Origin: Polyangiales bacterium
GTDB lineage: Bacteria; Myxococcota_A; Polyangia; Polyangiales; Houyiibacteriaceae
NCBI GenBank assembly: GCA_035466435.1
Contig: DATIUW010000324.1
Span: 1,208-65,207, forward strand
Direction: 5' to 3'
DNA: 64,000 nucleotides
Below the pieces are notes generated by a model. That model saw only the letters and a program-made list of their open reading frames with translations. It was not told where the DNA came from and made no database searches. This document shows, one piece after another, positions 1 to 64,000 of this stretch. Within the stretch, counting starts at the first letter, position 1; every line of letters begins with the position of its first letter. The position numbers and the translations under genes are program-made.

Positions 1-1
1 G

Positions 2-499
2 GAATTCCTCCGCTCGTTGCCGGCGCTGCTCTGGACCGCCCGGGTCGTGCTGCTCTTCGCAGTCGGAGCGCACATTGCCTCGGCATACTCGTTGTGGTCC
101 CGCAATCGCAAGGCGCGGAGCTCCCACTACAAGAACCGCAAGGACCTGGCCACCGATTATGCCGCCCGTACGATGTACTGGTCAGGACCCATTCTTCTCC
201 TCTACATCATCTACCATCTCTTGCACCTCACCATTCTTCCTGCGCATCCGGGCGACGTGTACCGCAACGTCGTCGAGGGCTTTCAGAATCCTCTGATTTC
301 CGGCGTCTACATCGTGGGCAACCTCGCTCTCGGGTTTCACATCTTTCACGGGATCTTCAGCGCCTTCCAAACACTGGGAATCAACCACCCCCGCTTCAAC
401 GCATATCGCCGCGATCTGGCGATCGCCATCTGCGCAGTGATCACGATCGGGAACCTGTCGTTCCCCATCTCGGTGCTCGCTGGCCTCGTCACACTCTGA
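2..499 (+). CDS. sdhC: Succinate dehydrogenase/fumarate reductase cytochrome b subunit (b558 type), 5'-truncated by the window edge
   Basis: The frame is open from the window start to the stop at 497-499. The product has hydrophobic helices with conserved His ('GAHIASAY', 'GFHIFHGI') and lies directly upstream of sdhA-sdhB. Confidence 0.8.
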
Positions 500-507
500 G
501 GGTCGAC

Positions 508-2439
<1,932 letters not shown>

Positions 2440-2450
2440 GGGGTGCATCG

Positions 2451-3245
2451 ATGAGCGAACGACTACTCAACCTCACCCTTCACGTATGGCGGCAGGACGG
2501 CCCGGACGGTGCCGGTCGTTTCGAGACGTACCAGGCCAAAGACATCACGACGCACATGTCGTTTCTCGAGATGCTGGACGTCATCAACGAGGAGCTAATC
2601 GAGCAAGGCAAGACGCCGATTGCGTTCGACCACGACTGCCGCGAAGGCATCTGCGGAAGCTGCGGCTTCATGATCAACGGGGTCGCGCATGGACCTCAAC
2701 GACGTACGACGGCTTGCCAAGTTCACATGCGCCAGTTCGAAGACGGCGACGAGCTGTGGGTAGAGCCATGGCGGGCCCGAGGATTCCCCGTCGTCAAAGA
2801 CCTGATCGTCGACCGATCGGCATTCGATCGCATCATTCAGGCCGGTGGATACGTATCGATTCGCACGGGAAGCGCTCCCGAGGCCAATGAGATTCCGATC
2901 TCCAAGCACACGGCCGACAAGGCGATGGACGCAGCCGAATGCATAGGCTGCGGGGCCTGCGTCGCGGCTTGCCCGAACGCTTCGGCGAGCCTTTTCACCG
3001 CGGCGAAGATATCGCATTTGGCCTTGCTTCCCCAGGGGCAAGCGGAACGGCAAGACCGCGCTCGAAAGATGGTCGCCCAGATGGACGCAGAAGGCTTTGG
3101 AAACTGCACCAACCATGGCGAGTGTGAAGCGGTCTGCCCGAAGGGCATCAGTCTCGATTGGATCGCGCGCATGAACCGAGAGCTCGTACGCGCGTCGCTC
3201 AAGTCGGACGCACCGACGGAGAAGTCCCCTGCTAGGGGTGCTTGA
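2451..3245 (+). CDS. sdhB: Succinate dehydrogenase iron-sulfur subunit
   Basis: ATG at 2451 ('[10 protein letters not shown]'). Cys clusters '[10 protein letters not shown]', '[12 protein letters not shown]' and '[12 protein letters not shown]' are present. Confidence 0.95.
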
Positions 3246-3843
3246 GGTCGTAAAAGAAGCGGGCGATTACACCGACGACGACGACTCCGACCAAGATGAA
3301 CGTCGCGACCGTGTAGCGTTCGGCGAGCTCGCGCAACACTTCCCAGTTGCTTCCGACCGCGTAGCCGATCGCCATCAACAACGCATTCCACACCGCCGCG
3401 GAGAGACCGCCGAAGACGATCACCGTGACGACGTTCATTCTGGACAACCCTGCCCCGACGAAAAAGAAAGCTCGAAGGGCGGGAAGGAAACGGTTGACGG
3501 CAAGGTACATGGGACCGTGCCTCTCGTAGCCACGACGCACTGCGTCGAGCGCGCGCACTGCGCCCGGCCTTCTCAAAAAAGAAGGCCAGCTCTGTTCGTG
3601 ATTGGCGAGCCATAGACCCAAGGCCCACGCCAAGATGCCTCCGGTGAGCGCACCGACGGTGAGTCCCAGATATACCAAAGCCCAATGCAATTGGGCGCGC
3701 AGCGCCAACACGATGGCGAACAGCGCAACCGTGTCTCCCGGAATGGGCGGAAAAACGTACTCGATCGCAGCAGCGCCAACGACGAGCACGTAAGCCCAAT
3801 GGTGCGGGCCGTGCTCCAAGGTGTGCAGAAATTCGTCAAGCAT
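3232..3843 (-). CDS. DedA/SNARE-associated family membrane protein
   Basis: Internal ATG at 3843 ('MLDEFLH'). The DedA signature '[12 protein letters not shown]' and multiple TM helices are present. Upstream codons of the track ORF have low coding quality. Confidence 0.8.
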
Positions 3844-3943
3844 CTGAACAACACATACGCTTGCGTCACGCTCGGTGTAGCACAGTGCGCGGCTCGACAT
3901 CAGCTTTCGATGGGTCAATCTACGTGATCGCAGGGTCAGAATC

Positions 3944-4762
3944 GTGAAGCGCGGAGATTCCTTGGTGTCGATACTGCAACGCCCGAACGTTCGGGTGGAG
4001 GACGTCGCCATCCTGCTCGCCAAGGAAGCCAACCCCCTTCTCGACGAGCATGCGCTCAGGCGCGCGCTCGATGGTCTCGGAGCAGAGGCGCTCATCCGCC
4101 GCGGGCTTCGATCGACGGCAGAGCGCGACGGACGAATCCTCGCCGAGCTTCTCTACGACGAGCTCGGTTTCGATGGAGAGCGCGACGACTACTTCAATCC
4201 CGACAACAGCTATCTCGACAAGGTGCTGCTTCGGCGAAGAGGTATTCCGATTTCCCTTTCCGTTCTGACCATGGCGATTGGCGAGCGCGCCGGCATGGAG
4301 ATCGAAGGCGTCGGCTTTCCCGGCCACTTCCTGGTTCGCGTCGGCGGCCCCGATGGTGTGTACCAAGACCCCTTCAATGGTGGCGACCTCCTCGACGGTC
4401 ATGGCTTGCGTAAGCTCGCCGCACAGTTTCTCGGCGCCGAGATGGCGCTCCATCCCAGTTACCTCGAGCCAGTGGACTGCCTGACCATCACCATTCGCAT
4501 GCTGGCAAACCTGAAGAATGCGCATCGCCGCCGAGGCGATTACGCACGCGCGATGCTCGCGTGCGATCACTTGGTCGAGCTGACCCAAGCGCCGGAGCAC
4601 CGCCGGGATCGGGGTCTATTGGCCCACGCGCTCCGGACCTACGGCGCGGCCTCGGAGGATTTAGCCGCCTATTTGGAGGCCCGCCCGAACGCAAAAGACG
4701 CACACGTCATCAGCCTGGCCCTAGAAGAGGCGAGGCAGCAGGCTCACCACGTCTTGCACTGA
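3944..4762 (+). CDS. SirB1-like protein (transglutaminase-like core plus TPR-like C-terminus)
   Basis: GTG start. 'YFNPDNSYLDKVLLRRRGIPISLSVL...GFPGHFLVRV' is typical of the SirB1/UPF0162 family. Confidence 0.7.
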   Translation: MKRGDSLVSILQRPNVRVEDVAILLAKEANPLLDEHALRRALDGLGAEALIRRGLRSTAERDGRILAELLYDELGFDGERDDYFNPDNSYLDKVLLRRRGIPISLSVLTMAIGERAGMEIEGVGFPGHFLVRVGGPDGVYQDPFNGGDLLDGHGLRKLAAQFLGAEMALHPSYLEPVDCLTITIRMLANLKNAHRRRGDYARAMLACDHLVELTQAPEHRRDRGLLAHALRTYGAASEDLAAYLEARPNAKDAHVISLALEEARQQAHHVLH

Positions 4763-4827
4763 GGCCTCCGGGCGAGCGCTTTACACTGGGCCGCTGCGTG
4801 CAAAGACTTGCCCGCCGGTAATGCTGC

Positions 4828-5922
4828 ATGTCCATCGAATCTCTCAAATCCCTGTTTCGGCCGGAGCTCGCTGAGCTAGCTCCATACCGAGTGCCGCCGG
4901 CGCCTCCAGCGGTGAAGCTCGACGCCAACGAGAGTCCGTGGCCCTTGCCTCCAGAGGCCCGCGCGAGGCTTGCCGCGCAGCTGCACACGACCGAGTTGCA
5001 CCGTTATCCGGACGGACGAGCGACCAAGCTTCGAGAGGCTCTCGCGTGGGGTCTCGGCGGCACGCCCGACGAGTACGTGCTCGGCGCCGGCTCCGACGAG
5101 CTGATCTCCCTGTTGGCGACGGCCATGTCCAAACCCCGGTCCGGCGCAACCCGCCCGGTCGTGGTGTTCCCCGAGCCGACGTTCGTGATGTACGGCATGA
5201 CGAGCCGAGCGCACGGGTGGGAGCCGGTCGGCGTGCCTCTCGATGACCGCTGGGACCTGGACGCCGCCGCCATGAAGGAAGCGCTCGAACGTCTGCGGCC
5301 GAACGTCGTCTACTACGCGACTCCCAATAATCCAACCGGTAACTGTTTCGCGCGCGAGACGATGGAGATGCTGATCGAGTCTTTCCCGGACACCTTGCAC
5401 GTGATCGACGAAGCCTATGGCGCCTACTCGGAACAGTCTTTCGCTTCGTGGTGTGAGGAGCATGCCCAATGCGCGCTGATGGGAACGCTATCCAAGGTGG
5501 GGTTCGCCGGAATCCGCGTCGGTTGGGTGCGCCTCGAAGAAGCCCTGGCGTACGAGCTCGAAAAGGTGCGCCAGCCTTTCAACCTCAACACGGTCTCACA
5601 AGAAATCGCGACCCTCGCACTCACCGATCTCGCGCCCATGCTCGAAGAGCAAATCACCCTCGTCGTCGCCGAACGCCAACGTCTTCTGGCTCGGCTCGGT
5701 CGCTACCAAGCTTTGGAGTGCTTCCCGAGCGATGCCAACTTCTTGCTCGTGAGGTGTTCCACCAATGCGTCGGAGCTCGCTGACTCACTGCTCGAACGAG
5801 AGGTGGCCGTGCGGCGCTTTGCGAGCGGCGATCCGCGGCTCCTCTCGTGCATCCGGATCACGATTGGGACGCCCGAGGAGAACGACCGCTTGATCGCGGC
5901 GCTCGACGATATACTACAATGA
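4828..5922 (+). CDS. hisC: Histidinol-phosphate aminotransferase
   Basis: Full-length class-II aminotransferase pattern ('KLDANESP', 'YYATPNNPTG', 'GTLSKVGFAGIRVGW'). Confidence 0.9.
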   Translation: MSIESLKSLFRPELAELAPYRVPPAPPAVKLDANESPWPLPPEARARLAAQLHTTELHRYPDGRATKLREALAWGLGGTPDEYVLGAGSDELISLLATAMSKPRSGATRPVVVFPEPTFVMYGMTSRAHGWEPVGVPLDDRWDLDAAAMKEALERLRPNVVYYATPNNPTGNCFARETMEMLIESFPDTLHVIDEAYGAYSEQSFASWCEEHAQCALMGTLSKVGFAGIRVGWVRLEEALAYELEKVRQPFNLNTVSQEIATLALTDLAPMLEEQITLVVAERQRLLARLGRYQALECFPSDANFLLVRCSTNASELADSLLEREVAVRRFASGDPRLLSCIRITIGTPEENDRLIAALDDILQ

Positions 5923-6857
5923 GGATGCCCGTAGCGAGCACATCAGAGGCGAGCCCGGAAGCGGCCATCGAGGCGCTCCGATGGGCGGCGGAGGTGGCAG
6001 CGAACCCCGCTTTGCTCGGCGACCCGCCTCCTCGCCCGAGTCCGGCCGAATGGCGCTCGGTGCCGCTCCCGGTATTCCGTGAGCACATGGATCGGCTGTT
6101 GACGTCGAAGCATCCCGAGCCCGGGCTCGATGCCATCGAGTCGGTCGGCTGCTTGGACGTTTGGATCCCCGAGGTGGCCGCCATGGTCGGCTTCGGCGAC
6201 AACGAATGGCGTCACAAGGACGTCTGGAAGCACACCAAGCAAGTCGTGAAGCAATCCGTTCCGCGTCTCGAGGTTCGCTGGGGCGCCTTGCTGCACGACA
6301 TCGGCAAGCCCAAGACCCGGCGCATCGATGGCCAGGGCAACGTCACCTTCCACGGTCATAGCGAAGTCGGTGCGGCCATGTTCCGTAAACGTGTGGCGGA
6401 TCGTCTGGGCTTCGAAGGGGCGCTGCGCGAGCGGGTCCATTTCCTCATCCTGCATCACTTGCGCGCCGCCCAATACGAAGAGAGCTGGACCGACGCAGCC
6501 GTCCGTCGTTTTTACAAGCAGATGGGCGAAGGGCTTCGAGATCTCCTGGATCTCAGCCGCGCTGACATCACCACCAAGCGTCCCGAAAAGCGGCGGCGAG
6601 GCGTGCACCAGATCAGCTTGCTCGCCAAGCGCATCGCCACGCTGAAAGAGGAGGACAGCAAGGTTGCGCCGTTGCCAAAGGGGCTCGGCACAGCGCTGAT
6701 GGAGGCCTTTGGAATCCCACCTTCGAAGCGCCTCGGAGATTTGATGAAGCAGCTCGAGGCCGGCGTGGAAGCCGGTGAGGTCGACGCGCAAAGGCCCGTG
6801 ACTTACTACGTCGAGCACTTGGCGGCTCATCGAAAACGGTACGGCCTCGAGGACTGA
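5919..6857 (+). CDS. HD-domain protein resembling the neck/body/HD part of CCA-adding/poly(A) polymerase enzymes, without the nucleotidyltransferase head
   Basis: ATG at 5919 overlaps the hisC TGA (ATGA). 'HKDVWKHT' and the HD motif 'LLHDIGKP...FHGHSEVGA' are present. No 'GGxVRD'/DxD head motif is seen in the Pro/Ala-rich N-terminus. Confidence 0.7.
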   Translation: MRMPVASTSEASPEAAIEALRWAAEVAANPALLGDPPPRPSPAEWRSVPLPVFREHMDRLLTSKHPEPGLDAIESVGCLDVWIPEVAAMVGFGDNEWRHKDVWKHTKQVVKQSVPRLEVRWGALLHDIGKPKTRRIDGQGNVTFHGHSEVGAAMFRKRVADRLGFEGALRERVHFLILHHLRAAQYEESWTDAAVRRFYKQMGEGLRDLLDLSRADITTKRPEKRRRGVHQISLLAKRIATLKEEDSKVAPLPKGLGTALMEAFGIPPSKRLGDLMKQLEAGVEAGEVDAQRPVTYYVEHLAAHRKRYGLED

Positions 6858-6866
6858 TTCCTCGCT

Positions 6867-7736
6867 TCAGAACGAGCGCAGCGTCAATCCTTCGGTCGTC
6901 GCGCAGTCCCCCGTGGTTCCGCAATCGGGCGCATCGCCGTTTCGGGTCACGGCGATAGCCACCCCAGCTCCGATCCCGGCCGCCGCAATCACGCCGATCA
7001 TCACCCAGAACCCCGGGCTCTTGACGAAACGCTTGCGGTCATCGCGGTCTTCCTCGATAGGCGCAGGCCCGGAAAGGCCCTCGTCACTCCCGGAGACGGC
7101 GATGCTCGATGGGCTGATGCTCAGCACCGGATCGAGGACTGCCGGCACGGCCTGCGGTTGCAGCTCGATTCGATGAGCCTCTCGGCTTCCGCGTTCCACC
7201 CGAATCTCTCGTCGATGCGACTCGTAGCCCTCGTTCGTCACGCGTATCGAATGCTCGCCTGGATTCAGCACCAGATGTCGCTCGGATCCCGTCAGCATGG
7301 ATGGACGGCCGTCTACGAAAACGACCGCGGTCTCTGGGATGACGGTCAAATGGACTTCGGCGACCGTGCTTTCCAGAAGCGCGCGGAGCGCTCGTCCACG
7401 CTCTCGAGCGGTTTCCGAATCGCGCACCTCCGGCATTCGGTCGTACTCGTCCAGCTCCGCAAGCGCCTCTACCGGTCGATCCAGTCGATACAGCGCGTTG
7501 GCGATGTTGTACGAAGTGCTCGGCCGGGAGACGATTGCTGCGGAACGACGAAACGCGGATAGCGCCTCCGCCCAGCGATCCACTTCCGCCAACCCCAAGC
7601 CCTCTTCGAATAGCTTTCGGGCTTCTTCCTGCTGCGACTGCTGCGCTTCCTGCCCAGTGGCTCGGGCCGCGACCGCGGTGAGAACGACCGCGGCAACCAG
7701 GCACAATCGGAGAACGAGAGCGGTCGAGCTCACCAT
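6867..7736 (-). CDS. Secreted/membrane-anchored TPR-like plus PEGA-domain protein
   Basis: Has a signal peptide ('LRLCLVAAVVLTAVAARA'), a PEGA-like segment ('LTVIPETAVVFVDGRP...HSIRVTNEGYESH') and a C-terminal TM helix ('FWVMIGVIAAAGIGAGVAIAV'). Confidence 0.65.
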   Translation of the reverse strand: MVSSTALVLRLCLVAAVVLTAVAARATGQEAQQSQQEEARKLFEEGLGLAEVDRWAEALSAFRRSAAIVSRPSTSYNIANALYRLDRPVEALAELDEYDRMPEVRDSETARERGRALRALLESTVAEVHLTVIPETAVVFVDGRPSMLTGSERHLVLNPGEHSIRVTNEGYESHRREIRVERGSREAHRIELQPQAVPAVLDPVLSISPSSIAVSGSDEGLSGPAPIEEDRDDRKRFVKSPGFWVMIGVIAAAGIGAGVAIAVTRNGDAPDCGTTGDCATTEGLTLRSF

Positions 7737-9175
7737 TCGGTCACCAGCTCTGGAGGCTTTTCATAGTTGCGACTCGGCGTCGGTTCCTGAGGTTTGGCTC
7801 GGGACGGGGGCGCAGAGGCGGCAGAGGCGGGTTTGATCGGCGCATCGGGCGCGCGCTCGATCGAAGGGCGGCCGGGATCGGGGTTTGCAACCTGCGGGAC
7901 CGCGGGGTCTCGCGTAGCTTCCTCGGCCAATACCGGAGAGTCCGGCTCGGCCGCCGGGGTCTCGCCAGTCGCTGTCATCGGATCGACGTGAAGTGGCGCC
8001 GCCAGCGTTTCCGCCTGGGGCGTCGGAGCGTCGACGACCGCCGGCTCGGCTCGCATCGGCGCTTCCGGCTCCGGCCTGCCGATGGTCCACCAGGCGGCTA
8101 GACCGACCGCCAATGCCAAAGCCAGCCCGCCCACGACGGCCCTTCGGTGCGACGCCAATGGCAGGCTGAGCAGCTCCGAGTCGACCTCAGCCGATCGACC
8201 GTCCGTCCGTCCACGTCCGCTAGGACCCATGCCATGGAGTGTGCGGCGCACGTAACTAGGCCGCGTCTCCGGAGAAGGCCAGGACGAAACTGCCGCGCGT
8301 TTCCCGGACCCCGGCCGCGCCACCAGTCCGCTCTCCTCGATGCGCGCTCGCAACTCCGAAAGGCTCTTGATGCGCCTCTCTGGTGAACGGTGCAGGGCGT
8401 CACGCAAGATCGAGACGTGCGCCTCTGGAACATCGGTGAAGTCGACCGGAGCCTCGCAAACGGCCGTGAGCACCTCCAATGCAGTATCTGCGTCGAACGG
8501 CGGTCGCCCCGTCAAGCACTCGTACCAAACCACGCCAACACCCCACACGTCGGTGTGCGGACCGATGTGCTCGCGATCATCATGAGCCTGTTCTGGAGAC
8601 ATGTATTGTGGCGTCCCCACGATCACGTCGTCTCGCGTCCCCACGCGACGCGGTCGAGTTTCCCGTAAGATCTGAGCAACCCCGAAGTCCAGTAACTTTG
8701 GCGTAGTGACGTCGAATGCATCGACGCTCAAGATGACGTTCTCCGGTTTGAAGTCCCGATGGACGATGCCGAGCTCGTGGGCTTTCTCCAGCGCGTCGAT
8801 GAGCGGCATGAGAATGGCGAGAGTGTCTTCGGACGAAAGCCGCCCCTGCTCGAGAAGCACGTCTCGAAGCGTCGGGCCGTCGAGGAGCTCCATCACCAAG
8901 TACGTCGTATGGGCATCGTCCTCGCCCATGTCCAGGACATCGACGACGTTTGGATGATCGAGCTGAACCGTCGTGCGAGCCTCCCTCAAGAAAGCATCGC
9001 GAAGTTGATCGAAATGCGGAAGGCTCGGATCCAGAACCTTCACGGCCACCTCCCGCTCGGTCCAGAGGTGGGTGGCGCGATAGACCGTGCCCACTCCACC
9101 CGACCCGATCACGGGCCCGAGGCGGTACTTGCCTCCGACCAGCGCGTCTTGAAACGGTAGCAACTGTGCAGGCAT
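7730..9175 (-). CDS. Eukaryote-like Ser/Thr protein kinase with TM segment and Pro-rich C-terminal tail
   Basis: Hanks kinase motifs are present: 'GSGGVGTVY', 'VAVK', 'HRDFKPEN', 'DFG', 'GTPQYMSPE'. A TM helix 'VVGGLALALAVGLAAWW' follows. The 3' end overlaps the start of the next gene by 7 nt. Confidence 0.9.
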   Translation of the reverse strand: MPAQLLPFQDALVGGKYRLGPVIGSGGVGTVYRATHLWTEREVAVKVLDPSLPHFDQLRDAFLREARTTVQLDHPNVVDVLDMGEDDAHTTYLVMELLDGPTLRDVLLEQGRLSSEDTLAILMPLIDALEKAHELGIVHRDFKPENVILSVDAFDVTTPKLLDFGVAQILRETRPRRVGTRDDVIVGTPQYMSPEQAHDDREHIGPHTDVWGVGVVWYECLTGRPPFDADTALEVLTAVCEAPVDFTDVPEAHVSILRDALHRSPERRIKSLSELRARIEESGLVARPGSGKRAAVSSWPSPETRPSYVRRTLHGMGPSGRGRTDGRSAEVDSELLSLPLASHRRAVVGGLALALAVGLAAWWTIGRPEPEAPMRAEPAVVDAPTPQAETLAAPLHVDPMTATGETPAAEPDSPVLAEEATRDPAVPQVANPDPGRPSIERAPDAPIKPASAASAPPSRAKPQEPTPSRNYEKPPELVTEW

Positions 9176-9237
9176 GGACGAGCTTCGTCGTTCTATGGCG
9201 CCGGTCGCGCCCGGCGTGGAAGGGGGAAAGATGAAGA

Positions 9238-11844
9238 GTGAGTGATTTGGCTGGCGCGGACAAGCGAAAGCGCCGACGGCGCCCGCGGCCCGGCGACTTG
9301 CCGGCGGGCGGGTCCTCGTTACGCTTGTTGGCCTTGGGTTATTCTTCTCACATCGTCAGCGCGGTCGCTCCCAAGACCCCGCGATACGGACGCCTGGCGC
9401 TGACGACGCTGCTCGTCATCGCGTGGTCCGTTTTCGGGGCAAGCTGCTCGGACGCGGCGACCACCCAGCTGGTGGTCCTGATGGACACCGACTACGCCGT
9501 GCCTGCAGAGGTGGATCGCATTCGGGCCCGAGTCGCCAAACGGATCGAAACCGATGCGGGCACCGAAGAGGTGGAGACCTGGGCTCGCGTCTTTCCGGTC
9601 TCGAACGAGACGACGGCGGCGTCGGGAACGTACGGGTTGCCCGCCACCTTCGCGATTTTGCCTCAGAGCGCCGATCTGGATCGCGAAATCATCATCGAGC
9701 TCGAGGCGCTTGGCGTGGGCGGCGAACGGGCCTTGGTCAGTCGGCGCGTGCGAACCAGTTTCGTACGTGGCGAGGCGCGGCTGGTCCGGGTGCTCCTCTA
9801 TAGTGCCTGCGAGTCGCTGTCCTGCCCGGCTCAGCAGAGCTGCGGCTGCTCCGACGGCACCTCGTGCACGACGCCCACTTGCGTCGATGAATGGATCCCG
9901 CCTGACATGCTCGAATCGATCGAGGATCCGGGAGCACTGCCCCCCAACTCGGACTTTCCGAGCACCGGAGAGCCCGATGGGGGGACGCCGGATGGAAGCG
10001 TCGGACCGGACGACGGCGGAACCGAGCCAGATGGGTCCGTCGAACCGGACGGCGGCACACAGTGCGAGCTGCCGCTCACCGAGTGCGACTCGGAGTGCGT
10101 CGACACGCAGATCGACCCCCGATATTGTGGCGACTGCATGACCGAGTGTCCCGGCGGATTCGTCTGCGACGCGGGCTCGTGCGTGGATCCCGGCGACTGT
10201 CGCACGAACGGGGTCGGATGCTCCGGATTCACCTATTGCGATGAAGCCACGGGTGACTGCTTGCGCGGTTGCACCGACGACCTGCAATGCATCAAGGACC
10301 ACGAAGTTTGCGACGTCCAAACGCACACGTGCGTGTGCACCGACGGGTTCGAACGCTGTGCGTTCGACTGTGTGGACACTCGAAGCGACCCCCGCTTTTG
10401 TGGCGACTGCGACACCTCGTGTCCGCTTGGCGAGGTGTGCGAGGCCAGCGCTTGCCTGGATCTGGGAGACTGCCGCATCAACGAGCTCGGCTGCAGTGGA
10501 TTCACTTATTGCGACGAAGCCACGGGCGACTGCCTCCGCGGTTGCGAAGACGACGCGCAATGCACGGGCGACGACCAGGTATGCAACATCACCACCCATG
10601 AATGCGTGTGCGCTCCCGGTTTCCACTCGTGCGGAGGAATCTGTGTTTCCGATCTCGACGTAAACACTTGTGGAACCCTGTGCACCCCTTGCCCTGCTCC
10701 TCCCAACTCGACACCGACATGCGAATCCGGCGTGTGCGGCTTCATCTGTGGCGACGACTTCGAGCCTTGTGACGATGCATGTTGTCCGATCGCTTGTCCG
10801 CCCGGCCAAGTGCGCTTCGACGACGTATGCGCTTCCGTTCACATCCAAACCGCAGACGATCAAGGCAACGTGGGTGAGTATGCTTCCATGGCTCTCGATG
10901 CCCAGGGAACGCCACGAATCGCATACTACTCCAGCAGTGGAAGCAACCTGCTCTACGCCGCCCGACAGACCGTCGTGCCGTGGCCGCGCGAAACCGCGGA
11001 CGCCCCAGGCACCGTGGGCGAGCACGCGTCCTTGAAAGTCAACGCTCAGGGCAATGCGGCGATCGCATACTACGACGCGGGCAACGGAGACCTCAAGCTC
11101 GCCACGAGGCTGAGTGGAGGCAGTTGGGCGGCGCAAGTCGTCGACGACCAAGGCGACGTGGGTCAGCACGCATCCCTGGCCTTTGGACCCACCGGGCTCG
11201 CACACATCAGCTACTACGACGAAACCAACAAAGACCTCGTGTTCGCCGCCCGGCGGAGTAACGGCACTTGGAACCTGCAGACCGTGGATGGCGCGGACGA
11301 CGTCGGGCAATACAGCTCGCTGGCGTTCGACCCCGCAGGGCTCGCCCACGTCAGCTACTACGACGAGAGCAACAAAGACCTCAAGCTCGCCACGAGACTG
11401 AGCAACGGCACCTGGACGATCGAGACCATCGACAGCGAAGGTGACGCGGGTCGGCACACTTCCCTCGCCTTTGGCCCCGAGGGCCTAGCCCGCATTGCCT
11501 ACTACGATGAAACGAACGAGGATCTCGTGCTGGCCGAAGAACAGAGCGGCGGCGCCTGGGTGCGCGTGACGATCGATGCACAGGCGGACGTGGGACGTCA
11601 CGCTTCGCTGTCGTTCGATCCGGCCGGCGTCGCTCACATCGCCTATTTCGACGAGACCAATACCGCGCTGAAGCATGCGTCGAGAAAGCCCGGTGAGGCT
11701 TGGAAGATCGAGACGATCGACGATTCGGCCGACGTCGGACGGTTCTGTTCAATCGCCGTAGACGCCGACGGCAACGCCCACGTGGCCTACTACGACGCGA
11801 GCAACACCGATCTCAAGTACGCGCTAATCGCTGCCCCCGAGTAG
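9238..11844 (+). CDS. Large probable lipoprotein with myxobacterial Cys-rich repeats followed by a seven-repeat beta-propeller-like domain
   Basis: Has a signal/lipobox-like 'LLVIAWSVFGASCSD', 'CVDTxxDPRYCGDC' type repeats, then 7 copies of a ~48-aa 'GxHxSLAFxPxGxAHIxYYDxxNxDLKxA' unit. The true start is uncertain (9238 GTG or in-frame TTG codons near 9325-9335). Confidence 0.75.
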   Translation: MSDLAGADKRKRRRRPRPGDLPAGGSSLRLLALGYSSHIVSAVAPKTPRYGRLALTTLLVIAWSVFGASCSDAATTQLVVLMDTDYAVPAEVDRIRARVAKRIETDAGTEEVETWARVFPVSNETTAASGTYGLPATFAILPQSADLDREIIIELEALGVGGERALVSRRVRTSFVRGEARLVRVLLYSACESLSCPAQQSCGCSDGTSCTTPTCVDEWIPPDMLESIEDPGALPPNSDFPSTGEPDGGTPDGSVGPDDGGTEPDGSVEPDGGTQCELPLTECDSECVDTQIDPRYCGDCMTECPGGFVCDAGSCVDPGDCRTNGVGCSGFTYCDEATGDCLRGCTDDLQCIKDHEVCDVQTHTCVCTDGFERCAFDCVDTRSDPRFCGDCDTSCPLGEVCEASACLDLGDCRINELGCSGFTYCDEATGDCLRGCEDDAQCTGDDQVCNITTHECVCAPGFHSCGGICVSDLDVNTCGTLCTPCPAPPNSTPTCESGVCGFICGDDFEPCDDACCPIACPPGQVRFDDVCASVHIQTADDQGNVGEYASMALDAQGTPRIAYYSSSGSNLLYAARQTVVPWPRETADAPGTVGEHASLKVNAQGNAAIAYYDAGNGDLKLATRLSGGSWAAQVVDDQGDVGQHASLAFGPTGLAHISYYDETNKDLVFAARRSNGTWNLQTVDGADDVGQYSSLAFDPAGLAHVSYYDESNKDLKLATRLSNGTWTIETIDSEGDAGRHTSLAFGPEGLARIAYYDETNEDLVLAEEQSGGAWVRVTIDAQADVGRHASLSFDPAGVAHIAYFDETNTALKHASRKPGEAWKIETIDDSADVGRFCSIAVDADGNAHVAYYDASNTDLKYALIAAPE
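10084..10629 (+). repeat. Intragenic tandem duplication (2 x 273 nt = 2 x 91 aa) of a Cys-rich module; a degenerate third unit follows
   Basis: Unit 1 starts at 10084 ('CDSECVDTQIDPRYCGDC...') and unit 2 at 10357 ('CAFDCVDTRSDPRFCGDC...'). The stretch 'GCSGFTYCDEATGDCLRGC' is identical in both. Confidence 0.85.
10855..11841 (+). repeat. Seven tandem ~44-50-aa coding repeats (putative propeller blades)
   Basis: Recurrent 'VG.(H/Y)(A/S)SLAF.P.GLAH(I/V)(S/A)YYDE(T/S)N.DL' motif read in the translation. Confidence 0.8.
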
Positions 11845-11864
11845 AGGTCGCTTCGTACCGATGA

Positions 11865-13097
11865 TCAAGCCAAGGTGCGGCCGAGTTGGAACTCTGTCAC
11901 CGCATCCATGACTTCGTCGAAGTCGTCCTCGCGGAAGCCCGCGCCGCTGACCAGCCAGTCGGTGTGCGAAAGATCGCGCTCACCGCGGAAATGGCCCAAG
12001 ACGTCGAGATGATCGGCGGTGCCAGCCCACAGGACCTCCCCCCAGATCATGCTCGCGGTGGGAACCAGTCCGTCGTTGAGGGAGATGTCGAACGTCCGCG
12101 CTAGCCTCTCTTCGAGATACCCGCGAACTTCGGGTGCTGGATTCGGAGGCGGGTAGACTTTCGATGTCCGCCCTGCCCCGACGTAGAGCGTCGAAAAGAA
12201 GGCAGCCGAGAGCGCCTGGATCGGGGTTCGCAGATTCTTGGCCACGCGTAGAGGCCCCGGCGGCGGCGTACGAGTGAGAACGCAACCGTAACGAAGACCG
12301 GGGTTGTTTTCGACGGCCGCATTGAAGATGTCCATCGACTCCGGCATGAGCTGAATGATCGCTCCCTGGTCGCGGCGAATTCCGTCGAACCATTCCCGAA
12401 CCTCTTCTTGACCTTCCTCGCCGAGGAAGCTCATCACCAGGTCCGCCATCCGTTCGAGAGCCTTGATTTCGAGACCGACAGCCTCGTCCACTCGGCCAAG
12501 CGATGCGATGACGGGTGCGAGAACGGTGAGGGGGGGCCCTCCGAATCGCAGCGTCGCGTACGTGAGTAGGGAAAGCGCGTGAAGGAGCCGCGTGCCCGAC
12601 AAGGTCGCGAAGAAATACGCGAGCGGCGTGCCGTAGTGGGGTGCTGCGATACTGGTCACGGTTTGGACGCGGTCGAACCAATCGGGGACCTCGGGCCCCC
12701 CGGTCGGCGAGGCCAGCAAGCGGATGTCCAGGCCTCCAGTGGAGTGGCCTACCAAATGGATGGGCCCGGACCCCTCGCCGCAACTCTGTTGAATCGCGTC
12801 GATGAGCACCTGCGTCCGGTGCACGATCGATCCGGTAGGCGGGGACGAGACCAATACGAACGCGCACTCGGCGCCCTGTTCCCAAAAGCGTCGGGCGAGG
12901 GCTTCTTCGACGTGCATGAAATAGTCGAACCCTCCGAGGCGCGCGAAGCCAAAGAGCCCGGGAACGAGCACGATGTGATGCTTTGGCCGGGCCACGGAAG
13001 GACTGTAACAGATCGGGGATCGTAAGAACGGGCACGGTCGCTGACGCTGCCGCTGACACTGTCCCTGGCCTCGACTTGGCGAGCGGGTCGGATTCAA
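11865..13097 (-). CDS. Alpha/beta-hydrolase (lipase/esterase-like)
   Basis: Has 'IVLVPGLFGF' and the nucleophile elbow 'GHSTGG'. The N-terminal ~35 codons are Arg/Gln/Cys-rich, so the start is uncertain. Confidence 0.7.
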   Translation of the reverse strand: MNPTRSPSRGQGQCQRQRQRPCPFLRSPICYSPSVARPKHHIVLVPGLFGFARLGGFDYFMHVEEALARRFWEQGAECAFVLVSSPPTGSIVHRTQVLIDAIQQSCGEGSGPIHLVGHSTGGLDIRLLASPTGGPEVPDWFDRVQTVTSIAAPHYGTPLAYFFATLSGTRLLHALSLLTYATLRFGGPPLTVLAPVIASLGRVDEAVGLEIKALERMADLVMSFLGEEGQEEVREWFDGIRRDQGAIIQLMPESMDIFNAAVENNPGLRYGCVLTRTPPPGPLRVAKNLRTPIQALSAAFFSTLYVGAGRTSKVYPPPNPAPEVRGYLEERLARTFDISLNDGLVPTASMIWGEVLWAGTADHLDVLGHFRGERDLSHTDWLVSGAGFREDDFDEVMDAVTEFQLGRTLA

Positions 13098-13125
13098 TGC
13101 GAGCTTCGCGGTGCGGGGACCGCGA

Positions 13126-13524
13126 CTAGCGTTGGTAGCAGAGTTGGAGCACGCCGCCGCCGAGTTTTCCCTTCACTCGGAGGCTTAGCTTTTCGTCACG
13201 GACGAGCTTGCGTTGGTTCAGATCGACTCCAAATCGAGCGAGCCTGTCGACCTGTGCGACGAAATCGAGCAGATCCCGTGAGAAGGTGAACCCCTGAACC
13301 TCGGGTGTCCCTGCGGCAGCTTGGATCAGATAGGGGTTACGGATGCCCAGAACTGCAGCCGGCGCTGCAAATGGCGCCGATTGGATCGCAGCAGTCGGAG
13401 GATCGGCAGAAGCGCTCTTGGCAGAGAAAAGACTGCCGATGAGGGCACACAGAAAACAGAAGACGCCCACACACGGACAGCGACGGGGGGTGCTCGACCC
13501 CCACTGAACATTCCTTCTACTCAT
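13126..13524 (-). CDS. Hypothetical small secreted protein
   Basis: Has an N-terminal hydrophobic signal ('VGVFCFLCALIGSLFSAKSASA') and high third-position GC. No motif was recognised. Confidence 0.5.
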   Translation of the reverse strand: MSRRNVQWGSSTPRRCPCVGVFCFLCALIGSLFSAKSASADPPTAAIQSAPFAAPAAVLGIRNPYLIQAAAGTPEVQGFTFSRDLLDFVAQVDRLARFGVDLNQRKLVRDEKLSLRVKGKLGGGVLQLCYQR

Positions 13525-13693
13525 CCACTGCTCACTATGGCAGAAGCCCCGTACTTACGCCAGATGGGTTAAAACCCGGCACCATGGGCACCTCTCGATG
13601 TGGAGAAGCTACCTGGTCCGTCAGCAAAAGCAAAGCATTCCTCACGTATTTTACGAAACGTTTACGTTGCACCCGAGGACTCGAGGGCGGCTG

Positions 13694-13725
13694 CAGAAAG
13701 AACAAAGCCCGGACACCGCCGGGCT
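13694..13725 (-). terminator. Rho-independent terminator downstream of ftsZ
   Basis: On the minus strand it reads 5'-AGCCCGG-CGGTGT-CCGGGCT-TTGTTCTTTCT. This is a 7-bp GC stem at 13706-13712/13719-13725, followed by a T-rich tail. It lies 30 nt after the ftsZ TAA. Confidence 0.7.
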
Positions 13726-13754
13726 TCAAGCTAAGTCTTTGAAAGCGCGAATGA

Positions 13755-14972
13755 TTACTCGGCGCCCGGCCTGCCTCGCCGCAGGTATGCCGGAATGTCC
13801 AGGACAGCCTCGTCGTGGAGCGCGCTGGCCCCAAAAGCGCGCGTGCCCGCGGTTTGAGGAACCGTCGCCGGGACGCCCTCGAGCGTCGAAGAGAAATCGT
13901 CGCTGCGGGAAGAGCTCTGCCGCGTCGCCCTATTGGCGGAGCCGCCATGGGCCGACTGACCGCTGGATGCGCCGTGGCGGAGCCCGAGCGGAATCGGTGT
14001 GTGCGCACCGCGCTCGAAGCCGGTGGCGATCACGGTGACCTTTACGGTATCGGAGAGGTTCGAATCGGTGACCACGCCGAAGATGATTTCGGCTTCCTCG
14101 TGCGCCGCTTGCTGCACCAATCCGGCGGCCTCGTTGATCTCACGGAGCTTGATGTCGGGACCTGCGGTGAAGTTGATCAAGATTCCCGTTGCGCCCTGCA
14201 CCGACACCTCGTCCAGCAGCGGCGAGTTGATCGCCATCTCCGCTGCCTCGAGTGCGCGGCGGTCGCCCTTCGCGATGCCCGTGCCCATGAGGGCTCTTCC
14301 GTTGTTCACCATGATGGTCTTCACATCGGCAAAGTCCACGTTGATCATGCCCGCGTTGATGATCAAGTCGCTGATGCCTTGCACCGCCTGCAAGAGCACG
14401 TCGTCGGCGCGCGCAAACGCATCCAGCATGGTGATGTCGTCGTCGCCGAGCGACATGAGACGCTGGTTCGGGATGGTGATGATGCTGTCGATCGATTCGC
14501 TCAGCTCTTGAACGCCCCGCTCCGCATTCTTTGCGCGCTTGCGTCCTTCGAACAGGAACGGCTTGGTCACCACCCCGACGGTGAGTGCGCCTTGATCTTG
14601 TGCAATCTGGGAGATGATCGGCGCCGCGCCCGTACCGGTGCCGCCACCCATCCCGGCCGTGATGAACACCATGTCGGCGCCCTCGAGCGCTTCGGAGATT
14701 CGTTGAACGTCTTCGAGCGCGGCCTTGCGGCCCACGTCTGGGTTGCCGCCTGCACCGAGCCCCCGTGTCAGGGTCGGCCCGAGCTGAATCTTCACCGACG
14801 CGAGGCTGCGGTCCAGCGCTTGTGCGTCCGTGTTGGCCGCGATGAACTCCACGCCTTCGAGCCCGCTCCGAATCATCGTGTTGAGCGCGTTGCCGCCACT
14901 GCCACCGATCCCCACAACCTTGATGCGTGCCTGAAGCTCCGCGTCGTCCGCAAACTCGATCGAGATACCCAT
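13755..14972 (-). CDS. ftsZ: Cell division protein FtsZ
   Basis: Has the tubulin signature 'GGGTGTGAAP', plus 'NTDAQAL' and the C-terminal peptide 'LDIPAYLRR'. Confidence 0.98.
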   Translation of the reverse strand: MGISIEFADDAELQARIKVVGIGGSGGNALNTMIRSGLEGVEFIAANTDAQALDRSLASVKIQLGPTLTRGLGAGGNPDVGRKAALEDVQRISEALEGADMVFITAGMGGGTGTGAAPIISQIAQDQGALTVGVVTKPFLFEGRKRAKNAERGVQELSESIDSIITIPNQRLMSLGDDDITMLDAFARADDVLLQAVQGISDLIINAGMINVDFADVKTIMVNNGRALMGTGIAKGDRRALEAAEMAINSPLLDEVSVQGATGILINFTAGPDIKLREINEAAGLVQQAAHEEAEIIFGVVTDSNLSDTVKVTVIATGFERGAHTPIPLGLRHGASSGQSAHGGSANRATRQSSSRSDDFSSTLEGVPATVPQTAGTRAFGASALHDEAVLDIPAYLRRGRPGAE

Positions 14973-14981
14973 CGATTCCTC

Positions 14982-16211
14982 CTAAAAGACCTCTTTGAAC
15001 CAGGCGCCGAGCCGTCGACCGAATCCGCGGCTTGCAGCCACTTCCACGGTGCGATCGGGCGCGGACGTTCCCATCAACTGCGCCGCTCCGTGCTTCACCA
15101 ATCCAACGCCGGTGGCGTAGGACGGGCTCTTCACCACGTCGATCAGCCCGCCGATGCCCGTCGGAGCGCCACGACGAACCGGTAGACCGAGAACTTCCTC
15201 GGCGAGCTCCGGCAATCCATCGAGAAGCGTGGTGCCACCAGTGACGATGGCCCCCGATGCCAGCATGTCCGTGTAACCCGTCTCGGCAATCACGTGCCGG
15301 CATGCGGCGAAGATTTCCTCCACGCGGGGCTCGATGATGTCGCAGAGCACGCGGCGCGGGATCGAACGCGGGGGGCGACCGCCGACGGAAGGGACGTCGA
15401 TGGTCTCATCGTCGTCGACCATTCGCGATGCGGCGCAGCCGTACTTGATCTTGATGCGCTCTGCTTCCGCCATCGGAGTGCGAAGACCGGTGGCGACGTC
15501 GCTCGTCAGATTGAGCCCGCCGATGGGAATCGAGCTGGTATGCACGACGGCTCCATCGACGTAGATGATGATGTCGGACGTGCCGCCGCCAATGTCGATC
15601 AACACGGCGCCAATCTCTCGCTCGTCGCTGCTGAGCACTGCATGCGCGCTCGCCAGTGGCTGTAGGACCACCTCCTCGACGAACAAGCCGCAGCGCTCCG
15701 CACACTTGGTGACGTTCGCAACGCTCGTCGATGCAGCCGTCACCATGTGAACGCGCGCCTCGAGCCGCACGCCAGCCATGCCGATTGGTTCCTTGATCCC
15801 GTCCTGCTCGTCGACGATGTACTCTTGAGGCAGCACGTGAAGCACTTGCCGATCGCCGGGCAGCGGCACGGCCTTGGCCTGCTCCAGAACCCGGGCGACA
15901 TCTTCGGCTGCGACCTCGCGATTGGCGATGGCGGCGACTCCATCCTGGTTCATTCCACGGACGTGGCTTCCGGCGATGCCCGCGTAGACCGTGTTGATCT
16001 CCACTCCGGCCATCGTTTCGGCTTGTTCGACCGCGGCGCGGATGGCTTGCACCGTCGACTCGATGTTGACGACGACGCCCTTCTTCAAGCCCTTTGAAGG
16101 AACGGACCCTATCCCGATGATGTCTAGGCCTTCTTCGGACTGCTCAGCCACGATCGCGCAGACCTTCGTCGTTCCCAGATCCAAACCCGCAATGATCTCG
16201 TTTCCCGCCAT
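14982..16211 (-). CDS. ftsA: Cell division protein FtsA
   Basis: Actin-fold motifs are present ('GLDLGTTKVCAIV', 'DIGGGTSD'). It sits between ftsQ and ftsZ. Confidence 0.95.
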   Translation of the reverse strand: MAGNEIIAGLDLGTTKVCAIVAEQSEEGLDIIGIGSVPSKGLKKGVVVNIESTVQAIRAAVEQAETMAGVEINTVYAGIAGSHVRGMNQDGVAAIANREVAAEDVARVLEQAKAVPLPGDRQVLHVLPQEYIVDEQDGIKEPIGMAGVRLEARVHMVTAASTSVANVTKCAERCGLFVEEVVLQPLASAHAVLSSDEREIGAVLIDIGGGTSDIIIYVDGAVVHTSSIPIGGLNLTSDVATGLRTPMAEAERIKIKYGCAASRMVDDDETIDVPSVGGRPPRSIPRRVLCDIIEPRVEEIFAACRHVIAETGYTDMLASGAIVTGGTTLLDGLPELAEEVLGLPVRRGAPTGIGGLIDVVKSPSYATGVGLVKHGAAQLMGTSAPDRTVEVAASRGFGRRLGAWFKEVF

Positions 16212-16344
16212 GCCTCGCCTCTGTCTGACCCATACACAAACGGGTTTTGCCGGGACAACTTTCGTGCAGAAAAAAAAGGGGCGAAATGCACTTTTTGGAT
16301 GCCGGGGATTAACCCGTCTGCGGCGCGTTCAACCGGCTCGCCGC

Positions 16345-17418
16345 TCACGGGAGGCGAACGGTTACCCGCTCAGGACTTCGAACGTTGTCGAGGTATACGT
16401 AGGAAGGTCTCGTTTTCTCACGGGCTAGTCGATCGAGGACTTGCCGCAGACGGCGAAGCTTGTGACGATGTTGACCGTTGCCCAATCGCACGTTCATCCC
16501 ATCGTCGCCGATGAAGAGCTCGATACCGTTGGCTCCGGCGAAATGAATTTCGGAAACCGGCTCCCGCGAGGCGAGGCCGGCACCCTCGTAGTCCTGCAAC
16601 AGAGCCATCGATTGAAGCAGCACGGAGGTGCGATAGTCGAGATCATCGTAGAATTGCTCCGATGCGATCCCGGTGATGACCGGTAGGTCGACGGGGTCGT
16701 CGACCCCGAGCCGCTTGAACACGGCGCCATCGTCGCTCACCAGATAGAGCTGATCCAAAGCAACCAAGGCGACGGGACGCCGCTCCACGACCTGAATGCG
16801 AACGCGTCCCGGCAGCCTCCGAACGACCTTCGCTTCCTCCACCCATGGATGTCGAAGCAAGTGATTGCGGGCCTCTTCGGCTGAAACCTCGAAAATGTTT
16901 GAGCCTATGTGCAAATGCGCCGCCCGACGAACGTCGATGTCTTCGAGCTGACGATTGCCTTCGATGATGATTTCGCGAATTGCGAACGCATCCGCAGTGT
17001 GGGCGTACCGAATGGTCTGGTTTCCAAGCCAGCCGAGCGCGGCGAGGGCGGCACCCAGGAGCAGGAGCCGCCCGGCCCGGCGAGCCGATCCCTGATGACG
17101 TATGATCCAGCTGCTGATCGAATCGCGCAGGCCGGACGCGCGCTCTCGCCAGCTCGTGCGAGGTGTGCGTGCTGGACGCTCCCTGCTAGCCCGGCGACGG
17201 CGGTTTCGGACACCTTCGTCTTTGCGCGCGGCTTTTCTGGCCGTGATTCGCCTGACGAACGCGGAGCGGGACGCAGGCTTCTTGGCGACTTTCTTCACCA
17301 CGGCGTTGCGCCGCGCAGGCCGCTTTCGGCTCTCTTTTTGCGCGGCCGGCTTGCTTCGTATGGGCTTTTTGCGGACCGGCTTCTTCCGGACGGCCGATGG
17401 GGCCCGTCGGCGGTTCAT
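16345..17418 (-). CDS. ftsQ: Cell division protein FtsQ with a long polybasic N-terminal extension
   Basis: Has a TM helix ('[14 protein letters not shown]') and a POTRA region ('[12 protein letters not shown]...[14 protein letters not shown]'). Its ATG overlaps the murC TGA (ATGA at 17415-17418). Confidence 0.85.
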
Positions 17419-18788
17419 CGGCGGAGGACCTCGAGCAGCTCGGGGCCCGTCTTGGTGATGTCTCCCGCCCCGAGCGTTATCACCACGTCACCTGGGCGCA
17501 CCCGCGCGCCGATCGCCTCCGCCAAGTCTTTCCGGTCCTCTATGAACGTCACGTCGCGATGTCCGTGCGCGCGAATGGCGTCCGCCAGTCGGCGTGCATC
17601 CGCCCCTTCGATTGGTTTTTCACCCGCGGCGTACACCTCGGTCAAGAATAGGACATCGGCGCGATTGAACGCCCGAGTGAGCTCATCGAACAAGCTCCGC
17701 GTCCGCGTATAGCGATGCGGCTGGAACGCGACGACCAAACGCTGCCCGTAAGCCCGCTGCGCCGCCTCCAGTGTCACCTCCACCTCCGCGGGGTGGTGAC
17801 CGTAGTCGTCTATGATGGTCACATCCCGTTCTTCACCGACGATCGAAAAGCGACGCTGCACGCCTTCGAAGCTGCGCAGCGCCGAGCGGACCTGATCGTG
17901 ATCCACCCGAAGCTCGTCTGCGACTGCGATCGTTGCAAGGGCGTTGAGGACGTTGTGAATTCCAGGCATGCGAACCTCGAACTGTCCGAGGGGCTTGCCG
18001 GCATGCTCCACGTCGAAGCCTACGGACAGACCGGAGAAGACGGGCTCCCGTGCCCGATAGTCCGCCTGCGCCGAGAGCCCGTACGTCACGATGCGCTTGT
18101 CGATGCGGGGCAGGATGTCCTGGACGTTGGGATGATCGAGACACGCCACGACCAGTCCGTAGAACGGAACTCGATTGGCGAAGCCGACGAAGGCGTCTTT
18201 GACGCCGTCCAGGTCTCCGTAGTGGTCGAGGTGCTCCGGATCGATGTTGGTAATCACCGCGATGGACGGAATCAAGTGTAGGAACGACCCGTCGGACTCA
18301 TCCGCTTCGGCAACCAACAGATCTCCGGCTCCCGTGGCAGCACCCGAGCCCAGCGCGTTGAGCTTCCCGCCGATGACGACGGTTGGATCGAGGCCGGCTG
18401 CTCGCAGCACGGTCGCGACCAACGAAGTCGTAGTCGTCTTGCCATGCGAGCCGGCGATTGCGATTCCATCTTTGAGTCGCATGAGCTCCCCGAGCATCTC
18501 CGCTCGCGGTATGACCGGCACCCCGGATCGCCGCGCCGCCACCAACTCCGGATTGCTGGGTGGAACGGCTGACGAGAAAACGACGACATCGGCCTGGGCC
18601 ACCTGCTCTGCGGCGTGCCCAACGAATATCTTGGCACCCTTGGTCGCGAGGCGCTTCGTGTACTCGTTTTCCCTCAGATCCGAGCCGGTCACGTCGAAAC
18701 CGGAGTCGAGTAGCACCTCTGCGATTCCGCTCATGCCAACGCCGCCAACGCCCACGAAATGGATCGACCGAATCCTGCCTCGAAACAT
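17415..18788 (-). CDS. murC: UDP-N-acetylmuramate--L-alanine ligase
   Basis: '[18 protein letters not shown]', '[10 protein letters not shown]' and overall Mur ligase architecture. Confidence 0.95.
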
Positions 18789-18794
18789 GCGCGG

Positions 18795-20069
18795 TTACTC
18801 CCACACCGCTCCGTCCACGACAACCGGCCGACGTGGACGATGGGCAGCTGCTCGTAGAGCGACCTGGGGACCACCGAAACGAAGCATGGGGGTCGTGGCA
18901 ATGCCGCTGTACTGCATGCCGCTCGGGGGCTCACTCGACTCGGGCGCTTCCTGCTCTGCCAGAGGATCGGCGCTGCCGATCCAACCCATGATGTCGTCTA
19001 CGATGGCTGCGGCCGCGTCCGGCCTCCCGTGCTCGCGCGCGGCCCTCGCCATCGCCTGGCGACGGCCGGGATCATCGAGGAGCTCAGAAATCAGGCCGGC
19101 CAAGGCCTCGGCGTCGAGCTCCGATTCCCGAATGCAAATCGCGGCTCCTCGCTCTTCGAGCGCGTTGGCGTTCTTCGCTTGGTGGTCGTCGGCGGCAAAA
19201 GGAAACGGGATCAGCACGGACGGGCGCCCGATCGCACAAACCTCCGCCAGCGTCGTAGCTCCGGCGCGAGCGACGACCAGGGCTGCATTCGAATAGGCCC
19301 GGGCCATCTCGTCGATGAAAGTCACGACCTTGGCCCGAACGCCGAGCTCCCGATACTTCGCCTCGACCTCGTCGCGCATGGACTCTCCGGTCTGGTGCAC
19401 CACCTCGAGGCCGCGGCTCGCGAGCCCTGCACGAGCCAGCGCACGCGGGACCTCTTCGTTGAGCTTGCGGGCACCCTGGGAACCGCCGAGAACGAGCACC
19501 GTACGGGCGCGAGATTCGAAGCCCTCCGGGTCGGCGAGCGCGCGGCGCGCATGCTCGACGAGCTCCTTGCGCACTGGGTTTCCAGTGAGGCGTGATTTGG
19601 CCTCACCGAAGACCTCCTCGGTTTGCTCGAAGCTGATGTAAGCGCGATCGACGAAGCGCGCGAGGATTCGATTGGTCATCCCGACGTACGCATTTTGCTC
19701 GAGCAGTGCAGTCGGCCGGCGCCCGAGCGAAGCAGCCAGCAAGACGGGCCCGGATGCATAGCCCCCGACCCCGAGCACCAAGTCGGGATCGAAGTCGCGA
19801 ATGAGCGACCCGGCGTCCTTCATCGCGCCGGGAATTCGTGCGAGGCCTTTGAGACGCGCCCCGACGCCTTGGCCCTTGAGGGGTGTGACCTTCAGAAGAT
19901 CCAGCTGCTCGCCGCGCGCTGGCAGAACGCGGGCCTCGATCCCTCGTGCGGTGCCAATGAACCTCACTTGCAGACCTGGAACCCTGCGGCGCAGCTCTTC
20001 GACCACCGCGAGCCCAGGAAACAGGTGCCCGCCAGTCCCGCCGCCTGCGACCATGACGCGTTCGATCAT
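18795..20069 (-). CDS. murG: UDP-N-acetylglucosamine--N-acetylmuramyl-(pentapeptide) pyrophosphoryl-undecaprenol GlcNAc transferase, with ~60-aa C-terminal tail
   Basis: ATG at 20069 ('MIERVMVAGGGTGGHLFPGLAV') overlaps the ftsW stop (ATGA). The rest of the 924-aa track ORF is out-of-frame read-through of ftsW/murD. Confidence 0.93.
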   Translation of the reverse strand: MIERVMVAGGGTGGHLFPGLAVVEELRRRVPGLQVRFIGTARGIEARVLPARGEQLDLLKVTPLKGQGVGARLKGLARIPGAMKDAGSLIRDFDPDLVLGVGGYASGPVLLAASLGRRPTALLEQNAYVGMTNRILARFVDRAYISFEQTEEVFGEAKSRLTGNPVRKELVEHARRALADPEGFESRARTVLVLGGSQGARKLNEEVPRALARAGLASRGLEVVHQTGESMRDEVEAKYRELGVRAKVVTFIDEMARAYSNAALVVARAGATTLAEVCAIGRPSVLIPFPFAADDHQAKNANALEERGAAICIRESELDAEALAGLISELLDDPGRRQAMARAAREHGRPDAAAAIVDDIMGWIGSADPLAEQEAPESSEPPSGMQYSGIATTPMLRFGGPQVALRAAAHRPRRPVVVDGAVWE

Positions 20070-21265
20070 CGTGCACCTCCTCTTGCGGCTTGTAGCCGCG
20101 GCTGGGCGCGTTCCGACGCAGCGCTCGCATCCGCCTTTTCGATCGGGGACACTCCGAAGCGCGTGATGTTGAGGATCATCCCGGCGGCTGCGGCATTGAC
20201 CACCAATGACGACCCACCATAGCTGACGAATGGAAGCGCGAGCCCCTTGGTGGGCAAGAGACCCATGGCCACCGCGAGATTCGTGAAGGCCTGCAAACCG
20301 ATGAACAAGGTCATGCCTGCGGCGAGATAGGCTGCGTACTCGTCCTGCACGCGCCACGCGGCGCGCAAACCACGAAGCACGACCCAGGCAAACGCGAGAC
20401 ATAGAAGGGCAACGCCGACGAACCCGAGCTCCTCGCCGATGATCGCACTGATGAAGTCGGTATGGGCCTCGGGAAGGAACAAGAGCTTTTGCCGGCCGTC
20501 GCCGAGCCCGACTCCAGTCCAGCCGCCGGAACCGAAGCTCATGAGCGATTCCGTGATCTGGTAGCCGGCACCCTGGCGATGCTCGAAGGGCTCGAGGAAG
20601 GCCGTGATCCGGCGCATCCTGTAAGGCGATGAGGCGATGGCCGCATATCCCACCGGGAGCGCCAGCATGATCGCCCCGAGCAGATAGCCGGCCCTCGCTC
20701 CTGCCGCGAAGAGAACGACGAACGTGAGCAGCGCGATCATCACTGCGCTTCCAAAGTCCGGTTGGGCCAAGCAGAGGAGCATTAACAGACCGGCGACGAT
20801 CACGTGAGGGAGAAACCCAATCGAAAAAGTCCGAACACGGTGTGCCTTCTTGGCGAGCGAATGGGCCAACCACAGGATCATGGCGAGCTTGGCGAGCTCC
20901 GCAGGCTGTATGTTGACCGGGCCGATCGCGATCCAGCGGCTGGCGCCTCCTGCGCTTCGTCCGAAGCCGAGCGCCACGGCGAGCATCAGCAGAACCGCCA
21001 TCAACAACACCGGATAGGTGCAACGCCGCAACCACTCGATGTCGATCCGAGCAAACACGAAGAGCGTTAGGAATGCGATGGCAGCAAAAATCGATTGGCG
21101 AACGAGGAAGTGGTAACCGTTCCCGAACATGTTGCCGGCGTACACGGCGCTTGCGCTGTAGACCATCACCACTCCGAAAGCGATCAGGCCGACGAGCGTG
21201 GCTCCCAGCGTGACGTCGACCGGCCCCGGCTCCATCCGCGGCGATGGTTTCGAGGAGCGTGTCAT
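20066..21265 (-). CDS. ftsW: Lipid II flippase/peptidoglycan glycosyltransferase FtsW (SEDS family)
   Basis: ATG at 21265 overlaps the murD TGA. The product is a polytopic membrane protein with 'PEAHTDFI' and 'LPFVSYGGSS' SEDS motifs. Confidence 0.93.
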   Translation of the reverse strand: MTRSSKPSPRMEPGPVDVTLGATLVGLIAFGVVMVYSASAVYAGNMFGNGYHFLVRQSIFAAIAFLTLFVFARIDIEWLRRCTYPVLLMAVLLMLAVALGFGRSAGGASRWIAIGPVNIQPAELAKLAMILWLAHSLAKKAHRVRTFSIGFLPHVIVAGLLMLLCLAQPDFGSAVMIALLTFVVLFAAGARAGYLLGAIMLALPVGYAAIASSPYRMRRITAFLEPFEHRQGAGYQITESLMSFGSGGWTGVGLGDGRQKLLFLPEAHTDFISAIIGEELGFVGVALLCLAFAWVVLRGLRAAWRVQDEYAAYLAAGMTLFIGLQAFTNLAVAMGLLPTKGLALPFVSYGGSSLVVNAAAAGMILNITRFGVSPIEKADASAASERAQPRLQAARGGAR

Positions 21266-22620
21266 GATTTTCCTCCCAGCTCTCCGACTTCCCGTTGAAA
21301 CACGTCGCCGCGCTCTGCATAGGAGCGGAACATGTCGAAGCTCGAACACGCAGGAGCAAGAAGCACCGTGTCGCCCGGGCGCGCCAAACGCGCGGACTGG
21401 GCGACCGCTTCACCCATGGTGCGAGCACGCCGGACCTCGATTGCCGAGCCCTCGAAGGCTCGTTCCAGCAGCGGCGCGGCCTCGCCGATGACGACCATCG
21501 CCCTTCCCGCTCGGTCCATCCGTTCGCGAAGCGGCTGGTAGCTCCCACCCTTGTCGACGCCCCCCGCAATCAGGATGATCTTGCCGTCCGAGTCGGCGAG
21601 GCCGTCGATGGAGGCCACGGTCGCACCGACGTTGGTCGCTTTGGAGTCGTCGATGTAGTCCACTCCTTCGATCGAGCGGACGTGTTGCATTCGATGAGGC
21701 AGGCCGCCGAACTCGCGCAGCACGGATGCAATGTCCTCGACGGAGGCACCCAGCAAACGCGCCGTCAGCGCCGCCGCACAGGCATTGGACGCGTTGTGGG
21801 AGCCGCGAATTCGAACTTGCTCGAGCGGCACGCGAAGCGAGGTCTTGGTGTCCGTCAGGACGCCGTCTACGATGCGAACTTCTCCGTCTGCTCCGCCGAA
21901 GCACGCGAGCGTCCCTCGACCATGCACGAGCTGGCGCAGCCCGGGATCATCTGCCGGAAGAACCGCGTAGTCCCGAGGTTCTTGACGCTCGAAGATGCGC
22001 CCTTTTGCCGCAGCGTACGCCTCGGCGGATTCGTAGCGATCGAGATGATCCGGGCTCAAGTTGAGCAGAACGGCAACGTGCGCTTTCATCTGCGCTACCC
22101 GCTCCAGTTGAAAGCTCGAGAGCTCGACCACGACGAGGCCGGACGCCGTCGCAGCATCGGTTCCGACGGCCTCGATCATGGGACGGCCGAGGTTGCCCCC
22201 CACGAACAGCGGCCGGCCGAGACCGCCGCACATCCGACCGATCATGGTCGTCACCGTGCTCTTGCCGTTCGTCCCGGTGATGCCCACGATCGGCGCTTCG
22301 ATGAAGCGAGCCGCCAGCTCGACCTCGCTGATCACCGCAACGCCTCGGCTCTCGGCGTCATCCAGCTCGGGCAGGGGTGGCACCCCGGGCGAGACCGCAA
22401 TCAGGTCCAATCCTTCGAAGGCGCTTGGCGGATGACCACCGAGCACGAGCTCCGCACCGAGCTCGGCCGCCTCCGCCGCCGCTGCGCCAAGCAGATCTCG
22501 AGCCCTCTTGTCGTTGACTCGGATTCGCGCCCCCTGTCCAGCGAGAAAGCGCACCATCGCCAACCCGCTCTCGCCCAGTCCGACCACCATCACACTCTTT
22601 CCCGACAGATCCACGGTCAC
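21262..22620 (-). CDS. murD: UDP-N-acetylmuramoylalanine--D-glutamate ligase
   Basis: GTG start overlaps the mraY stop (GTGA). 'VVGLGESG' and 'GITGTNGKST' are present. Confidence 0.95.
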   Translation of the reverse strand: MTVDLSGKSVMVVGLGESGLAMVRFLAGQGARIRVNDKRARDLLGAAAAEAAELGAELVLGGHPPSAFEGLDLIAVSPGVPPLPELDDAESRGVAVISEVELAARFIEAPIVGITGTNGKSTVTTMIGRMCGGLGRPLFVGGNLGRPMIEAVGTDAATASGLVVVELSSFQLERVAQMKAHVAVLLNLSPDHLDRYESAEAYAAAKGRIFERQEPRDYAVLPADDPGLRQLVHGRGTLACFGGADGEVRIVDGVLTDTKTSLRVPLEQVRIRGSHNASNACAAALTARLLGASVEDIASVLREFGGLPHRMQHVRSIEGVDYIDDSKATNVGATVASIDGLADSDGKIILIAGGVDKGGSYQPLRERMDRAGRAMVVIGEAAPLLERAFEGSAIEVRRARTMGEAVAQSARLARPGDTVLLAPACSSFDMFRSYAERGDVFQREVGELGGKS

Positions 22621-23744
22621 CTCAACTTCAACGTGGCCAAGCTGAAGACAGCCAGCATGATGGCGATGATCCAGAAACGAACGATGACGCGTGGCTCGGG
22701 CCAGCCTTTCTTTTCGAAGTGATGGTGACTCGGCGCCATCAAAAAGATGCGGCGACCGGTGAAGCGGAAGTAGCCCACCTGCAGGATCACACTGACCGCT
22801 TCCACGACGAAAATGCCGCCGAGAATCGCGGACAAGAGCTCGTTCTTGGTCAACACCGCAAGCGCGCCGAGTCCACCGCCGAGCGCGAGTGAGCCGACGT
22901 CACCCATGAAGACCTGAGCCGGATAGGTGTTGTACCAAAGAAACCCGAAACCCACGCCGACGACGGATGCAGCGAAGATGCTGAGCTCGCCGGCGCTCTC
23001 GATGTGGGGAATGTCCAGGTAGTCGGCGACGACGTTGCCGAACAAAGTCAGGCCTGCGAGGTAGGCCAGGATGGCGTAGGTGCCCGCCGAGATCATCACG
23101 GGTCCGATGGCCAGCCCATCGAGCCCATCCGTCAGATTGACCGCGTTGGATGTCGCCACGATCACGAAGGAGGCGAAGATCACGTAGAGCCAGGCCGGAA
23201 GCTCGATCGGGTACTTGGAAAACGCGAAGAATGGAGCCGCCAGGCGGTGGCGAATTTCGAGCCAGTCGCTCGGAAGCCCCGATTCCCCGTAGAACAGCCA
23301 GCTGCACACGAGAATCGCCGTCGCGAACTGCAGCAAGAGCTTGTACCGGCCCGCGAGGCCGCCCGTCGAGCGGGTGCGGATCTTCGAGGTGTCGTCGATG
23401 TATCCGACCACCCCGTACGCGACCGTGACGAGCGTCACCACCCAGACCATCGAATTGGAGGGGTCGGCCCACAACACCGTGGACAAAACCAGCGCAAGCA
23501 ACATCAACGCGCCACCCATGGTCGGCGTGCCCGCTTTGGAAAAGTGCGTCTCCGGACCGTCGGCGCGGACTATTTGGCCGATCTGCTTGCGCTGCAGCCG
23601 GCGGATGAACCACGGATAAAGGCCGAAGCTGAGCAGGAGCGACGTCATGGTCGCCATCAACAGACGGAAGGGCACGTACCGCAGTACGTTGAGGAACGAA
23701 AGCGATTCGTGGGTATGCAAGGGATAGAGCAGGTAGTAGATCAT
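22617..23744 (-). CDS. mraY: Phospho-N-acetylmuramoyl-pentapeptide transferase
   Basis: ATG at 23744 ('MIYYLLYPL') overlaps the murF TGA. 'GTPTMGG', 'NAVNLTDGLDGLA' and 'MGDVGSLALGG' are present. Confidence 0.95.
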   Translation of the reverse strand: MIYYLLYPLHTHESLSFLNVLRYVPFRLLMATMTSLLLSFGLYPWFIRRLQRKQIGQIVRADGPETHFSKAGTPTMGGALMLLALVLSTVLWADPSNSMVWVVTLVTVAYGVVGYIDDTSKIRTRSTGGLAGRYKLLLQFATAILVCSWLFYGESGLPSDWLEIRHRLAAPFFAFSKYPIELPAWLYVIFASFVIVATSNAVNLTDGLDGLAIGPVMISAGTYAILAYLAGLTLFGNVVADYLDIPHIESAGELSIFAASVVGVGFGFLWYNTYPAQVFMGDVGSLALGGGLGALAVLTKNELLSAILGGIFVVEAVSVILQVGYFRFTGRRIFLMAPSHHHFEKKGWPEPRVIVRFWIIAIMLAVFSLATLKLR

Positions 23745-25150
23745 CGGCTCTGCCCTTCCAGCAGCGGATCGACGACGCGCTCCATCTCCATGGATCGGGA
23801 TCCCTTGATCAGAACGACGGAGTGCAGGGGAAGTCGATCGATGATCTGGCCGCAGTCGGCGGCCCGTTCGAACCACAGCGTGTCGGTCCCTCGCTCGTTT
23901 GCGGCGGCCACCGCTGCGTGCATCGCTTCGCCCACACCGATGAACAGGAACACGTCGTTGCTCGCGACCAGCTCCCCCACCTTCCGGTGGGCTTCCTCGC
24001 TGTGCGTCCCGAGCTCCTTCATGTCGCCGAGAACGACGATCAGAGGGGCGTCGCGCTTCTGCGCAATCGCACGCGTCGCTTCGAGCGCCACTTTCATGGA
24101 TGCGGGGTTGGCGTTGTAGGTATCGTCGATGAGCAGACGGTCGCCAAGAGCCGGTTTGGGTTGCATTCGACCGGGCGGGGACTCGACTTCTGCAATGCCG
24201 CGAGCCGCATCTTCGATGGACGCGCCGAGACCGAGAATGATGGCGAGCGCTCCAGCAGCGTTGAGCACGGCGCCCTCCCCGAGCAGGCCCATGTGGATCT
24301 CGACATCTTTGCCGCGAACCTGGAAGTGCGCGCTCGTGCCGGTCGAGTCGACCGTCCAGTCCAAGACCCGAACGTCGTTCTCGGCGGCGACGCCGTAGAA
24401 GATCTTTCGCTTGGCTCGAACGACCGATGCACGCTTCTTCACGGGCGCGTCGTCGCCGTACGCGACCGCCACACCATCCGGAGCGAGGGCCTGTAGGAGC
24501 GAGACTTTTTCGTCGGCCACCGCTTCGACCGATCCGAGCCCTTGCGTGTGTGCGAGGCTGGCGCGCGTGACGATCGCGACGTCTGGCGCGCCGATCTCCG
24601 CCAAGCGCGCGATTTCGCCGGGCTGGCTGGTGCCCATCTCGATGACCGCCACGTCGACCGAATCGTCCAGCTCGAAAAGCGTCATCGGCACCCCGATGCG
24701 ATTGTTGAGATTTCCCGTCGTGGCGAGCACGCGATGACCCCCCGCCCTCAGCGCGCGGGTCAGCAGCTCCTTGGTAGTGGTCTTTCCAACCGAGCCAGTG
24801 ATGGCGATGAGCTTGCCGTTCCACGCGTTCCGGTGCGCTTTCGCCAGCTCCCCGAGCGCATGGAGCGTGTCGTCCACTTCGATCGCGCTCACCTGCGCAG
24901 GAAGAGGTGTCCCCGCCTCCACCATGATGGCCGCCGCCCCAGCCTCGAATGCTCGGACGGCAAACTGGTGCGCGTCGAAGTGCTCGCCACGCAGCGCCAC
25001 GAAGAGGTTGCCAGGCTGCACTTCGCGCGAATCGGTGACGACGCCACAGACCTCCTCCCATGCAGGTCCGCGAAGGACGCCTTGGGTCGCAGAGACGACC
25101 TCATCAGCGCGAAATCGGGCATGGTTCGTGGGGATGCGCGTGGCCATCAC
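23741..25150 (-). CDS. murF: UDP-N-acetylmuramoyl-tripeptide--D-alanyl-D-alanine ligase
   Basis: 'ITGSVGKTTTKE' and 'DDTYNANP' are present. The start is GTG 25150 or ATG 25147, both inside the GTGATG junction with the murE stop. Confidence 0.95.
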   Translation of the reverse strand: MMATRIPTNHARFRADEVVSATQGVLRGPAWEEVCGVVTDSREVQPGNLFVALRGEHFDAHQFAVRAFEAGAAAIMVEAGTPLPAQVSAIEVDDTLHALGELAKAHRNAWNGKLIAITGSVGKTTTKELLTRALRAGGHRVLATTGNLNNRIGVPMTLFELDDSVDVAVIEMGTSQPGEIARLAEIGAPDVAIVTRASLAHTQGLGSVEAVADEKVSLLQALAPDGVAVAYGDDAPVKKRASVVRAKRKIFYGVAAENDVRVLDWTVDSTGTSAHFQVRGKDVEIHMGLLGEGAVLNAAGALAIILGLGASIEDAARGIAEVESPPGRMQPKPALGDRLLIDDTYNANPASMKVALEATRAIAQKRDAPLIVVLGDMKELGTHSEEAHRKVGELVASNDVFLFIGVGEAMHAAVAAANERGTDTLWFERAADCGQIIDRLPLHSVVLIKGSRSMEMERVVDPLLEGQSR

Positions 25151-26649
25151 GCACCTCCCAAGAGCGCGTCGATGGCAGCGCGAGCTTCTCTTCGATCATC
25201 GAATGCCGTGCGTTCCGTTCCGATGATCTGGTATGTTTCGTGGCCTTTTCCGGCGACGAGCACCGTGTCTCCGGGCACGGCTGCGCGGATGGCGCACCGA
25301 ATGGCATCTCTCCGGTCGACCAACAGACAATAGCCTCGGCTCGCAGCGTCGACATCGGAAGGGTCGATTCGAGTCGCGCCAGCCTGCTGCACACCAACTT
25401 CGACTTGCTCCAGAATACGAACGGGGTCCTCGCTCCGTGGGTTGTCACTGGTGAGCACGCAGAGATCCGCGCCTTCCGCAGCGACCCGACCCATCTCGGG
25501 TCGCTTGCCTTTGTCCCGATCCCCTCCGGCGCCGAACACGACGATCAAGCGGTTCGGCGTGATGGCGCGCATCGTTTCGAGCACCCGTCTGAGCGCGTCG
25601 GGTGTATGGGCATAGTCGACGATCACTGCGACGTCGTTGGGATGCGGCACCTGCTCCAGTCGTCCCGGGCTGCCGCCGGCGGTGCGCCAGGCCGCGGCCA
25701 CCGCATGCAGATCCAGCCCAAGCGCGTAGGCGCACCCCAGAGCCACGAGCAGGTTCTCGAGATTGTGCTCGCCCAGCATCGGGCTCTTCAGCTTCAACGG
25801 GCCTTCTGGCGTTTCGACGTCGGCCTCGATTCCTTCCCGCTTCGCGGACCAGGTACGCGCACGGATTTCGGCGTCGCTTCCCGAGTGGCGCGAGCATCGA
25901 ATGACGCCTGTCGATAGCTGCTGCGCGAGGCGAGCGCCGAATGGATCGTCCACGTTGATCACCGCGGAAGCAGGCGCAAGCTCGGTGAAGAGCCTCGACT
26001 TGGCTTCGAAGTAGGCTTCGAGGGTTCCGTGGAAGTCCAGATGATCGCGCGACAAATTGGTGAATGCCGCAACTTCGAAGGACAAGGCGTCGACCCGACG
26101 CAGGGCAAGTCCGTGGCTCGACACCTCGAGCACCAAGTGTGTCGCTCCGTCATCGAGCGCTTCTCGTGCAAACCGCGAGATGTCGTCCGCCTCGGGCGTC
26201 GTGTGGAGCGATGCGCGTTCCACGTCACCGTGAACCAATCCTGCCGTACCAACGAGTGCAGCGCTCCCCCGGCTCGAGTCGATGGCTCGTTTCAAGAGAT
26301 AGACCGTCGTCGTCTTGCCGTTGGTGCCGGTGATGCCCACCGTGTGCAGGACACGCGTTGGTGAGCCGTACACCAGCTCCGCCGCGCGACCGAGGCCGAG
26401 ACGCGCGTCGGTCACGGTGAGCTGAGGGACGTCGTGAGGCAGCCGCTGCTCCGCCATGATCGCGGCGGCGCCTCGGGACAGTGCGTCGTCGACGAAACGA
26501 GCCCCATCGTAGGATGCACCCCGCATTGCGACGAAGAGATCGCCGGGGCGCACCTGCCTCGAGTCGTGCTGCACGCCGGTCACCAGCGCTTCCGCCGACC
26601 CTGAAATCCGGCCTTCGAGGCCGCTGCTTCGTAACTCCGCGAGAGTCAT
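25147..26649 (-). CDS. murE: UDP-N-acetylmuramoyl-L-alanyl-D-glutamate--2,6-diaminopimelate ligase
   Basis: 'GITGTNGKTT' is present, and 'DNPRSEDP' is the DAP-type determinant. I chose the ATG at 26649 ('MTLAELRS'). An alternative ATG at 26673 would overlap ftsI by 11 nt. Confidence 0.9.
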   Translation of the reverse strand: MTLAELRSSGLEGRISGSAEALVTGVQHDSRQVRPGDLFVAMRGASYDGARFVDDALSRGAAAIMAEQRLPHDVPQLTVTDARLGLGRAAELVYGSPTRVLHTVGITGTNGKTTTVYLLKRAIDSSRGSAALVGTAGLVHGDVERASLHTTPEADDISRFAREALDDGATHLVLEVSSHGLALRRVDALSFEVAAFTNLSRDHLDFHGTLEAYFEAKSRLFTELAPASAVINVDDPFGARLAQQLSTGVIRCSRHSGSDAEIRARTWSAKREGIEADVETPEGPLKLKSPMLGEHNLENLLVALGCAYALGLDLHAVAAAWRTAGGSPGRLEQVPHPNDVAVIVDYAHTPDALRRVLETMRAITPNRLIVVFGAGGDRDKGKRPEMGRVAAEGADLCVLTSDNPRSEDPVRILEQVEVGVQQAGATRIDPSDVDAASRGYCLLVDRRDAIRCAIRAAVPGDTVLVAGKGHETYQIIGTERTAFDDRREARAAIDALLGGA

Positions 26650-26662
26650 GCCTCGTTTCCAA

Positions 26663-28726
26663 TCAGGGGGCATGCGGCCTCCGTGACACCGCAGCCGTGA
26701 GCGTCGGCGACCCCTGGGCTGGAGCCGAGGTGTCGAAGCGACGCCTCTCGAGTCGAAGACGCACGACGGCGCCATGAGGGATGGCTTTTCCTGGAGCCGG
26801 ATCCTGCGCGACCACGATCCCCGAGCCGGAAACCTCCGGCACCAAGGATTTCGCATGCAGCGCGATCACGGCCTGACGAAGCGGCAGCGATCTCACGTCG
26901 GGCACTGCGCTTTCACCGTGCTCGACCTCGGCATCTTCGGGCTCTGCCTCGACCTGCGCGACCGGCGCTTGCACCTCTTGTCTTTTCTTGGGCACGATCG
27001 GCTCTTGGCGGCCCGCGGGCGCAATACCGAGATGGCGCAGCGTGACCTCCGCAATGCGGCGAAACACGGGACCGGCGACGGTTCCTCCGTAGTGAGCGAT
27101 GACCGGCTCGTCGATGACCACCGAGATGACCACCGCCGGACGGTCGGCTGGCACGAATCCGATGAACGATGCCAGCCATTGATCCTTGGCGTAGCCGCCA
27201 CGCTCATAGTCGGCTTTTTGGGCGGTGCCCGTCTTGCCCGCGACCAGATAGCCGTCGACTGCAGCCTCCATGGCAGTGCCGCCCGGTTCGGTGACCGCCG
27301 TCAGCATCTGTGCGATCAGCTTCGCGATCCTCCGGGGTACGACCTGGCGTCGAACCCTCGGCTTCACCTCTTCGATGGTTGCACCGTGGCCGTCGGTCAT
27401 GCGGCGCAGCAACATCGGCTGCATCAACTGGCCGCCGTTGGCAATCGCGCTCATGGCCGTTGCCAACTGGACGTTCGTCACGCTCATGCCCTGACCGAAC
27501 GACACCGCCGCAGTGTCGATGTCGTACCACCGCCGATAGTGTCGAAGAATGCCGGCAGTTTCTCCGGGAATGCCGAGGCCGGTCGGCTCTCCGAAACCGA
27601 AGCGGCGGAACGCGCGATAGAGCTCCTTCTTTCCGAGCTCGAGCGCTATCTTGGCGGTGCCGATGTTGCTCGAATGGGCCAGAACCTGCGTAGGCGTCAA
27701 CCATTCATACGGGTGTGCGTCATGAAGGCGCCTCCCGCCGATGCGCGCAACGCCGTTTTCGCAATTGATCGACTGATTGGGCTTCACGGTGCCCGCGGTC
27801 AATGCCGCTGCCATGGTGAAGGGCTTGATCGTCGATCCGGGCTCGAAGCGGTCCACCATGGCTCGGTTTCGGCGGTGCGCCGTCGGATGCTTCGAAGGCT
27901 CGTTTGGATTGAAGGGAGGATAGTTTGCAAGCGCGAGGATTTCGCCCGTGGAGGGGTCCATGACCACCACGCTTCCCCCCCGCGCCTCGAACGTACGGAC
28001 GCCCAGCGCCAGCTCACGCTCGGCCACGTGTTGGATCGCTTTGTCGATGGTGAGCACGACGTTTTGCCCCTGCATTGAGCGATCGTCCTCGAGGTCATCG
28101 GCGAAAACGACTTGACCGCGACGATCGCGAATGGCGGCCACACGGCGATCGGAGCCGCGAAGCCGTTCTTCGTAGGCGAGCTCGATCCCTTCGATGCCTC
28201 GGCCGTCGATGTCTGCAAAGCCCAATAGATGCGCAGCGAGATGGCGGTTTGGGTAGTAGCGTCGCGCTTCGGTCGTCAGCTCGACGCCGGGAATCTCCAT
28301 CTCGCGGACGCGCGTCGCTTCGTGCGGGGTGACGCGTCGCTTGATCCATACGAAATAGCGGTTGGATGCGAGGCGCTTCGTCAGCTTGGCAGCGTCGACG
28401 TCCAGGATCTTCGAGAGGCGCCGTGCGACGGCGTTCGGATCTTGGTCCATCGCCTTGAGCCGGCGCGGATTCGCATAGACGCTATCCACGTCGGCGCTCA
28501 CTGCCAGCTCCGCTCCGTGACGGTCGTAGATGGCTCCACGTCGCGGCGAAACGCGAAGCTCGCGAAGGTGCTGTCCCTCGGCCATTTCCCTCAAGTGGTC
28601 CCCAGTTGCGACTTGAAGGTGGAAGGCTCTCACGATGACGACTGCGGCCATGGCCATGAGGCCCAGACCCAACAGCGCGAGGCGAGCGCGAAACCACCGC
28701 TCACGCCGATTGGAGCGTGCCTTCAC
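26663..28726 (-). CDS. ftsI: Peptidoglycan D,D-transpeptidase FtsI (class B PBP) with C-terminal PASTA-like domain
   Basis: The GTG start overlaps the ftsL stop. Has an N-terminal TM helix and the motifs 'STIKP', 'SSN' and 'KTGT', plus a C-terminal 'VPDVRSLPLRQAVIALHAKSLVPEVSGSGIVVAQDPAPG'. Confidence 0.93.
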   Translation of the reverse strand: MKARSNRRERWFRARLALLGLGLMAMAAVVIVRAFHLQVATGDHLREMAEGQHLRELRVSPRRGAIYDRHGAELAVSADVDSVYANPRRLKAMDQDPNAVARRLSKILDVDAAKLTKRLASNRYFVWIKRRVTPHEATRVREMEIPGVELTTEARRYYPNRHLAAHLLGFADIDGRGIEGIELAYEERLRGSDRRVAAIRDRRGQVVFADDLEDDRSMQGQNVVLTIDKAIQHVAERELALGVRTFEARGGSVVVMDPSTGEILALANYPPFNPNEPSKHPTAHRRNRAMVDRFEPGSTIKPFTMAAALTAGTVKPNQSINCENGVARIGGRRLHDAHPYEWLTPTQVLAHSSNIGTAKIALELGKKELYRAFRRFGFGEPTGLGIPGETAGILRHYRRWYDIDTAAVSFGQGMSVTNVQLATAMSAIANGGQLMQPMLLRRMTDGHGATIEEVKPRVRRQVVPRRIAKLIAQMLTAVTEPGGTAMEAAVDGYLVAGKTGTAQKADYERGGYAKDQWLASFIGFVPADRPAVVISVVIDEPVIAHYGGTVAGPVFRRIAEVTLRHLGIAPAGRQEPIVPKKRQEVQAPVAQVEAEPEDAEVEHGESAVPDVRSLPLRQAVIALHAKSLVPEVSGSGIVVAQDPAPGKAIPHGAVVRLRLERRRFDTSAPAQGSPTLTAAVSRRPHAP

Positions 28727-29028
28727 CGGACCCTCCCAGCCGCCGTGGTATTGCGTTCCTCGCTCATGGTGATGATGCGAGTCGGTTTCGGTACTTCCAT
28801 CCCGAGCGATCCGCGTGCGATCGTCTCGATGCGACCGCTCTGTCGCAACGTCGCTGCCTCGATGGAAAGCAGCCGTCGGTCCTGGAGCAAATCGCTCTGC
28901 CGCTGACGTTCTTCGCTCACCTCATAGCCGAGGCGCACCGTCTCGAAGCGGATGGCCAGGTGCACGACGAAGGCCGCAGCGGTCGCAAACACGGCAACGC
29001 ACCAAAGAGGCAAGAAACGGTTCTTCAT
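28723..29028 (-). CDS. ftsL: Cell division protein FtsL
   Basis: A 101-aa bitopic protein (TM 'LWCVAVFATAAAFVV' plus a coiled coil) lying between rsmH and ftsI. Its ATG overlaps the rsmH TGA. Confidence 0.85.
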   Translation of the reverse strand: MKNRFLPLWCVAVFATAAAFVVHLAIRFETVRLGYEVSEERQRQSDLLQDRRLLSIEAATLRQSGRIETIARGSLGMEVPKPTRIITMSEERNTTAAGRVR

Positions 29029-29915
29029 GCGACAGCCTCCGCTCTACGAGCCGCGCGGAGCTTCGCGCTACGTGACCTCGGATTTCGTTCCCGCTCCTCA
29101 TCGGAGGCGATGATGGGACGCTTGGTCAACGGGACCAGCTCGATCGAATCCCGGAATGCATGCTTGACGATTCGATCCTCGAGTGAGTGAAAGCTGATCA
29201 CTGCGACCACACCGCCCATCTTCAAGATGCTGGGAAGCTGCCGGAGGAGTGCTTCGAGGTCACCGAGCTCTTCGTTCAACGCGATGCGCAGCGCCTGAAA
29301 CGTCTTGGTGGCGGGGTCGATGCGTCCGCGGCGAGGTCCGGTCGCGCGGTGGATCGCTCGCCGCAAGTCGGTGGTGGATTCGAGCTCGCCCTCTTCGTAG
29401 GCGCGTCGCACCGATCGTGCGATGCGCCGCGAGCGGTGCTCCTCCCCGTATCGATAGATCAGATCGGCCAGCTCTTGCTCACTGCTTCTGGCGATGAGCT
29501 CCAATGCCGTCTCCCCCTCGCTGGGATCCATACGCATGTCGATGGGGCCGGCTTTTGCCAAGGAAAAACCACGATCCTCACGGTCGAGCTGAGCGGAGCT
29601 GACCCCGAGATCGGCGAGGATCCCATCGACCTGCTCGATACCGAGTGAGCTCAATACGGCTCCGAGATCCCGAAGCCGCGCTTTGCGGAGCATCACGCGG
29701 TCGCCGAACTCTTCGAGCACTTCCGCGGCAGCCTCGAGCGCGTTTGGATCTCGATCGGTCGCAACCAGGCGGCCGTCGGGCGCGCTCCGTTCGAGAATCG
29801 CGCGCGCGTGTCCTGCTCCCCCGACGGTCACGTCCGCGTAAACTCGGCCCGGAGCGGGACGAAGCTGCTCCAGCACTTCTTCCACCAACACGGGGGTATG
29901 CTCGAACGCGCTCAT
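29025..29915 (-). CDS. rsmH: 16S rRNA (cytosine1402-N4)-methyltransferase
   Basis: ATG at 29915 ('MSAFEHTPVLVEEV') overlaps the mraZ TGA. 'DVTVGGAGHA', 'DLGVSS' and 'ISFHSLEDR' are present. Confidence 0.95.
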   Translation of the reverse strand: MSAFEHTPVLVEEVLEQLRPAPGRVYADVTVGGAGHARAILERSAPDGRLVATDRDPNALEAAAEVLEEFGDRVMLRKARLRDLGAVLSSLGIEQVDGILADLGVSSAQLDREDRGFSLAKAGPIDMRMDPSEGETALELIARSSEQELADLIYRYGEEHRSRRIARSVRRAYEEGELESTTDLRRAIHRATGPRRGRIDPATKTFQALRIALNEELGDLEALLRQLPSILKMGGVVAVISFHSLEDRIVKHAFRDSIELVPLTKRPIIASDEERERNPRSRSAKLRAARRAEAVA

Positions 29916-30364
29916 AGTCCCAGCTCCGCGAGACGTTTCGCGATCCCCAAGCGTCGGTCTTCGTCCGCGAGGACCTCGTTGCGCAAGTCCTCGAAGCTCT
30001 CCTTGGCCCAGAGCTCGATGTAGCTCCCCATCCCGGCCCACAACGCGTCGCGGCTGAGGCGCGCGTGCTTGCGGAGCGCTGCCGGAACGAGAATGCGGCC
30101 GACTTTGTCCACCTCGCACTCCACCGCCCCAGATACGTAGATCCGCTTCAGGATGACCACGTCCGCATCGAACTGCGGGAGCTCCGACAATCGCTTCTCG
30201 AAGGTCAGCCACTCCGCCATGGGATAGGCGACCAAACAGGTGTCGAGCCCGGTGGTCACCACCAGCTTCGAGTCGCCGCGAGCGATCATCACCTCACGGA
30301 ACCGAGAGGGTACGGATGTACGTCCCTTGGCATCGATGCTGTGCTCGTAGCGTCCTCGGAACAA
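29912..30364 (-). CDS. mraZ: Transcriptional regulator MraZ
   Basis: Starts 'MFRGRYEHSIDAKGR' and has two SpoVT/AbrB-like halves. The start codon is TTG (30362-30364), preceded by 'GAGAGGGCGGA'. Confidence 0.93.
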   Translation of the reverse strand: MFRGRYEHSIDAKGRTSVPSRFREVMIARGDSKLVVTTGLDTCLVAYPMAEWLTFEKRLSELPQFDADVVILKRIYVSGAVECEVDKVGRILVPAALRKHARLSRDALWAGMGSYIELWAKESFEDLRNEVLADEDRRLGIAKRLAELGL

Positions 30365-30395
30365 TCCGCCCTCTCGTCGTATTTAGCCGGTGGTT

Positions 30396-30420
30396 GGCAC
30401 TTGATCCCACAAGTTCCCAC
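30396..30420 (-). promoter_or_regulatory. Putative MraZ operator: three direct pentamer repeats at 10-bp spacing
   Basis: The minus strand reads GTGGGAACTT-GTGGGATCAA-GTGCC. On the plus strand these are 'cccac' at 30416-30420 and 30406-30410, and 'ggcac' at 30396-30400. The site lies between the putative -10 and mraZ. Confidence 0.6.
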
Positions 30421-30429
30421 CAAGGCGGG

Positions 30430-30459
30430 AAACTAAGGCTCTAGCTCCTGAAATGTCAA
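30430..30459 (-). promoter_or_regulatory. Putative sigma70-type promoter of the dcw cluster (Pmra-like)
   Basis: On the minus strand: TTGACA (30459-30454), an 18-nt spacer, then TAGTTT (30435-30430). It sits in a locally low-GC spacer about 65 nt upstream of the mraZ TTG. Confidence 0.5.
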
Positions 30460-30668
30460 CTTCTTTCTTCAGCCCAAGTGACAGAATTAAAAGGGTTTTT
30501 CCCTTGACTCGAGGGTGTATCAAACGTGGGAATCTAGGTGGGAAGGTTAGAGCTTCCACCGATCAACGCGCCGCGAGTCGAGCCCTGTTCCCGTCCTCGG
30601 CTGAGAGCGGCTTTCATGCGGAGATCGTTCGACTTCCGCCGCCTAGGTGGCGACGGTCGCATGCTACT

Positions 30669-31004
30669 CTGGAGTCCTTGGATCCGATCGACGAAGCGTG
30701 GGCGCGGGTCGAGGCCGACTGGGCGAGCGAGGAAGCACATCGCCAATTCGTGGCTGTGTGCATGGCCCTCGACCGCCTGCCCGAAGCTGGCAAGCGATAC
30801 CGCCACGCCCGCGAGACCGATCCGGGCCGGAGCGAAGACGCGGCCAGGCACATCGATACCCTGATCGTCCTGGCCACCCAGCGCCTTCAGGACACGCGGG
30901 TGGCGCCCGCCACTTCCAATCACAAAAGGACGCTGACCTGGGTCGCGTTCACTATGATGCTGTTGTTGATGGGCGCGGGGGCCTGGTTGTTGATGCGGGG
31001 ATGA
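30669..31004 (+). CDS. Hypothetical tail-anchored small protein (~110 aa); start uncertain
   Basis: Third-position GC becomes coding-like only from about 30660 in the frame of track ORF 30453..31004. Candidate starts are CTG 30669 and TTG 30678. The C-terminal TM helix is 'WVAFTMMLLLMGAGAWLL'. The track ATG at 30453 lies inside the dcw -35 box in low-GC sequence. Confidence 0.45.
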   Translation: MESLDPIDEAWARVEADWASEEAHRQFVAVCMALDRLPEAGKRYRHARETDPGRSEDAARHIDTLIVLATQRLQDTRVAPATSNHKRTLTWVAFTMMLLLMGAGAWLLMRG

Positions 31005-31035
31005 TCCGCCCTCGGAAGTGCTAGCGACTCGAGAG

Positions 31036-31710
31036 ATGCGATTAGATCTTGGTGTAAGAGAGCTGACCCTGAAGCTGGTCTACTACGGACCGGCGCTCAG
31101 CGGAAAGACGACCAACCTGCGTGCCCTTCACAGGCTTGCCAGCCCGGAAACCCGCGGCCGGCTCATGACGCTCGGCATGAGGAACGAACGCACGCTGTTC
31201 TTCGACATGCTGCCCATCGGGATCACGGTCGGGAACGGCTTCAGGATTCGTCTGAAGCTCTTCAGCGTGCCAGGCCAACTCGTGCACGAGCCGACTCGGC
31301 GTCTGGTACTCCAGGATGCAGACGGCGTCGCATTCATCGCGAGCTCTCGAAGGAGTGAGGAGAGCACGAACCGGGAGTCGTTCCTTCGCCTCCATCGAAA
31401 CCTACAGCACAACGGCGTCGAGCCGGCGCGTATGCCCATGGTCGTTCAATTCAACAAACGCGACCTCGAAGACATTCACTCGGATGAAGATCTCGCAACG
31501 ATCGGGACCCGGAGCCGCGAGCCGATCTACAAAGCCGTCGCGACGCGCGGACGAGGAGTCATGCAAACACTGCATGGCTTGATCCGAGAAACCTGGAGCA
31601 GGCTCGAAGAGGAACACCATCTCGAGGACCGGCTGGGAATCAGTCCTTCGAGCTCGATGCAGGCATTCGAGTCGACGCTCGGGAATCAAACCAAATGGCG
31701 GTCATCATGA
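31036..31710 (+). CDS. MglA-family Ras-like small GTPase
   Basis: Aligns with MglA throughout: 'LKLVYYGPALSGKTTNL', 'ERTLFFDMLP', 'LFSVPGQ', 'VQFNKRDL', 'YKAVATRG'. The start is ATG 31036 (alternative GTG 31018). Confidence 0.85.
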   Translation: MRLDLGVRELTLKLVYYGPALSGKTTNLRALHRLASPETRGRLMTLGMRNERTLFFDMLPIGITVGNGFRIRLKLFSVPGQLVHEPTRRLVLQDADGVAFIASSRRSEESTNRESFLRLHRNLQHNGVEPARMPMVVQFNKRDLEDIHSDEDLATIGTRSREPIYKAVATRGRGVMQTLHGLIRETWSRLEEEHHLEDRLGISPSSSMQAFESTLGNQTKWRSS

Positions 31711-33110
31711 TGCAGAACGACCCCAGCTCGGCCGATATCCTGATGGGAGACGTCGTCCGCCTCGAGGACGTTCTGAGCCGAGCCTCGGCCGCCTCGGTAT
31801 GCAAATCGTTCTTCGCGCTGTTCGGGCTGCCGGTGCGCATCCTTTCGCAAGACGGCGAGCTCGTGGCCGAATCGCGCCGCGAACGCCCCCTTTGCAAGTA
31901 CCTCAATACGCTCGCGGAAGGACGACGGCGTTGCTCGCAGACCCTCGAAGAGGCGCGCCTCACCCAACCGGAGGGCGGATCGATCGTCCACCCTTGCTTC
32001 TCGGGCGCCGTGTACCGAATCGTGCCTCTGTTGCATCAGCAACGCGCCATCGGGCGCTTCGTCGTGGGGCCTTACGTTCCATTCGAGGCTTCGAGCCCCC
32101 CGGAATCACTCGGCTCGGTCGAGTCGATCGACGCAGGTGCGGCCAGCACGCATTTCAGTGAGATGCCCCGCGCACGAGAGGATGTCGTAGAGCAAATATG
32201 TGCCCACCTCGAGGAGGTTCTAGAGCTACTCGTATTCTCTGGTCATCGCGCGCAGCTCGCGTCGACCATGCAGGTTGCCAGCATGCGCGAAAGCTACCGC
32301 GAGCTCGCGGAAAAGAACGAAGCGCTCAACGAATCGCACGAGGCGCTCAAGCAGGTCGACAAGCTCAAATCGACCTTTCTCGCGACCGTCAGTCACGAGC
32401 TACGGAGCCCGCTCACCTCGATCATCGGTTACACCGAGATGCTGCAAAGTGGAGCAATTGGTACGCTGAGTAGCGAACAGTCGGAGATTCTGAAGACCGT
32501 TCATGGGAAGGCCGGCGAGCTCTTGAGCCTGATCAGCAGCTTGCTCGATTTGGGACAACTCGAGTCGAGGACGCTCGATCTGCAATACGAGGTGGTGGAC
32601 CCGCGCGCTCTGTTGTCCGGAATCGCTTCGACCGTCGTTCCGAGCGCCAATCGACGCAACGTCGGGCTAGACATTCGCGTCGCTGTGGATACGCCAAAGA
32701 TTTGGGGCGACTCAATCCGGCTCCGCCAGATCATCCTCAATCTGACCGACAATGCGATCAAGTTCACCCACGAAGGAGGCCAGGTGGAGCTCGCGGCAGC
32801 CCCCGCACGGCTCGAGCTCGCAGGTCCGGCTGGCTTGGGTTCCGCGCTCTTCACCGCCAATCGTCCGGCGGTGGCGCTCCACGTTCGAGACACCGGCATG
32901 GGCATCGCCGAAGACAAGCTCTCCCGAATCTTCGAGGCATTCTACCAGGTGGATGGCGGCACGACGCGCGTCCACGGCGGTGCGGGTCTCGGTTTGTCGA
33001 TCGTGAAGCAACTCGTCGACGCCCATGGCGGCACGATCGACGTGACGAGCAAGCCCGGGGAAGGCACACTCTTCACGGTGACGCTGCCTGCGGCTAATCA
33101 CGATGCGTGA
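31707..33110 (+). CDS. Cytoplasmic sensor histidine kinase with N-terminal PocR-like sensory domain
   Basis: ATG at 31707 overlaps the GTPase TGA (alternative ATG 31695). Has a PocR-like Cys-containing region, H-box 'SHELRSPLTSIIGYTEML', N box 'LTDNAIKFT', and G boxes 'DTGMGI' and 'GGAGLGLSIV'. No TM helix is present. Confidence 0.85.
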   Translation: MMQNDPSSADILMGDVVRLEDVLSRASAASVCKSFFALFGLPVRILSQDGELVAESRRERPLCKYLNTLAEGRRRCSQTLEEARLTQPEGGSIVHPCFSGAVYRIVPLLHQQRAIGRFVVGPYVPFEASSPPESLGSVESIDAGAASTHFSEMPRAREDVVEQICAHLEEVLELLVFSGHRAQLASTMQVASMRESYRELAEKNEALNESHEALKQVDKLKSTFLATVSHELRSPLTSIIGYTEMLQSGAIGTLSSEQSEILKTVHGKAGELLSLISSLLDLGQLESRTLDLQYEVVDPRALLSGIASTVVPSANRRNVGLDIRVAVDTPKIWGDSIRLRQIILNLTDNAIKFTHEGGQVELAAAPARLELAGPAGLGSALFTANRPAVALHVRDTGMGIAEDKLSRIFEAFYQVDGGTTRVHGGAGLGLSIVKQLVDAHGGTIDVTSKPGEGTLFTVTLPAANHDA

Positions 33111-34053
33111 CGAGTTCGCCAAGATCGACTGGCTCAAGACCCGTTTCGAGCTCGATGGAGACGATGACGAGGTCGTGATCGGGATAGGCGACGACGCAGC
33201 GGTGATGGACTTCGGGAACCGGCCCACCGTCATCACGGTCGACACGCAAGTGGAGAACGTTCACTTTCGGCTGGACTTGATCTCGCACCGCGACGTCGGG
33301 TACCGGGCAATGGTTGCCGCTGTGAGTGACGTGTGGGCCATGGCGGCCATGCCGAACGCCTCGGTGGTCGCGCTGAATCTTCCCAACGCGCTGTCCGACG
33401 ACGATTTCCACGAGCTGATCGAGGGTCTTGCGGACGCCGCACGCGGCACGGGCGCGCGAGTCATCGGTGGCAATCTCAGCCGAGGAGAGGTCTTGTCGAT
33501 CACGACCACCGTTTTCGGCCTCCCCATCGCCCAGCCGATCGGGCGCGACGGCGCAAGAGTCGGCGATGCAATCTACGTCACCGGTACGCTCGGGGCGGCC
33601 GCCCTCGGCCTGCTCGTCCTCGAGTCGGGACGCCTCGACCTCGAGCACGGGTCGACATTCGCTGAACGCTGGCGCAAGCCGCCCATGAACGGCCAAGGTG
33701 CAAAGGCACTCGCCGAGCTCGCCAGCGCCGCGGTCGACGTGTCCGATGGCTGTGTTCAAGACCTCGAACACGTGTGTACCGCTTCTCACGTCGGCGCCAC
33801 GCTGTTCGCGCATGCCCTTCCTCTAGAGCCTGGATACGAGGCGACCTGTAGCTCGCTCGATGTCGATCCGCGGGAGTTGGCGCTCACCGGGGGGGAAGAC
33901 TACGAGCTGCTGTTTACCGCTACGCAGTCTGAGGATGCCGCATCGTTCGCAACGCTCATCGGAGAGATCACCGAAGGCACGGGTGTTCGGGTCGTCGACG
34001 AACGCGGCGAATCGATTGAATTCGAAAGACGGGGTTTTCGTCATTTCTCGTAG
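33103..34053 (+). CDS. thiL: Thiamine-monophosphate kinase
   Basis: AIR-synthase-related fold: 'IGDDAAV', 'TVDTQVENVHF', 'GYRAMVAAVSDVWAMAA', 'GGNLS'. The start overlaps the HK stop by 8 nt. Confidence 0.9.
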   Translation: MRDEFAKIDWLKTRFELDGDDDEVVIGIGDDAAVMDFGNRPTVITVDTQVENVHFRLDLISHRDVGYRAMVAAVSDVWAMAAMPNASVVALNLPNALSDDDFHELIEGLADAARGTGARVIGGNLSRGEVLSITTTVFGLPIAQPIGRDGARVGDAIYVTGTLGAAALGLLVLESGRLDLEHGSTFAERWRKPPMNGQGAKALAELASAAVDVSDGCVQDLEHVCTASHVGATLFAHALPLEPGYEATCSSLDVDPRELALTGGEDYELLFTATQSEDAASFATLIGEITEGTGVRVVDERGESIEFERRGFRHFS

Positions 34054-35216
34054 AGCCAGGCGCTGCGCCGCTCCGAGTCGAACTTGGCGGCACCACGGGA
34101 TTCCTCCGAGAGCACCTCCTCGAGTGGCGCGCCCGAGTCCACGGCGAGTCGAAACTCCGGTCCACCGGTGAGCAGATCGATCGCCGGCCGGTCCGACACG
34201 AACTCGTATGGCTCGGAACGCCAACGAGCCGCCTTGGGCAGCGCTGGAAGCACGGCGCGAAGCATCTTGAGATACGACTCATAGGGTCGGAATACCCAAG
34301 GATCGGTGACGTGGGTTTGTACCCCGCGGCAAGGGCGGCCGGCGTGCTTCTGAAACGTCGGAACGAACTCGACCGGCCGCAGCGCCACGCCATGAAGATC
34401 CAGCGCGAGGAGCCCGGAAATGTCCAGACCAGGAGCACCCCAAAGCTCGAATGGCCTGGTGGTTCCCCGTCCTTCGGACAGCGTAGTGCCCTCGATGAGA
34501 CATCCCCCAGGGTAAACCATCGCAGTGTCGAGCGTCGGCATGTTGGGAGAGGGCATCACCCAAGGAAGCCCCGTATCTCTCCATTCCATCGCTCGGCGCC
34601 AACCGTCCATGGGAACCACCTGCAAGACGTCGTGATCGAGATGCTCGATGTCGCAAACGAAGCGCAAGACCTCCGCTATCGTGAGACCGTGCCGCACCGC
34701 AACCGGATACAAGCCGACGAAGGAAAGATAGCCTTCACGCTGGGGCGCGCCCTCGACTCGTGTGCCTCCGAGAGGATTGGGTCGATCCAAGACTACGACT
34801 TCGACGCCCTGCGCTGCCGCCGCTTTCATGGCGAGGGCTGCCGTCCACACGTAGGTGTAGTAACGCGACCCCACGTCCTGAAGATCGATTACCAGCGCAT
34901 CGAGGCCGCGAAGCCACTCGGGTCGCGGAACCAGATCTTCGGCGTCTTCTCCGTACAACGAATGGACGGCGATCTCGCGCTCTTGGGTCGAGTTGACGCC
35001 CACCATGTCTTGGGCTGCCCCGGCGAAGCCGTGCTCGGGGCCAAAGAGCGCTCGGATGCGCGCACCGGCCTGACCCAGAACGTCCGCGGCCGGGCGCAAC
35101 CGACGGTCGACGCTGGCGGCGTGCGCGAGCAGACCCACGTCGCGCCCTGAAACCAGACGCACTACGTCGGTGTCGCCTTCGGCGATCCGATCGAGGCCTG
35201 TCCGCACGCCCGTCAA
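34041..35216 (-). CDS. DUF1343 family protein (NamZ-like exo-beta-N-acetylmuramidase family)
   Basis: '[11 protein letters not shown]', '[15 protein letters not shown]' and '[11 protein letters not shown]' are present. The start is TTG 35216 (TTGA overlap with pyrB) or GTG 35207. Confidence 0.75.
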
Positions 35217-36169
35217 CCGCTCTCACCCACGGCCGGTGGCTCGGCCGCTTCGCCAGCGAAGAGGTACAACAGAGCCATGCGCACGGCGACTCCAGCCTCG
35301 ACCTGCTCGAGCACGACACTACGTTCGCCATCCGCAATGATGCTGTCGATCTCGACCCCTCGGTTCATCGGGCCGGGATGCATGACGATCGCGTCTGGCT
35401 TGGCATACTCGATCGTGCGCGGACCGATCCCGAACGTCCTCGCGTATTCGCGCAGACTCGGCAGCAGCGCACCTTCGAGTCGCTCGCTCTGTATTCGAAG
35501 CACCATCACGACGTCGGCGCCCTCGAGAGCCTGCTCGGGGCGGTCGAACACCCGAACGCCGAGCGAGTCGGCCGCTGCAGGAAGCAGTGTACGAGGGCCG
35601 ACCACCCTCACCTCACAGCCGAAGAGGCGCAAGAGGTGTGCGTTGGAACGTGCCACTCGCGAATGTGCGATGTCACCCACGATGGTGACGACCAGGTTTT
35701 CAATCGTGCCCTTCTCGCGGCGAATCGTGAACGCGTCCAGCAACGCCTGCGTCGGGTGCGCGTGCATACCATCGCCGGCGTTGATCACGCTGCACTGGAT
35801 TTTCGACGCTACGTAGTTGGGCGCTCCCGAAGCGTTGTGCCGAATGACCACCACATCGGGGTGCATGGCTTCGAGAGTCCGACACGTATCCTGCAGCGTC
35901 TCGCCTTTCTTCACGCTCGAGGCCGGCACGTTCATGTTGATGACATCGGCGCTCAGACGCTTGCCTGCGAGCTCGAACGAAGTGCGAGTGCGGGTCGAAG
36001 CTTCGTAGAAGAGATTGATCACCGTCTTTCCGCGGAGCGTCGGAACCTTCCTCACGGGACGCCGCGACACTTCGAGAAAGACCTCGGAGGTATCGAGGAT
36101 GCGTTCGACCTCTGACCTGGTGAGCCCCTGAATGTCGAGAAGGCTCCGCCGAGAAAAGCCGGACGTCAT
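35213..36169 (-). CDS. pyrB: Aspartate carbamoyltransferase catalytic subunit
   Basis: ATG at 36169 overlaps the pyrR TGA. '[13 protein letters not shown]', 'HPTQALLD' and 'HPGPMNRG' are present. Confidence 0.95.
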
Positions 36170-36705
36170 TGTCCCTCCGTGAGCACGACCCGGTCGGGTC
36201 CCGCGGCGTCGATCCAAACGTCGAGGCGGCCTGTCGGTCCGATCTCGATGGTGCGGCCCACGAAGTCGGGCGCAATGGGAAGCTCACGGCCGCCGCGATC
36301 ACACAGCACCGCCAACCACACACGCGCCGGGCGGCCATGATCTTGCAGGCACTCGATTGCGGCCCGCACGGTGCGGCCGGTGTGCAAGACGTCGTCGACG
36401 AGCACGACGTGACGGTCGGACACGTCGAAATGGATTTCGCTGGGCCCGATTTTCGGATTCGGAAGCGCAGTGGCGGCGTCGTCGCGATAGAGCGAGATGT
36501 CGATGGTGCCGACCGGGGGCGGTTTCCCCTCGACCTGGGCAATCTCTTTGGCGATCCGCGCAGACAAGGCGTCTCCTCCGCGCCGAATGCCTACCAGCGT
36601 CAGATCCTCCAGCCCGGAGGTCGCCTCCAGGATCGCCACGGCAATGCGTCGAATGCTTCGTTCGATCGCATCTGCATCGAGGACGACCTTCTGAGTTCGA
36701 GCCAC
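36166..36705 (-). CDS. pyrR: Bifunctional pyrimidine operon regulator/uracil phosphoribosyltransferase PyrR
   Basis: GTG at 36705 gives '[14 protein letters not shown]', which is collinear with Bacillus PyrR 'MNQKAVILDEQAI'. The PRPP motif '[13 protein letters not shown]' is present. The track start at 36768 would overlap the upstream SDR by 23 nt. Confidence 0.88.
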
Positions 36706-36745
36706 GTTCGGCTGAGTGTGTTTGAAAAGCCCTGGCCCTTCAAGC

Positions 36746-37519
36746 CTAGGCGAGCGATAGCCCACCATCGATGGTGACCAAGCTGCCGGTCTGCCAGGGC
36801 TGATCGAGCACCGACACGATGACCTGGGCTACTTCCGCGGGTTTGCCGAGGCGCCCGAGCGGGTGCAACGCTCCGAGCTCGGCAAGCTGGGATTGAACAC
36901 GCTCCTCGAGTTGCTCTTCGGAAAGCGACTCTCCGGGACGAAGCCTCGGGATGCGTAGCATGTCGGTGTCGACCCCGCCCGGCAAGACCGCATTGACGCG
37001 TACGTCGAAGGGCGCCAACTCCAAGGCCATGCTCTTGGTCAGGGCATTCAAAGCGGCCTTGGTCGCCGCGTAGACGGCCGTCGACTGAGCCACTCGATCG
37101 GACAAAGTGCTCGACACGTTCACGATGGAGCCCCCCCGATCGCGAAGATGCATCGCGACTGCCTGGGACAGCAACAGGGGCGCAACGAGATTGACCCGAA
37201 GCTGGATCTCGATCGAATCGATTCCGATCGCCCCAATCGGCTCGTACCGCGCGATGGCAGCGCAGTTCACCAAGCCATCGACGCCCTCGAACGCGGAGAT
37301 CGCACGCCGGGCCGTTTCCGGCACGTCGCTCGGATTTCCGAGGTCCGCAACCACGGTTCGGACTCGATCGGGCGCACGAGCCTCGAGCGCCTGCAGCGCA
37401 AGCTCATCCCGGGCGACGGCGATTACCTTGCCACCGCCCTCGAGAATGGCGTCGGCCGTCGCGCGTCCGATGCCGCGGGTCGCGCCGGTGACGATCACCC
37501 TGCCCTCGGAGATCCTCAT
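36746..37519 (-). CDS. Short-chain dehydrogenase/reductase (classical SDR)
   Basis: ATG at 37519 ('MRISEGRVIVTGATRGIGRA'). The catalytic 'S...YAATK' is present. There is a 1-nt gap to the upstream FolB-cupin gene. Confidence 0.88.
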   Translation of the reverse strand: MRISEGRVIVTGATRGIGRATADAILEGGGKVIAVARDELALQALEARAPDRVRTVVADLGNPSDVPETARRAISAFEGVDGLVNCAAIARYEPIGAIGIDSIEIQLRVNLVAPLLLSQAVAMHLRDRGGSIVNVSSTLSDRVAQSTAVYAATKAALNALTKSMALELAPFDVRVNAVLPGGVDTDMLRIPRLRPGESLSEEQLEERVQSQLAELGALHPLGRLGKPAEVAQVIVSVLDQPWQTGSLVTIDGGLSLA

Positions 37520-37520
37520 T

Positions 37521-38267
37521 TCAGCCGAAACCCGCAATCGGACCCCAGGGGGGCTCTGCTGGAACGTCCGCCGGCTCTCCTTGTACCTCGATTTCGTCCT
37601 CCGGGATGAATCGCGGAGAGTCGACACAGAGAATCGTCTGGTGGCGTTCGGTCGGATTGAAGTAGCTGTGCGCAGCGCCGCGCGGCCAACGATGCACCGT
37701 TCCTGGCGCGCATGGTTGCCCCTGGCAGAGCAGGCCATCGCTCAGGACCATCTCGGATTCGCGCATTTGCTGATGTACGTGGAGCGGGATCCCCTTGCCG
37801 GGCGCCACGTTCAACCGGTAGATGCCGGCGCCTTTCGTCTCGTGGATGATGTCGACCGTACCGAATGGCTTGTGCTCGACCTCGAAGCTGCACCAGTCCG
37901 CGCGTCGTTCGATCTCGAGCGACGGGATGGCAAATCCGCGCAGCGCGCCGGGCTTGCTCAGGCGTACGATCGCCGAGTCGACCTGAGCCCGCCGCTCGTC
38001 GGGCGCAGGCGGGGCCAGTATGTAGCGGGCGAGCACGTGCGCAGCCGTTTCGAGAAGACGAAAGCGGCAGCTCCGCAGAAGGAACACCAATTGGGACGCC
38101 ACGGCCGCATAGTCGACCGTCGCACGGAGGCTTTCCTTGACCGCGGAAGCCTCGGTGCAAAGCCGCATCTCGACGTCGACGCGGAGCGGTTGGGAGGCGT
38201 TCCGCTCGTGGGGATAGACTCCCACTACGCAGTCCACCATCAGCTCCTCGATCCGCAGGACGTCCAT
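37521..38267 (-). CDS. Dihydroneopterin aldolase (FolB/FolX)-like domain fused to a cupin domain
   Basis: N-terminal half: 'VGVYPHER', 'TVDYAAV', 'LLETAAH', 'RLSKPGAL' (collinear with E. coli FolB). C-terminal half has both cupin motifs: 'PLHVHQQMRESEMVLSDG' and 'GTVHRWPRGAAHSYFN'. I preferred the ATG at 38267. The track start at 38342 would overlap the divergent gene. Confidence 0.75.
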   Translation of the reverse strand: MDVLRIEELMVDCVVGVYPHERNASQPLRVDVEMRLCTEASAVKESLRATVDYAAVASQLVFLLRSCRFRLLETAAHVLARYILAPPAPDERRAQVDSAIVRLSKPGALRGFAIPSLEIERRADWCSFEVEHKPFGTVDIIHETKGAGIYRLNVAPGKGIPLHVHQQMRESEMVLSDGLLCQGQPCAPGTVHRWPRGAAHSYFNPTERHQTILCVDSPRFIPEDEIEVQGEPADVPAEPPWGPIAGFG

Positions 38268-38316
38268 CCGGCGAAGGCTATCGCATTTCACGACTTCTGC
38301 TAGAGTTCCGCAGCCC

Positions 38317-39594
38317 ATGAGCGATCCGAGGTCGAGTCCCATCAGCGATGTCGCCGAAGTGGCGGCGTTTCGCCCGGTGCCGCGAACGGGCGTGATCTAC
38401 GTCACCGTCGAAGCGCAGAAGCGCGGCTACGTCCACGATGCGCCGGACTGGTGTAACCTGGGCCAGGGGCAACCCGACACGTCGCCGCTCGAGGGCGCTC
38501 CCGAGCGCGTGACGAGCATCGACGTGCACCCGGGCGACCTCGACTACGCTCCGATACCCGGCGTGTGGGAGCTTCGGGAAGCGGTCGCAGGACTCTACAA
38601 TCAGCTCTTCCGCCGCGGAATGAAGTCCCAGTATTCGGCGGAAAACGTCGCCATCGCCGGAGGCGGACGTGTGGCCGTGATGCGGGCATGCGCCGCGATT
38701 GCACCCATTCACTTGGGCCACTTTCTGCCTGACTACACGGCATACGAGGAGCTTCTCGACGTGTTTCGGCGGTTCTTGCCGATTCCCATCCTCCTCGATC
38801 CGAAGCATGGCTACGAGTTCACCCAGCGGGAGCTCGAACAGGAGATTCTCGGACGTGGCCTGAGCGCGATCCTTGCGAGCAACCCCTGCAATCCGACCGG
38901 AAAGGTGGTGCAAGGAGATGCGCTCGCCGGATGGGTGGAAACCGCGAGGAATCTCGGCTGCGCCCTACTCCTCGACGAGTTCTACTCTCACTATGTCTGG
39001 ACGGGCGAACGATCGATCATCAGCGCGACTGAGTACGTCGAAGACGTCGACGAGGATCCGGTCGTCGTGTTCGATGGGCTGACCAAGAACTGGCGCTATC
39101 CAGGATTTCGGGTGAGCTGGATAGTCGGTCCGCAGCGGGTGATCGAGTCTGCCGCAAGCGCTGGATCGTTTCTCGACGGCGGAGGCGTGGCGCCGGTTCA
39201 GCGTGCGGCCGTCGATCTCGTCCAAGAGGCGCCGACGTTGCAGGAAACGGCCGCCATCCAAGCCGAGTTCGAGAAGAAGCGGAACTTCTTGGTCGAAGGG
39301 CTGAAGGGGATGGGCGTCCGATTCGATCTGGAGCCGCAAGGCACCTTCTACGCATGGGGAGATTTGAGCGGGCTCCCGGCGTCGCTTCGCAACAGCGACG
39401 ACTTTTTCAAAGCCGCCCTCGACCACCAGGTGATTTGCGTGCCCGGCCACTTTTTCGACGTGAACCCGGGAAAGCGCCGGACCGGCCGGCCATCTCGCTT
39501 CGTCCAACACGTCCGGTTCTCGTTCGGGCCGCCCATGGGCGTGCTCGAGGAGGCGCTCGGGCGGCTCGATGCGATGGTGCGCAACGCAGATTAG
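38317..39594 (+). CDS. Pyridoxal-phosphate-dependent aminotransferase, class I/II
   Basis: 'SNPCNPTGKV', 'LLDEFYSHY' and 'GLTKNWRYPGFRVSW' (PLP-Lys region) are present. Substrate cannot be assigned. Confidence 0.8.
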   Translation: MSDPRSSPISDVAEVAAFRPVPRTGVIYVTVEAQKRGYVHDAPDWCNLGQGQPDTSPLEGAPERVTSIDVHPGDLDYAPIPGVWELREAVAGLYNQLFRRGMKSQYSAENVAIAGGGRVAVMRACAAIAPIHLGHFLPDYTAYEELLDVFRRFLPIPILLDPKHGYEFTQRELEQEILGRGLSAILASNPCNPTGKVVQGDALAGWVETARNLGCALLLDEFYSHYVWTGERSIISATEYVEDVDEDPVVVFDGLTKNWRYPGFRVSWIVGPQRVIESAASAGSFLDGGGVAPVQRAAVDLVQEAPTLQETAAIQAEFEKKRNFLVEGLKGMGVRFDLEPQGTFYAWGDLSGLPASLRNSDDFFKAALDHQVICVPGHFFDVNPGKRRTGRPSRFVQHVRFSFGPPMGVLEEALGRLDAMVRNAD

Positions 39595-39678
39595 CGATCT
39601 GCTCAACTCGGCGAAATCTGATCGGAATTCGCCCTAGGCACGCTGCTTTTTTCCGGATTTCGGCCTGTGTAGGCAACC

Positions 39679-40554
39679 ATGCTACACATGACGACATCCG
39701 CGGCGGTCGCAGCGAGGATCGAGAGGAAAGCCCGGGACGCGGGCCCCTTCGTGAAGTGGGCTGGAGGCAAAGGGCGGCTGCTCAGCCAGCTGCGGCCGCT
39801 TCTTCCTCCGGGTGTCGCCAAGATGCGGCACGTCGAGCCATTCGTCGGCGGAGGGGCCATGTTCTTTTCGCGCCAGCCGGAACGGGCCCTCTTGACAGAC
39901 ATCAACCCCGCGTTGGTCGACGCGTACCATGCCATCCGGGACGACGTGGATCGGGTCATCGACGCATTGGAAGAGCTTGCCGCCGGTCATTGCAAGGAAC
40001 GCTACTACCAGGTCCGCGAACGCTACAACCGTCGCACGAGCCTCGCCGCCCCGAAACGCGCGGCGATGTTCGTCTACTTGAACAAGACCTGCTTCAACGG
40101 TCTGCACCGCGTGAATCGCAAGGGCGAGTTCAACGTGCCTTTCGGCTCGTACAAGAATCCGCGCATCTTGAACGAGGGGGGTCTCAGAGCCGCAAGCCAT
40201 GCGCTCCGTGTCGCAGAGCTTCGCTGCGCCTCTTTCGAGGGCCTGCTCGAAACCGCCAAACCCGGTGACTTCATTTATTTCGATCCGCCGTACGAGCCGG
40301 TGTCGACGACTGCAAGCTTCACCTCCTATGCGCGAGATGGATTCTCGCGAGATGATCAACGCCGGCTGGCCGAGGTCTTTGGAGCGCTCGACCGCAGAGG
40401 GTGCAAGCTGATGTTGTCCAACAGCGACGTCCCTTTCATCCGTGACCTATATCGACGCTTCGAAGTGGACACCGTCGCCGCGCCTCGCGCGATCAACTGC
40501 GACGCGGCGAAGCGTGGCAAGGTGACCGAGGTCGTAGTCCGCAACTACGGTTGA
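39679..40554 (+). CDS. dam: DNA adenine methyltransferase, Dam family (alpha-class N6-MTase)
   Basis: Collinear with E. coli Dam: 'FVKWAGGKGRLL', 'EPFVGGGAMFF', 'LNKTCFNGLHRVNRKGEFNVPFG', 'IYFDPPYEP', 'LSNSD'. Target specificity (GATC?) is not proven. Confidence 0.88.
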   Translation: MLHMTTSAAVAARIERKARDAGPFVKWAGGKGRLLSQLRPLLPPGVAKMRHVEPFVGGGAMFFSRQPERALLTDINPALVDAYHAIRDDVDRVIDALEELAAGHCKERYYQVRERYNRRTSLAAPKRAAMFVYLNKTCFNGLHRVNRKGEFNVPFGSYKNPRILNEGGLRAASHALRVAELRCASFEGLLETAKPGDFIYFDPPYEPVSTTASFTSYARDGFSRDDQRRLAEVFGALDRRGCKLMLSNSDVPFIRDLYRRFEVDTVAAPRAINCDAAKRGKVTEVVVRNYG

Positions 40555-40603
40555 AAAGCGCCATTCCCTTTCGGACGGAATGGACTACGCTGAATCCTGA
40601 TTC

Positions 40604-42007
40604 GTGCGAACTCCAAGTTCAGTCCCGTTCTTGCTGGCTGCGTTTCTGGTCGCTGCCGGCGCGTGTAAGAAGGAGCACCCTCCGGCTCCGAAGCCCGCGC
40701 TCGGGAGGAGCTCGGAGGAAGGTCCGCTCCTGCGCGCCGGGCGGACGCACGTCATCTTCCTGATCATCGACACGCTCAGAGCCGACAAAATGGGCGCGTA
40801 TGGCTTCGCATCACCGACCTCTCCCGAGCTCGATCGCTTTGCCGCGGCGGGGGTTCGATTCGAAAACGTCATCGCGCAGTGCTCGTGGACGCGGCCTTCG
40901 ATTGGCAGCATGTTGACCGGCCGATACCCGAGGAGCCTCGGCTTGTACGAGGAAGAAGGTGAGCGTCTGGGCAGCAGTCACCAGACCCTTGCCGAAGTCT
41001 TCGATGCGCACGGCTACACGACCATCGGCGTCACCGCCAATCCGAACATCAATGCAGTCTTTGGTTTCGATCAGGGCTTCGATGCGTACGTGGACAGTCG
41101 ACGCATCTGGCCTTGGATGAAAGACGATGACGCGGACGCGCGAAAGAAGGCCACCTACCCCGGCCAGCTCATGCCGGCTACCGAGGTGTTCGAGCACGTC
41201 TGGCGACTCCTCCCGAAGCACCCCGAGGGCCCCTACTTCGTACAGCTCAACATCATGGAGATGCACGGATGGGGCCCCCGCATCCGCGACGAGCTGCAGG
41301 ACGCCTTCGAGGGAGAGAAAGACGCCCAGTACCTCGCGAAGCTGCGGCAAGCATCCATCGACGTGGGTGCCTTCGTGAGCCGATGGCTTTCGACCGAAGG
41401 GCTCGAAGATACACTGCTCGTCATCACCAGCGACCACGGAGAAGGGCTGAGCGACCATCCGGGGATTGAAAACGCGCACGGACACGGGCTCACCCTGTAC
41501 GAGACGCAACTGCGGGTTCCGCTGATCCTCTATCACTCCAAGGGTGCCCTCGGGCGCGGAGTCGTGATCGAGCGCCCCGTCCGCGTCATGGATCTCCACC
41601 CCACGCTCGTCGATCTCTTTGGTTTCGAGGTCGATCGGGACATCGATGGCGTTTCGCTCAGGCCGCTGATCACCGACCCGGGCAGCGACATCCCACTCCC
41701 CGAGCTGTTCGTGGCCGAGACCTACTTTCAGGACGCTGAGAAGCAGTCGGTGTACGCGGCGAGTTGGAACTACTACAAGAACATGGATGGCTGGAAAGGC
41801 ATGGATCCGACCGAGCTGCAGCGGCCGGGGTCGCCGGAGCTCGGCTCCCGCACCAACCAAATCATCCGCCACCCAGACCAGGCGGCCCGCTTCGAGACCT
41901 TTCTCGAGGAGTGGGAGCGCCAGCACGAGAAATCGGATCCGATCGTCGATGGCAACCTACCCGACGAGCTGATCGAGCAACTCCGGGCGATCGGCTATCT
42001 CGACTGA
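40604..42007 (+). CDS. Sulfatase-like hydrolase/transferase (alkaline-phosphatase superfamily), probable lipoprotein
   Basis: Has signal/lipobox 'FLLAAFLVAAGAC', the metal site 'IIDTLRAD', 'CSWTRPSIGSMLTGRYP' (no CxPxR) and 'ITSDHGE'. Confidence 0.8.
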   Translation: MRTPSSVPFLLAAFLVAAGACKKEHPPAPKPALGRSSEEGPLLRAGRTHVIFLIIDTLRADKMGAYGFASPTSPELDRFAAAGVRFENVIAQCSWTRPSIGSMLTGRYPRSLGLYEEEGERLGSSHQTLAEVFDAHGYTTIGVTANPNINAVFGFDQGFDAYVDSRRIWPWMKDDDADARKKATYPGQLMPATEVFEHVWRLLPKHPEGPYFVQLNIMEMHGWGPRIRDELQDAFEGEKDAQYLAKLRQASIDVGAFVSRWLSTEGLEDTLLVITSDHGEGLSDHPGIENAHGHGLTLYETQLRVPLILYHSKGALGRGVVIERPVRVMDLHPTLVDLFGFEVDRDIDGVSLRPLITDPGSDIPLPELFVAETYFQDAEKQSVYAASWNYYKNMDGWKGMDPTELQRPGSPELGSRTNQIIRHPDQAARFETFLEEWERQHEKSDPIVDGNLPDELIEQLRAIGYLD

Positions 42008-42222
42008 TCCTCGTTCCGAATGGTCGGCCGCCCGGCGGCCCGTTGCTCCTCGGCAGAGTATGGGCAGTGTCGGCATCCGGACCCGCAACACCGGCCCCGG
42101 GCGCGAAGGGTCGCTTCCGTCATGACGAATAGGCGGGTGTCCGGGTCGAGGTACCCTTGATCGCCACGCCTCATCGCCGCGCGGTGAGCTTCGACGACGT
42201 GTGGTGGGAGCCTGTCGGACAC
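41995..42222 (-). CDS. DUF5522-like small protein
   Basis: The 75-aa product carries 'CCGSGCRHCPY', which I recognise as the DUF5522 signature. It overlaps the sulfatase 3' end convergently by 13 nt. Confidence 0.6.
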   Translation of the reverse strand: MSDRLPPHVVEAHRAAMRRGDQGYLDPDTRLFVMTEATLRARGRCCGSGCRHCPYSAEEQRAAGRPTIRNEDQSR

Positions 42223-42269
42223 GGCCGGACTCTGGGGCCCGTCACTCCGGCCGCAAGCCGTCGAGGCGG

Positions 42270-43082
42270 CTACTCGAGCGTGATTCCCGACGCCCTCACG
42301 AACTCCGCAGTCGCGGGATGCTCGCTCCGCATGAGCTCCGCCTTGGTGCCCGACGCCACGATTCGTCCCTCGTGCAGGAAGCTCAAGTAGTTTGCGATGC
42401 GCATGACTGAGGCCATGTCGTGGCTGATCACTATCGAAGTCACCCCGAACATCTCTTCGGCCTCGACGATCAGGTCGTCCACCATTTCGGTGGTAATCGG
42501 ATCGAGGCCCGTCGTGGGTTCATCGTAGATCAGTATCTCGCTTTCCATGATCATCGCTCTCGCCACGGCAACGCGTTTCTGCATGCCGCCGGAGAGCTCT
42601 GCAGGCAGCTTGTGAGCCGCGGCGGCGACCCCCAAAGCGGACAAACGCGCCATCACGCGATCGCGTACGTCCTTCCGCGAGAGCCGCGTGTGCTCGCGGA
42701 GGGGGAATGCGACGTTGTCGAAGACGGTCATGGAGTCGAAGAGGGCCGACATTTGAAACACCATGCCGAACGTGCGGCGCATCGCCGCGAGCTCCAGACC
42801 TTCGAGCTTCGCGAAGTCGATCCCATTGACGAGCAGCTTTCCGGAATCGGGCCTTTCGAGCCGTATGAGCTGGCGCATCAACACGGTCTTGCCGGAACCG
42901 GAAGGACCGATGATCAGGTTGGTCTTGCCCCTATGGATGTCGAGCGAAACTCCCTTCAAGACGTGCTGCTCTCCATAACTCTTGTGTATGTCGACGATGC
43001 GGACGTGGATGGGATCGTCCTTCGTCTGCGGAGGCAGCGAAGCACGTGCGAGCCGCATCGCGTTGCGCCCGAAGATCTTCAT
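42270..43082 (-). CDS. mlaF: ABC transporter ATP-binding protein, MlaF-like
   Basis: Has Walker A 'GPSGSGKT', the signature 'LSGGMQKRVAVARA' and Walker B 'ILIYDEPTTGLD'. It follows the MlaE-like permease through a TGATG junction. Confidence 0.85.
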   Translation of the reverse strand: MKIFGRNAMRLARASLPPQTKDDPIHVRIVDIHKSYGEQHVLKGVSLDIHRGKTNLIIGPSGSGKTVLMRQLIRLERPDSGKLLVNGIDFAKLEGLELAAMRRTFGMVFQMSALFDSMTVFDNVAFPLREHTRLSRKDVRDRVMARLSALGVAAAAHKLPAELSGGMQKRVAVARAMIMESEILIYDEPTTGLDPITTEMVDDLIVEAEEMFGVTSIVISHDMASVMRIANYLSFLHEGRIVASGTKAELMRSEHPATAEFVRASGITLE

Positions 43083-43927
43083 CAGAAGAAACCTTGACCC
43101 AAGATCAGGCTAGTCACGAGGTAGTCGAGCATGAGGATCGCGATCGCGCTCTGAACGACCGCACGATTCGTCGCCCGGCCGACGCCGGCTGCGCCGCCCT
43201 TTGCATAGAAGCCTTGGCGGCACGCGATCAGGGTCACCGCAATGCCAAATACCATCGCCTTGATCAAGCCCTGCGAAACGTCCTCCCAGTCTACGAGCCA
43301 CCGCAGGCGGTCCATGAAGACCCCTGGGTCGAGCCCGAGCAGGCTCACCGCGACGAAGAACGCACCGAACACTCCGACCACGTTGAAGAGCATCGTCAGC
43401 ACGGGCACCATGACGAGCCCGGCCACCAGACGCGGCACCACCAAGAACTGGACGGGATTGATGGCCATCGTGATCAGCGCATCGATCTGGCTGGTCACCC
43501 GCATCGAACCGAGCTCCGTCGTCATCGCGCTGCCCGCGCGGCTCGTGACCATCAACGCAGCGAACACCGGTCCCACCTCGCGGGCAAGAGCCAGGCCGAT
43601 GACTGCACCACTTTGGTTCTCTGCCCCGAAGTCGCGGAAGCCGTCGACGAGCTGGAGGGCCAGGACGCCTCCTACGAAAAGCGCGGTCAACGAGACGATG
43701 AAGATCGAGCCGATGCCGACGAACTCCATGGCCTCGACGAGAAGCCGACCGCGATAAGGCGGGCGAATGCCCCAGAACAAGGCCTCCCCGAACAGCTCGA
43801 AGAGACCGCCGAGCTCGACGAACGGCGCGAGAAGCAGCTTCACGAGCCATTCGCCCGCATCGCGCAAGGACGTGCGCCGCTTCGACGACTCTTCTGGGTC
43901 GGACGCAGTGGGCGCGGCGTCAGGCAC
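43082..43927 (-). CDS. mlaE: ABC transporter permease, MlaE-like
   Basis: Polytopic membrane protein of the MlaE/Ttg2B type ('EMGPVFAALM'-like 'REVGPVFAALMVTSRAGSAMTTELGSMRVTSQIDAL'). Confidence 0.8.
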   Translation of the reverse strand: MPDAAPTASDPEESSKRRTSLRDAGEWLVKLLLAPFVELGGLFELFGEALFWGIRPPYRGRLLVEAMEFVGIGSIFIVSLTALFVGGVLALQLVDGFRDFGAENQSGAVIGLALAREVGPVFAALMVTSRAGSAMTTELGSMRVTSQIDALITMAINPVQFLVVPRLVAGLVMVPVLTMLFNVVGVFGAFFVAVSLLGLDPGVFMDRLRWLVDWEDVSQGLIKAMVFGIAVTLIACRQGFYAKGGAAGVGRATNRAVVQSAIAILMLDYLVTSLILGQGFF

Positions 43928-43959
43928 GAGGCTTCATAGCATGGTTCGGCGCGGGACCG

Positions 43960-45114
43960 TCAGGCGTTGAGATAGAGGCGAGGCACGCGCCGGGACACGT
44001 TGGTTAGAATTTCGTAGGGGATCGTTCTCGCCGCAGCGGCGAGATCCCTCGCGTCGAGCATGCCGCCATCCTGCCGTCCGAGAAGAAGCGCTTCGTCGCC
44101 GATGGCGACTCCGGGCACCTCCGTCACGTCGACCGTGGTGAGGTCCATCGAGATGTTTCCGACGATCGAGCAACGCACCCCGTGAATCAAGACCTCCCCT
44201 CGATTCGACGCCGAACGCAGCAAGCCGTCGCCGTAGCCCAGTGGGAGGGTAGCCAGGCGCGTTTCCCGTGCGGCGCGAAAGGAACGGCCGTAGCCGGCCG
44301 ACTCACCCGGCTGAAGTGTCCTCAGCTGCAAGACCTCGGTTCGCCAACGCATCGCAGGCCTCAAGGGCGCATCGATCGCGCTCGACCCGGGATAGCCGTA
44401 GATCGCGAGCCCCGGCCTCACCCAATCGAAGTGCGTTTCGGGATGGCGGAATAGAGCAGCGCTATTGGCCGCGTGCATGACGGCCGGCTCGTGGCCGAAC
44501 CGGCGGACCAGACCCTCCGCATGCTTGAACGCTGCGATTTGCTGCCCGACGTATTCGGGATCTGCATCGGCGGTCGACAGGTGCGTCATGAGCCCTGCGA
44601 CGCGGATCGAAGGAAAGCGGCGCAGCTCCCGGAGAAAAGCCGTCAGCTCTCGCAGCGGAACCCCTAGGCGCCCCATTCCGGTGTCGACCTTGAGGTGTAC
44701 GTCGAGAGGGCGGCCTCCGGCGACCGCGTCGAAGGCTCTCGCTTCGCTGATCTCGTAGACCACCGGGGTCAGCCCCGCGGCGATGATTTCTCGGTGTGCG
44801 CCGCCGTTGATGCCGTTGAGCACCAAGATCGCGCGGTCGATGCCTGCCTCGCGAAGCTCGATGCCCTCCTCCGCCAATGCAACCCCGAACCCGTCCACCC
44901 CTTCGGCCTGAAGCCGCCGGGCCACTGGAACCACGCCGTGCCCATAGGCGTCGGCCTTCACCACCGCGAGGACCCTGCGCCCCGGCGCGGCCGCGCGCAC
45001 TACCTGGAGATTGTGTGCGATCGCATCGAGCAGGATCTCCGCGCGCGTGGGGCGCAACGACGCTTCGGCGCGTCGCATCTCAGGCCGCAATGGTGTGGCA
45101 GAATCGAATTGCAC
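43960..45114 (-). CDS. alr: Alanine racemase
   Basis: The PLP-Lys motif 'AVVKADAYGHG' and 'YGYP' are present, with full-length similarity. An alternative start 12 codons downstream is possible. Confidence 0.92.
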   Translation of the reverse strand: MQFDSATPLRPEMRRAEASLRPTRAEILLDAIAHNLQVVRAAAPGRRVLAVVKADAYGHGVVPVARRLQAEGVDGFGVALAEEGIELREAGIDRAILVLNGINGGAHREIIAAGLTPVVYEISEARAFDAVAGGRPLDVHLKVDTGMGRLGVPLRELTAFLRELRRFPSIRVAGLMTHLSTADADPEYVGQQIAAFKHAEGLVRRFGHEPAVMHAANSAALFRHPETHFDWVRPGLAIYGYPGSSAIDAPLRPAMRWRTEVLQLRTLQPGESAGYGRSFRAARETRLATLPLGYGDGLLRSASNRGEVLIHGVRCSIVGNISMDLTTVDVTEVPGVAIGDEALLLGRQDGGMLDARDLAAAARTIPYEILTNVSRRVPRLYLNA

Positions 45115-45189
45115 CGCATGGAGCTACCGGTTGGCCAGGTCCGCGTCAAGCATTGGCGTCCCTACCGGCGGGGACTAGGCTCCTGCCTC

Positions 45190-46089
45190 ATGGCGAGGGC
45201 GGGAGGAGGTCGGCAGGAGGGAGCCAAGCGCGGGGACAACCGCGCGTCGGGGCTGCTTTGGGGTTCAGTCTTGTTGGGTGGCATTCTCGCCGCTGGCGTC
45301 GTGCTCGCACCTCGGCTTCGGGAGTCATCCGACGAGAAGGTCAGTCCGGTCGAGATAGCGCCCGAAGAAACACGGGGGCTGGGCGCCGCCCCCATCGTGG
45401 AAGAGCTCGCGGTCCGTGTGGTTCGGAAGTACCCGCACGCAGACGATGCATTCACCCAAGGCCTCATCTGGCATGGAGGCGTGCTCTACGAGAGCACCGG
45501 ACAGTACGGCGGCTCGTCATTGCGGAGAGTACGTCTCGAGGACGGCACGATTTTGGCCGAGCGCAAGCTCGAATCCGATCTCTTCGGCGAAGGACTGGCG
45601 CTGGTGGGTCAGCATCTCGTTCAACTCACTTGGCGGGAGGGCGTCGCCGTCGTGTCGGATGTCGGGTCGCTCGAGGAGCGAAAGAGGCTTCGTTATGCCG
45701 GCGAAGGTTGGGGGCTGTGCTTCGATGGCACTTCGCTCGTGATGAGCGACGGGTCGTCGATTCTGGAGTTTCGGGATCCCGAAACCATGGAGCTGGTCCG
45801 GGAGGTCACCGTGTCGAAGAACGGACGCCCAGTCCCGCGGCTCAACGAGCTCGAGTGCGTGGGCTCCGACGTCTACGCCAACATCTGGCAGCGCCAGGAG
45901 ATTCTGCGCATCGATGCAGCGACCGGCAGGGTCACCGGCTCCATCGATGCGAGCAACCTTCTCTCTCGGCGAGAGGCGCTGCGTGCCGACGTTCTCAACG
46001 GCATCGCGTACAAACCCGAAACCGACACGTTTCTATTGACTGGGAAGCTCTGGCCTCACGTATTCGAGGTCGAGCTGGTACCCCGATAG
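45190..46089 (+). CDS. Glutaminyl-peptide cyclotransferase (bacterial/plant beta-propeller type), membrane-anchored
   Basis: ATG at 45190. Has an N-terminal TM helix ('LLWGSVLLGGILAAGVVL'), then 'YPHADDAFTQGLIWHGGVLYESTGQYGGSSLR', 'EGWGLCFDG' and 'LNELECVGSDVYANIWQ'. The upstream part of the 464-aa track ORF is antisense to alr. Confidence 0.85.
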   Translation: MARAGGGRQEGAKRGDNRASGLLWGSVLLGGILAAGVVLAPRLRESSDEKVSPVEIAPEETRGLGAAPIVEELAVRVVRKYPHADDAFTQGLIWHGGVLYESTGQYGGSSLRRVRLEDGTILAERKLESDLFGEGLALVGQHLVQLTWREGVAVVSDVGSLEERKRLRYAGEGWGLCFDGTSLVMSDGSSILEFRDPETMELVREVTVSKNGRPVPRLNELECVGSDVYANIWQRQEILRIDAATGRVTGSIDASNLLSRREALRADVLNGIAYKPETDTFLLTGKLWPHVFEVELVPR

Positions 46090-46922
46090 TCGCCGAGCAC
46101 CGCGACTTCAGGGTCCCACCGTGCGAGGCGTTTTCGCATGGTCGCGATTGCATCCGGGTGCTCGTCCACGAGCACGAAACCTCGACCGAGCCGCGCCGCG
46201 GCCTCTCCCGCTGTCCCGCTGCCCGCGAAGAAATCGAGCACGACATCACCGGGCTCGGTGTGCACTTTGACGATGCGCTCGACGACACCGAGCGGCTTCT
46301 GGGTCGGATAGCCGGTTTTTTCCCTGCTGTTCGTGGGCACGATGGTGTGCCACCAAACGTCGGTCGGAGTCTTGCCACGGGCAGCTTTCTCTTTCCCCAC
46401 CAAGCCCGGCGCCATGTACGGAATCCGGTCCATCTCCTCGAAGCGAAAGACGTACCGTTCGGGATCGAGGGCGTACCACAGGATCGTATCGTGCTTTGCG
46501 GGCCACCATCGCTTCGGCCTGCCGCCGAAGTCATACGCCCAGATGATTTCGTTGCGAAAACACTCACGCCCCAGCAACCGGTCGAGCGCGACTTTCACGT
46601 AGTGGACCTCGCGGTAGTCGAGGTGGACGAAAAGCGAGCCGTCCTCGGTGAGGCAAGGCAGGGCCGCCTCGATCCGGCTGACCAAAAATGCGACGTAGTC
46701 GTCGAAGTCGTCTTCGTATGCAGGGCTCTGCAGTCGCTCGACTTCGTAGCGCCTACCACCGAAGCCCGTGCGGATGCCCTGGGGGTTTGCCCTGACGTTC
46801 ATGCGGCTTCGCGCCTGTTTGCGTCCCGTGTTGAACGGAGGATCGATGTAGATCAGGCGGGCAAACCCACGCGGAAGCTTCGCCAATAGCTCCAGGTTGT
46901 CGCCCTGCAGAATCTGCCTCAC
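46056..46922 (-). CDS. Site-specific DNA methyltransferase, beta-class (N6-adenine or N4-cytosine)
   Basis: Motif IV 'LIYIDPPF' precedes motif I '[13 protein letters not shown]', which is the beta order. 'GYPTQKP' is also present. GTG at 46922 gives the typical N-terminus '[17 protein letters not shown]'. The rest of the 561-aa track ORF is antisense to thiS/thiG. Confidence 0.85.
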
Positions 46923-47006
46923 GCGTGCGAGCGTACCATCGGGCGGCGTGCACGCCCATGCGAAGCCCGCTTGCGGCTCAGTGGAGCCGGTCCTAGCATT
47001 TGTCCG

Positions 47007-47207
47007 ATGCGGCTCTTGGTCAACGGAGAGGAACGGCAGGTCGAAGCGAGCTTGACGGTGAAGCAACTCTTGTCTTCGCTCGGTCTGGGCGACACGCTGG
47101 TGGCCGTGGAGCGCAACGAAGAAGTCGTCCCACGTGCGCAACACCAGAGCACCGTGTTGCACGAGGGCGACCGCATCGAAGTCGTGCACTTCGTAGGAGG
47201 CGGTTGA
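47007..47207 (+). CDS. thiS: Sulfur carrier protein ThiS
   Basis: The 66-aa product starts 'MRLLVNGEE' and ends in the C-terminal 'GGG'. It lies directly upstream of thiG. Confidence 0.88.
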
Positions 47208-48005
47208 GTGTCTCAGGATCCGTTCAAGATCGGTCCGTTCGAGTTTCGTTCGCGATTGTTTACCGGCACCGGCAAGTACCCGGATCTGGATGTCGCGCGC
47301 AAAGCACTGAAGGCATCCGGATGCGAGGTGGTGACCGTCGCCGTTCGGCGCGTCGATTTGAAGGCCACCGGAGCCGACTCGATCATGGCGGTGCTGCGGG
47401 AGGGCAACTACACGATCCTGCCCAACACGGCGGGTTGCTATACCGCGCAGGACGCCATTCGGACGGCGCGCCTGGCTCGCGAGCTCCTCGACACTCCTCT
47501 CATCAAGCTGGAGGTCATCGGAGATGAAAAGACCCTCTTTCCCGACGTCCCCGCCACGCTCGAAGCCGCCAAAACCCTGGTGGAGGACGGATTCACGGTC
47601 CTGCCCTACTTCAACGACGACCCAGTCGCGGCGCGCCGCTTGGAGGACATGGGTTGCGCTGCCGTGATGCCTCTCGCTGCGCCCATCGGGAGCGGCCTCG
47701 GTGTGCGGAATCCTTTCAACATCGAGATCATCGTCAAGCACGCAGGCGTGCCGGTCATCGTCGATGCCGGTGTGGGCACGGCGTCGGATGCAGCGGTCGC
47801 GATGGAGCTAGGTATCGACGGTGTGCTCATGAATACCGCGATCGCGGGCGCGAAAGACCCGGTTCGCATGGCCCGTGCAATGAAGGCGGCCGTCGAAGCC
47901 GGCCGAGATGCATTCCTCGCCGGCCGTATCCCTCGAAAGCTCTACGCCACCGCGTCGAGCCCGCTCGAAGGCGTCATCGGTTCCGAGCAAGACGGCCGCT
48001 CCTGA
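47208..48005 (+). CDS. thiG: Thiazole synthase
   Basis: The GTG start abuts the thiS TGA. 'LFTGTGKY', 'IKLEVIGD' and '[12 protein letters not shown]' are present. Confidence 0.95.
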
Positions 48006-48014
48006 GTCGACGCC

Positions 48015-48650
48015 ATGGCGCCAGACCTGCCCCGGATCTGGATGATCACCGACCCGGATCGTCCTGAAGGTCCGATAGAGGCGATTCGACGCGCGCTCGA
48101 CGGCTGTCCGAGCCGCGTGGGCGTGCAGCTACGAGCCAAGCGGGCGTCCGATCGCCAATTGGTCGCTTGGGGGCGGGAGCTGCGCGCGCTGACCTCCGCA
48201 GCCGGCGCCGCGTTCACGATCAATCGGCGGCCGGACGTCGCCCAGATCGTGGGCGCCGATGGCGTACATCTTCCCGAGCGAGGCCTCGAGCCAGACGCCG
48301 TGGTCCGCTTTTGGCCGGAATTCAGGTTGATTGGAGTTTCGCGCCACGACCGGGCCGGCCTTCACCTCGCGGAGCGGCAGGGCGCGTCCTATGGCTTTCT
48401 GAGCCCGGTTTTTGCGGTACCCGGCAAGGGCGCGCCCATGGGAATCGCGGGATTCGAAAAGGCGATCGCCGGTGTCGGCATGCCGACGTTCGCGCTCGGC
48501 GGCATCGGCCGCGAGCATGTGGAGCCCTTGATCGCAGCCGGCGCGTTCGGCGTGGCCGTCCGGCGTGCGATCTACGACTCGACCGATCCGGCTGAGACAC
48601 TCCGGGCTTTGTCGACCCTGCTTGACAAGCGCCCCGAGTGCGGCGAATAG
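48015..48650 (+). CDS. thiE: Thiamine-phosphate synthase
   Basis: 'VQLRAK', 'GADGVHL' and 'FALGGI' are present, in thiSGE context. Confidence 0.9.
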   Translation: MAPDLPRIWMITDPDRPEGPIEAIRRALDGCPSRVGVQLRAKRASDRQLVAWGRELRALTSAAGAAFTINRRPDVAQIVGADGVHLPERGLEPDAVVRFWPEFRLIGVSRHDRAGLHLAERQGASYGFLSPVFAVPGKGAPMGIAGFEKAIAGVGMPTFALGGIGREHVEPLIAAGAFGVAVRRAIYDSTDPAETLRALSTLLDKRPECGE

Positions 48651-48657
48651 CCAGCCT

Positions 48658-49284
48658 GTGGGTGCGGTTCGAAGTGGGCTCGGATTTCTCTCCTGGGTAG
48701 GCGCGGTCGTCATCGTCATCGCGCTGGTCCTCAAGGCGTTCGTCTTCGACATGGCGGAAGTGGGGCACAACGGCATGGCTCCCACGCTGATTCACGGCGA
48801 GCGCGTGTTGATCAACAAACGCGCGGACCCGGTGATCGGATCGATTGCGGTTTGCCGGCATCCGACCGAGGACGGCTGGGTGGTCGGACGCGTGGTTGCG
48901 ACCGGAGGCATGGTGGTCGATTCGGCTGGCGGCAAGCTTCGCGTCGACGGCGAGCCGGTCGTCTTCGACGAGAAAGGAAAGACCTCCTTCTACAATGCCG
49001 ACAACGAACAAACGACGGCGGTCATTTGGGGAGACGAGTATGTCGGAGCCCAGTCGCACCGCATCTTCATCGGCGAAGACCGCCGCCAGTCGATTCGCAA
49101 GACGGAGGTTCCCGGCGGAACGCTCTATCTTCTCGGGGACCACCGGGCGTACATGGGCCAAGACAGTCGCGCATACGGACCGGTCGACGCATCGGAGTGT
49201 CGCGGCACCATCGTGTTCCGGGTCACGCCCGTCGACGGGCTCGATCAGGGCCTCGCGCACGGCTACTTCGAGCCGATCGGCTGA
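48658..49284 (+). CDS. Signal peptidase I (S26) homologue lacking the Ser/Lys catalytic dyad
   Basis: GTG at 48658. Has an N-terminal TM helix. Box B reads 'NGMAPTL' where LepB has 'SMxPTL'. Box D reads 'VVGRVVATGG' where LepB has 'YIKRxxGLPGD'. Box E 'LLGDHRAYMGQDSRAYGPV' is retained. Confidence 0.75.
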   Translation: MGAVRSGLGFLSWVGAVVIVIALVLKAFVFDMAEVGHNGMAPTLIHGERVLINKRADPVIGSIAVCRHPTEDGWVVGRVVATGGMVVDSAGGKLRVDGEPVVFDEKGKTSFYNADNEQTTAVIWGDEYVGAQSHRIFIGEDRRQSIRKTEVPGGTLYLLGDHRAYMGQDSRAYGPVDASECRGTIVFRVTPVDGLDQGLAHGYFEPIG

Positions 49285-49350
49285 GCACGTCTCCGCATTG
49301 CCTGAATCGTGGTCCGTTCTATGCTGCGCCCGCCGAGAGCGCCCAAGCCA

Positions 49351-50046
49351 ATGAGAGTCGCGGTCATACAGTTTCCGGGATCGAACGCCGACTGGGACGC
49401 TTTGCACGCCGTGCGAGACGTCCTCGGGGCAGACGCCTGGTACGTCTTTCACAAGCGAACGAGCCTGGGTGATGCCGATGCGGTGGTCATTCCGGGGGGC
49501 TTTTCGTACGGAGACTACCTGCGCGCCGGCGCGATCGCCGGGTTCAGCCCGATCGTGAGCGCCATCCGAGAGTTTGCAGGCCGCGGGGGTCCGATCCTCG
49601 GCATTTGCAACGGCTTCCAGATCCTCACCGAGATGGGTCTCTTGCCGGGAGCCTTGACTCGCAACGCGCACCTTCGTTTCGAGTGCCGCGACGTCTACGT
49701 GCGCGTCGAAACCGAGGGTCCCTTCACGGACATGGGCAAAGGAAGCGTCCTTCGATTGCCCATTGCCCACGCGGACGGGCGCTACCACACCACGGACCGA
49801 GGCCTCGCCGAGCTCGAGCGTCACGGCCAGGTCGCCTTCCGCTACAGCACGCGCAGAGGCGGCGCCCCAGACGGAAGCAATGCGAACCCGAACGGATCGG
49901 TCGGAGACATCGCAGGTGTATACAACCGCGAGAAAAACGTTCTCGGTATGATGCCGCACCCGGAACGAGCAAGCGAGACCATCCTCGGGAACGACGACGG
50001 GCTCGCCATTTTTCAATCGCTTCGACGTCACTTGGGGTTCGAATGA
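49351..50046 (+). CDS. purQ: Phosphoribosylformylglycinamidine synthase, glutaminase subunit
   Basis: ATG at 49351 ('[12 protein letters not shown]'). 'GGFSYGDYL', 'GICNGFQIL' (nucleophile Cys) and 'MMPHPER' are present. Confidence 0.93.
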
Positions 50047-52334
50047 GCGCACCAGCCAATTTTCCCGGAGAACCCGAAAGCTCCCCCGAAATCGCGCGGG
50101 AGTTCGGTCTCGCCGATCACGAATGGGATCGGGTGCTGACGACGCTTTCACGCCAGCCGAGCTACGCGGAGCTCGGGGTCATCAGCGTGATGTGGTCCGA
50201 GCATTGCTCGTACAAGTCTTCGAGGATTCACTTGGGCAGGCTTCCCACCACCGGGCCGCAGGTGGTTCAAGGGCCCGGCGAGAATGCGGGCGCCGTCGAC
50301 ATCGGCGATGGGTTTTGCGCCGTGTTCAAGATGGAGTCGCACAATCATCCTTCGTACATCGAGCCATATCAGGGTGCCGCGACGGGGGTCGGCGGAATCC
50401 TGCGCGACGTATTCACCATGGGCGCGCGGCCCGTCGCCTCGCTCAACTCGCTCCGCTTCGGACGTCCCGACCATCCGAAGACCCCGCATCTCCTCAAAGG
50501 AGTCGTCGCGGGGATCGGCGGCTACGGCAATTGCATCGGTGTCCCCACCGTCGGCGGCGAGGTGCAGTTCGATGCCAGCTACGACGGCAACATTCTGGTG
50601 AACGCGTTCACCGTCGGGATCGCCAAGACCGAGGCGCTCTTCTTCGGCGTGGCCGAAGGCGTCGGCAACCCAATCATCTACGTGGGTGCGAAAACGGGCC
50701 GCGACGGCATTCACGGGGCCACGATGGCGAGCGCCGAGTTCGGGGACGAAACCGAGAGCAAGCTACCGACCGTGCAGGTAGGCGACCCATTCATGGAAAA
50801 GCTCTTGTTGGAGGCGTGTCTCGAGATATTCGAGACCGATTGCCTAGCCGGCGTACAAGACATGGGCGCTGCCGGGCTCACGTCGTCGTCGGTGGAGATG
50901 GCTGCGCGTGCGGGCAATGGCGTGGAGCTCGACCTCGATGCGATTCCGCGTCGGACCAAGGCTCTCAGCCCTTACGAGATGCTGCTCAGCGAGTCGCAAG
51001 AACGCATGCTGATGGTGGCCAAAGACGGCCGTGAGCAAGAGGTCTTCGACATCTGCGCCAAGTGGGACCTCGATGCCTCCATCGTCGGCCGGGTGACTGA
51101 TACGGGTCGTTTCGTGTGCAAGGCCACGCCCGGCTATGACCCTTTCGACGGAACGGGCGAGCGCGATCCGGTGGTGGTCGTCGATCTGCCGGTCGATCTG
51201 CTGACCGATGCCGCGCCGAAGTACGACCGTCCACAGCAACCACGATCCGAACGGGCTTCGATCGTCTCTCTGACCGGAGACGCGCCCGAGGATCTCGGCG
51301 CCGAGATCGTGCGTTTGATCGGCTCTCCGAACATCGGGAGCCGATCGTGGATTTGGCGCCAGTATGATCACATCGTGCAGGACGGGACGGTGATACGGCC
51401 CGGCGATGGAGACGCCGCCGTGGTTCGCGTGTTCTGCAAGGACGAGACGGGTACACGCGAGAAGTACCTCGCAATATCGGCGGACTGCAACGGTCGGCAC
51501 GTGGAGCTCGACCCATTCGTCGGTGCGGCCATGGCGGTCGCCGAATGCACTCGCAACCTGGTGTGCGTCGGCGCGAAGCCGCTTGGTCTCACCGACTGCC
51601 TCAACTTCGGAAATCCCGAAGTGCCGGAACAGATGTGGCGTTTCTCGCAGGCCATCGACGGATTGTCGGCCGCGTGTAGTGCGCTCGGCGCCCCAGTGGT
51701 CTCGGGAAACGTGAGCTTTTACAACGAAACGGACGGCAAATCGATCTTGCCTACGCCCACCGTAGCCGCCGTCGGCCAACTCGAGGATCCAAGCCAGCGG
51801 CTGGGGCTCGGATTCGTTCGCGATGGCGACGTCATCGTGCACCTAGGGGAGCCGTCGCGTGGAGTGCTCGGCGGGTCGGAATGGCTGGTCCAGGCCACTG
51901 GGTCGGTGACGGGGGCGTCCGTGGGAATCGACTTGGATGCCGAGGTCGCACTGCAACACGCGATGCTCGAGCTGATCCGCAACGGCTTACTTCAGAGCGC
52001 ACACGACATCAGCGACGGCGGTATCGCAATCTGCTTGGCGGAATCGTGCATCGCCGAGGGTCTCGGCGCGCGCATCGCCCTACCCCCGAGCGACGACGCG
52101 CCGGCACATGCCCTGCTCTTCAGCGAAGAGCCTTCCCGCATCATCGTGAGCGTCTCGCCGAGCGACGTGGGCGAGGTCGGGGAAATCTGTCGTCGCTACG
52201 GGGTCCCCTTCCAGAAGCTCGGCAGGGTTGGCGGCGATACCTTGTCGATCGACGACATTTGCGACGTTCCAATCGAAGAGCTGGCCGAAGCACATGCGGC
52301 TGCGCTCGACTTCATCGTCGACGAGCCTTCCTGA
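50043..52334 (+). CDS. purL: Phosphoribosylformylglycinamidine synthase subunit PurL
   Basis: ATG at 50043 overlaps the purQ TGA. '[10 protein letters not shown]', 'ESHNHPS' and two AIRS-like halves are present. Confidence 0.95.
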
Positions 52335-53748
52335 CGGTCAGGCCGTAGGCGACGAGCCCAGCCAAGGCCGCGATGACAATCCACGGGATGAGGCCGGTTT
52401 GGGTCTTGAAGGCGTTGTAGAGCATCCACATCGAAAAACCCGAATAGATGGCGGCGGCCACCAACGCTCGCGGCCGTGGCGCGTCGAGGTCGGGTCTGCG
52501 GCGTTTCACCGCGAAGAGGCTCACCGACACCAAGGCCGAAAACAAGACCAGAATCCCGCCGACGTTGATCAACAGGTCGCCGATGGTGTGGACGTAGAGC
52601 AAGGCGATGGCGATGGCGCCTTGCAGGAATATCGACGCCCGAGGCGGTGCTCCGGGTTTGGCGCGTAGCACCTTCGGAAGGAAGCCGTCGCGGGCCATTT
52701 CCGCGTAGACGCGAGGACCCACCAAGAGCATCGCACTAGTGCTCGATACCATGAGCGCCGCGATGCCCATCGACATGGCATTCGAGCCGGCTTCGCCGAC
52801 GAAGTCGCGCGCGACCAAGTGGCCCAAGGTCACCCTGGCTTCTTCATATTCGAACACCACCTCGGCGCGGTCCGGGGTGAGGTTTGCGATTAAAATCCAG
52901 TTCACCAGTAGATACGCGATGCCCACGAACGCACAGCCGATCAGCATGGCTCGGGGCACGTCGCGCCGGGGCTGGTAGAACTCGCCAGCGGCATACGCTG
53001 CCGCGTTCCAGCCCGAAAATGCGTAGGCGACGAAAAACAAGCTGGTTGCGAAGGGGAGCGCCACGCTCGTCGAATCACGGGCGGGTTCCCAGGCGGGCCA
53101 ACCGTTGTCCCCGAGCGCCAAGCCGAAAGCAACGAATGCGAGGATGAGGAGCCCCTTCAAGATGACGAGGGCGTTTTGCACCCACTTGGACGAGCGAAGA
53201 CCGACCGCGTGGAACGAGCAAAGCAAGCCGATGAGCACGGCTGCGCCGAAGCGCTCGTTCCCTGCGCCGAATACGGCAAACACGAAAGCCGCTGCGCCAA
53301 ACGCGCTGATCGCCATCGGCGCCGAAAACCCGACCAAGAGCGAAGCCCAACCGGCTAGATAACCCGCTGCGGGATGGAGCAGCTCGGAGAGGTAGCGGTA
53401 TTCGCCGCCCGAGCGAGGAATCAACAGGGCGGCCTCCGCGTATGATCGCGCACCCGCCATGGCTAGAAGCGCGCCTGTTGCCCACGCAGCGAGGATCCAG
53501 CCAGCGCTGAGCTCCTGGGCCATGAAGCCGGCGCTGAGAAAAACGCCTGCACCCACCATGTTCGCGACGACCAGGCCGATGCCGGATCCCAAGCCCAGGA
53601 ATCGCCCGGAATCGGGAACGGAAGTCGAATGATTTGATGCTGCGATCTTCGGCGAGGGAGTGCTTCGTTTTCGGCGTGTTAGGGGGGTGGAGAGTGTCCC
53701 GCTATTCGGCGGCTTCGACGGCGGCGGGGACGGGGCGTTTTTCGCCAC
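52312..53748 (-). CDS. APC-superfamily amino acid permease
   Basis: About 12 TM helices, with '[11 protein letters not shown]'. The N-terminal ~45 aa are Pro/Ser-rich. The track start overlaps the smc 3' end by 47 nt, so the start is uncertain. Confidence 0.8.
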
Positions 53749-56700
53749 GTAGCTCGACGGAGACGAGCTTGGAGACGCCGGGTTGCTCCATGGTGACGCC
53801 GTAGAGGACGTCGGCGTATTCCATGGTTCGCTTCGAGTGCGTGATGATGATGAACTGGGAACGGTCGGTCATCTGCTGAATGGCGTCGGCGAAGCGGCCG
53901 ATGTTGGCTTCGTCGAGCGGCGCGTCGACCTCGTCGAGCAGGCAGAAAGGGCTCGGCTTGTACTGGAAGATTGCGAAGATGAGCGCGACCGCGGTCAATG
54001 CCTTCTCACCGCCGCTCATCAGCTCGAGCGAGCCCAGTCGCTTGCCTGGCGGCTGCGCGATGATGTCGACGCCAGTCTCGAGCATGTCTTGCGGCTCGGT
54101 CAACCGAAGCTCCGCCTGACCTCCACGGAACAGCAGCGGATAGATGCGTTTGAATCGCTCGTTGATGCCGGTGAACGCCTCGCGGAACATCGCGCGGCTC
54201 TCACGGTTCATCTGCCGGATGGCCTTGTCGAGCTTGGTGAGCGCCTCCTCGAGGTCGCGCCGCTGGCTGGTCAGATACTCGTAGCGCTCGGCGTTTTCTT
54301 CGTACTCCTCGATGGCGGTGAGGTTGATCTCGCCCATGCGATCGATGAGCCGCTGCAGCTCTTCGGCGCGCGCCGCGATCTCGGCGTCGGGGATCGGCCG
54401 GTCGTGGTAATCGCCCAACACGTAGGCGAGCTCGACGCGATGCTTGTCGCGGACCTGTTCCACGAGGTGCTCGAGCGAAAGCGCCAGCTCACGGTCCCGA
54501 AGAGTCAGCTCGTTGAGCTCGTTCGAGCGCTCCTCGAGCGCGGCGCGCAGCTCTTTGAGGGCAGCTTCGGATTCCCCGAGCTTCACTTGGGCCTCGTCGA
54601 ATTTTCCCCGCAGGCTCGAGAGTTGCTCGCGTGCGGAGGCCGCTTCGTGCGCGGCCTCGCTGACCCGGCCTCGGTGCAAGAGAATGCGGCCTGCGGCCTG
54701 GCCTTGGTCGCGATCGGCGATGGCGACGTCCTCTCGAAGCCGGTCCTCCCTCGCGTTTAGCTGGGCCAGCGCGCGGTCGAGCTGAGCCAGAACCGAACGC
54801 TCGCGGTCCGCGCGCTCGCGTGATTGGGTCGCCTCGACCTTCACTTCGGTCGCCCGTGCAGCCTGCTTTTCGACGACCCGCCGCCGTTCACCGAGGATGC
54901 TCTCGGCGACTCGTGTCGCTTCTTCAGCATCCGTCACGTGGCGACGCGCATCGGCCAGCTCGCGGTTGGTGTTGCTTTCATCGACCTCGATTTGCGATAG
55001 CGCGGCCTTTGCTTCGGTCTCCGCGAGGGAGATCTCCGAGCGGCGCTCCGCGATGCGCCGAAGCTCCATCTCGAGCGCCTGCAGGTCACGCTCGGCGCCC
55101 AGAATTTCGAGCTCGGAATCGTGTGCGCGGGCACGCACCGAATCGATTGCCGCTTGCCGTTCCGCAATGGCGGCACGAAGACGTCCCTGCTCGCCGACCG
55201 CGCGTTCCAGCTCCCCCTTCTGTGATGCGGCTGTCTGCTCGAGCTCGCGGATCTCCCGTTGAAGCCGAAGCAGATGCGTCGCGGACTCGTCGTTGGCGCC
55301 TCCCACGACGGCTCCATCCGAAAGCAACGCTTGGCCGTCGAGCGTAACTAGCTTTCCGGCAAACCCCTCGCGGTGCAGACGCGCCGCCGTCTCCAAGCCG
55401 TCGACCACCAGCACGTCGAACAGAAGATGACGGACCCACGCGTCATCCGATTGGGAATGACGCACGAGGCTGGTCAGCGGCCCAACGATGCCCGACCCGG
55501 TGGGGAAAGGTGGAACCACACGGGGCCCGCTGCTCGGCGCGCGTGGCAGAAACGCCGCGCGGCCTTTCTCCTCGCGTGCGAGGTACGCAGCGGCGCGCAG
55601 CGCCGAGTCGGTGTCTTCGACCAGCAAGCACTCGAGCGATGCACCGAGCGCGGCACCCAACGCGCGTGTGTGCTCGGCGTCACACTCGAGTCGATCGGCG
55701 ACCAAGCCGACCAAGCCCGAGTGAGTATCGCCCACGTCTCGCGTGTACTCCGTCATGACGGCTTGTGTTCCCGCGCCGACGCCCTCGAAGCGCTCGTGAA
55801 TCTCGTCGAGCGAGCGCAACCGCGAGCTCGTCACGGCGAGCTTCTCGCGAAGCGCATCGACCTCGGCATCCGCTTGTTGGAGCGCCTTCTTTTGCTGAAC
55901 GAGCGAAGCCTCGATCTCGGTCTGACGTTCAGCGGTCTCGACCTTGCCGCTGCGCAAGCCGTTGATCTTGCCCTCGAGCTCACCGCGCTGTTGTCGAAAC
56001 TCGACCTCACGCGCGGCGGAAGCCTCGGTCTCCTCCTGCAAGCGCTCGAGACGGGTCTTGATCTCCTGGCGCCGCGCGCCGTAACCGGCGAGGACCGCTT
56101 CGGCGCCCGCCACGCGAGCCCGTCCCTCGGACAGCCAGGCCCGAGCGTTTCCGAGCGCGACTTCCGCCTCTTCTGCGGTGTTTTTACGGTCTTGAAGCTC
56201 GGTTTCGACCTCGGCCAGGAGGCGTTCCGCTTCGGTTTCGAGGGCCGCGAGCTCGGTCAGCGAGACACGCACGCCCGAGGCTTCCTGCTGTAGCTGTTGA
56301 CGCTGTTGCTCGAGTTGGCGCAACTCTCGGCTCGCCAGCTCTTTGCGTTCCGCCAAGCCCGTTTGCCGCTCCTGCTGTTGCCGGATCAGGCCCTCGAGTT
56401 GGCGTACCGAGTTGTCGAGCTCGTACGTGAGCGCCTGCGCACGCTCGACCTCGGAGCTCGAGCGTTGCAAGGAAACACGCTCCGCCTCGACCGACGCTTC
56501 CTTTGCGACGAGCTCGTGGCGCGCCCCTTGTGCGCTTTCCTTGGCCATGGACAGAGATGCGGCGACCGACGCAGTCTGTCCGCGCAACTCGAGGAATCGA
56601 TGTGACGCGACCCACAGGTCGAGGTCTCGCATCTCCTTTTTGTAGCGCTTGTAGCGTTCGGCTTTTTGTGCCTGCCGTTTGAGCGAACCGAGGCTGCGTT

Positions 56701-57304
56701 CCAGCTCGCCGATGATGTCGGTCACGCGGAGCAGATTCTGGCGCGTCTGATCCATCTTGCGCTCGGCCGCGCGTTTACTCAGCTTGAACTTACTGATGCC
56801 TGCCGCTTCCTCGATCATCGCGCGGCGGTCCTCCGGCTTGGAGGTGACGATGAATCCGATTCGGCCCTGCTCGATGATCGAGTACGCCCGTTTTCCGACG
56901 CCCGTTCCCAAGAACAGGTTGGTGACGTCCAGCAGCCGAACCGGCGTTCGGTTGATGAGGTAATCACTGTGACCCTGTCGATCCAGGCGCCGCGTCACCT
57001 GGATCTCCTCGTACTCGCTGTACTCGGGGGGCGCGAGGCCGTCGGTGTTGTCGAAGGTGATTGTCACCTCGGCAAAGCCATGGGGGCCGCGCCCCTCGGC
57101 GCCGCTGAAAATCACGTCCTCCATGTGCTTACCGCGCAGCCGGGACGGTGATTGCTCGCCCATGCACCACTTGATGGCGTCGACGATGTTGGATTTCCCG
57201 CACCCGTTCGGTCCGACGACACAGGTGATGTTGTGGTCGAAATGGACCGTCGTCTGGTCCACGAAGGACTTGAAGCCAACGATTTGAAGCTTCTTGATCT
57301 TCAC
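53702..57304 (-). CDS. smc: Chromosome segregation protein SMC
   Basis: GTG at 57304 gives 'VKIKKLQIVGFKSF'. Has Walker A 'GPNGCGKSN', long coiled coils, a hinge, the signature 'LSGGEKALTA' and Walker B 'LLDEVDAPLD'. Confidence 0.96.
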   Translation of the reverse strand: MKIKKLQIVGFKSFVDQTTVHFDHNITCVVGPNGCGKSNIVDAIKWCMGEQSPSRLRGKHMEDVIFSGAEGRGPHGFAEVTITFDNTDGLAPPEYSEYEEIQVTRRLDRQGHSDYLINRTPVRLLDVTNLFLGTGVGKRAYSIIEQGRIGFIVTSKPEDRRAMIEEAAGISKFKLSKRAAERKMDQTRQNLLRVTDIIGELERSLGSLKRQAQKAERYKRYKKEMRDLDLWVASHRFLELRGQTASVAASLSMAKESAQGARHELVAKEASVEAERVSLQRSSSEVERAQALTYELDNSVRQLEGLIRQQQERQTGLAERKELASRELRQLEQQRQQLQQEASGVRVSLTELAALETEAERLLAEVETELQDRKNTAEEAEVALGNARAWLSEGRARVAGAEAVLAGYGARRQEIKTRLERLQEETEASAAREVEFRQQRGELEGKINGLRSGKVETAERQTEIEASLVQQKKALQQADAEVDALREKLAVTSSRLRSLDEIHERFEGVGAGTQAVMTEYTRDVGDTHSGLVGLVADRLECDAEHTRALGAALGASLECLLVEDTDSALRAAAYLAREEKGRAAFLPRAPSSGPRVVPPFPTGSGIVGPLTSLVRHSQSDDAWVRHLLFDVLVVDGLETAARLHREGFAGKLVTLDGQALLSDGAVVGGANDESATHLLRLQREIRELEQTAASQKGELERAVGEQGRLRAAIAERQAAIDSVRARAHDSELEILGAERDLQALEMELRRIAERRSEISLAETEAKAALSQIEVDESNTNRELADARRHVTDAEEATRVAESILGERRRVVEKQAARATEVKVEATQSRERADRERSVLAQLDRALAQLNAREDRLREDVAIADRDQGQAAGRILLHRGRVSEAAHEAASAREQLSSLRGKFDEAQVKLGESEAALKELRAALEERSNELNELTLRDRELALSLEHLVEQVRDKHRVELAYVLGDYHDRPIPDAEIAARAEELQRLIDRMGEINLTAIEEYEENAERYEYLTSQRRDLEEALTKLDKAIRQMNRESRAMFREAFTGINERFKRIYPLLFRGGQAELRLTEPQDMLETGVDIIAQPPGKRLGSLELMSGGEKALTAVALIFAIFQYKPSPFCLLDEVDAPLDEANIGRFADAIQQMTDRSQFIIITHSKRTMEYADVLYGVTMEQPGVSKLVSVELRGEKRPVPAAVEAAE

Positions 57305-57457
57305 ACTGCCCCCCAAAGGAGTATCTGGATGTGGCTATCACTGAACATACGATATTGCAATGGTTTCCGCGACCAGAAGCGATTGTCAGCCAGTGACCCC
57401 CACAATATGTTGTGGTGTCAGGTTGACACGGCCACGTCCCGTCGGCCGAGGCCAGTC

Positions 57458-58174
57458 CTAATCACGTTCGGCGGACTGGGCGGTCGTGCCGCTCGCCTCG
57501 CTCGAAGGCCGGACCTTGGCCCTGGGGGCGTGCCGCTTCTCCTTCAAAAATTCGAGGAAGCTGCGAGCGGTCTCGAGGTCTCTCGAGGCCAGGCCGTCGA
57601 CCAGCTCGTGGAGGTGGCGCCGGTGCGCGTCGTTCGAGCCGGGCTCGCCCGGCGCGACTTCCGTCGGCTCGGGCTCGGCCTCCGAGGCAACTACTTCGTT
57701 TGCCGTGGGGACGTGCCAGGTGGGTCGGTCGACCGGAAGGATTCCATGCGCCATCAGCCAAGACTCCATACAAGCGCGCAGCCGCTCCGATCGAAACGCG
57801 AACCATCGCTCGCGATCGACCGGGTGGCTCATCAGCGCATCCTTGAAGCGCCGGAACGCGCCCTTGCCGTCGATGGCCACGTTGAGCCGCCGCCGTAGAT
57901 CGTCGTCCTCCACGGTGGCGATGAATCGCTCCATCCAACGGTATTGCTCCCGTGAAGAGACGGGATCGATCCGCAGATACCGTTTGTCGTTCATGATGCG
58001 TGAATGCATCGTGGGATCGGCCACGCCGTCCACGATGCGAATCACCTCACCCGTATCGAAATGCAAGTAGCTGTGCACCTCGGGTGCATTGTTCTCAAAA
58101 GCGTCTTCGAGTGCCTCCCAAGCTACCGGTACCTCTACTGTTTCTTTTGCCTGCCCGACATCATCGTCACTCAT
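57458..58174 (-). CDS. UPF0158-like protein
   Basis: 'YLHFDTGEV', 'YLRIDP' and 'GKGAFRRFKDAL' resemble the UPF0158 family, plus an acidic/basic C-terminal tail. Its ATG overlaps the glpK TGA. Confidence 0.55.
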   Translation of the reverse strand: MSDDDVGQAKETVEVPVAWEALEDAFENNAPEVHSYLHFDTGEVIRIVDGVADPTMHSRIMNDKRYLRIDPVSSREQYRWMERFIATVEDDDLRRRLNVAIDGKGAFRRFKDALMSHPVDRERWFAFRSERLRACMESWLMAHGILPVDRPTWHVPTANEVVASEAEPEPTEVAPGEPGSNDAHRRHLHELVDGLASRDLETARSFLEFLKEKRHAPRAKVRPSSEASGTTAQSAERD

Positions 58175-59670
58175 GTTATTCCCATTTCACTTCGCGCCCG
58201 CCGCACCGCGTCGCGCCAGCGCCTCAAGTGGCCCTCCCTCTCGGCTTGGGTGACCTGAGACTCAAAGCTACGCTCGATCCGGTAAGCATCCTTTACGGAG
58301 TCAAGTCCGCCGAACACGCCAACGGCCATGCCGGCTAAGTAAGCAGCGCCCAATGCAGTGGTCTCCACGTTCTCGGGGCGATCGATGGTCACCCCGAGCA
58401 TGTCCGCTTCGAATTGCATCAATAAGTCATTGCGAGCCGCACCACCGTCGACCCTCAATCGCTTGATGGGCCGACCGGCGTCCGCCTCCATGGCGTCGAC
58501 CAAGTCCACGATCTGAAAAGCCATTCCCTCGAGGGTTGCGCGCGCGAGATGTGCGGCGGTGGTGTCCCTCGTAAGCCCATAAATCAAGCCCCGCGCTTGC
58601 GGATCCCAGTGCGGTGCGCCCAAACCCGCCAGCGCGGGCACGAACACCACGTCCCCCGTCGTGTCGACCTCGCGGGCCTTCGCCTCGATCTCGTCCGAGG
58701 AAGCAATCAACCCGAGCCCGTCCCGCAGCCATTGGACTGCGGCGCCTGCAATGAACGCGCTTCCTTCGAGAGCGTATACCGTCTGGTCGCCCAACCTCCA
58801 TGCGATGGTAGTCAACAGCCCATTGTCGGAGTGCACGGCCTCCGACCCGGTGTTCATCAACAAAAAGGCACCCGTGCCGTACGTGCACTTGGCGTCACCA
58901 ACCTCGAAGCACGTCTGACCGAAGAGCGCGGCTTGTTGATCGCCAGCCATCCCCGCTATCGGAATGCCGTCGGGCACGCCCGGCACGCCCGAGGTGTGGG
59001 CGTAAACCTCCGAGCAACTCTTCACCTCGGGCAACAGCGTCATGGGAACGTGTAGCTCGGCAGCGAGCTCCTCGTCCCAGCGCTGCTCGACGATGTCGAA
59101 CAGAAGCGTGCGCGATGCATTGCTCGCATCGGTCACGTGAACCTTGCCGCCAGAAAGCCGGTATACGAGCCACGAGTCGATCGTGCCGAAAGCGAGCTCA
59201 CCCTTTTCGGCACGGGCTCGCGCGCCCTCGACGTGATCGAGCAGCCATTCGAGCTTGGTCCCGGCCAAGTAGGGATCGAGCACCAACCCCGTTCGCCGCC
59301 GAAACAACGCCTCCTTGCCCGCATCCTTCAGCTCCCGGCAGCGCTGTGCGGTGCGCCGGTCCTGCCAGACGATTGCGCGGTGGACGGCCGCGCCCGTCTT
59401 TCGGTCCCACAGCACGGTGGTCTCTCGCTGGTTCGTGATGCCGATCCCGAGGCAGTCTCGTGGGTTCACGCCGGCCTCCGCGACCGCATCGCTGATCGCG
59501 CCGCCTACGCTCTCCCAGATCTCCTCGAGGTCGTGCTCGACCCAGCTAGGTCGCGGAAAATGTTGCCGAAACTCGCGATTGGCGCGCGCCAGAATGCTGC
59601 CATCCGGCGACAACAAGAGCGCGGTGGAACCGGTGGTTCCCTGATCGATCGACAAAAGAAAGCCCGACAT
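58171..59670 (-). CDS. glpK: Glycerol kinase
   Basis: ATG at 59670 ('MSGFLLSIDQGTTGST'). 'GITNQRETTVLWD' and 'KCTYGTG' are present. Confidence 0.95.
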   Translation of the reverse strand: MSGFLLSIDQGTTGSTALLLSPDGSILARANREFRQHFPRPSWVEHDLEEIWESVGGAISDAVAEAGVNPRDCLGIGITNQRETTVLWDRKTGAAVHRAIVWQDRRTAQRCRELKDAGKEALFRRRTGLVLDPYLAGTKLEWLLDHVEGARARAEKGELAFGTIDSWLVYRLSGGKVHVTDASNASRTLLFDIVEQRWDEELAAELHVPMTLLPEVKSCSEVYAHTSGVPGVPDGIPIAGMAGDQQAALFGQTCFEVGDAKCTYGTGAFLLMNTGSEAVHSDNGLLTTIAWRLGDQTVYALEGSAFIAGAAVQWLRDGLGLIASSDEIEAKAREVDTTGDVVFVPALAGLGAPHWDPQARGLIYGLTRDTTAAHLARATLEGMAFQIVDLVDAMEADAGRPIKRLRVDGGAARNDLLMQFEADMLGVTIDRPENVETTALGAAYLAGMAVGVFGGLDSVKDAYRIERSFESQVTQAEREGHLRRWRDAVRRARSEMGIT

Positions 59671-59713
59671 CCGGATCGATACGGTACGAAGCCTGGCAGC
59701 CAAAGTAAAGCGA

Positions 59714-60814
59714 CTACTCCGTGGCAGTCAGCCACGCTCGAAACCGCATCCAAGCGTCGCCCAAGGGGCCCGGCAAGCCGGCCATCAAATCCGCGAGCGC
59801 TGGATCGTCCGCGCCCGAGCCGCGCACCCTTTCGAGGCAAACCAGCGCCGCCAAGCTCTGCTGTCGCGCCGCCAAAGACCTAGCCAACAGAGGCAAAGCA
59901 TGGCGCTCGTCGGCGCCGAGTCGCAATGCACGGCGCAACAACCCGATGGCCTCCCCGTGCTTTTCGCTCGCCACGGAGGCGCGGCCCAACGTGAGAAAAA
60001 GCTCTGCCGCTTTGCTCGATTCGCCAGCCCATTGAACCCCGAGGCGAAGAACCTCGTTGGCCGCATCGAAGTCTCCCATGTTCGCGTAGGCGGTGCCCAA
60101 GAGCTCGAGGCTCTCCGAGAGTCGGCCGTGGACGTCCTCGCTCAGCGTTTCGGCCTCGCCGGTGCGCAGAAGCATGGAAATTGGGTTCAACCAGGGAGTC
60201 AGCATCGCAATCGTCGCGCCCCAGTTGCCATGCGCATTGGCCTCTTCGGCTTGATCGACGACGGCCAGGTCGATCGCCATCGAGTCCGCCTGCTGTTCGG
60301 TCCCGAGCTCGGCACGAACGCGCTCGTCGATCACCTCGCGGAAGTCCTCGAGGGGTAGGACATGCCGGACCTCGTTGAACTCGACGACGATCTCGGAGAG
60401 GCCGGCCTCGTGCCGAAGCTCGATCGGTTGCACGAAGAACAGAGACGCTTCGAGCAAGTAGCGGCCTCCGATGTGGGCTTGAAGCGCCTCGACGTCGGGA
60501 TCCTCTGGAAGATCGACGTTCTCCAAGGGTGTCAGCAGGTACTGGGCAATCGTCTGGCGGAATTCGGGAAGAGGGACTTGTCGCACGGTCGGATCCCTTC
60601 CGATCGAGTACTCCACCGAGGTCCCCTCCTGGGCGTGCCGATTGGCGGTTAGGCTCGAGATGCGGGCACCGGCGACCAACGCGAGCCCGAGCGTGCTGCG
60701 TCCGACGATCTGGCACGCCTTCTCGAAGTCTTTGGATTGCGCGAGCACGCCGTCGAACCAGCGGTCGGGGCGCGCCGCCGAAAGATCGTAGACGCGTGGA
60801 AAGCCACCGCCCAC
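59714..60814 (-). CDS. Hypothetical protein with C-terminal TPR-like repeats
   Basis: GTG at 60814 lies 1 nt after the upstream gene's TGA. The C-terminal third is helical-repeat-like ('LLGTAYANMGDFDAANEVLRLG'). The N-terminal domain was not recognised. Confidence 0.5.
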   Translation of the reverse strand: MGGGFPRVYDLSAARPDRWFDGVLAQSKDFEKACQIVGRSTLGLALVAGARISSLTANRHAQEGTSVEYSIGRDPTVRQVPLPEFRQTIAQYLLTPLENVDLPEDPDVEALQAHIGGRYLLEASLFFVQPIELRHEAGLSEIVVEFNEVRHVLPLEDFREVIDERVRAELGTEQQADSMAIDLAVVDQAEEANAHGNWGATIAMLTPWLNPISMLLRTGEAETLSEDVHGRLSESLELLGTAYANMGDFDAANEVLRLGVQWAGESSKAAELFLTLGRASVASEKHGEAIGLLRRALRLGADERHALPLLARSLAARQQSLAALVCLERVRGSGADDPALADLMAGLPGPLGDAWMRFRAWLTATE

Positions 60815-60815
60815 T

Positions 60816-61781
60816 TCACGCCTCGCCGCTGAGCTTTCGGCGATACCACTCGATGGTGTGCAACAAGCCCTGCTCGAGCTCGACGAGAGCACGGAAACCG
60901 AGTAGCTCCTCGGCCTTCTTCACGTCGGGAATCCTGAGCTCGACGTCCGGAAAGTCCCACGGAACGAACTCGATGGGCGACTTGCTCTCGGTGAGACGAA
61001 CGATGAGCTGCGCGAGCTGGTAGATCGTAATCGTGCTGCGTGGATTCCCGATGTTGAAGCTTTCACCGATCGCTTCGTCACGCTGCATCGCCAGCAAGAT
61101 GGCGTCGACGATGTCGTCGATGTAGCACCACGATCGAATCTGATCGCCTTCGTTGTGGATGAGAATTTTGTCGCCCTGAAGCGCCCGCACGACGAAGGCA
61201 TGTACGGCGCCTTCACCGACCTGGCCTGGGCCGTAGATGTTGAACGGCCGAATCGAGCAAGTTGGAAGGTTGAACTGCTTCCAATAGTTGTGAGCCAGAT
61301 GCTCGGTGGCGAGCTTGCTCACGGCGTACGTCCAGCGCGCTTCGCCTACTGCGCCGAGACTGGTGACGTCGGCTTCCCGGACCCGGAAGGCATAGGAGCC
61401 GAATACCTCGCTCGTCGAGAAGTCGATGACGCGCTTGACGCCGATGCAGTCGTTTGCTGCGCGCAACACGTTCATGGTTCCCTCCAACGAGATCTCCATG
61501 GTCAGAACCGGATTCTTCAACACGGTGTCGACGCCCGCGATCGACGCCATGTGAATGACGTAGTCGCACCCGGTGACCGCACGCCGGACTGCGGTCATGT
61601 CTCGCACGTCGCCGACGATCAGCTCGACGTTGGGATGGCGATCGAGCCCCGCCTTGGAAAGGGCGTTCCGGCGCAGGATGTCCAGGACACGGATGTGGTT
61701 GTCTTCGGCCAGTCGCTTGGCCAGCGCGGTCCCTATGAACCCCGCGCCCCCGGTTATCAGGACGTTCGCCCCCTTCAGCAT
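60816..61781 (-). CDS. NAD-dependent epimerase/dehydratase (extended SDR)
   Basis: Has 'ITGGAGFIGTAL' and the catalytic 'YAVSKLATEH'. Confidence 0.85.
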   Translation of the reverse strand: MLKGANVLITGGAGFIGTALAKRLAEDNHIRVLDILRRNALSKAGLDRHPNVELIVGDVRDMTAVRRAVTGCDYVIHMASIAGVDTVLKNPVLTMEISLEGTMNVLRAANDCIGVKRVIDFSTSEVFGSYAFRVREADVTSLGAVGEARWTYAVSKLATEHLAHNYWKQFNLPTCSIRPFNIYGPGQVGEGAVHAFVVRALQGDKILIHNEGDQIRSWCYIDDIVDAILLAMQRDEAIGESFNIGNPRSTITIYQLAQLIVRLTESKSPIEFVPWDFPDVELRIPDVKKAEELLGFRALVELEQGLLHTIEWYRRKLSGEA

Positions 61782-61874
61782 GGCCCTCAGCTAGCATACC
61801 CGGAAGCTTCAAGTCGAGAAAGCTCAGTACCTTTACACCGAGCGGCTCACGTGGGATCGTGTGAGCGAGGGGAC

Positions 61875-62555
61875 ATGGGGATCTTCAGTCGGCTCAATCG
61901 CGTGATCAAGTCGAACCTCAACGCGCTCGTCGACCAGGCCGAGGACCCCGACAAGATGATCGGCCAGACCGTCGCCGACATGAAATCGGCGCTTCAGCGA
62001 GCGCGAACGGAGCTGATCGAAGCGTTGGGGAGCGCCAAACGCCTCGAGAAGAAGCAAATCGAGCTCGAGCGAGAGGCCGCAGATTGGGAGCGAAAGGCCG
62101 TTCTGGCGCTCGAGCGCGAGGACGAGGACCTGGCGCGCGAGGCGCTGCGCCGCAAAGCACGCGCCTCGAGGGAGGCGCGGCACGTACGAGAGCGAGCGGC
62201 TGAGCAAACAACCACGGCAGATGCGATGAAAGAGCAGCTCGAGCGGATCGAAAAGAAGCTCGACGATCTCAAGGCCAGGCAAAAGACGTTGGCAGCCCAG
62301 GTTCGCCAAGCACGGACGCAGCAACTGGATGTGTCTCGCCCCGCTGGAGACAGGCTGGGTGGAGGAGCGTTCTCCGACCTCGAACGCATGGCCGATCAAA
62401 TCGATCAGCTCGACGCCGAGGTGGAAGCACACCACGTCCTCGAGGACCCCAAGCGCACCGAGCTCGACGCACGCTTCAAAGCTCTCGAGTCGGAGGAAGG
62501 CGGGGATGAGGTCGAGGACGAGCTAGCGGCTCTCAAAGCAAAGCTCCGCGGTTGA
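61875..62555 (+). CDS. pspA: PspA/IM30 family protein
   Basis: ATG at 61875 ('MGIFSRLNRVIKSNLNALVDQAEDPDKM'). The remainder is coiled coil. The upstream part of the 466-aa track ORF is antisense to the epimerase. Confidence 0.9.
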   Translation: MGIFSRLNRVIKSNLNALVDQAEDPDKMIGQTVADMKSALQRARTELIEALGSAKRLEKKQIELEREAADWERKAVLALEREDEDLAREALRRKARASREARHVRERAAEQTTTADAMKEQLERIEKKLDDLKARQKTLAAQVRQARTQQLDVSRPAGDRLGGGAFSDLERMADQIDQLDAEVEAHHVLEDPKRTELDARFKALESEEGGDEVEDELAALKAKLRG

Positions 62556-62567
62556 CCCCTAGATACG

Positions 62568-64000
62568 ATGGAACGCTTCGTCCTCTGGCACAGGATTCTG
62601 CCCCCGGCCTTCGAAGAGGAGGAAACCACTGCGGCCGCTGCCCAGTGGGCGCGCTACGTCACGAGCGAGCTCAAACGGAGCGGCGGCGAGGTGTTGTCCT
62701 CCTTGGCCGGTACCGTGGTCGCACATTTCGCGCTCCACGATTTGAAGGCAGCCATCAATCTGGCGCTTCGGCTGCTCGCCGAGGCCGAGTCGCAGCCGGT
62801 GCCGGCCGGTGGGGTGCCGATTGCCTTTGGGATCGCCACCGGCGAGATCACGCGCGGCAAGGACGACGCCGAGCACCTAGCCAGCGGAGGAAGCGCCATC
62901 GATCGTGCGCAGCTTCTGGCCAACCAGGCGCTGGCGGGTGAGGTGGTGCTCGACGTCGCTTCGCGGGAGGCGGCGTCGAGGACGTACTTGTTCGGGCGAA
63001 CGGTGAGCACGAGCTCGTTTGCATCGAGGGGCGAAACGATCGATCGAAGCAGGCCGCTGCTCGAAGACTGTCGAAGGGCGGTCGGTCTGCTCGAAGCTGC
63101 ACCGACGCCCGACGGGCTTCGCAACGCCCTCGAACCGATTCGAGCGGCCTCGAACGCGGGGCGCACCTCCGCGTTTTATCTGAAAGGCCCCCTCGGGCTC
63201 GGCGCCGGGTCTTGTCTTCGTGCGTTGCGAGACGAGCTGCGTCCGCCGGCGTTTCTCGAGATCGGCGCGGTGCCCGGCGGACTCGAGCCGCTCGGTGGCC
63301 TCCGATTGGCTCTATTGAAATCATGGCGAACGCTCGAGCCTACCCGTCAGCGCTTGAAGAGCAGCGATCCCGGCGTCGCCGAAGCACTCAAGGCCATTGC
63401 TTGCGCCACCCCACCTGCCTGCGAAGCCGCGGTCCACGCCCTCAAGGTGACGCTCCGCGCTCTCGGAAAGGGACGAGGGATGCCCTGGGTCTATGTCGAT
63501 CGCATCTCCGCGGTCGACCCCGCGACGGTCGGGGTGTTGGGCGCCGTCTTGTCCGATGAAAGCGTGGCCGCCATGCTGGTCGTTCGCACGACCGAATCGA
63601 GCATTCCGGCGGGGCTTCGTCCCATCCCACGCGCGACCACCATCGACCTGCCTTCGCTCGATCCGAACGAGGCGCTGTCGGTGGCGACCGCCATTCTCGG
63701 TCCCGGTGCGGACCAAGAGGTCGCCAAGCAGCTCGTCATCACCGGCGGGCTGACCGTGCTCGGCATCACCGAAGCTGCCCGAACCATGATCGCGACGGGC
63801 GACTTGGTGCACGACGGCCGGGGTTTCGCCTTTCGCGAGGCGCATGCAGAACGGCGACACTTCGTCGGACCGCGGGCTCTGCTCGAGGAACGGTTTGCAA
63901 CCTTGGACACCTCTTCGATGCGATTCCTGGAAGTCGCGTGCGCAGCCCTTCCTGCTTCGACGGCTCAGGTGATCGACGTCGCAGTGGCACTCGACGGCAT
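62568..64000 (+). CDS. Hypothetical multidomain protein, 3'-truncated: degenerate cyclase-homology-like N-terminus plus NTPase-like region with a Lys-less glycine-rich loop
   Basis: This ORF is not in the track because it has no stop inside the window. Frame 0 is open from ATG 62568 to the window end, by my own translation, and has high third-position GC. 'GVPIAFGIATGEITRG' and 'FYLKGPLGLGAGSCL' are present. Confidence 0.55.
   Translation, partial: MERFVLWHRILPPAFEEEETTAAAAQWARYVTSELKRSGGEVLSSLAGTVVAHFALHDLKAAINLALRLLAEAESQPVPAGGVPIAFGIATGEITRGKDDAEHLASGGSAIDRAQLLANQALAGEVVLDVASREAASRTYLFGRTVSTSSFASRGETIDRSRPLLEDCRRAVGLLEAAPTPDGLRNALEPIRAASNAGRTSAFYLKGPLGLGAGSCLRALRDELRPPAFLEIGAVPGGLEPLGGLRLALLKSWRTLEPTRQRLKSSDPGVAEALKAIACATPPACEAAVHALKVTLRALGKGRGMPWVYVDRISAVDPATVGVLGAVLSDESVAAMLVVRTTESSIPAGLRPIPRATTIDLPSLDPNEALSVATAILGPGADQEVAKQLVITGGLTVLGITEAARTMIATGDLVHDGRGFAFREAHAERRHFVGPRALLEERFATLDTSSMRFLEVACAALPASTAQVIDVAVALDG

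Follow-up and report, generated by a model that had tools for sequence, protein, structure and literature searches.

A SofG-type small GTPase gene that overlaps a PocR histidine kinase gene in Polyangiales: a candidate two-protein signaling unit

The locus described here lies in a 64,000-nucleotide stretch of DNA from a Polyangiales bacterium (referred to as the window), and it contained a small GTPase gene whose end overlapped the start of a gene for a soluble PocR-type histidine kinase. At a probability of roughly 0.6, we interpret the locus as the counterpart in Polyangiales of the sofG locus of myxobacteria, in which the GTPase and the PocR kinase would form a two-protein signaling unit. 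The features of the locus are listed in Table 1.

Table 1. Features of the GTPase-kinase locus and its immediate flanks in the window
Feature	Coordinates	Strand	Size and/or basis
mraZ, first gene of the divergent dcw cluster	29912..30364	-	PF02381, E = 2.2e-31
Divergent intergenic/leader region, mraZ to mini-protein gene	30365..30677	.	Noncoding despite an open frame from ATG 30453
Gene for tail-anchored helical mini-protein	30678..31004	+	108 aa; TTG start; orthologue conservation
Gene for SofG-type small GTPase (MglA Group 1 paralogue)	31036..31710	+	224 aa; phmmer against PDB, orthologues, synteny
ATGA, kinase start over GTPase stop	31707..31710	+	4 nt
Gene for soluble orphan PocR-HisKA-HATPase_c histidine kinase	31707..33110	+	467 aa; Pfam
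thiL (thiamine-phosphate kinase)	33103..34053	+	TIGR01379, 254.9 bits (cut-off 184)

The original prediction, which had been made from the DNA letters alone, stated that the GTPase was collinear with Myxococcus MglA, and our searches agreed. In a phmmer search of the PDB, the protein matched the M. xanthus and Thermus MglA proteins (E = 1.4e-41 to 2.7e-40) and was collinear with them over residues 6 to 193. MglA structures were also the best Foldseek matches (E = 5e-18) of an AF2 model of the GTPase, which had a pLDDT of 82 and a pTM of 0.85. No Pfam or NCBIfam model matched the GTPase at E ≤ 0.01, nor did any match at up to E ≤ 10, and the protein was therefore identified via PDB sequences.

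The GTPase carried the motifs GPALSGKTT, ERTLFFD, SVPGQ, NKRD, and AVA. Arg52 and Thr53 in ERTLFFD were invariant in 80/80 orthologues, which is the feature expected of Group 1 MglA proteins, namely an intrinsic Arg beside the conserved G2 Thr (PMC4316618; Wuichet & Sogaard-Andersen 2014). The G3 motif was SVPGQ in the window GTPase and TVPGQ in 79 of 80 relatives, and both Gln81 and NKRD were invariant. It had also been predicted that every catalytic element was kept. This was the case for the Arg-Thr pair, the G3 Gln, and NKRD, but not for the P-loop position that corresponds to Ras Gly12 (MglA Gly21), where the window GTPase and 80 Polyangiales orthologues invariantly had Ala. As a result, the window GTPase did not match the canonical P-loop GPGLCGKTT; the GxxxxGKT pattern was intact. 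Because the residue at the Ras-G12 position was Ala, Gly, or Pro across the GTPase clade, its mechanistic meaning was uncertain. At its C terminus, the protein also carried a conserved extension of about 30 aa.

The closest relatives of the GTPase outside of Polyangiales were P0172, P0423 from Archangium violaceum, and P0378 from Myxococcaceae JPH2. At these three loci, two genes for PilT-like ATPases and a GNAT gene pointed away from the GTPase gene, which was followed on its own strand by the PocR kinase gene, thiL, and genes for an MCP, CheW, CheY, CheA, and CheC; the GTPase and PocR kinase genes overlapped by 4 nt. In M. xanthus, sofG is MXAN_6703 (PMC4316618 Table S2), the PilT paralogues are MXAN_6706 and MXAN_6705 (PMC13584747), and published gene numbers place the GNAT gene at MXAN_6704 and difA-E at MXAN_6696-6692. 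Thus, the gene order in P0172, Archangium, and JPH2 matched the position of M. xanthus sofG, from the GNAT gene and PilT paralogues to the dif cluster. The window and other Polyangiales loci were flanked by the dcw cluster, and they were tied to the sofG position by the downstream kinase gene, by thiL, and by the tree. In this neighbor-joining tree, which was unbootstrapped and did not include the MXAN_6703 sequence, the kinase-linked GTPases grouped together and apart from MglA. The window GTPase was 54.7% identical to the Archangium protein versus 37.5% identical to MglA, and the lengths of two published orphan Group 1 entries, sce0386 (242 aa) and Hoch_2556 (220 aa), agreed with those of the kinase-linked GTPases. 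Synteny in Archangium and JPH2, the tree, and the published gene numbers together place the window GTPase in the SofG clade, as judged from sequence.

This placement changed how two parts of the original prediction should be read. The GTPase had been taken for an uncharacterized MglA paralogue, which does not hold for a member of the SofG clade. In M. xanthus experiments, SofG binds the bactofilin BacP, acts with it in the polar placement of PilB and PilT, and is needed for this placement and for type IV pilus-dependent motility (PMC4085708). The original prediction had also noted that characterized mglA genes are paired with mglB. An mglB (Roadblock/LC7) gene within four genes is typical but not obligatory for Group 1, and GTPases that lack one are "orphans," like SofG. 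A tblastn search with an approximate query, indicative only, found no MglB-like sequence in the 64-kb window or in 80 loci, and the Pfam-annotated neighborhoods of related loci contained no Robl_LC7 domain, in agreement with the tblastn negatives. Hence, the absence of an adjacent mglB was correctly predicted, but it is the known state of SofG. According to the passages of PMC13408092 and PMC11016934 that cite work from 2021, the unlinked MglB can act as a SofG GAP.

The assignment of the downstream gene product as a soluble PocR kinase with intact H, N, and G boxes was borne out. PocR (PF10114; residues 24 to 179) scored 56.7 bits (cut-off 23.9), HisKA (residues 221 to 287) scored 67.8 bits, and HATPase_c (residues 334 to 463) scored 101.4 bits, so that each domain exceeded its Pfam cut-off. 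The PocR domain carried a pattern of three cysteines. Across 78 kinase orthologues, the H, N, G1, F, and G2 boxes were kept. No membrane helix was found in the kinase at the threshold level, and the maximum KD19 was 1.51. When the PocR region was used in a word-indexed protein search, the matches were mostly partial fragments, with none from cultured myxobacteria. A cognate response regulator gene did not accompany the kinase gene: as predicted for the flanks, tblastn (E ≤ 1; approximate query, indicative only) found no receiver domain above noise in the 64-kb window, and a receiver was encoded within 6 kb in only 1/80 loci (L031).

The predicted overlap of the GTPase TGA and the kinase ATG was present, and it is consistent with translational coupling. 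The adjacency of the two genes was strongly conserved and reached into Cystobacterineae, and the possibility that it was peculiar to this genome was refuted. In Polyangiales, the PocR kinase gene was directly downstream of the GTPase gene in 79/79 evaluable loci, which puts the arrangement far beyond chance. The junction overlapped in 74 of the 75 measured loci, by exactly 4 nt in 66 of them, and no inversions or insertions were observed. The flanks were less constant. Although mraZ lay on the opposite strand, confirming that the locus diverged from the dcw region, it was divergently upstream in 48/71 evaluable loci and was not there in Sorangium and Cystobacterineae; it is context outside of the GTPase-kinase module. 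The pair persisted despite full turnover of both flanks between Polyangia and Cystobacterineae.

The gene for thiamine-phosphate kinase, thiL, did not figure in the original description of the locus. It started 8 nt within the kinase gene, whose stop overlapped it (ATGCGTGA), and the two genes are probably co-transcribed. It was downstream in 75/80 loci, with a spacing of -14 to +2346 nt, it overlapped the kinase gene in 36/75, and it was inverted in 4. Thus, thiL is the least tightly linked member of the operon. Scans of positions 30200 to 34300 for promoters and terminators yielded nothing above the shuffled background, and no sigma-70-like promoter was called. Rfam had no match in the window.

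Because thiL was also conserved and often overlapping, with no obvious functional link, a tight operon structure is not proof of a partnership. It may be that the GTPase gene, the kinase gene, and thiL are co-transcribed for reasons of history or expression level, with no interaction of the products and with the kinase serving an unrelated two-component pathway. The conservation of a housekeeping gene downstream fits this idea, as does our literature search, which, in the published SofG work that it covered, found no mention of SofG's kinase neighbor and no experimental SofG-kinase link. However, the GTPase-kinase junction was far more constrained than the kinase-thiL junction (74/75 versus 36/75 overlapping), the pair outlasted its flanks as described above, and two independent GTPase-kinase fusion architectures exist (see below). 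We therefore consider mere co-transcription improbable.

Upstream of the GTPase gene, a helical protein of about 110 aa with a single C-terminal transmembrane helix had been predicted. The helical, tail-anchored character stood, but the start did not. Among orthologous loci, conservation began at the motif DPIDEAW, and the translations upstream of this motif diverged, so the TTG at 30678 was preferred to position 30669, where the codon is CTG. A 183-aa open reading frame from the ATG at 30453 was also rejected because its N-terminal part was not conserved; the leader in which it begins was comparatively AT-rich. In the mini-protein, a cytoplasmic domain of about 75 aa was conserved; it was followed by a basic linker and by a hydrophobic helix at residues 88 to 106 of 108 (KD19 = 1.88). 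Residues A7, W8, W15, H21, F24, A37, G38, Y41, R42, and A55 were invariant in alignment A1. Members of this family were encoded upstream of the GTPase gene in 40 to 50 of the 80 loci and were absent from Cystobacterineae. The AF2 model, which was built from a single sequence and was of moderate confidence (pLDDT 77), had five helices and no strand. The mini-protein had no Pfam or NCBIfam match up to E ≤ 10, 25 members of the family had no Pfam match, and Foldseek returned nothing at E < 0.5.

These results led us to reject a Roadblock/LC7 fold for the mini-protein, as had been predicted for the neighbors of the GTPase gene. They also bear on the idea that the locus is a conservon-like (AGPS) module or a disguised MglA/MglB module in which the mini-protein replaces the Roadblock GAP. 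A GTPase gene beside a kinase gene does recall CvnD and CvnA, and a gene for a small uncharacterized protein is located upstream. But the mini-protein, which is missing from half of the loci, has an all-helical fold and a transmembrane tail, the GTPase signature (Arg-Thr plus TVPGQ) is that of Group 1 and not Group 2, no CvnC-like gene was found, and the kinase is a soluble PocR protein, not a membrane protein with HAMP and an LPxR tail. In addition, published tables place canonical mglBA elsewhere in Sorangium and Haliangium. This idea is hardly credible.

Natural fusions provided another view of the pair. One protein (P0188) was a 665-aa GTPase-PocR-HisKA-HATPase_c fusion, encoded by a clean open reading frame on one contig from an organism with 38.5% GC, and another (P0283) was a GTPase-GAF-HATPase_c fusion, also on one contig. 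Such fusion is rare; kinase domains were present in 2 of the 18 long MglA-like representatives scanned. A frameshift artifact was considered for P0188, but the junction was free of homopolymers and Ns and the other two frames were full of stops, and an artifact appears unlikely. In both fusions the GTPase lay N-terminal to the kinase, in the "input" position, and we propose for this reason that the GTPase serves as a kinase input. The domain order in these two single-contig fusions is the basis for the suggested direction of signaling, from GTPase to kinase.

The direction might be the reverse. In that case, the PocR domain would sense a small molecule or redox state, the kinase would be a GAP, a GEF, or a nucleotide-state-specific scaffold for the GTPase or would phosphorylate it, and the GTPase would be the output that acts on polar targets, with no response regulator required. 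The scarcity of linked response regulator genes (none in the window or in 79/80 loci) fits this arrangement, and in the conservon, the best-studied analogue, the kinase-like CvnA works with a GTPase in a system that has no response regulator of its own (PMC4316618, PMC13343842). Moreover, how SofG is regulated and why it stays at a single pole still call for an explanation (PMC4085708), and the C-terminal extension of the GTPase could serve as a docking element. Against this, the canonical H box and ATP-binding boxes in 78 orthologues argue for retained phosphotransfer to a receiver, the GTPase sits where an input domain usually does in the fusions, and MglB has already been reported as a SofG GAP in the cited passages of PMC13408092 and PMC11016934. 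We regard a kinase upstream of the GTPase as unlikely, but it is the most serious of the alternatives.

In our preferred reading, in which the GTPase acts on the kinase, overlapping genes in one operon with thiL would yield the SofG-type GTPase and the soluble PocR kinase, and in the Polyangiales lineage the gene for the tail-anchored helical protein would precede the operon. The two proteins would bind each other, and the nucleotide state of the GTPase and a cue sensed by PocR would most likely set the autophosphorylation or phosphatase activity of the kinase, which would then signal to a response regulator encoded at another locus. Hydrolysis of GTP would depend on two intrinsic residues, Arg52 and Gln81; an unlinked MglB may speed it up, and the Ala in place of Ras Gly12 probably slows or alters it in Polyangiales. 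If M. xanthus SofG is a guide, the output would probably be the polar organization of type IV pilus ATPases. As no type IV pilus or bactofilin genes were found in the 64-kb window, a motility output of this locus is suggested purely by analogy.

The broader proposal is that SofG-type GTPases across Myxococcota have the PocR kinase as their dedicated partner, in a Roadblock-independent unit that integrates GTPase state and a metabolite or redox cue sensed by PocR, through phosphotransfer or in the reverse direction. We advance this proposal tentatively, at slightly less than even odds. To our knowledge, few Ras-like GTPases of bacteria have a known role in cell biology, and SofG is one of them. 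The partner is nominated by the gene overlap in Polyangiales, by the occurrence of the pair, in two cultured Cystobacterineae and in other relatives, at the position of sofG, and by the occasional fusions. If the proposal is true, it would supply a missing regulatory layer for the SofG-dependent polar organization of type IV pilus motors. M. xanthus, which is genetically tractable, should have the partner kinase too; there, the kinase encoded downstream of sofG (expected to be MXAN_6702) would be an overlooked regulator of motility and polarity. A real link would add a second, mechanistically distinct G protein-histidine kinase wiring in bacteria to that of the actinobacterial conservon. Should the two proteins prove not to be functionally linked, the locus would be no more than a conserved operon with an ordinary sofG orthologue.

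Comparison with known systems placed the locus closest to sofG. SofG (MXAN_6703) and the window GTPase fall in the same clade, as judged from the SofG-locus proteins, and share a similar size (239 aa versus 220 to 242 aa), a C-terminal extension, an Arg finger beside the switch I Thr, the catalytic Gln, and the lack of an adjacent mglB. The positional orthologues in Archangium and JPH2 have, like the window, an overlapping PocR kinase gene and thiL downstream. The two loci differ in their flanks, which are the GNAT gene, PilT paralogues, and dif cluster at sofG and the dcw cluster and mini-protein gene in the window, and at the Ras-G12 position, which is Gly in the SofG-type proteins of Cystobacterineae and Ala in the window GTPase. 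The MglA proteins of M. xanthus and Thermus thermophilus share the fold and the Group 1 signature (RT, TVPGQ, NKRD) with the window GTPase. However, core identity is only 37.5%, the window GTPase has Ala in place of Gly21 and the additional C-terminal extension, and its gene is coupled to a kinase gene, whereas mglA is found with a gene for a Roadblock GAP.

The original prediction also held that a Ras-like GTPase directly coupled in the genome with a histidine kinase in this arrangement was not a characterized signaling system. As a general statement this was too broad, since conservons (AGPS) and Rup1 are known (PMC4316618, PMC13343842), but the pairing of SofG, itself already characterized, with a PocR kinase apparently was previously undescribed. 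Conservons resemble the locus in that they pair the gene for an MglA-family GTPase with a histidine kinase gene and lack a response regulator of their own, and the activities of their kinase and GTPase are considered to depend on each other (PMC4316618, PMC13343842). The conservon core consists of the membrane kinase CvnA, with HAMP and a C-terminal LPxR, the Roadblock protein CvnB, CvnC (DUF742), and the Group 2 MglA protein CvnD, and it belongs to a different phylum (Actinobacteria). The window has neither a Roadblock nor a CvnC gene, its kinase is soluble with a PocR sensor, and its GTPase is a Group 1 protein with an Arg finger; membership in this system was rejected on these grounds. Rup1 (Wuichet & Sogaard-Andersen 2014) likewise has a Ras-superfamily GTPase that is encoded with a signaling output protein, which can be a histidine kinase, but it is a separate GTPase family that lacks the G3 Gln, and its four genes include one for an OmpA-domain membrane protein.

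The + strand of the window carries four consecutive genes at 30.4-34.1 kb; their coordinates are listed in the table. The original prediction of an MglA-family GTPase gene overlapping the gene for a soluble PocR-type kinase was borne out, as both open reading frames and all of the domains were present, the kinase ATG overlapped the GTPase TGA (ATGA), and no membrane segment was found in the kinase. The start of thiL within the kinase gene had not been part of that prediction. The mraZ gene was divergent and upstream of the mini-protein gene. It was also predicted that no response regulator or MglB gene is nearby, and tblastn searches of the whole 64-kb window yielded no receiver-domain or MglB match, a result that is indicative only. 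Elsewhere in the window, we noted two DNA methyltransferase genes less than 8 kb apart (39673-40554 and 46056-47807; one Dam-like [MethyltransfD12], the other N6_N4_Mtase) and an SMC gene (53702-57334).

Genes of the GTPase-kinase locus in the window
Gene	Position	Strand	Remarks
Mini-protein	30678-31004	+	TTG start, 108 aa
GTPase	31036-31710	+	224 aa
PocR kinase	31707-33110	+	467 aa; PocR, HisKA and HATPase_c above Pfam cut-offs
thiL (thiamine-phosphate kinase)	33103-34053	+	ATG 8 nt inside kinase gene: ATGCGTGA

Our orthologue scan, which used one genome per species, covered 80 loci from Polyangiales MAGs and two complete Sorangium genomes. The GTPase orthologues at these loci were 50-65% identical and 221-243 aa long. 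The GTPase-kinase adjacency was conserved: the PocR kinase gene was directly downstream and on the same strand in all 79 loci in which the contig continued, and the adjacency was also found in Cystobacterineae. The two genes overlapped at 74 of the 75 junctions measured (66 by 4 nt, 6 by 1 nt, and 2 by 8 nt), and the same overlap was observed in Cystobacterineae and two further lineages. The flanks of the pair turned over completely between lineages, with dcw genes in many Polyangiales (mraZ was divergent in 48/71 evaluable loci), other genes in Sorangium, Lon in the lineage of the GTPase P0177, and GNAT and dif genes in Cystobacterineae. As an internal control, we used thiL, whose linkage was looser than the GTPase-kinase junction. 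It was downstream in 75/80 Polyangiales loci and overlapped the kinase gene in only 36/75 loci; kinase-thiL spacing ranged from -14 to +2346 nt, thiL was inverted in 4 loci, and two genes separated it from the kinase gene in JPH2. We also observed that thiL, a housekeeping cofactor gene, accompanies this signalling operon across the phylum, Cystobacterineae included.

Two fusion proteins joined an MglA-like GTPase to kinase domains. P0188 (665 aa; positions 3045-5042 of L082, a 38.5% GC MAG contig) was encoded by a clean open reading frame, and its parts followed the gene order of the pair: GTPase, the C-terminal extension typical of the family, PocR, HisKA, and HATPase_c. P0283 was a GTPase-GAF-HATPase_c fusion. 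Each came from one contig only, and fusions were rare (2/18 long relatives scanned). The pair was characterized by an operon-like arrangement, translational-coupling geometry, phylum-wide co-inheritance, and natural fusions. Taken together, the 79/79 adjacency, the 74/75 overlap, the flank turnover, the thiL control, and the fusions argue at the sequence level that the GTPase and the kinase function together. That the two are neighbors without a functional link is the reading we rank last of the three considered here.

The GTPase was not detected by any Pfam or NCBIfam model. It was collinear with the MglA sequences of the M. xanthus and Thermus crystal structures (E = 1.4e-41 to 2.7e-40), and the closest structural matches of its AF2 model (66 homologues; pLDDT 82, pTM 0.85) were MglA entries (E = 5e-18, target-normalised TM 0.84). 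The original prediction that every catalytic element is kept was correct for Arg52, Thr53, Gln81, and NKRD, which were invariant across the 80 Polyangiales orthologues, but it overlooked a substitution in the P-loop. The G3 motif was TVPGQ in 79/80 loci and SVPGQ in the window. The P-loop was GPALSGKT[TS] in 80/80 loci, with Ala in place of MglA Gly21, the Ras Gly12 equivalent (GTPase residue 20; window 31093-31095). This residue was also Ala in the non-Polyangiales relative P0172, Gly in Archangium, JPH2, and P0177, and Pro in P0188, which suggests that the catalytic cycle may differ between lineages. Judging from Ras G12 and MglA G21V mutants, the Polyangiales Ala may reduce intrinsic or GAP-stimulated hydrolysis. 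A C-terminal segment of about 30 extra amino acids (W..LE.EH.L..KFG...) was conserved in the orthologues and was predicted to form two short helices. Among the cluster representatives matched in the HMMER search described below, many other MglA-like proteins (e.g., P0180, P0205, and P0217) were 300-800 aa long, with long C-terminal regions lacking a Pfam match; such extended bacterial small GTPases are a large, apparently uncharacterised group.

Judged by its sequence, the GTPase has the Group 1 MglA signatures of Wuichet and Sogaard-Andersen (PMC4316618), the Ala excepted, and it belongs to the SofG clade of this group, an already-known kind. In a neighbor-joining tree, all kinase-linked GTPases (the window's family, the sofG-locus proteins, P0177, P0315, and one fusion protein) grouped apart from MglA-type proteins, and the window GTPase was 54.7% identical to the Archangium protein versus 37.5% to MglA. 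The nearest non-Polyangiales relatives, obtained with an HMMER search run exhaustively against 1.84 billion cluster representatives, included P0172, P0423 (Archangium violaceum, complete genome), and P0378 (Myxococcaceae JPH2), whose loci had a sofG-like gene order. At these loci, GNAT and two PilT/PilB-type ATPase genes were divergent from the GTPase, PocR kinase, and thiL genes, the GTPase-kinase overlap was 4 nt, and MCP, CheW, CheY, CheA, and CheC genes were downstream of thiL. In M. xanthus, MXAN_6706 and MXAN_6705 are PilT paralogues (PMC13584747), MXAN_6704 is GNAT (PMC4048283), and MXAN_6703 is SofG (corrected length, 239 aa; PMC4316618); difA, difC, difD, and difE are MXAN_6696, MXAN_6694, MXAN_6693, and MXAN_6692. 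Because the gene orders match, SofG has its positional orthologue in the Archangium GTPase, and the gene that follows sofG, expected to be MXAN_6702, is the counterpart of the PocR kinase gene. The surroundings of the pair in Archangium and JPH2 were rich in pilus-related functions; in contigs L086, L087, and L088 (~6000-9700 and 13300-18500), the pair was flanked by two PilT/PilB-type ATPase genes and GNAT and, at the opposite end, by the dif (EPS/T4P chemosensory) cluster.

The absence of an adjacent MglB gene is the usual state of SofG. The orphan Group 1 proteins sce0386 (Sorangium, 242 aa) and Hoch_2556 (Haliangium, 220 aa), whose lengths match those of our orthologues, coexist with canonical mglBA pairs, as does the orphan of M. 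xanthus (PMC4316618, including Table S2). The literature on MglB stimulation of SofG is in conflict: no stimulation was reported in 2014 (PMC4316618), and PMC11016934 and PMC13408092 cite Kanade et al. 2021 for MglB being a GAP of SofG.

The H, N, G1, F, and G2 boxes were canonical in 78 kinase orthologues, so the kinase, an orphan, is expected to autophosphorylate and to donate its phosphate to a receiver whose gene lies elsewhere. The PocR region contained a C-x13-C ... CF[ST]G cysteine pattern (kinase residues 63, 76, and 97; window 31893-32000) that was shared by most orthologues, even those of the distant Cystobacterineae; speculatively, these cysteines may hint at a metal, cofactor, or redox input. 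Our preferred model is that the GTPase and the PocR domain would be inputs to the kinase, which would signal to an unlinked response regulator. We favor this model because the GTPase is N-terminal in both fusion architectures. Our second preference makes the GTPase the target, with the kinase serving as its GAP, GEF, or scaffold. The output may, by analogy with M. xanthus SofG, be polar organisation of type IV pilus ATPases; no pilus or bactofilin genes were found within the window.

The predicted mini-protein gene was present and ended as predicted, but its start was not at ~30669. In the orthologous loci compared, conservation started exactly at DPIDEAW, after a GTG or TTG codon, and nothing was conserved in the open frame upstream, which places the start at the TTG. 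A frame from the ATG at 30453 (183-aa product; 166 aa in one public gene call, L081) was rejected because the extension was unconserved and AT-rich, and 30453-30677 therefore most likely represents promoter and leader sequence divergent from mraZ. The mini-protein family was coherent, with ten invariant residues, and had a Pfam match in 0/25 members scanned. A single strongly hydrophobic stretch (residues 88-106; KD19 = 1.88) ended two residues short of the C-terminus. The predicted fold was all-helical and had no significant structural neighbor, which ruled out an MglB substitute. Only around half of the loci encoded the mini-protein, and it was missing from Sorangium, other Polyangiaceae, and Cystobacterineae. 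In locus L033, its gene (830-1168) stayed beside mraZ, with an insertion of ~4.8 kb before the GTPase gene (6001-6648), so the mini-protein may be no less a part of the dcw-proximal region than of the GTPase module. The insertion's open frame resembled a tRNA-binding domain by eye. Our tentative view is that the mini-protein is a lineage-specific accessory that may act as a membrane anchor.

For the as yet unexplained regulation of SofG, the PocR kinase offers a specific candidate that can be tested; this candidate partner is conserved across the phylum and should occur in the model organism. Our full-text literature search found no kinase partner for SofG and no PocR kinase linked to a small GTPase; the primary SofG paper, whose authors may have noted the neighbor, was outside its coverage. 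Genomic coupling of a small GTPase to a histidine kinase is not in itself new: actinobacterial conservons and Rup1 systems, both of which combine a small GTPase with a kinase, were already known. The window locus resembles conservons only in having a kinase and a GTPase, and it differs from them in their other defining features.
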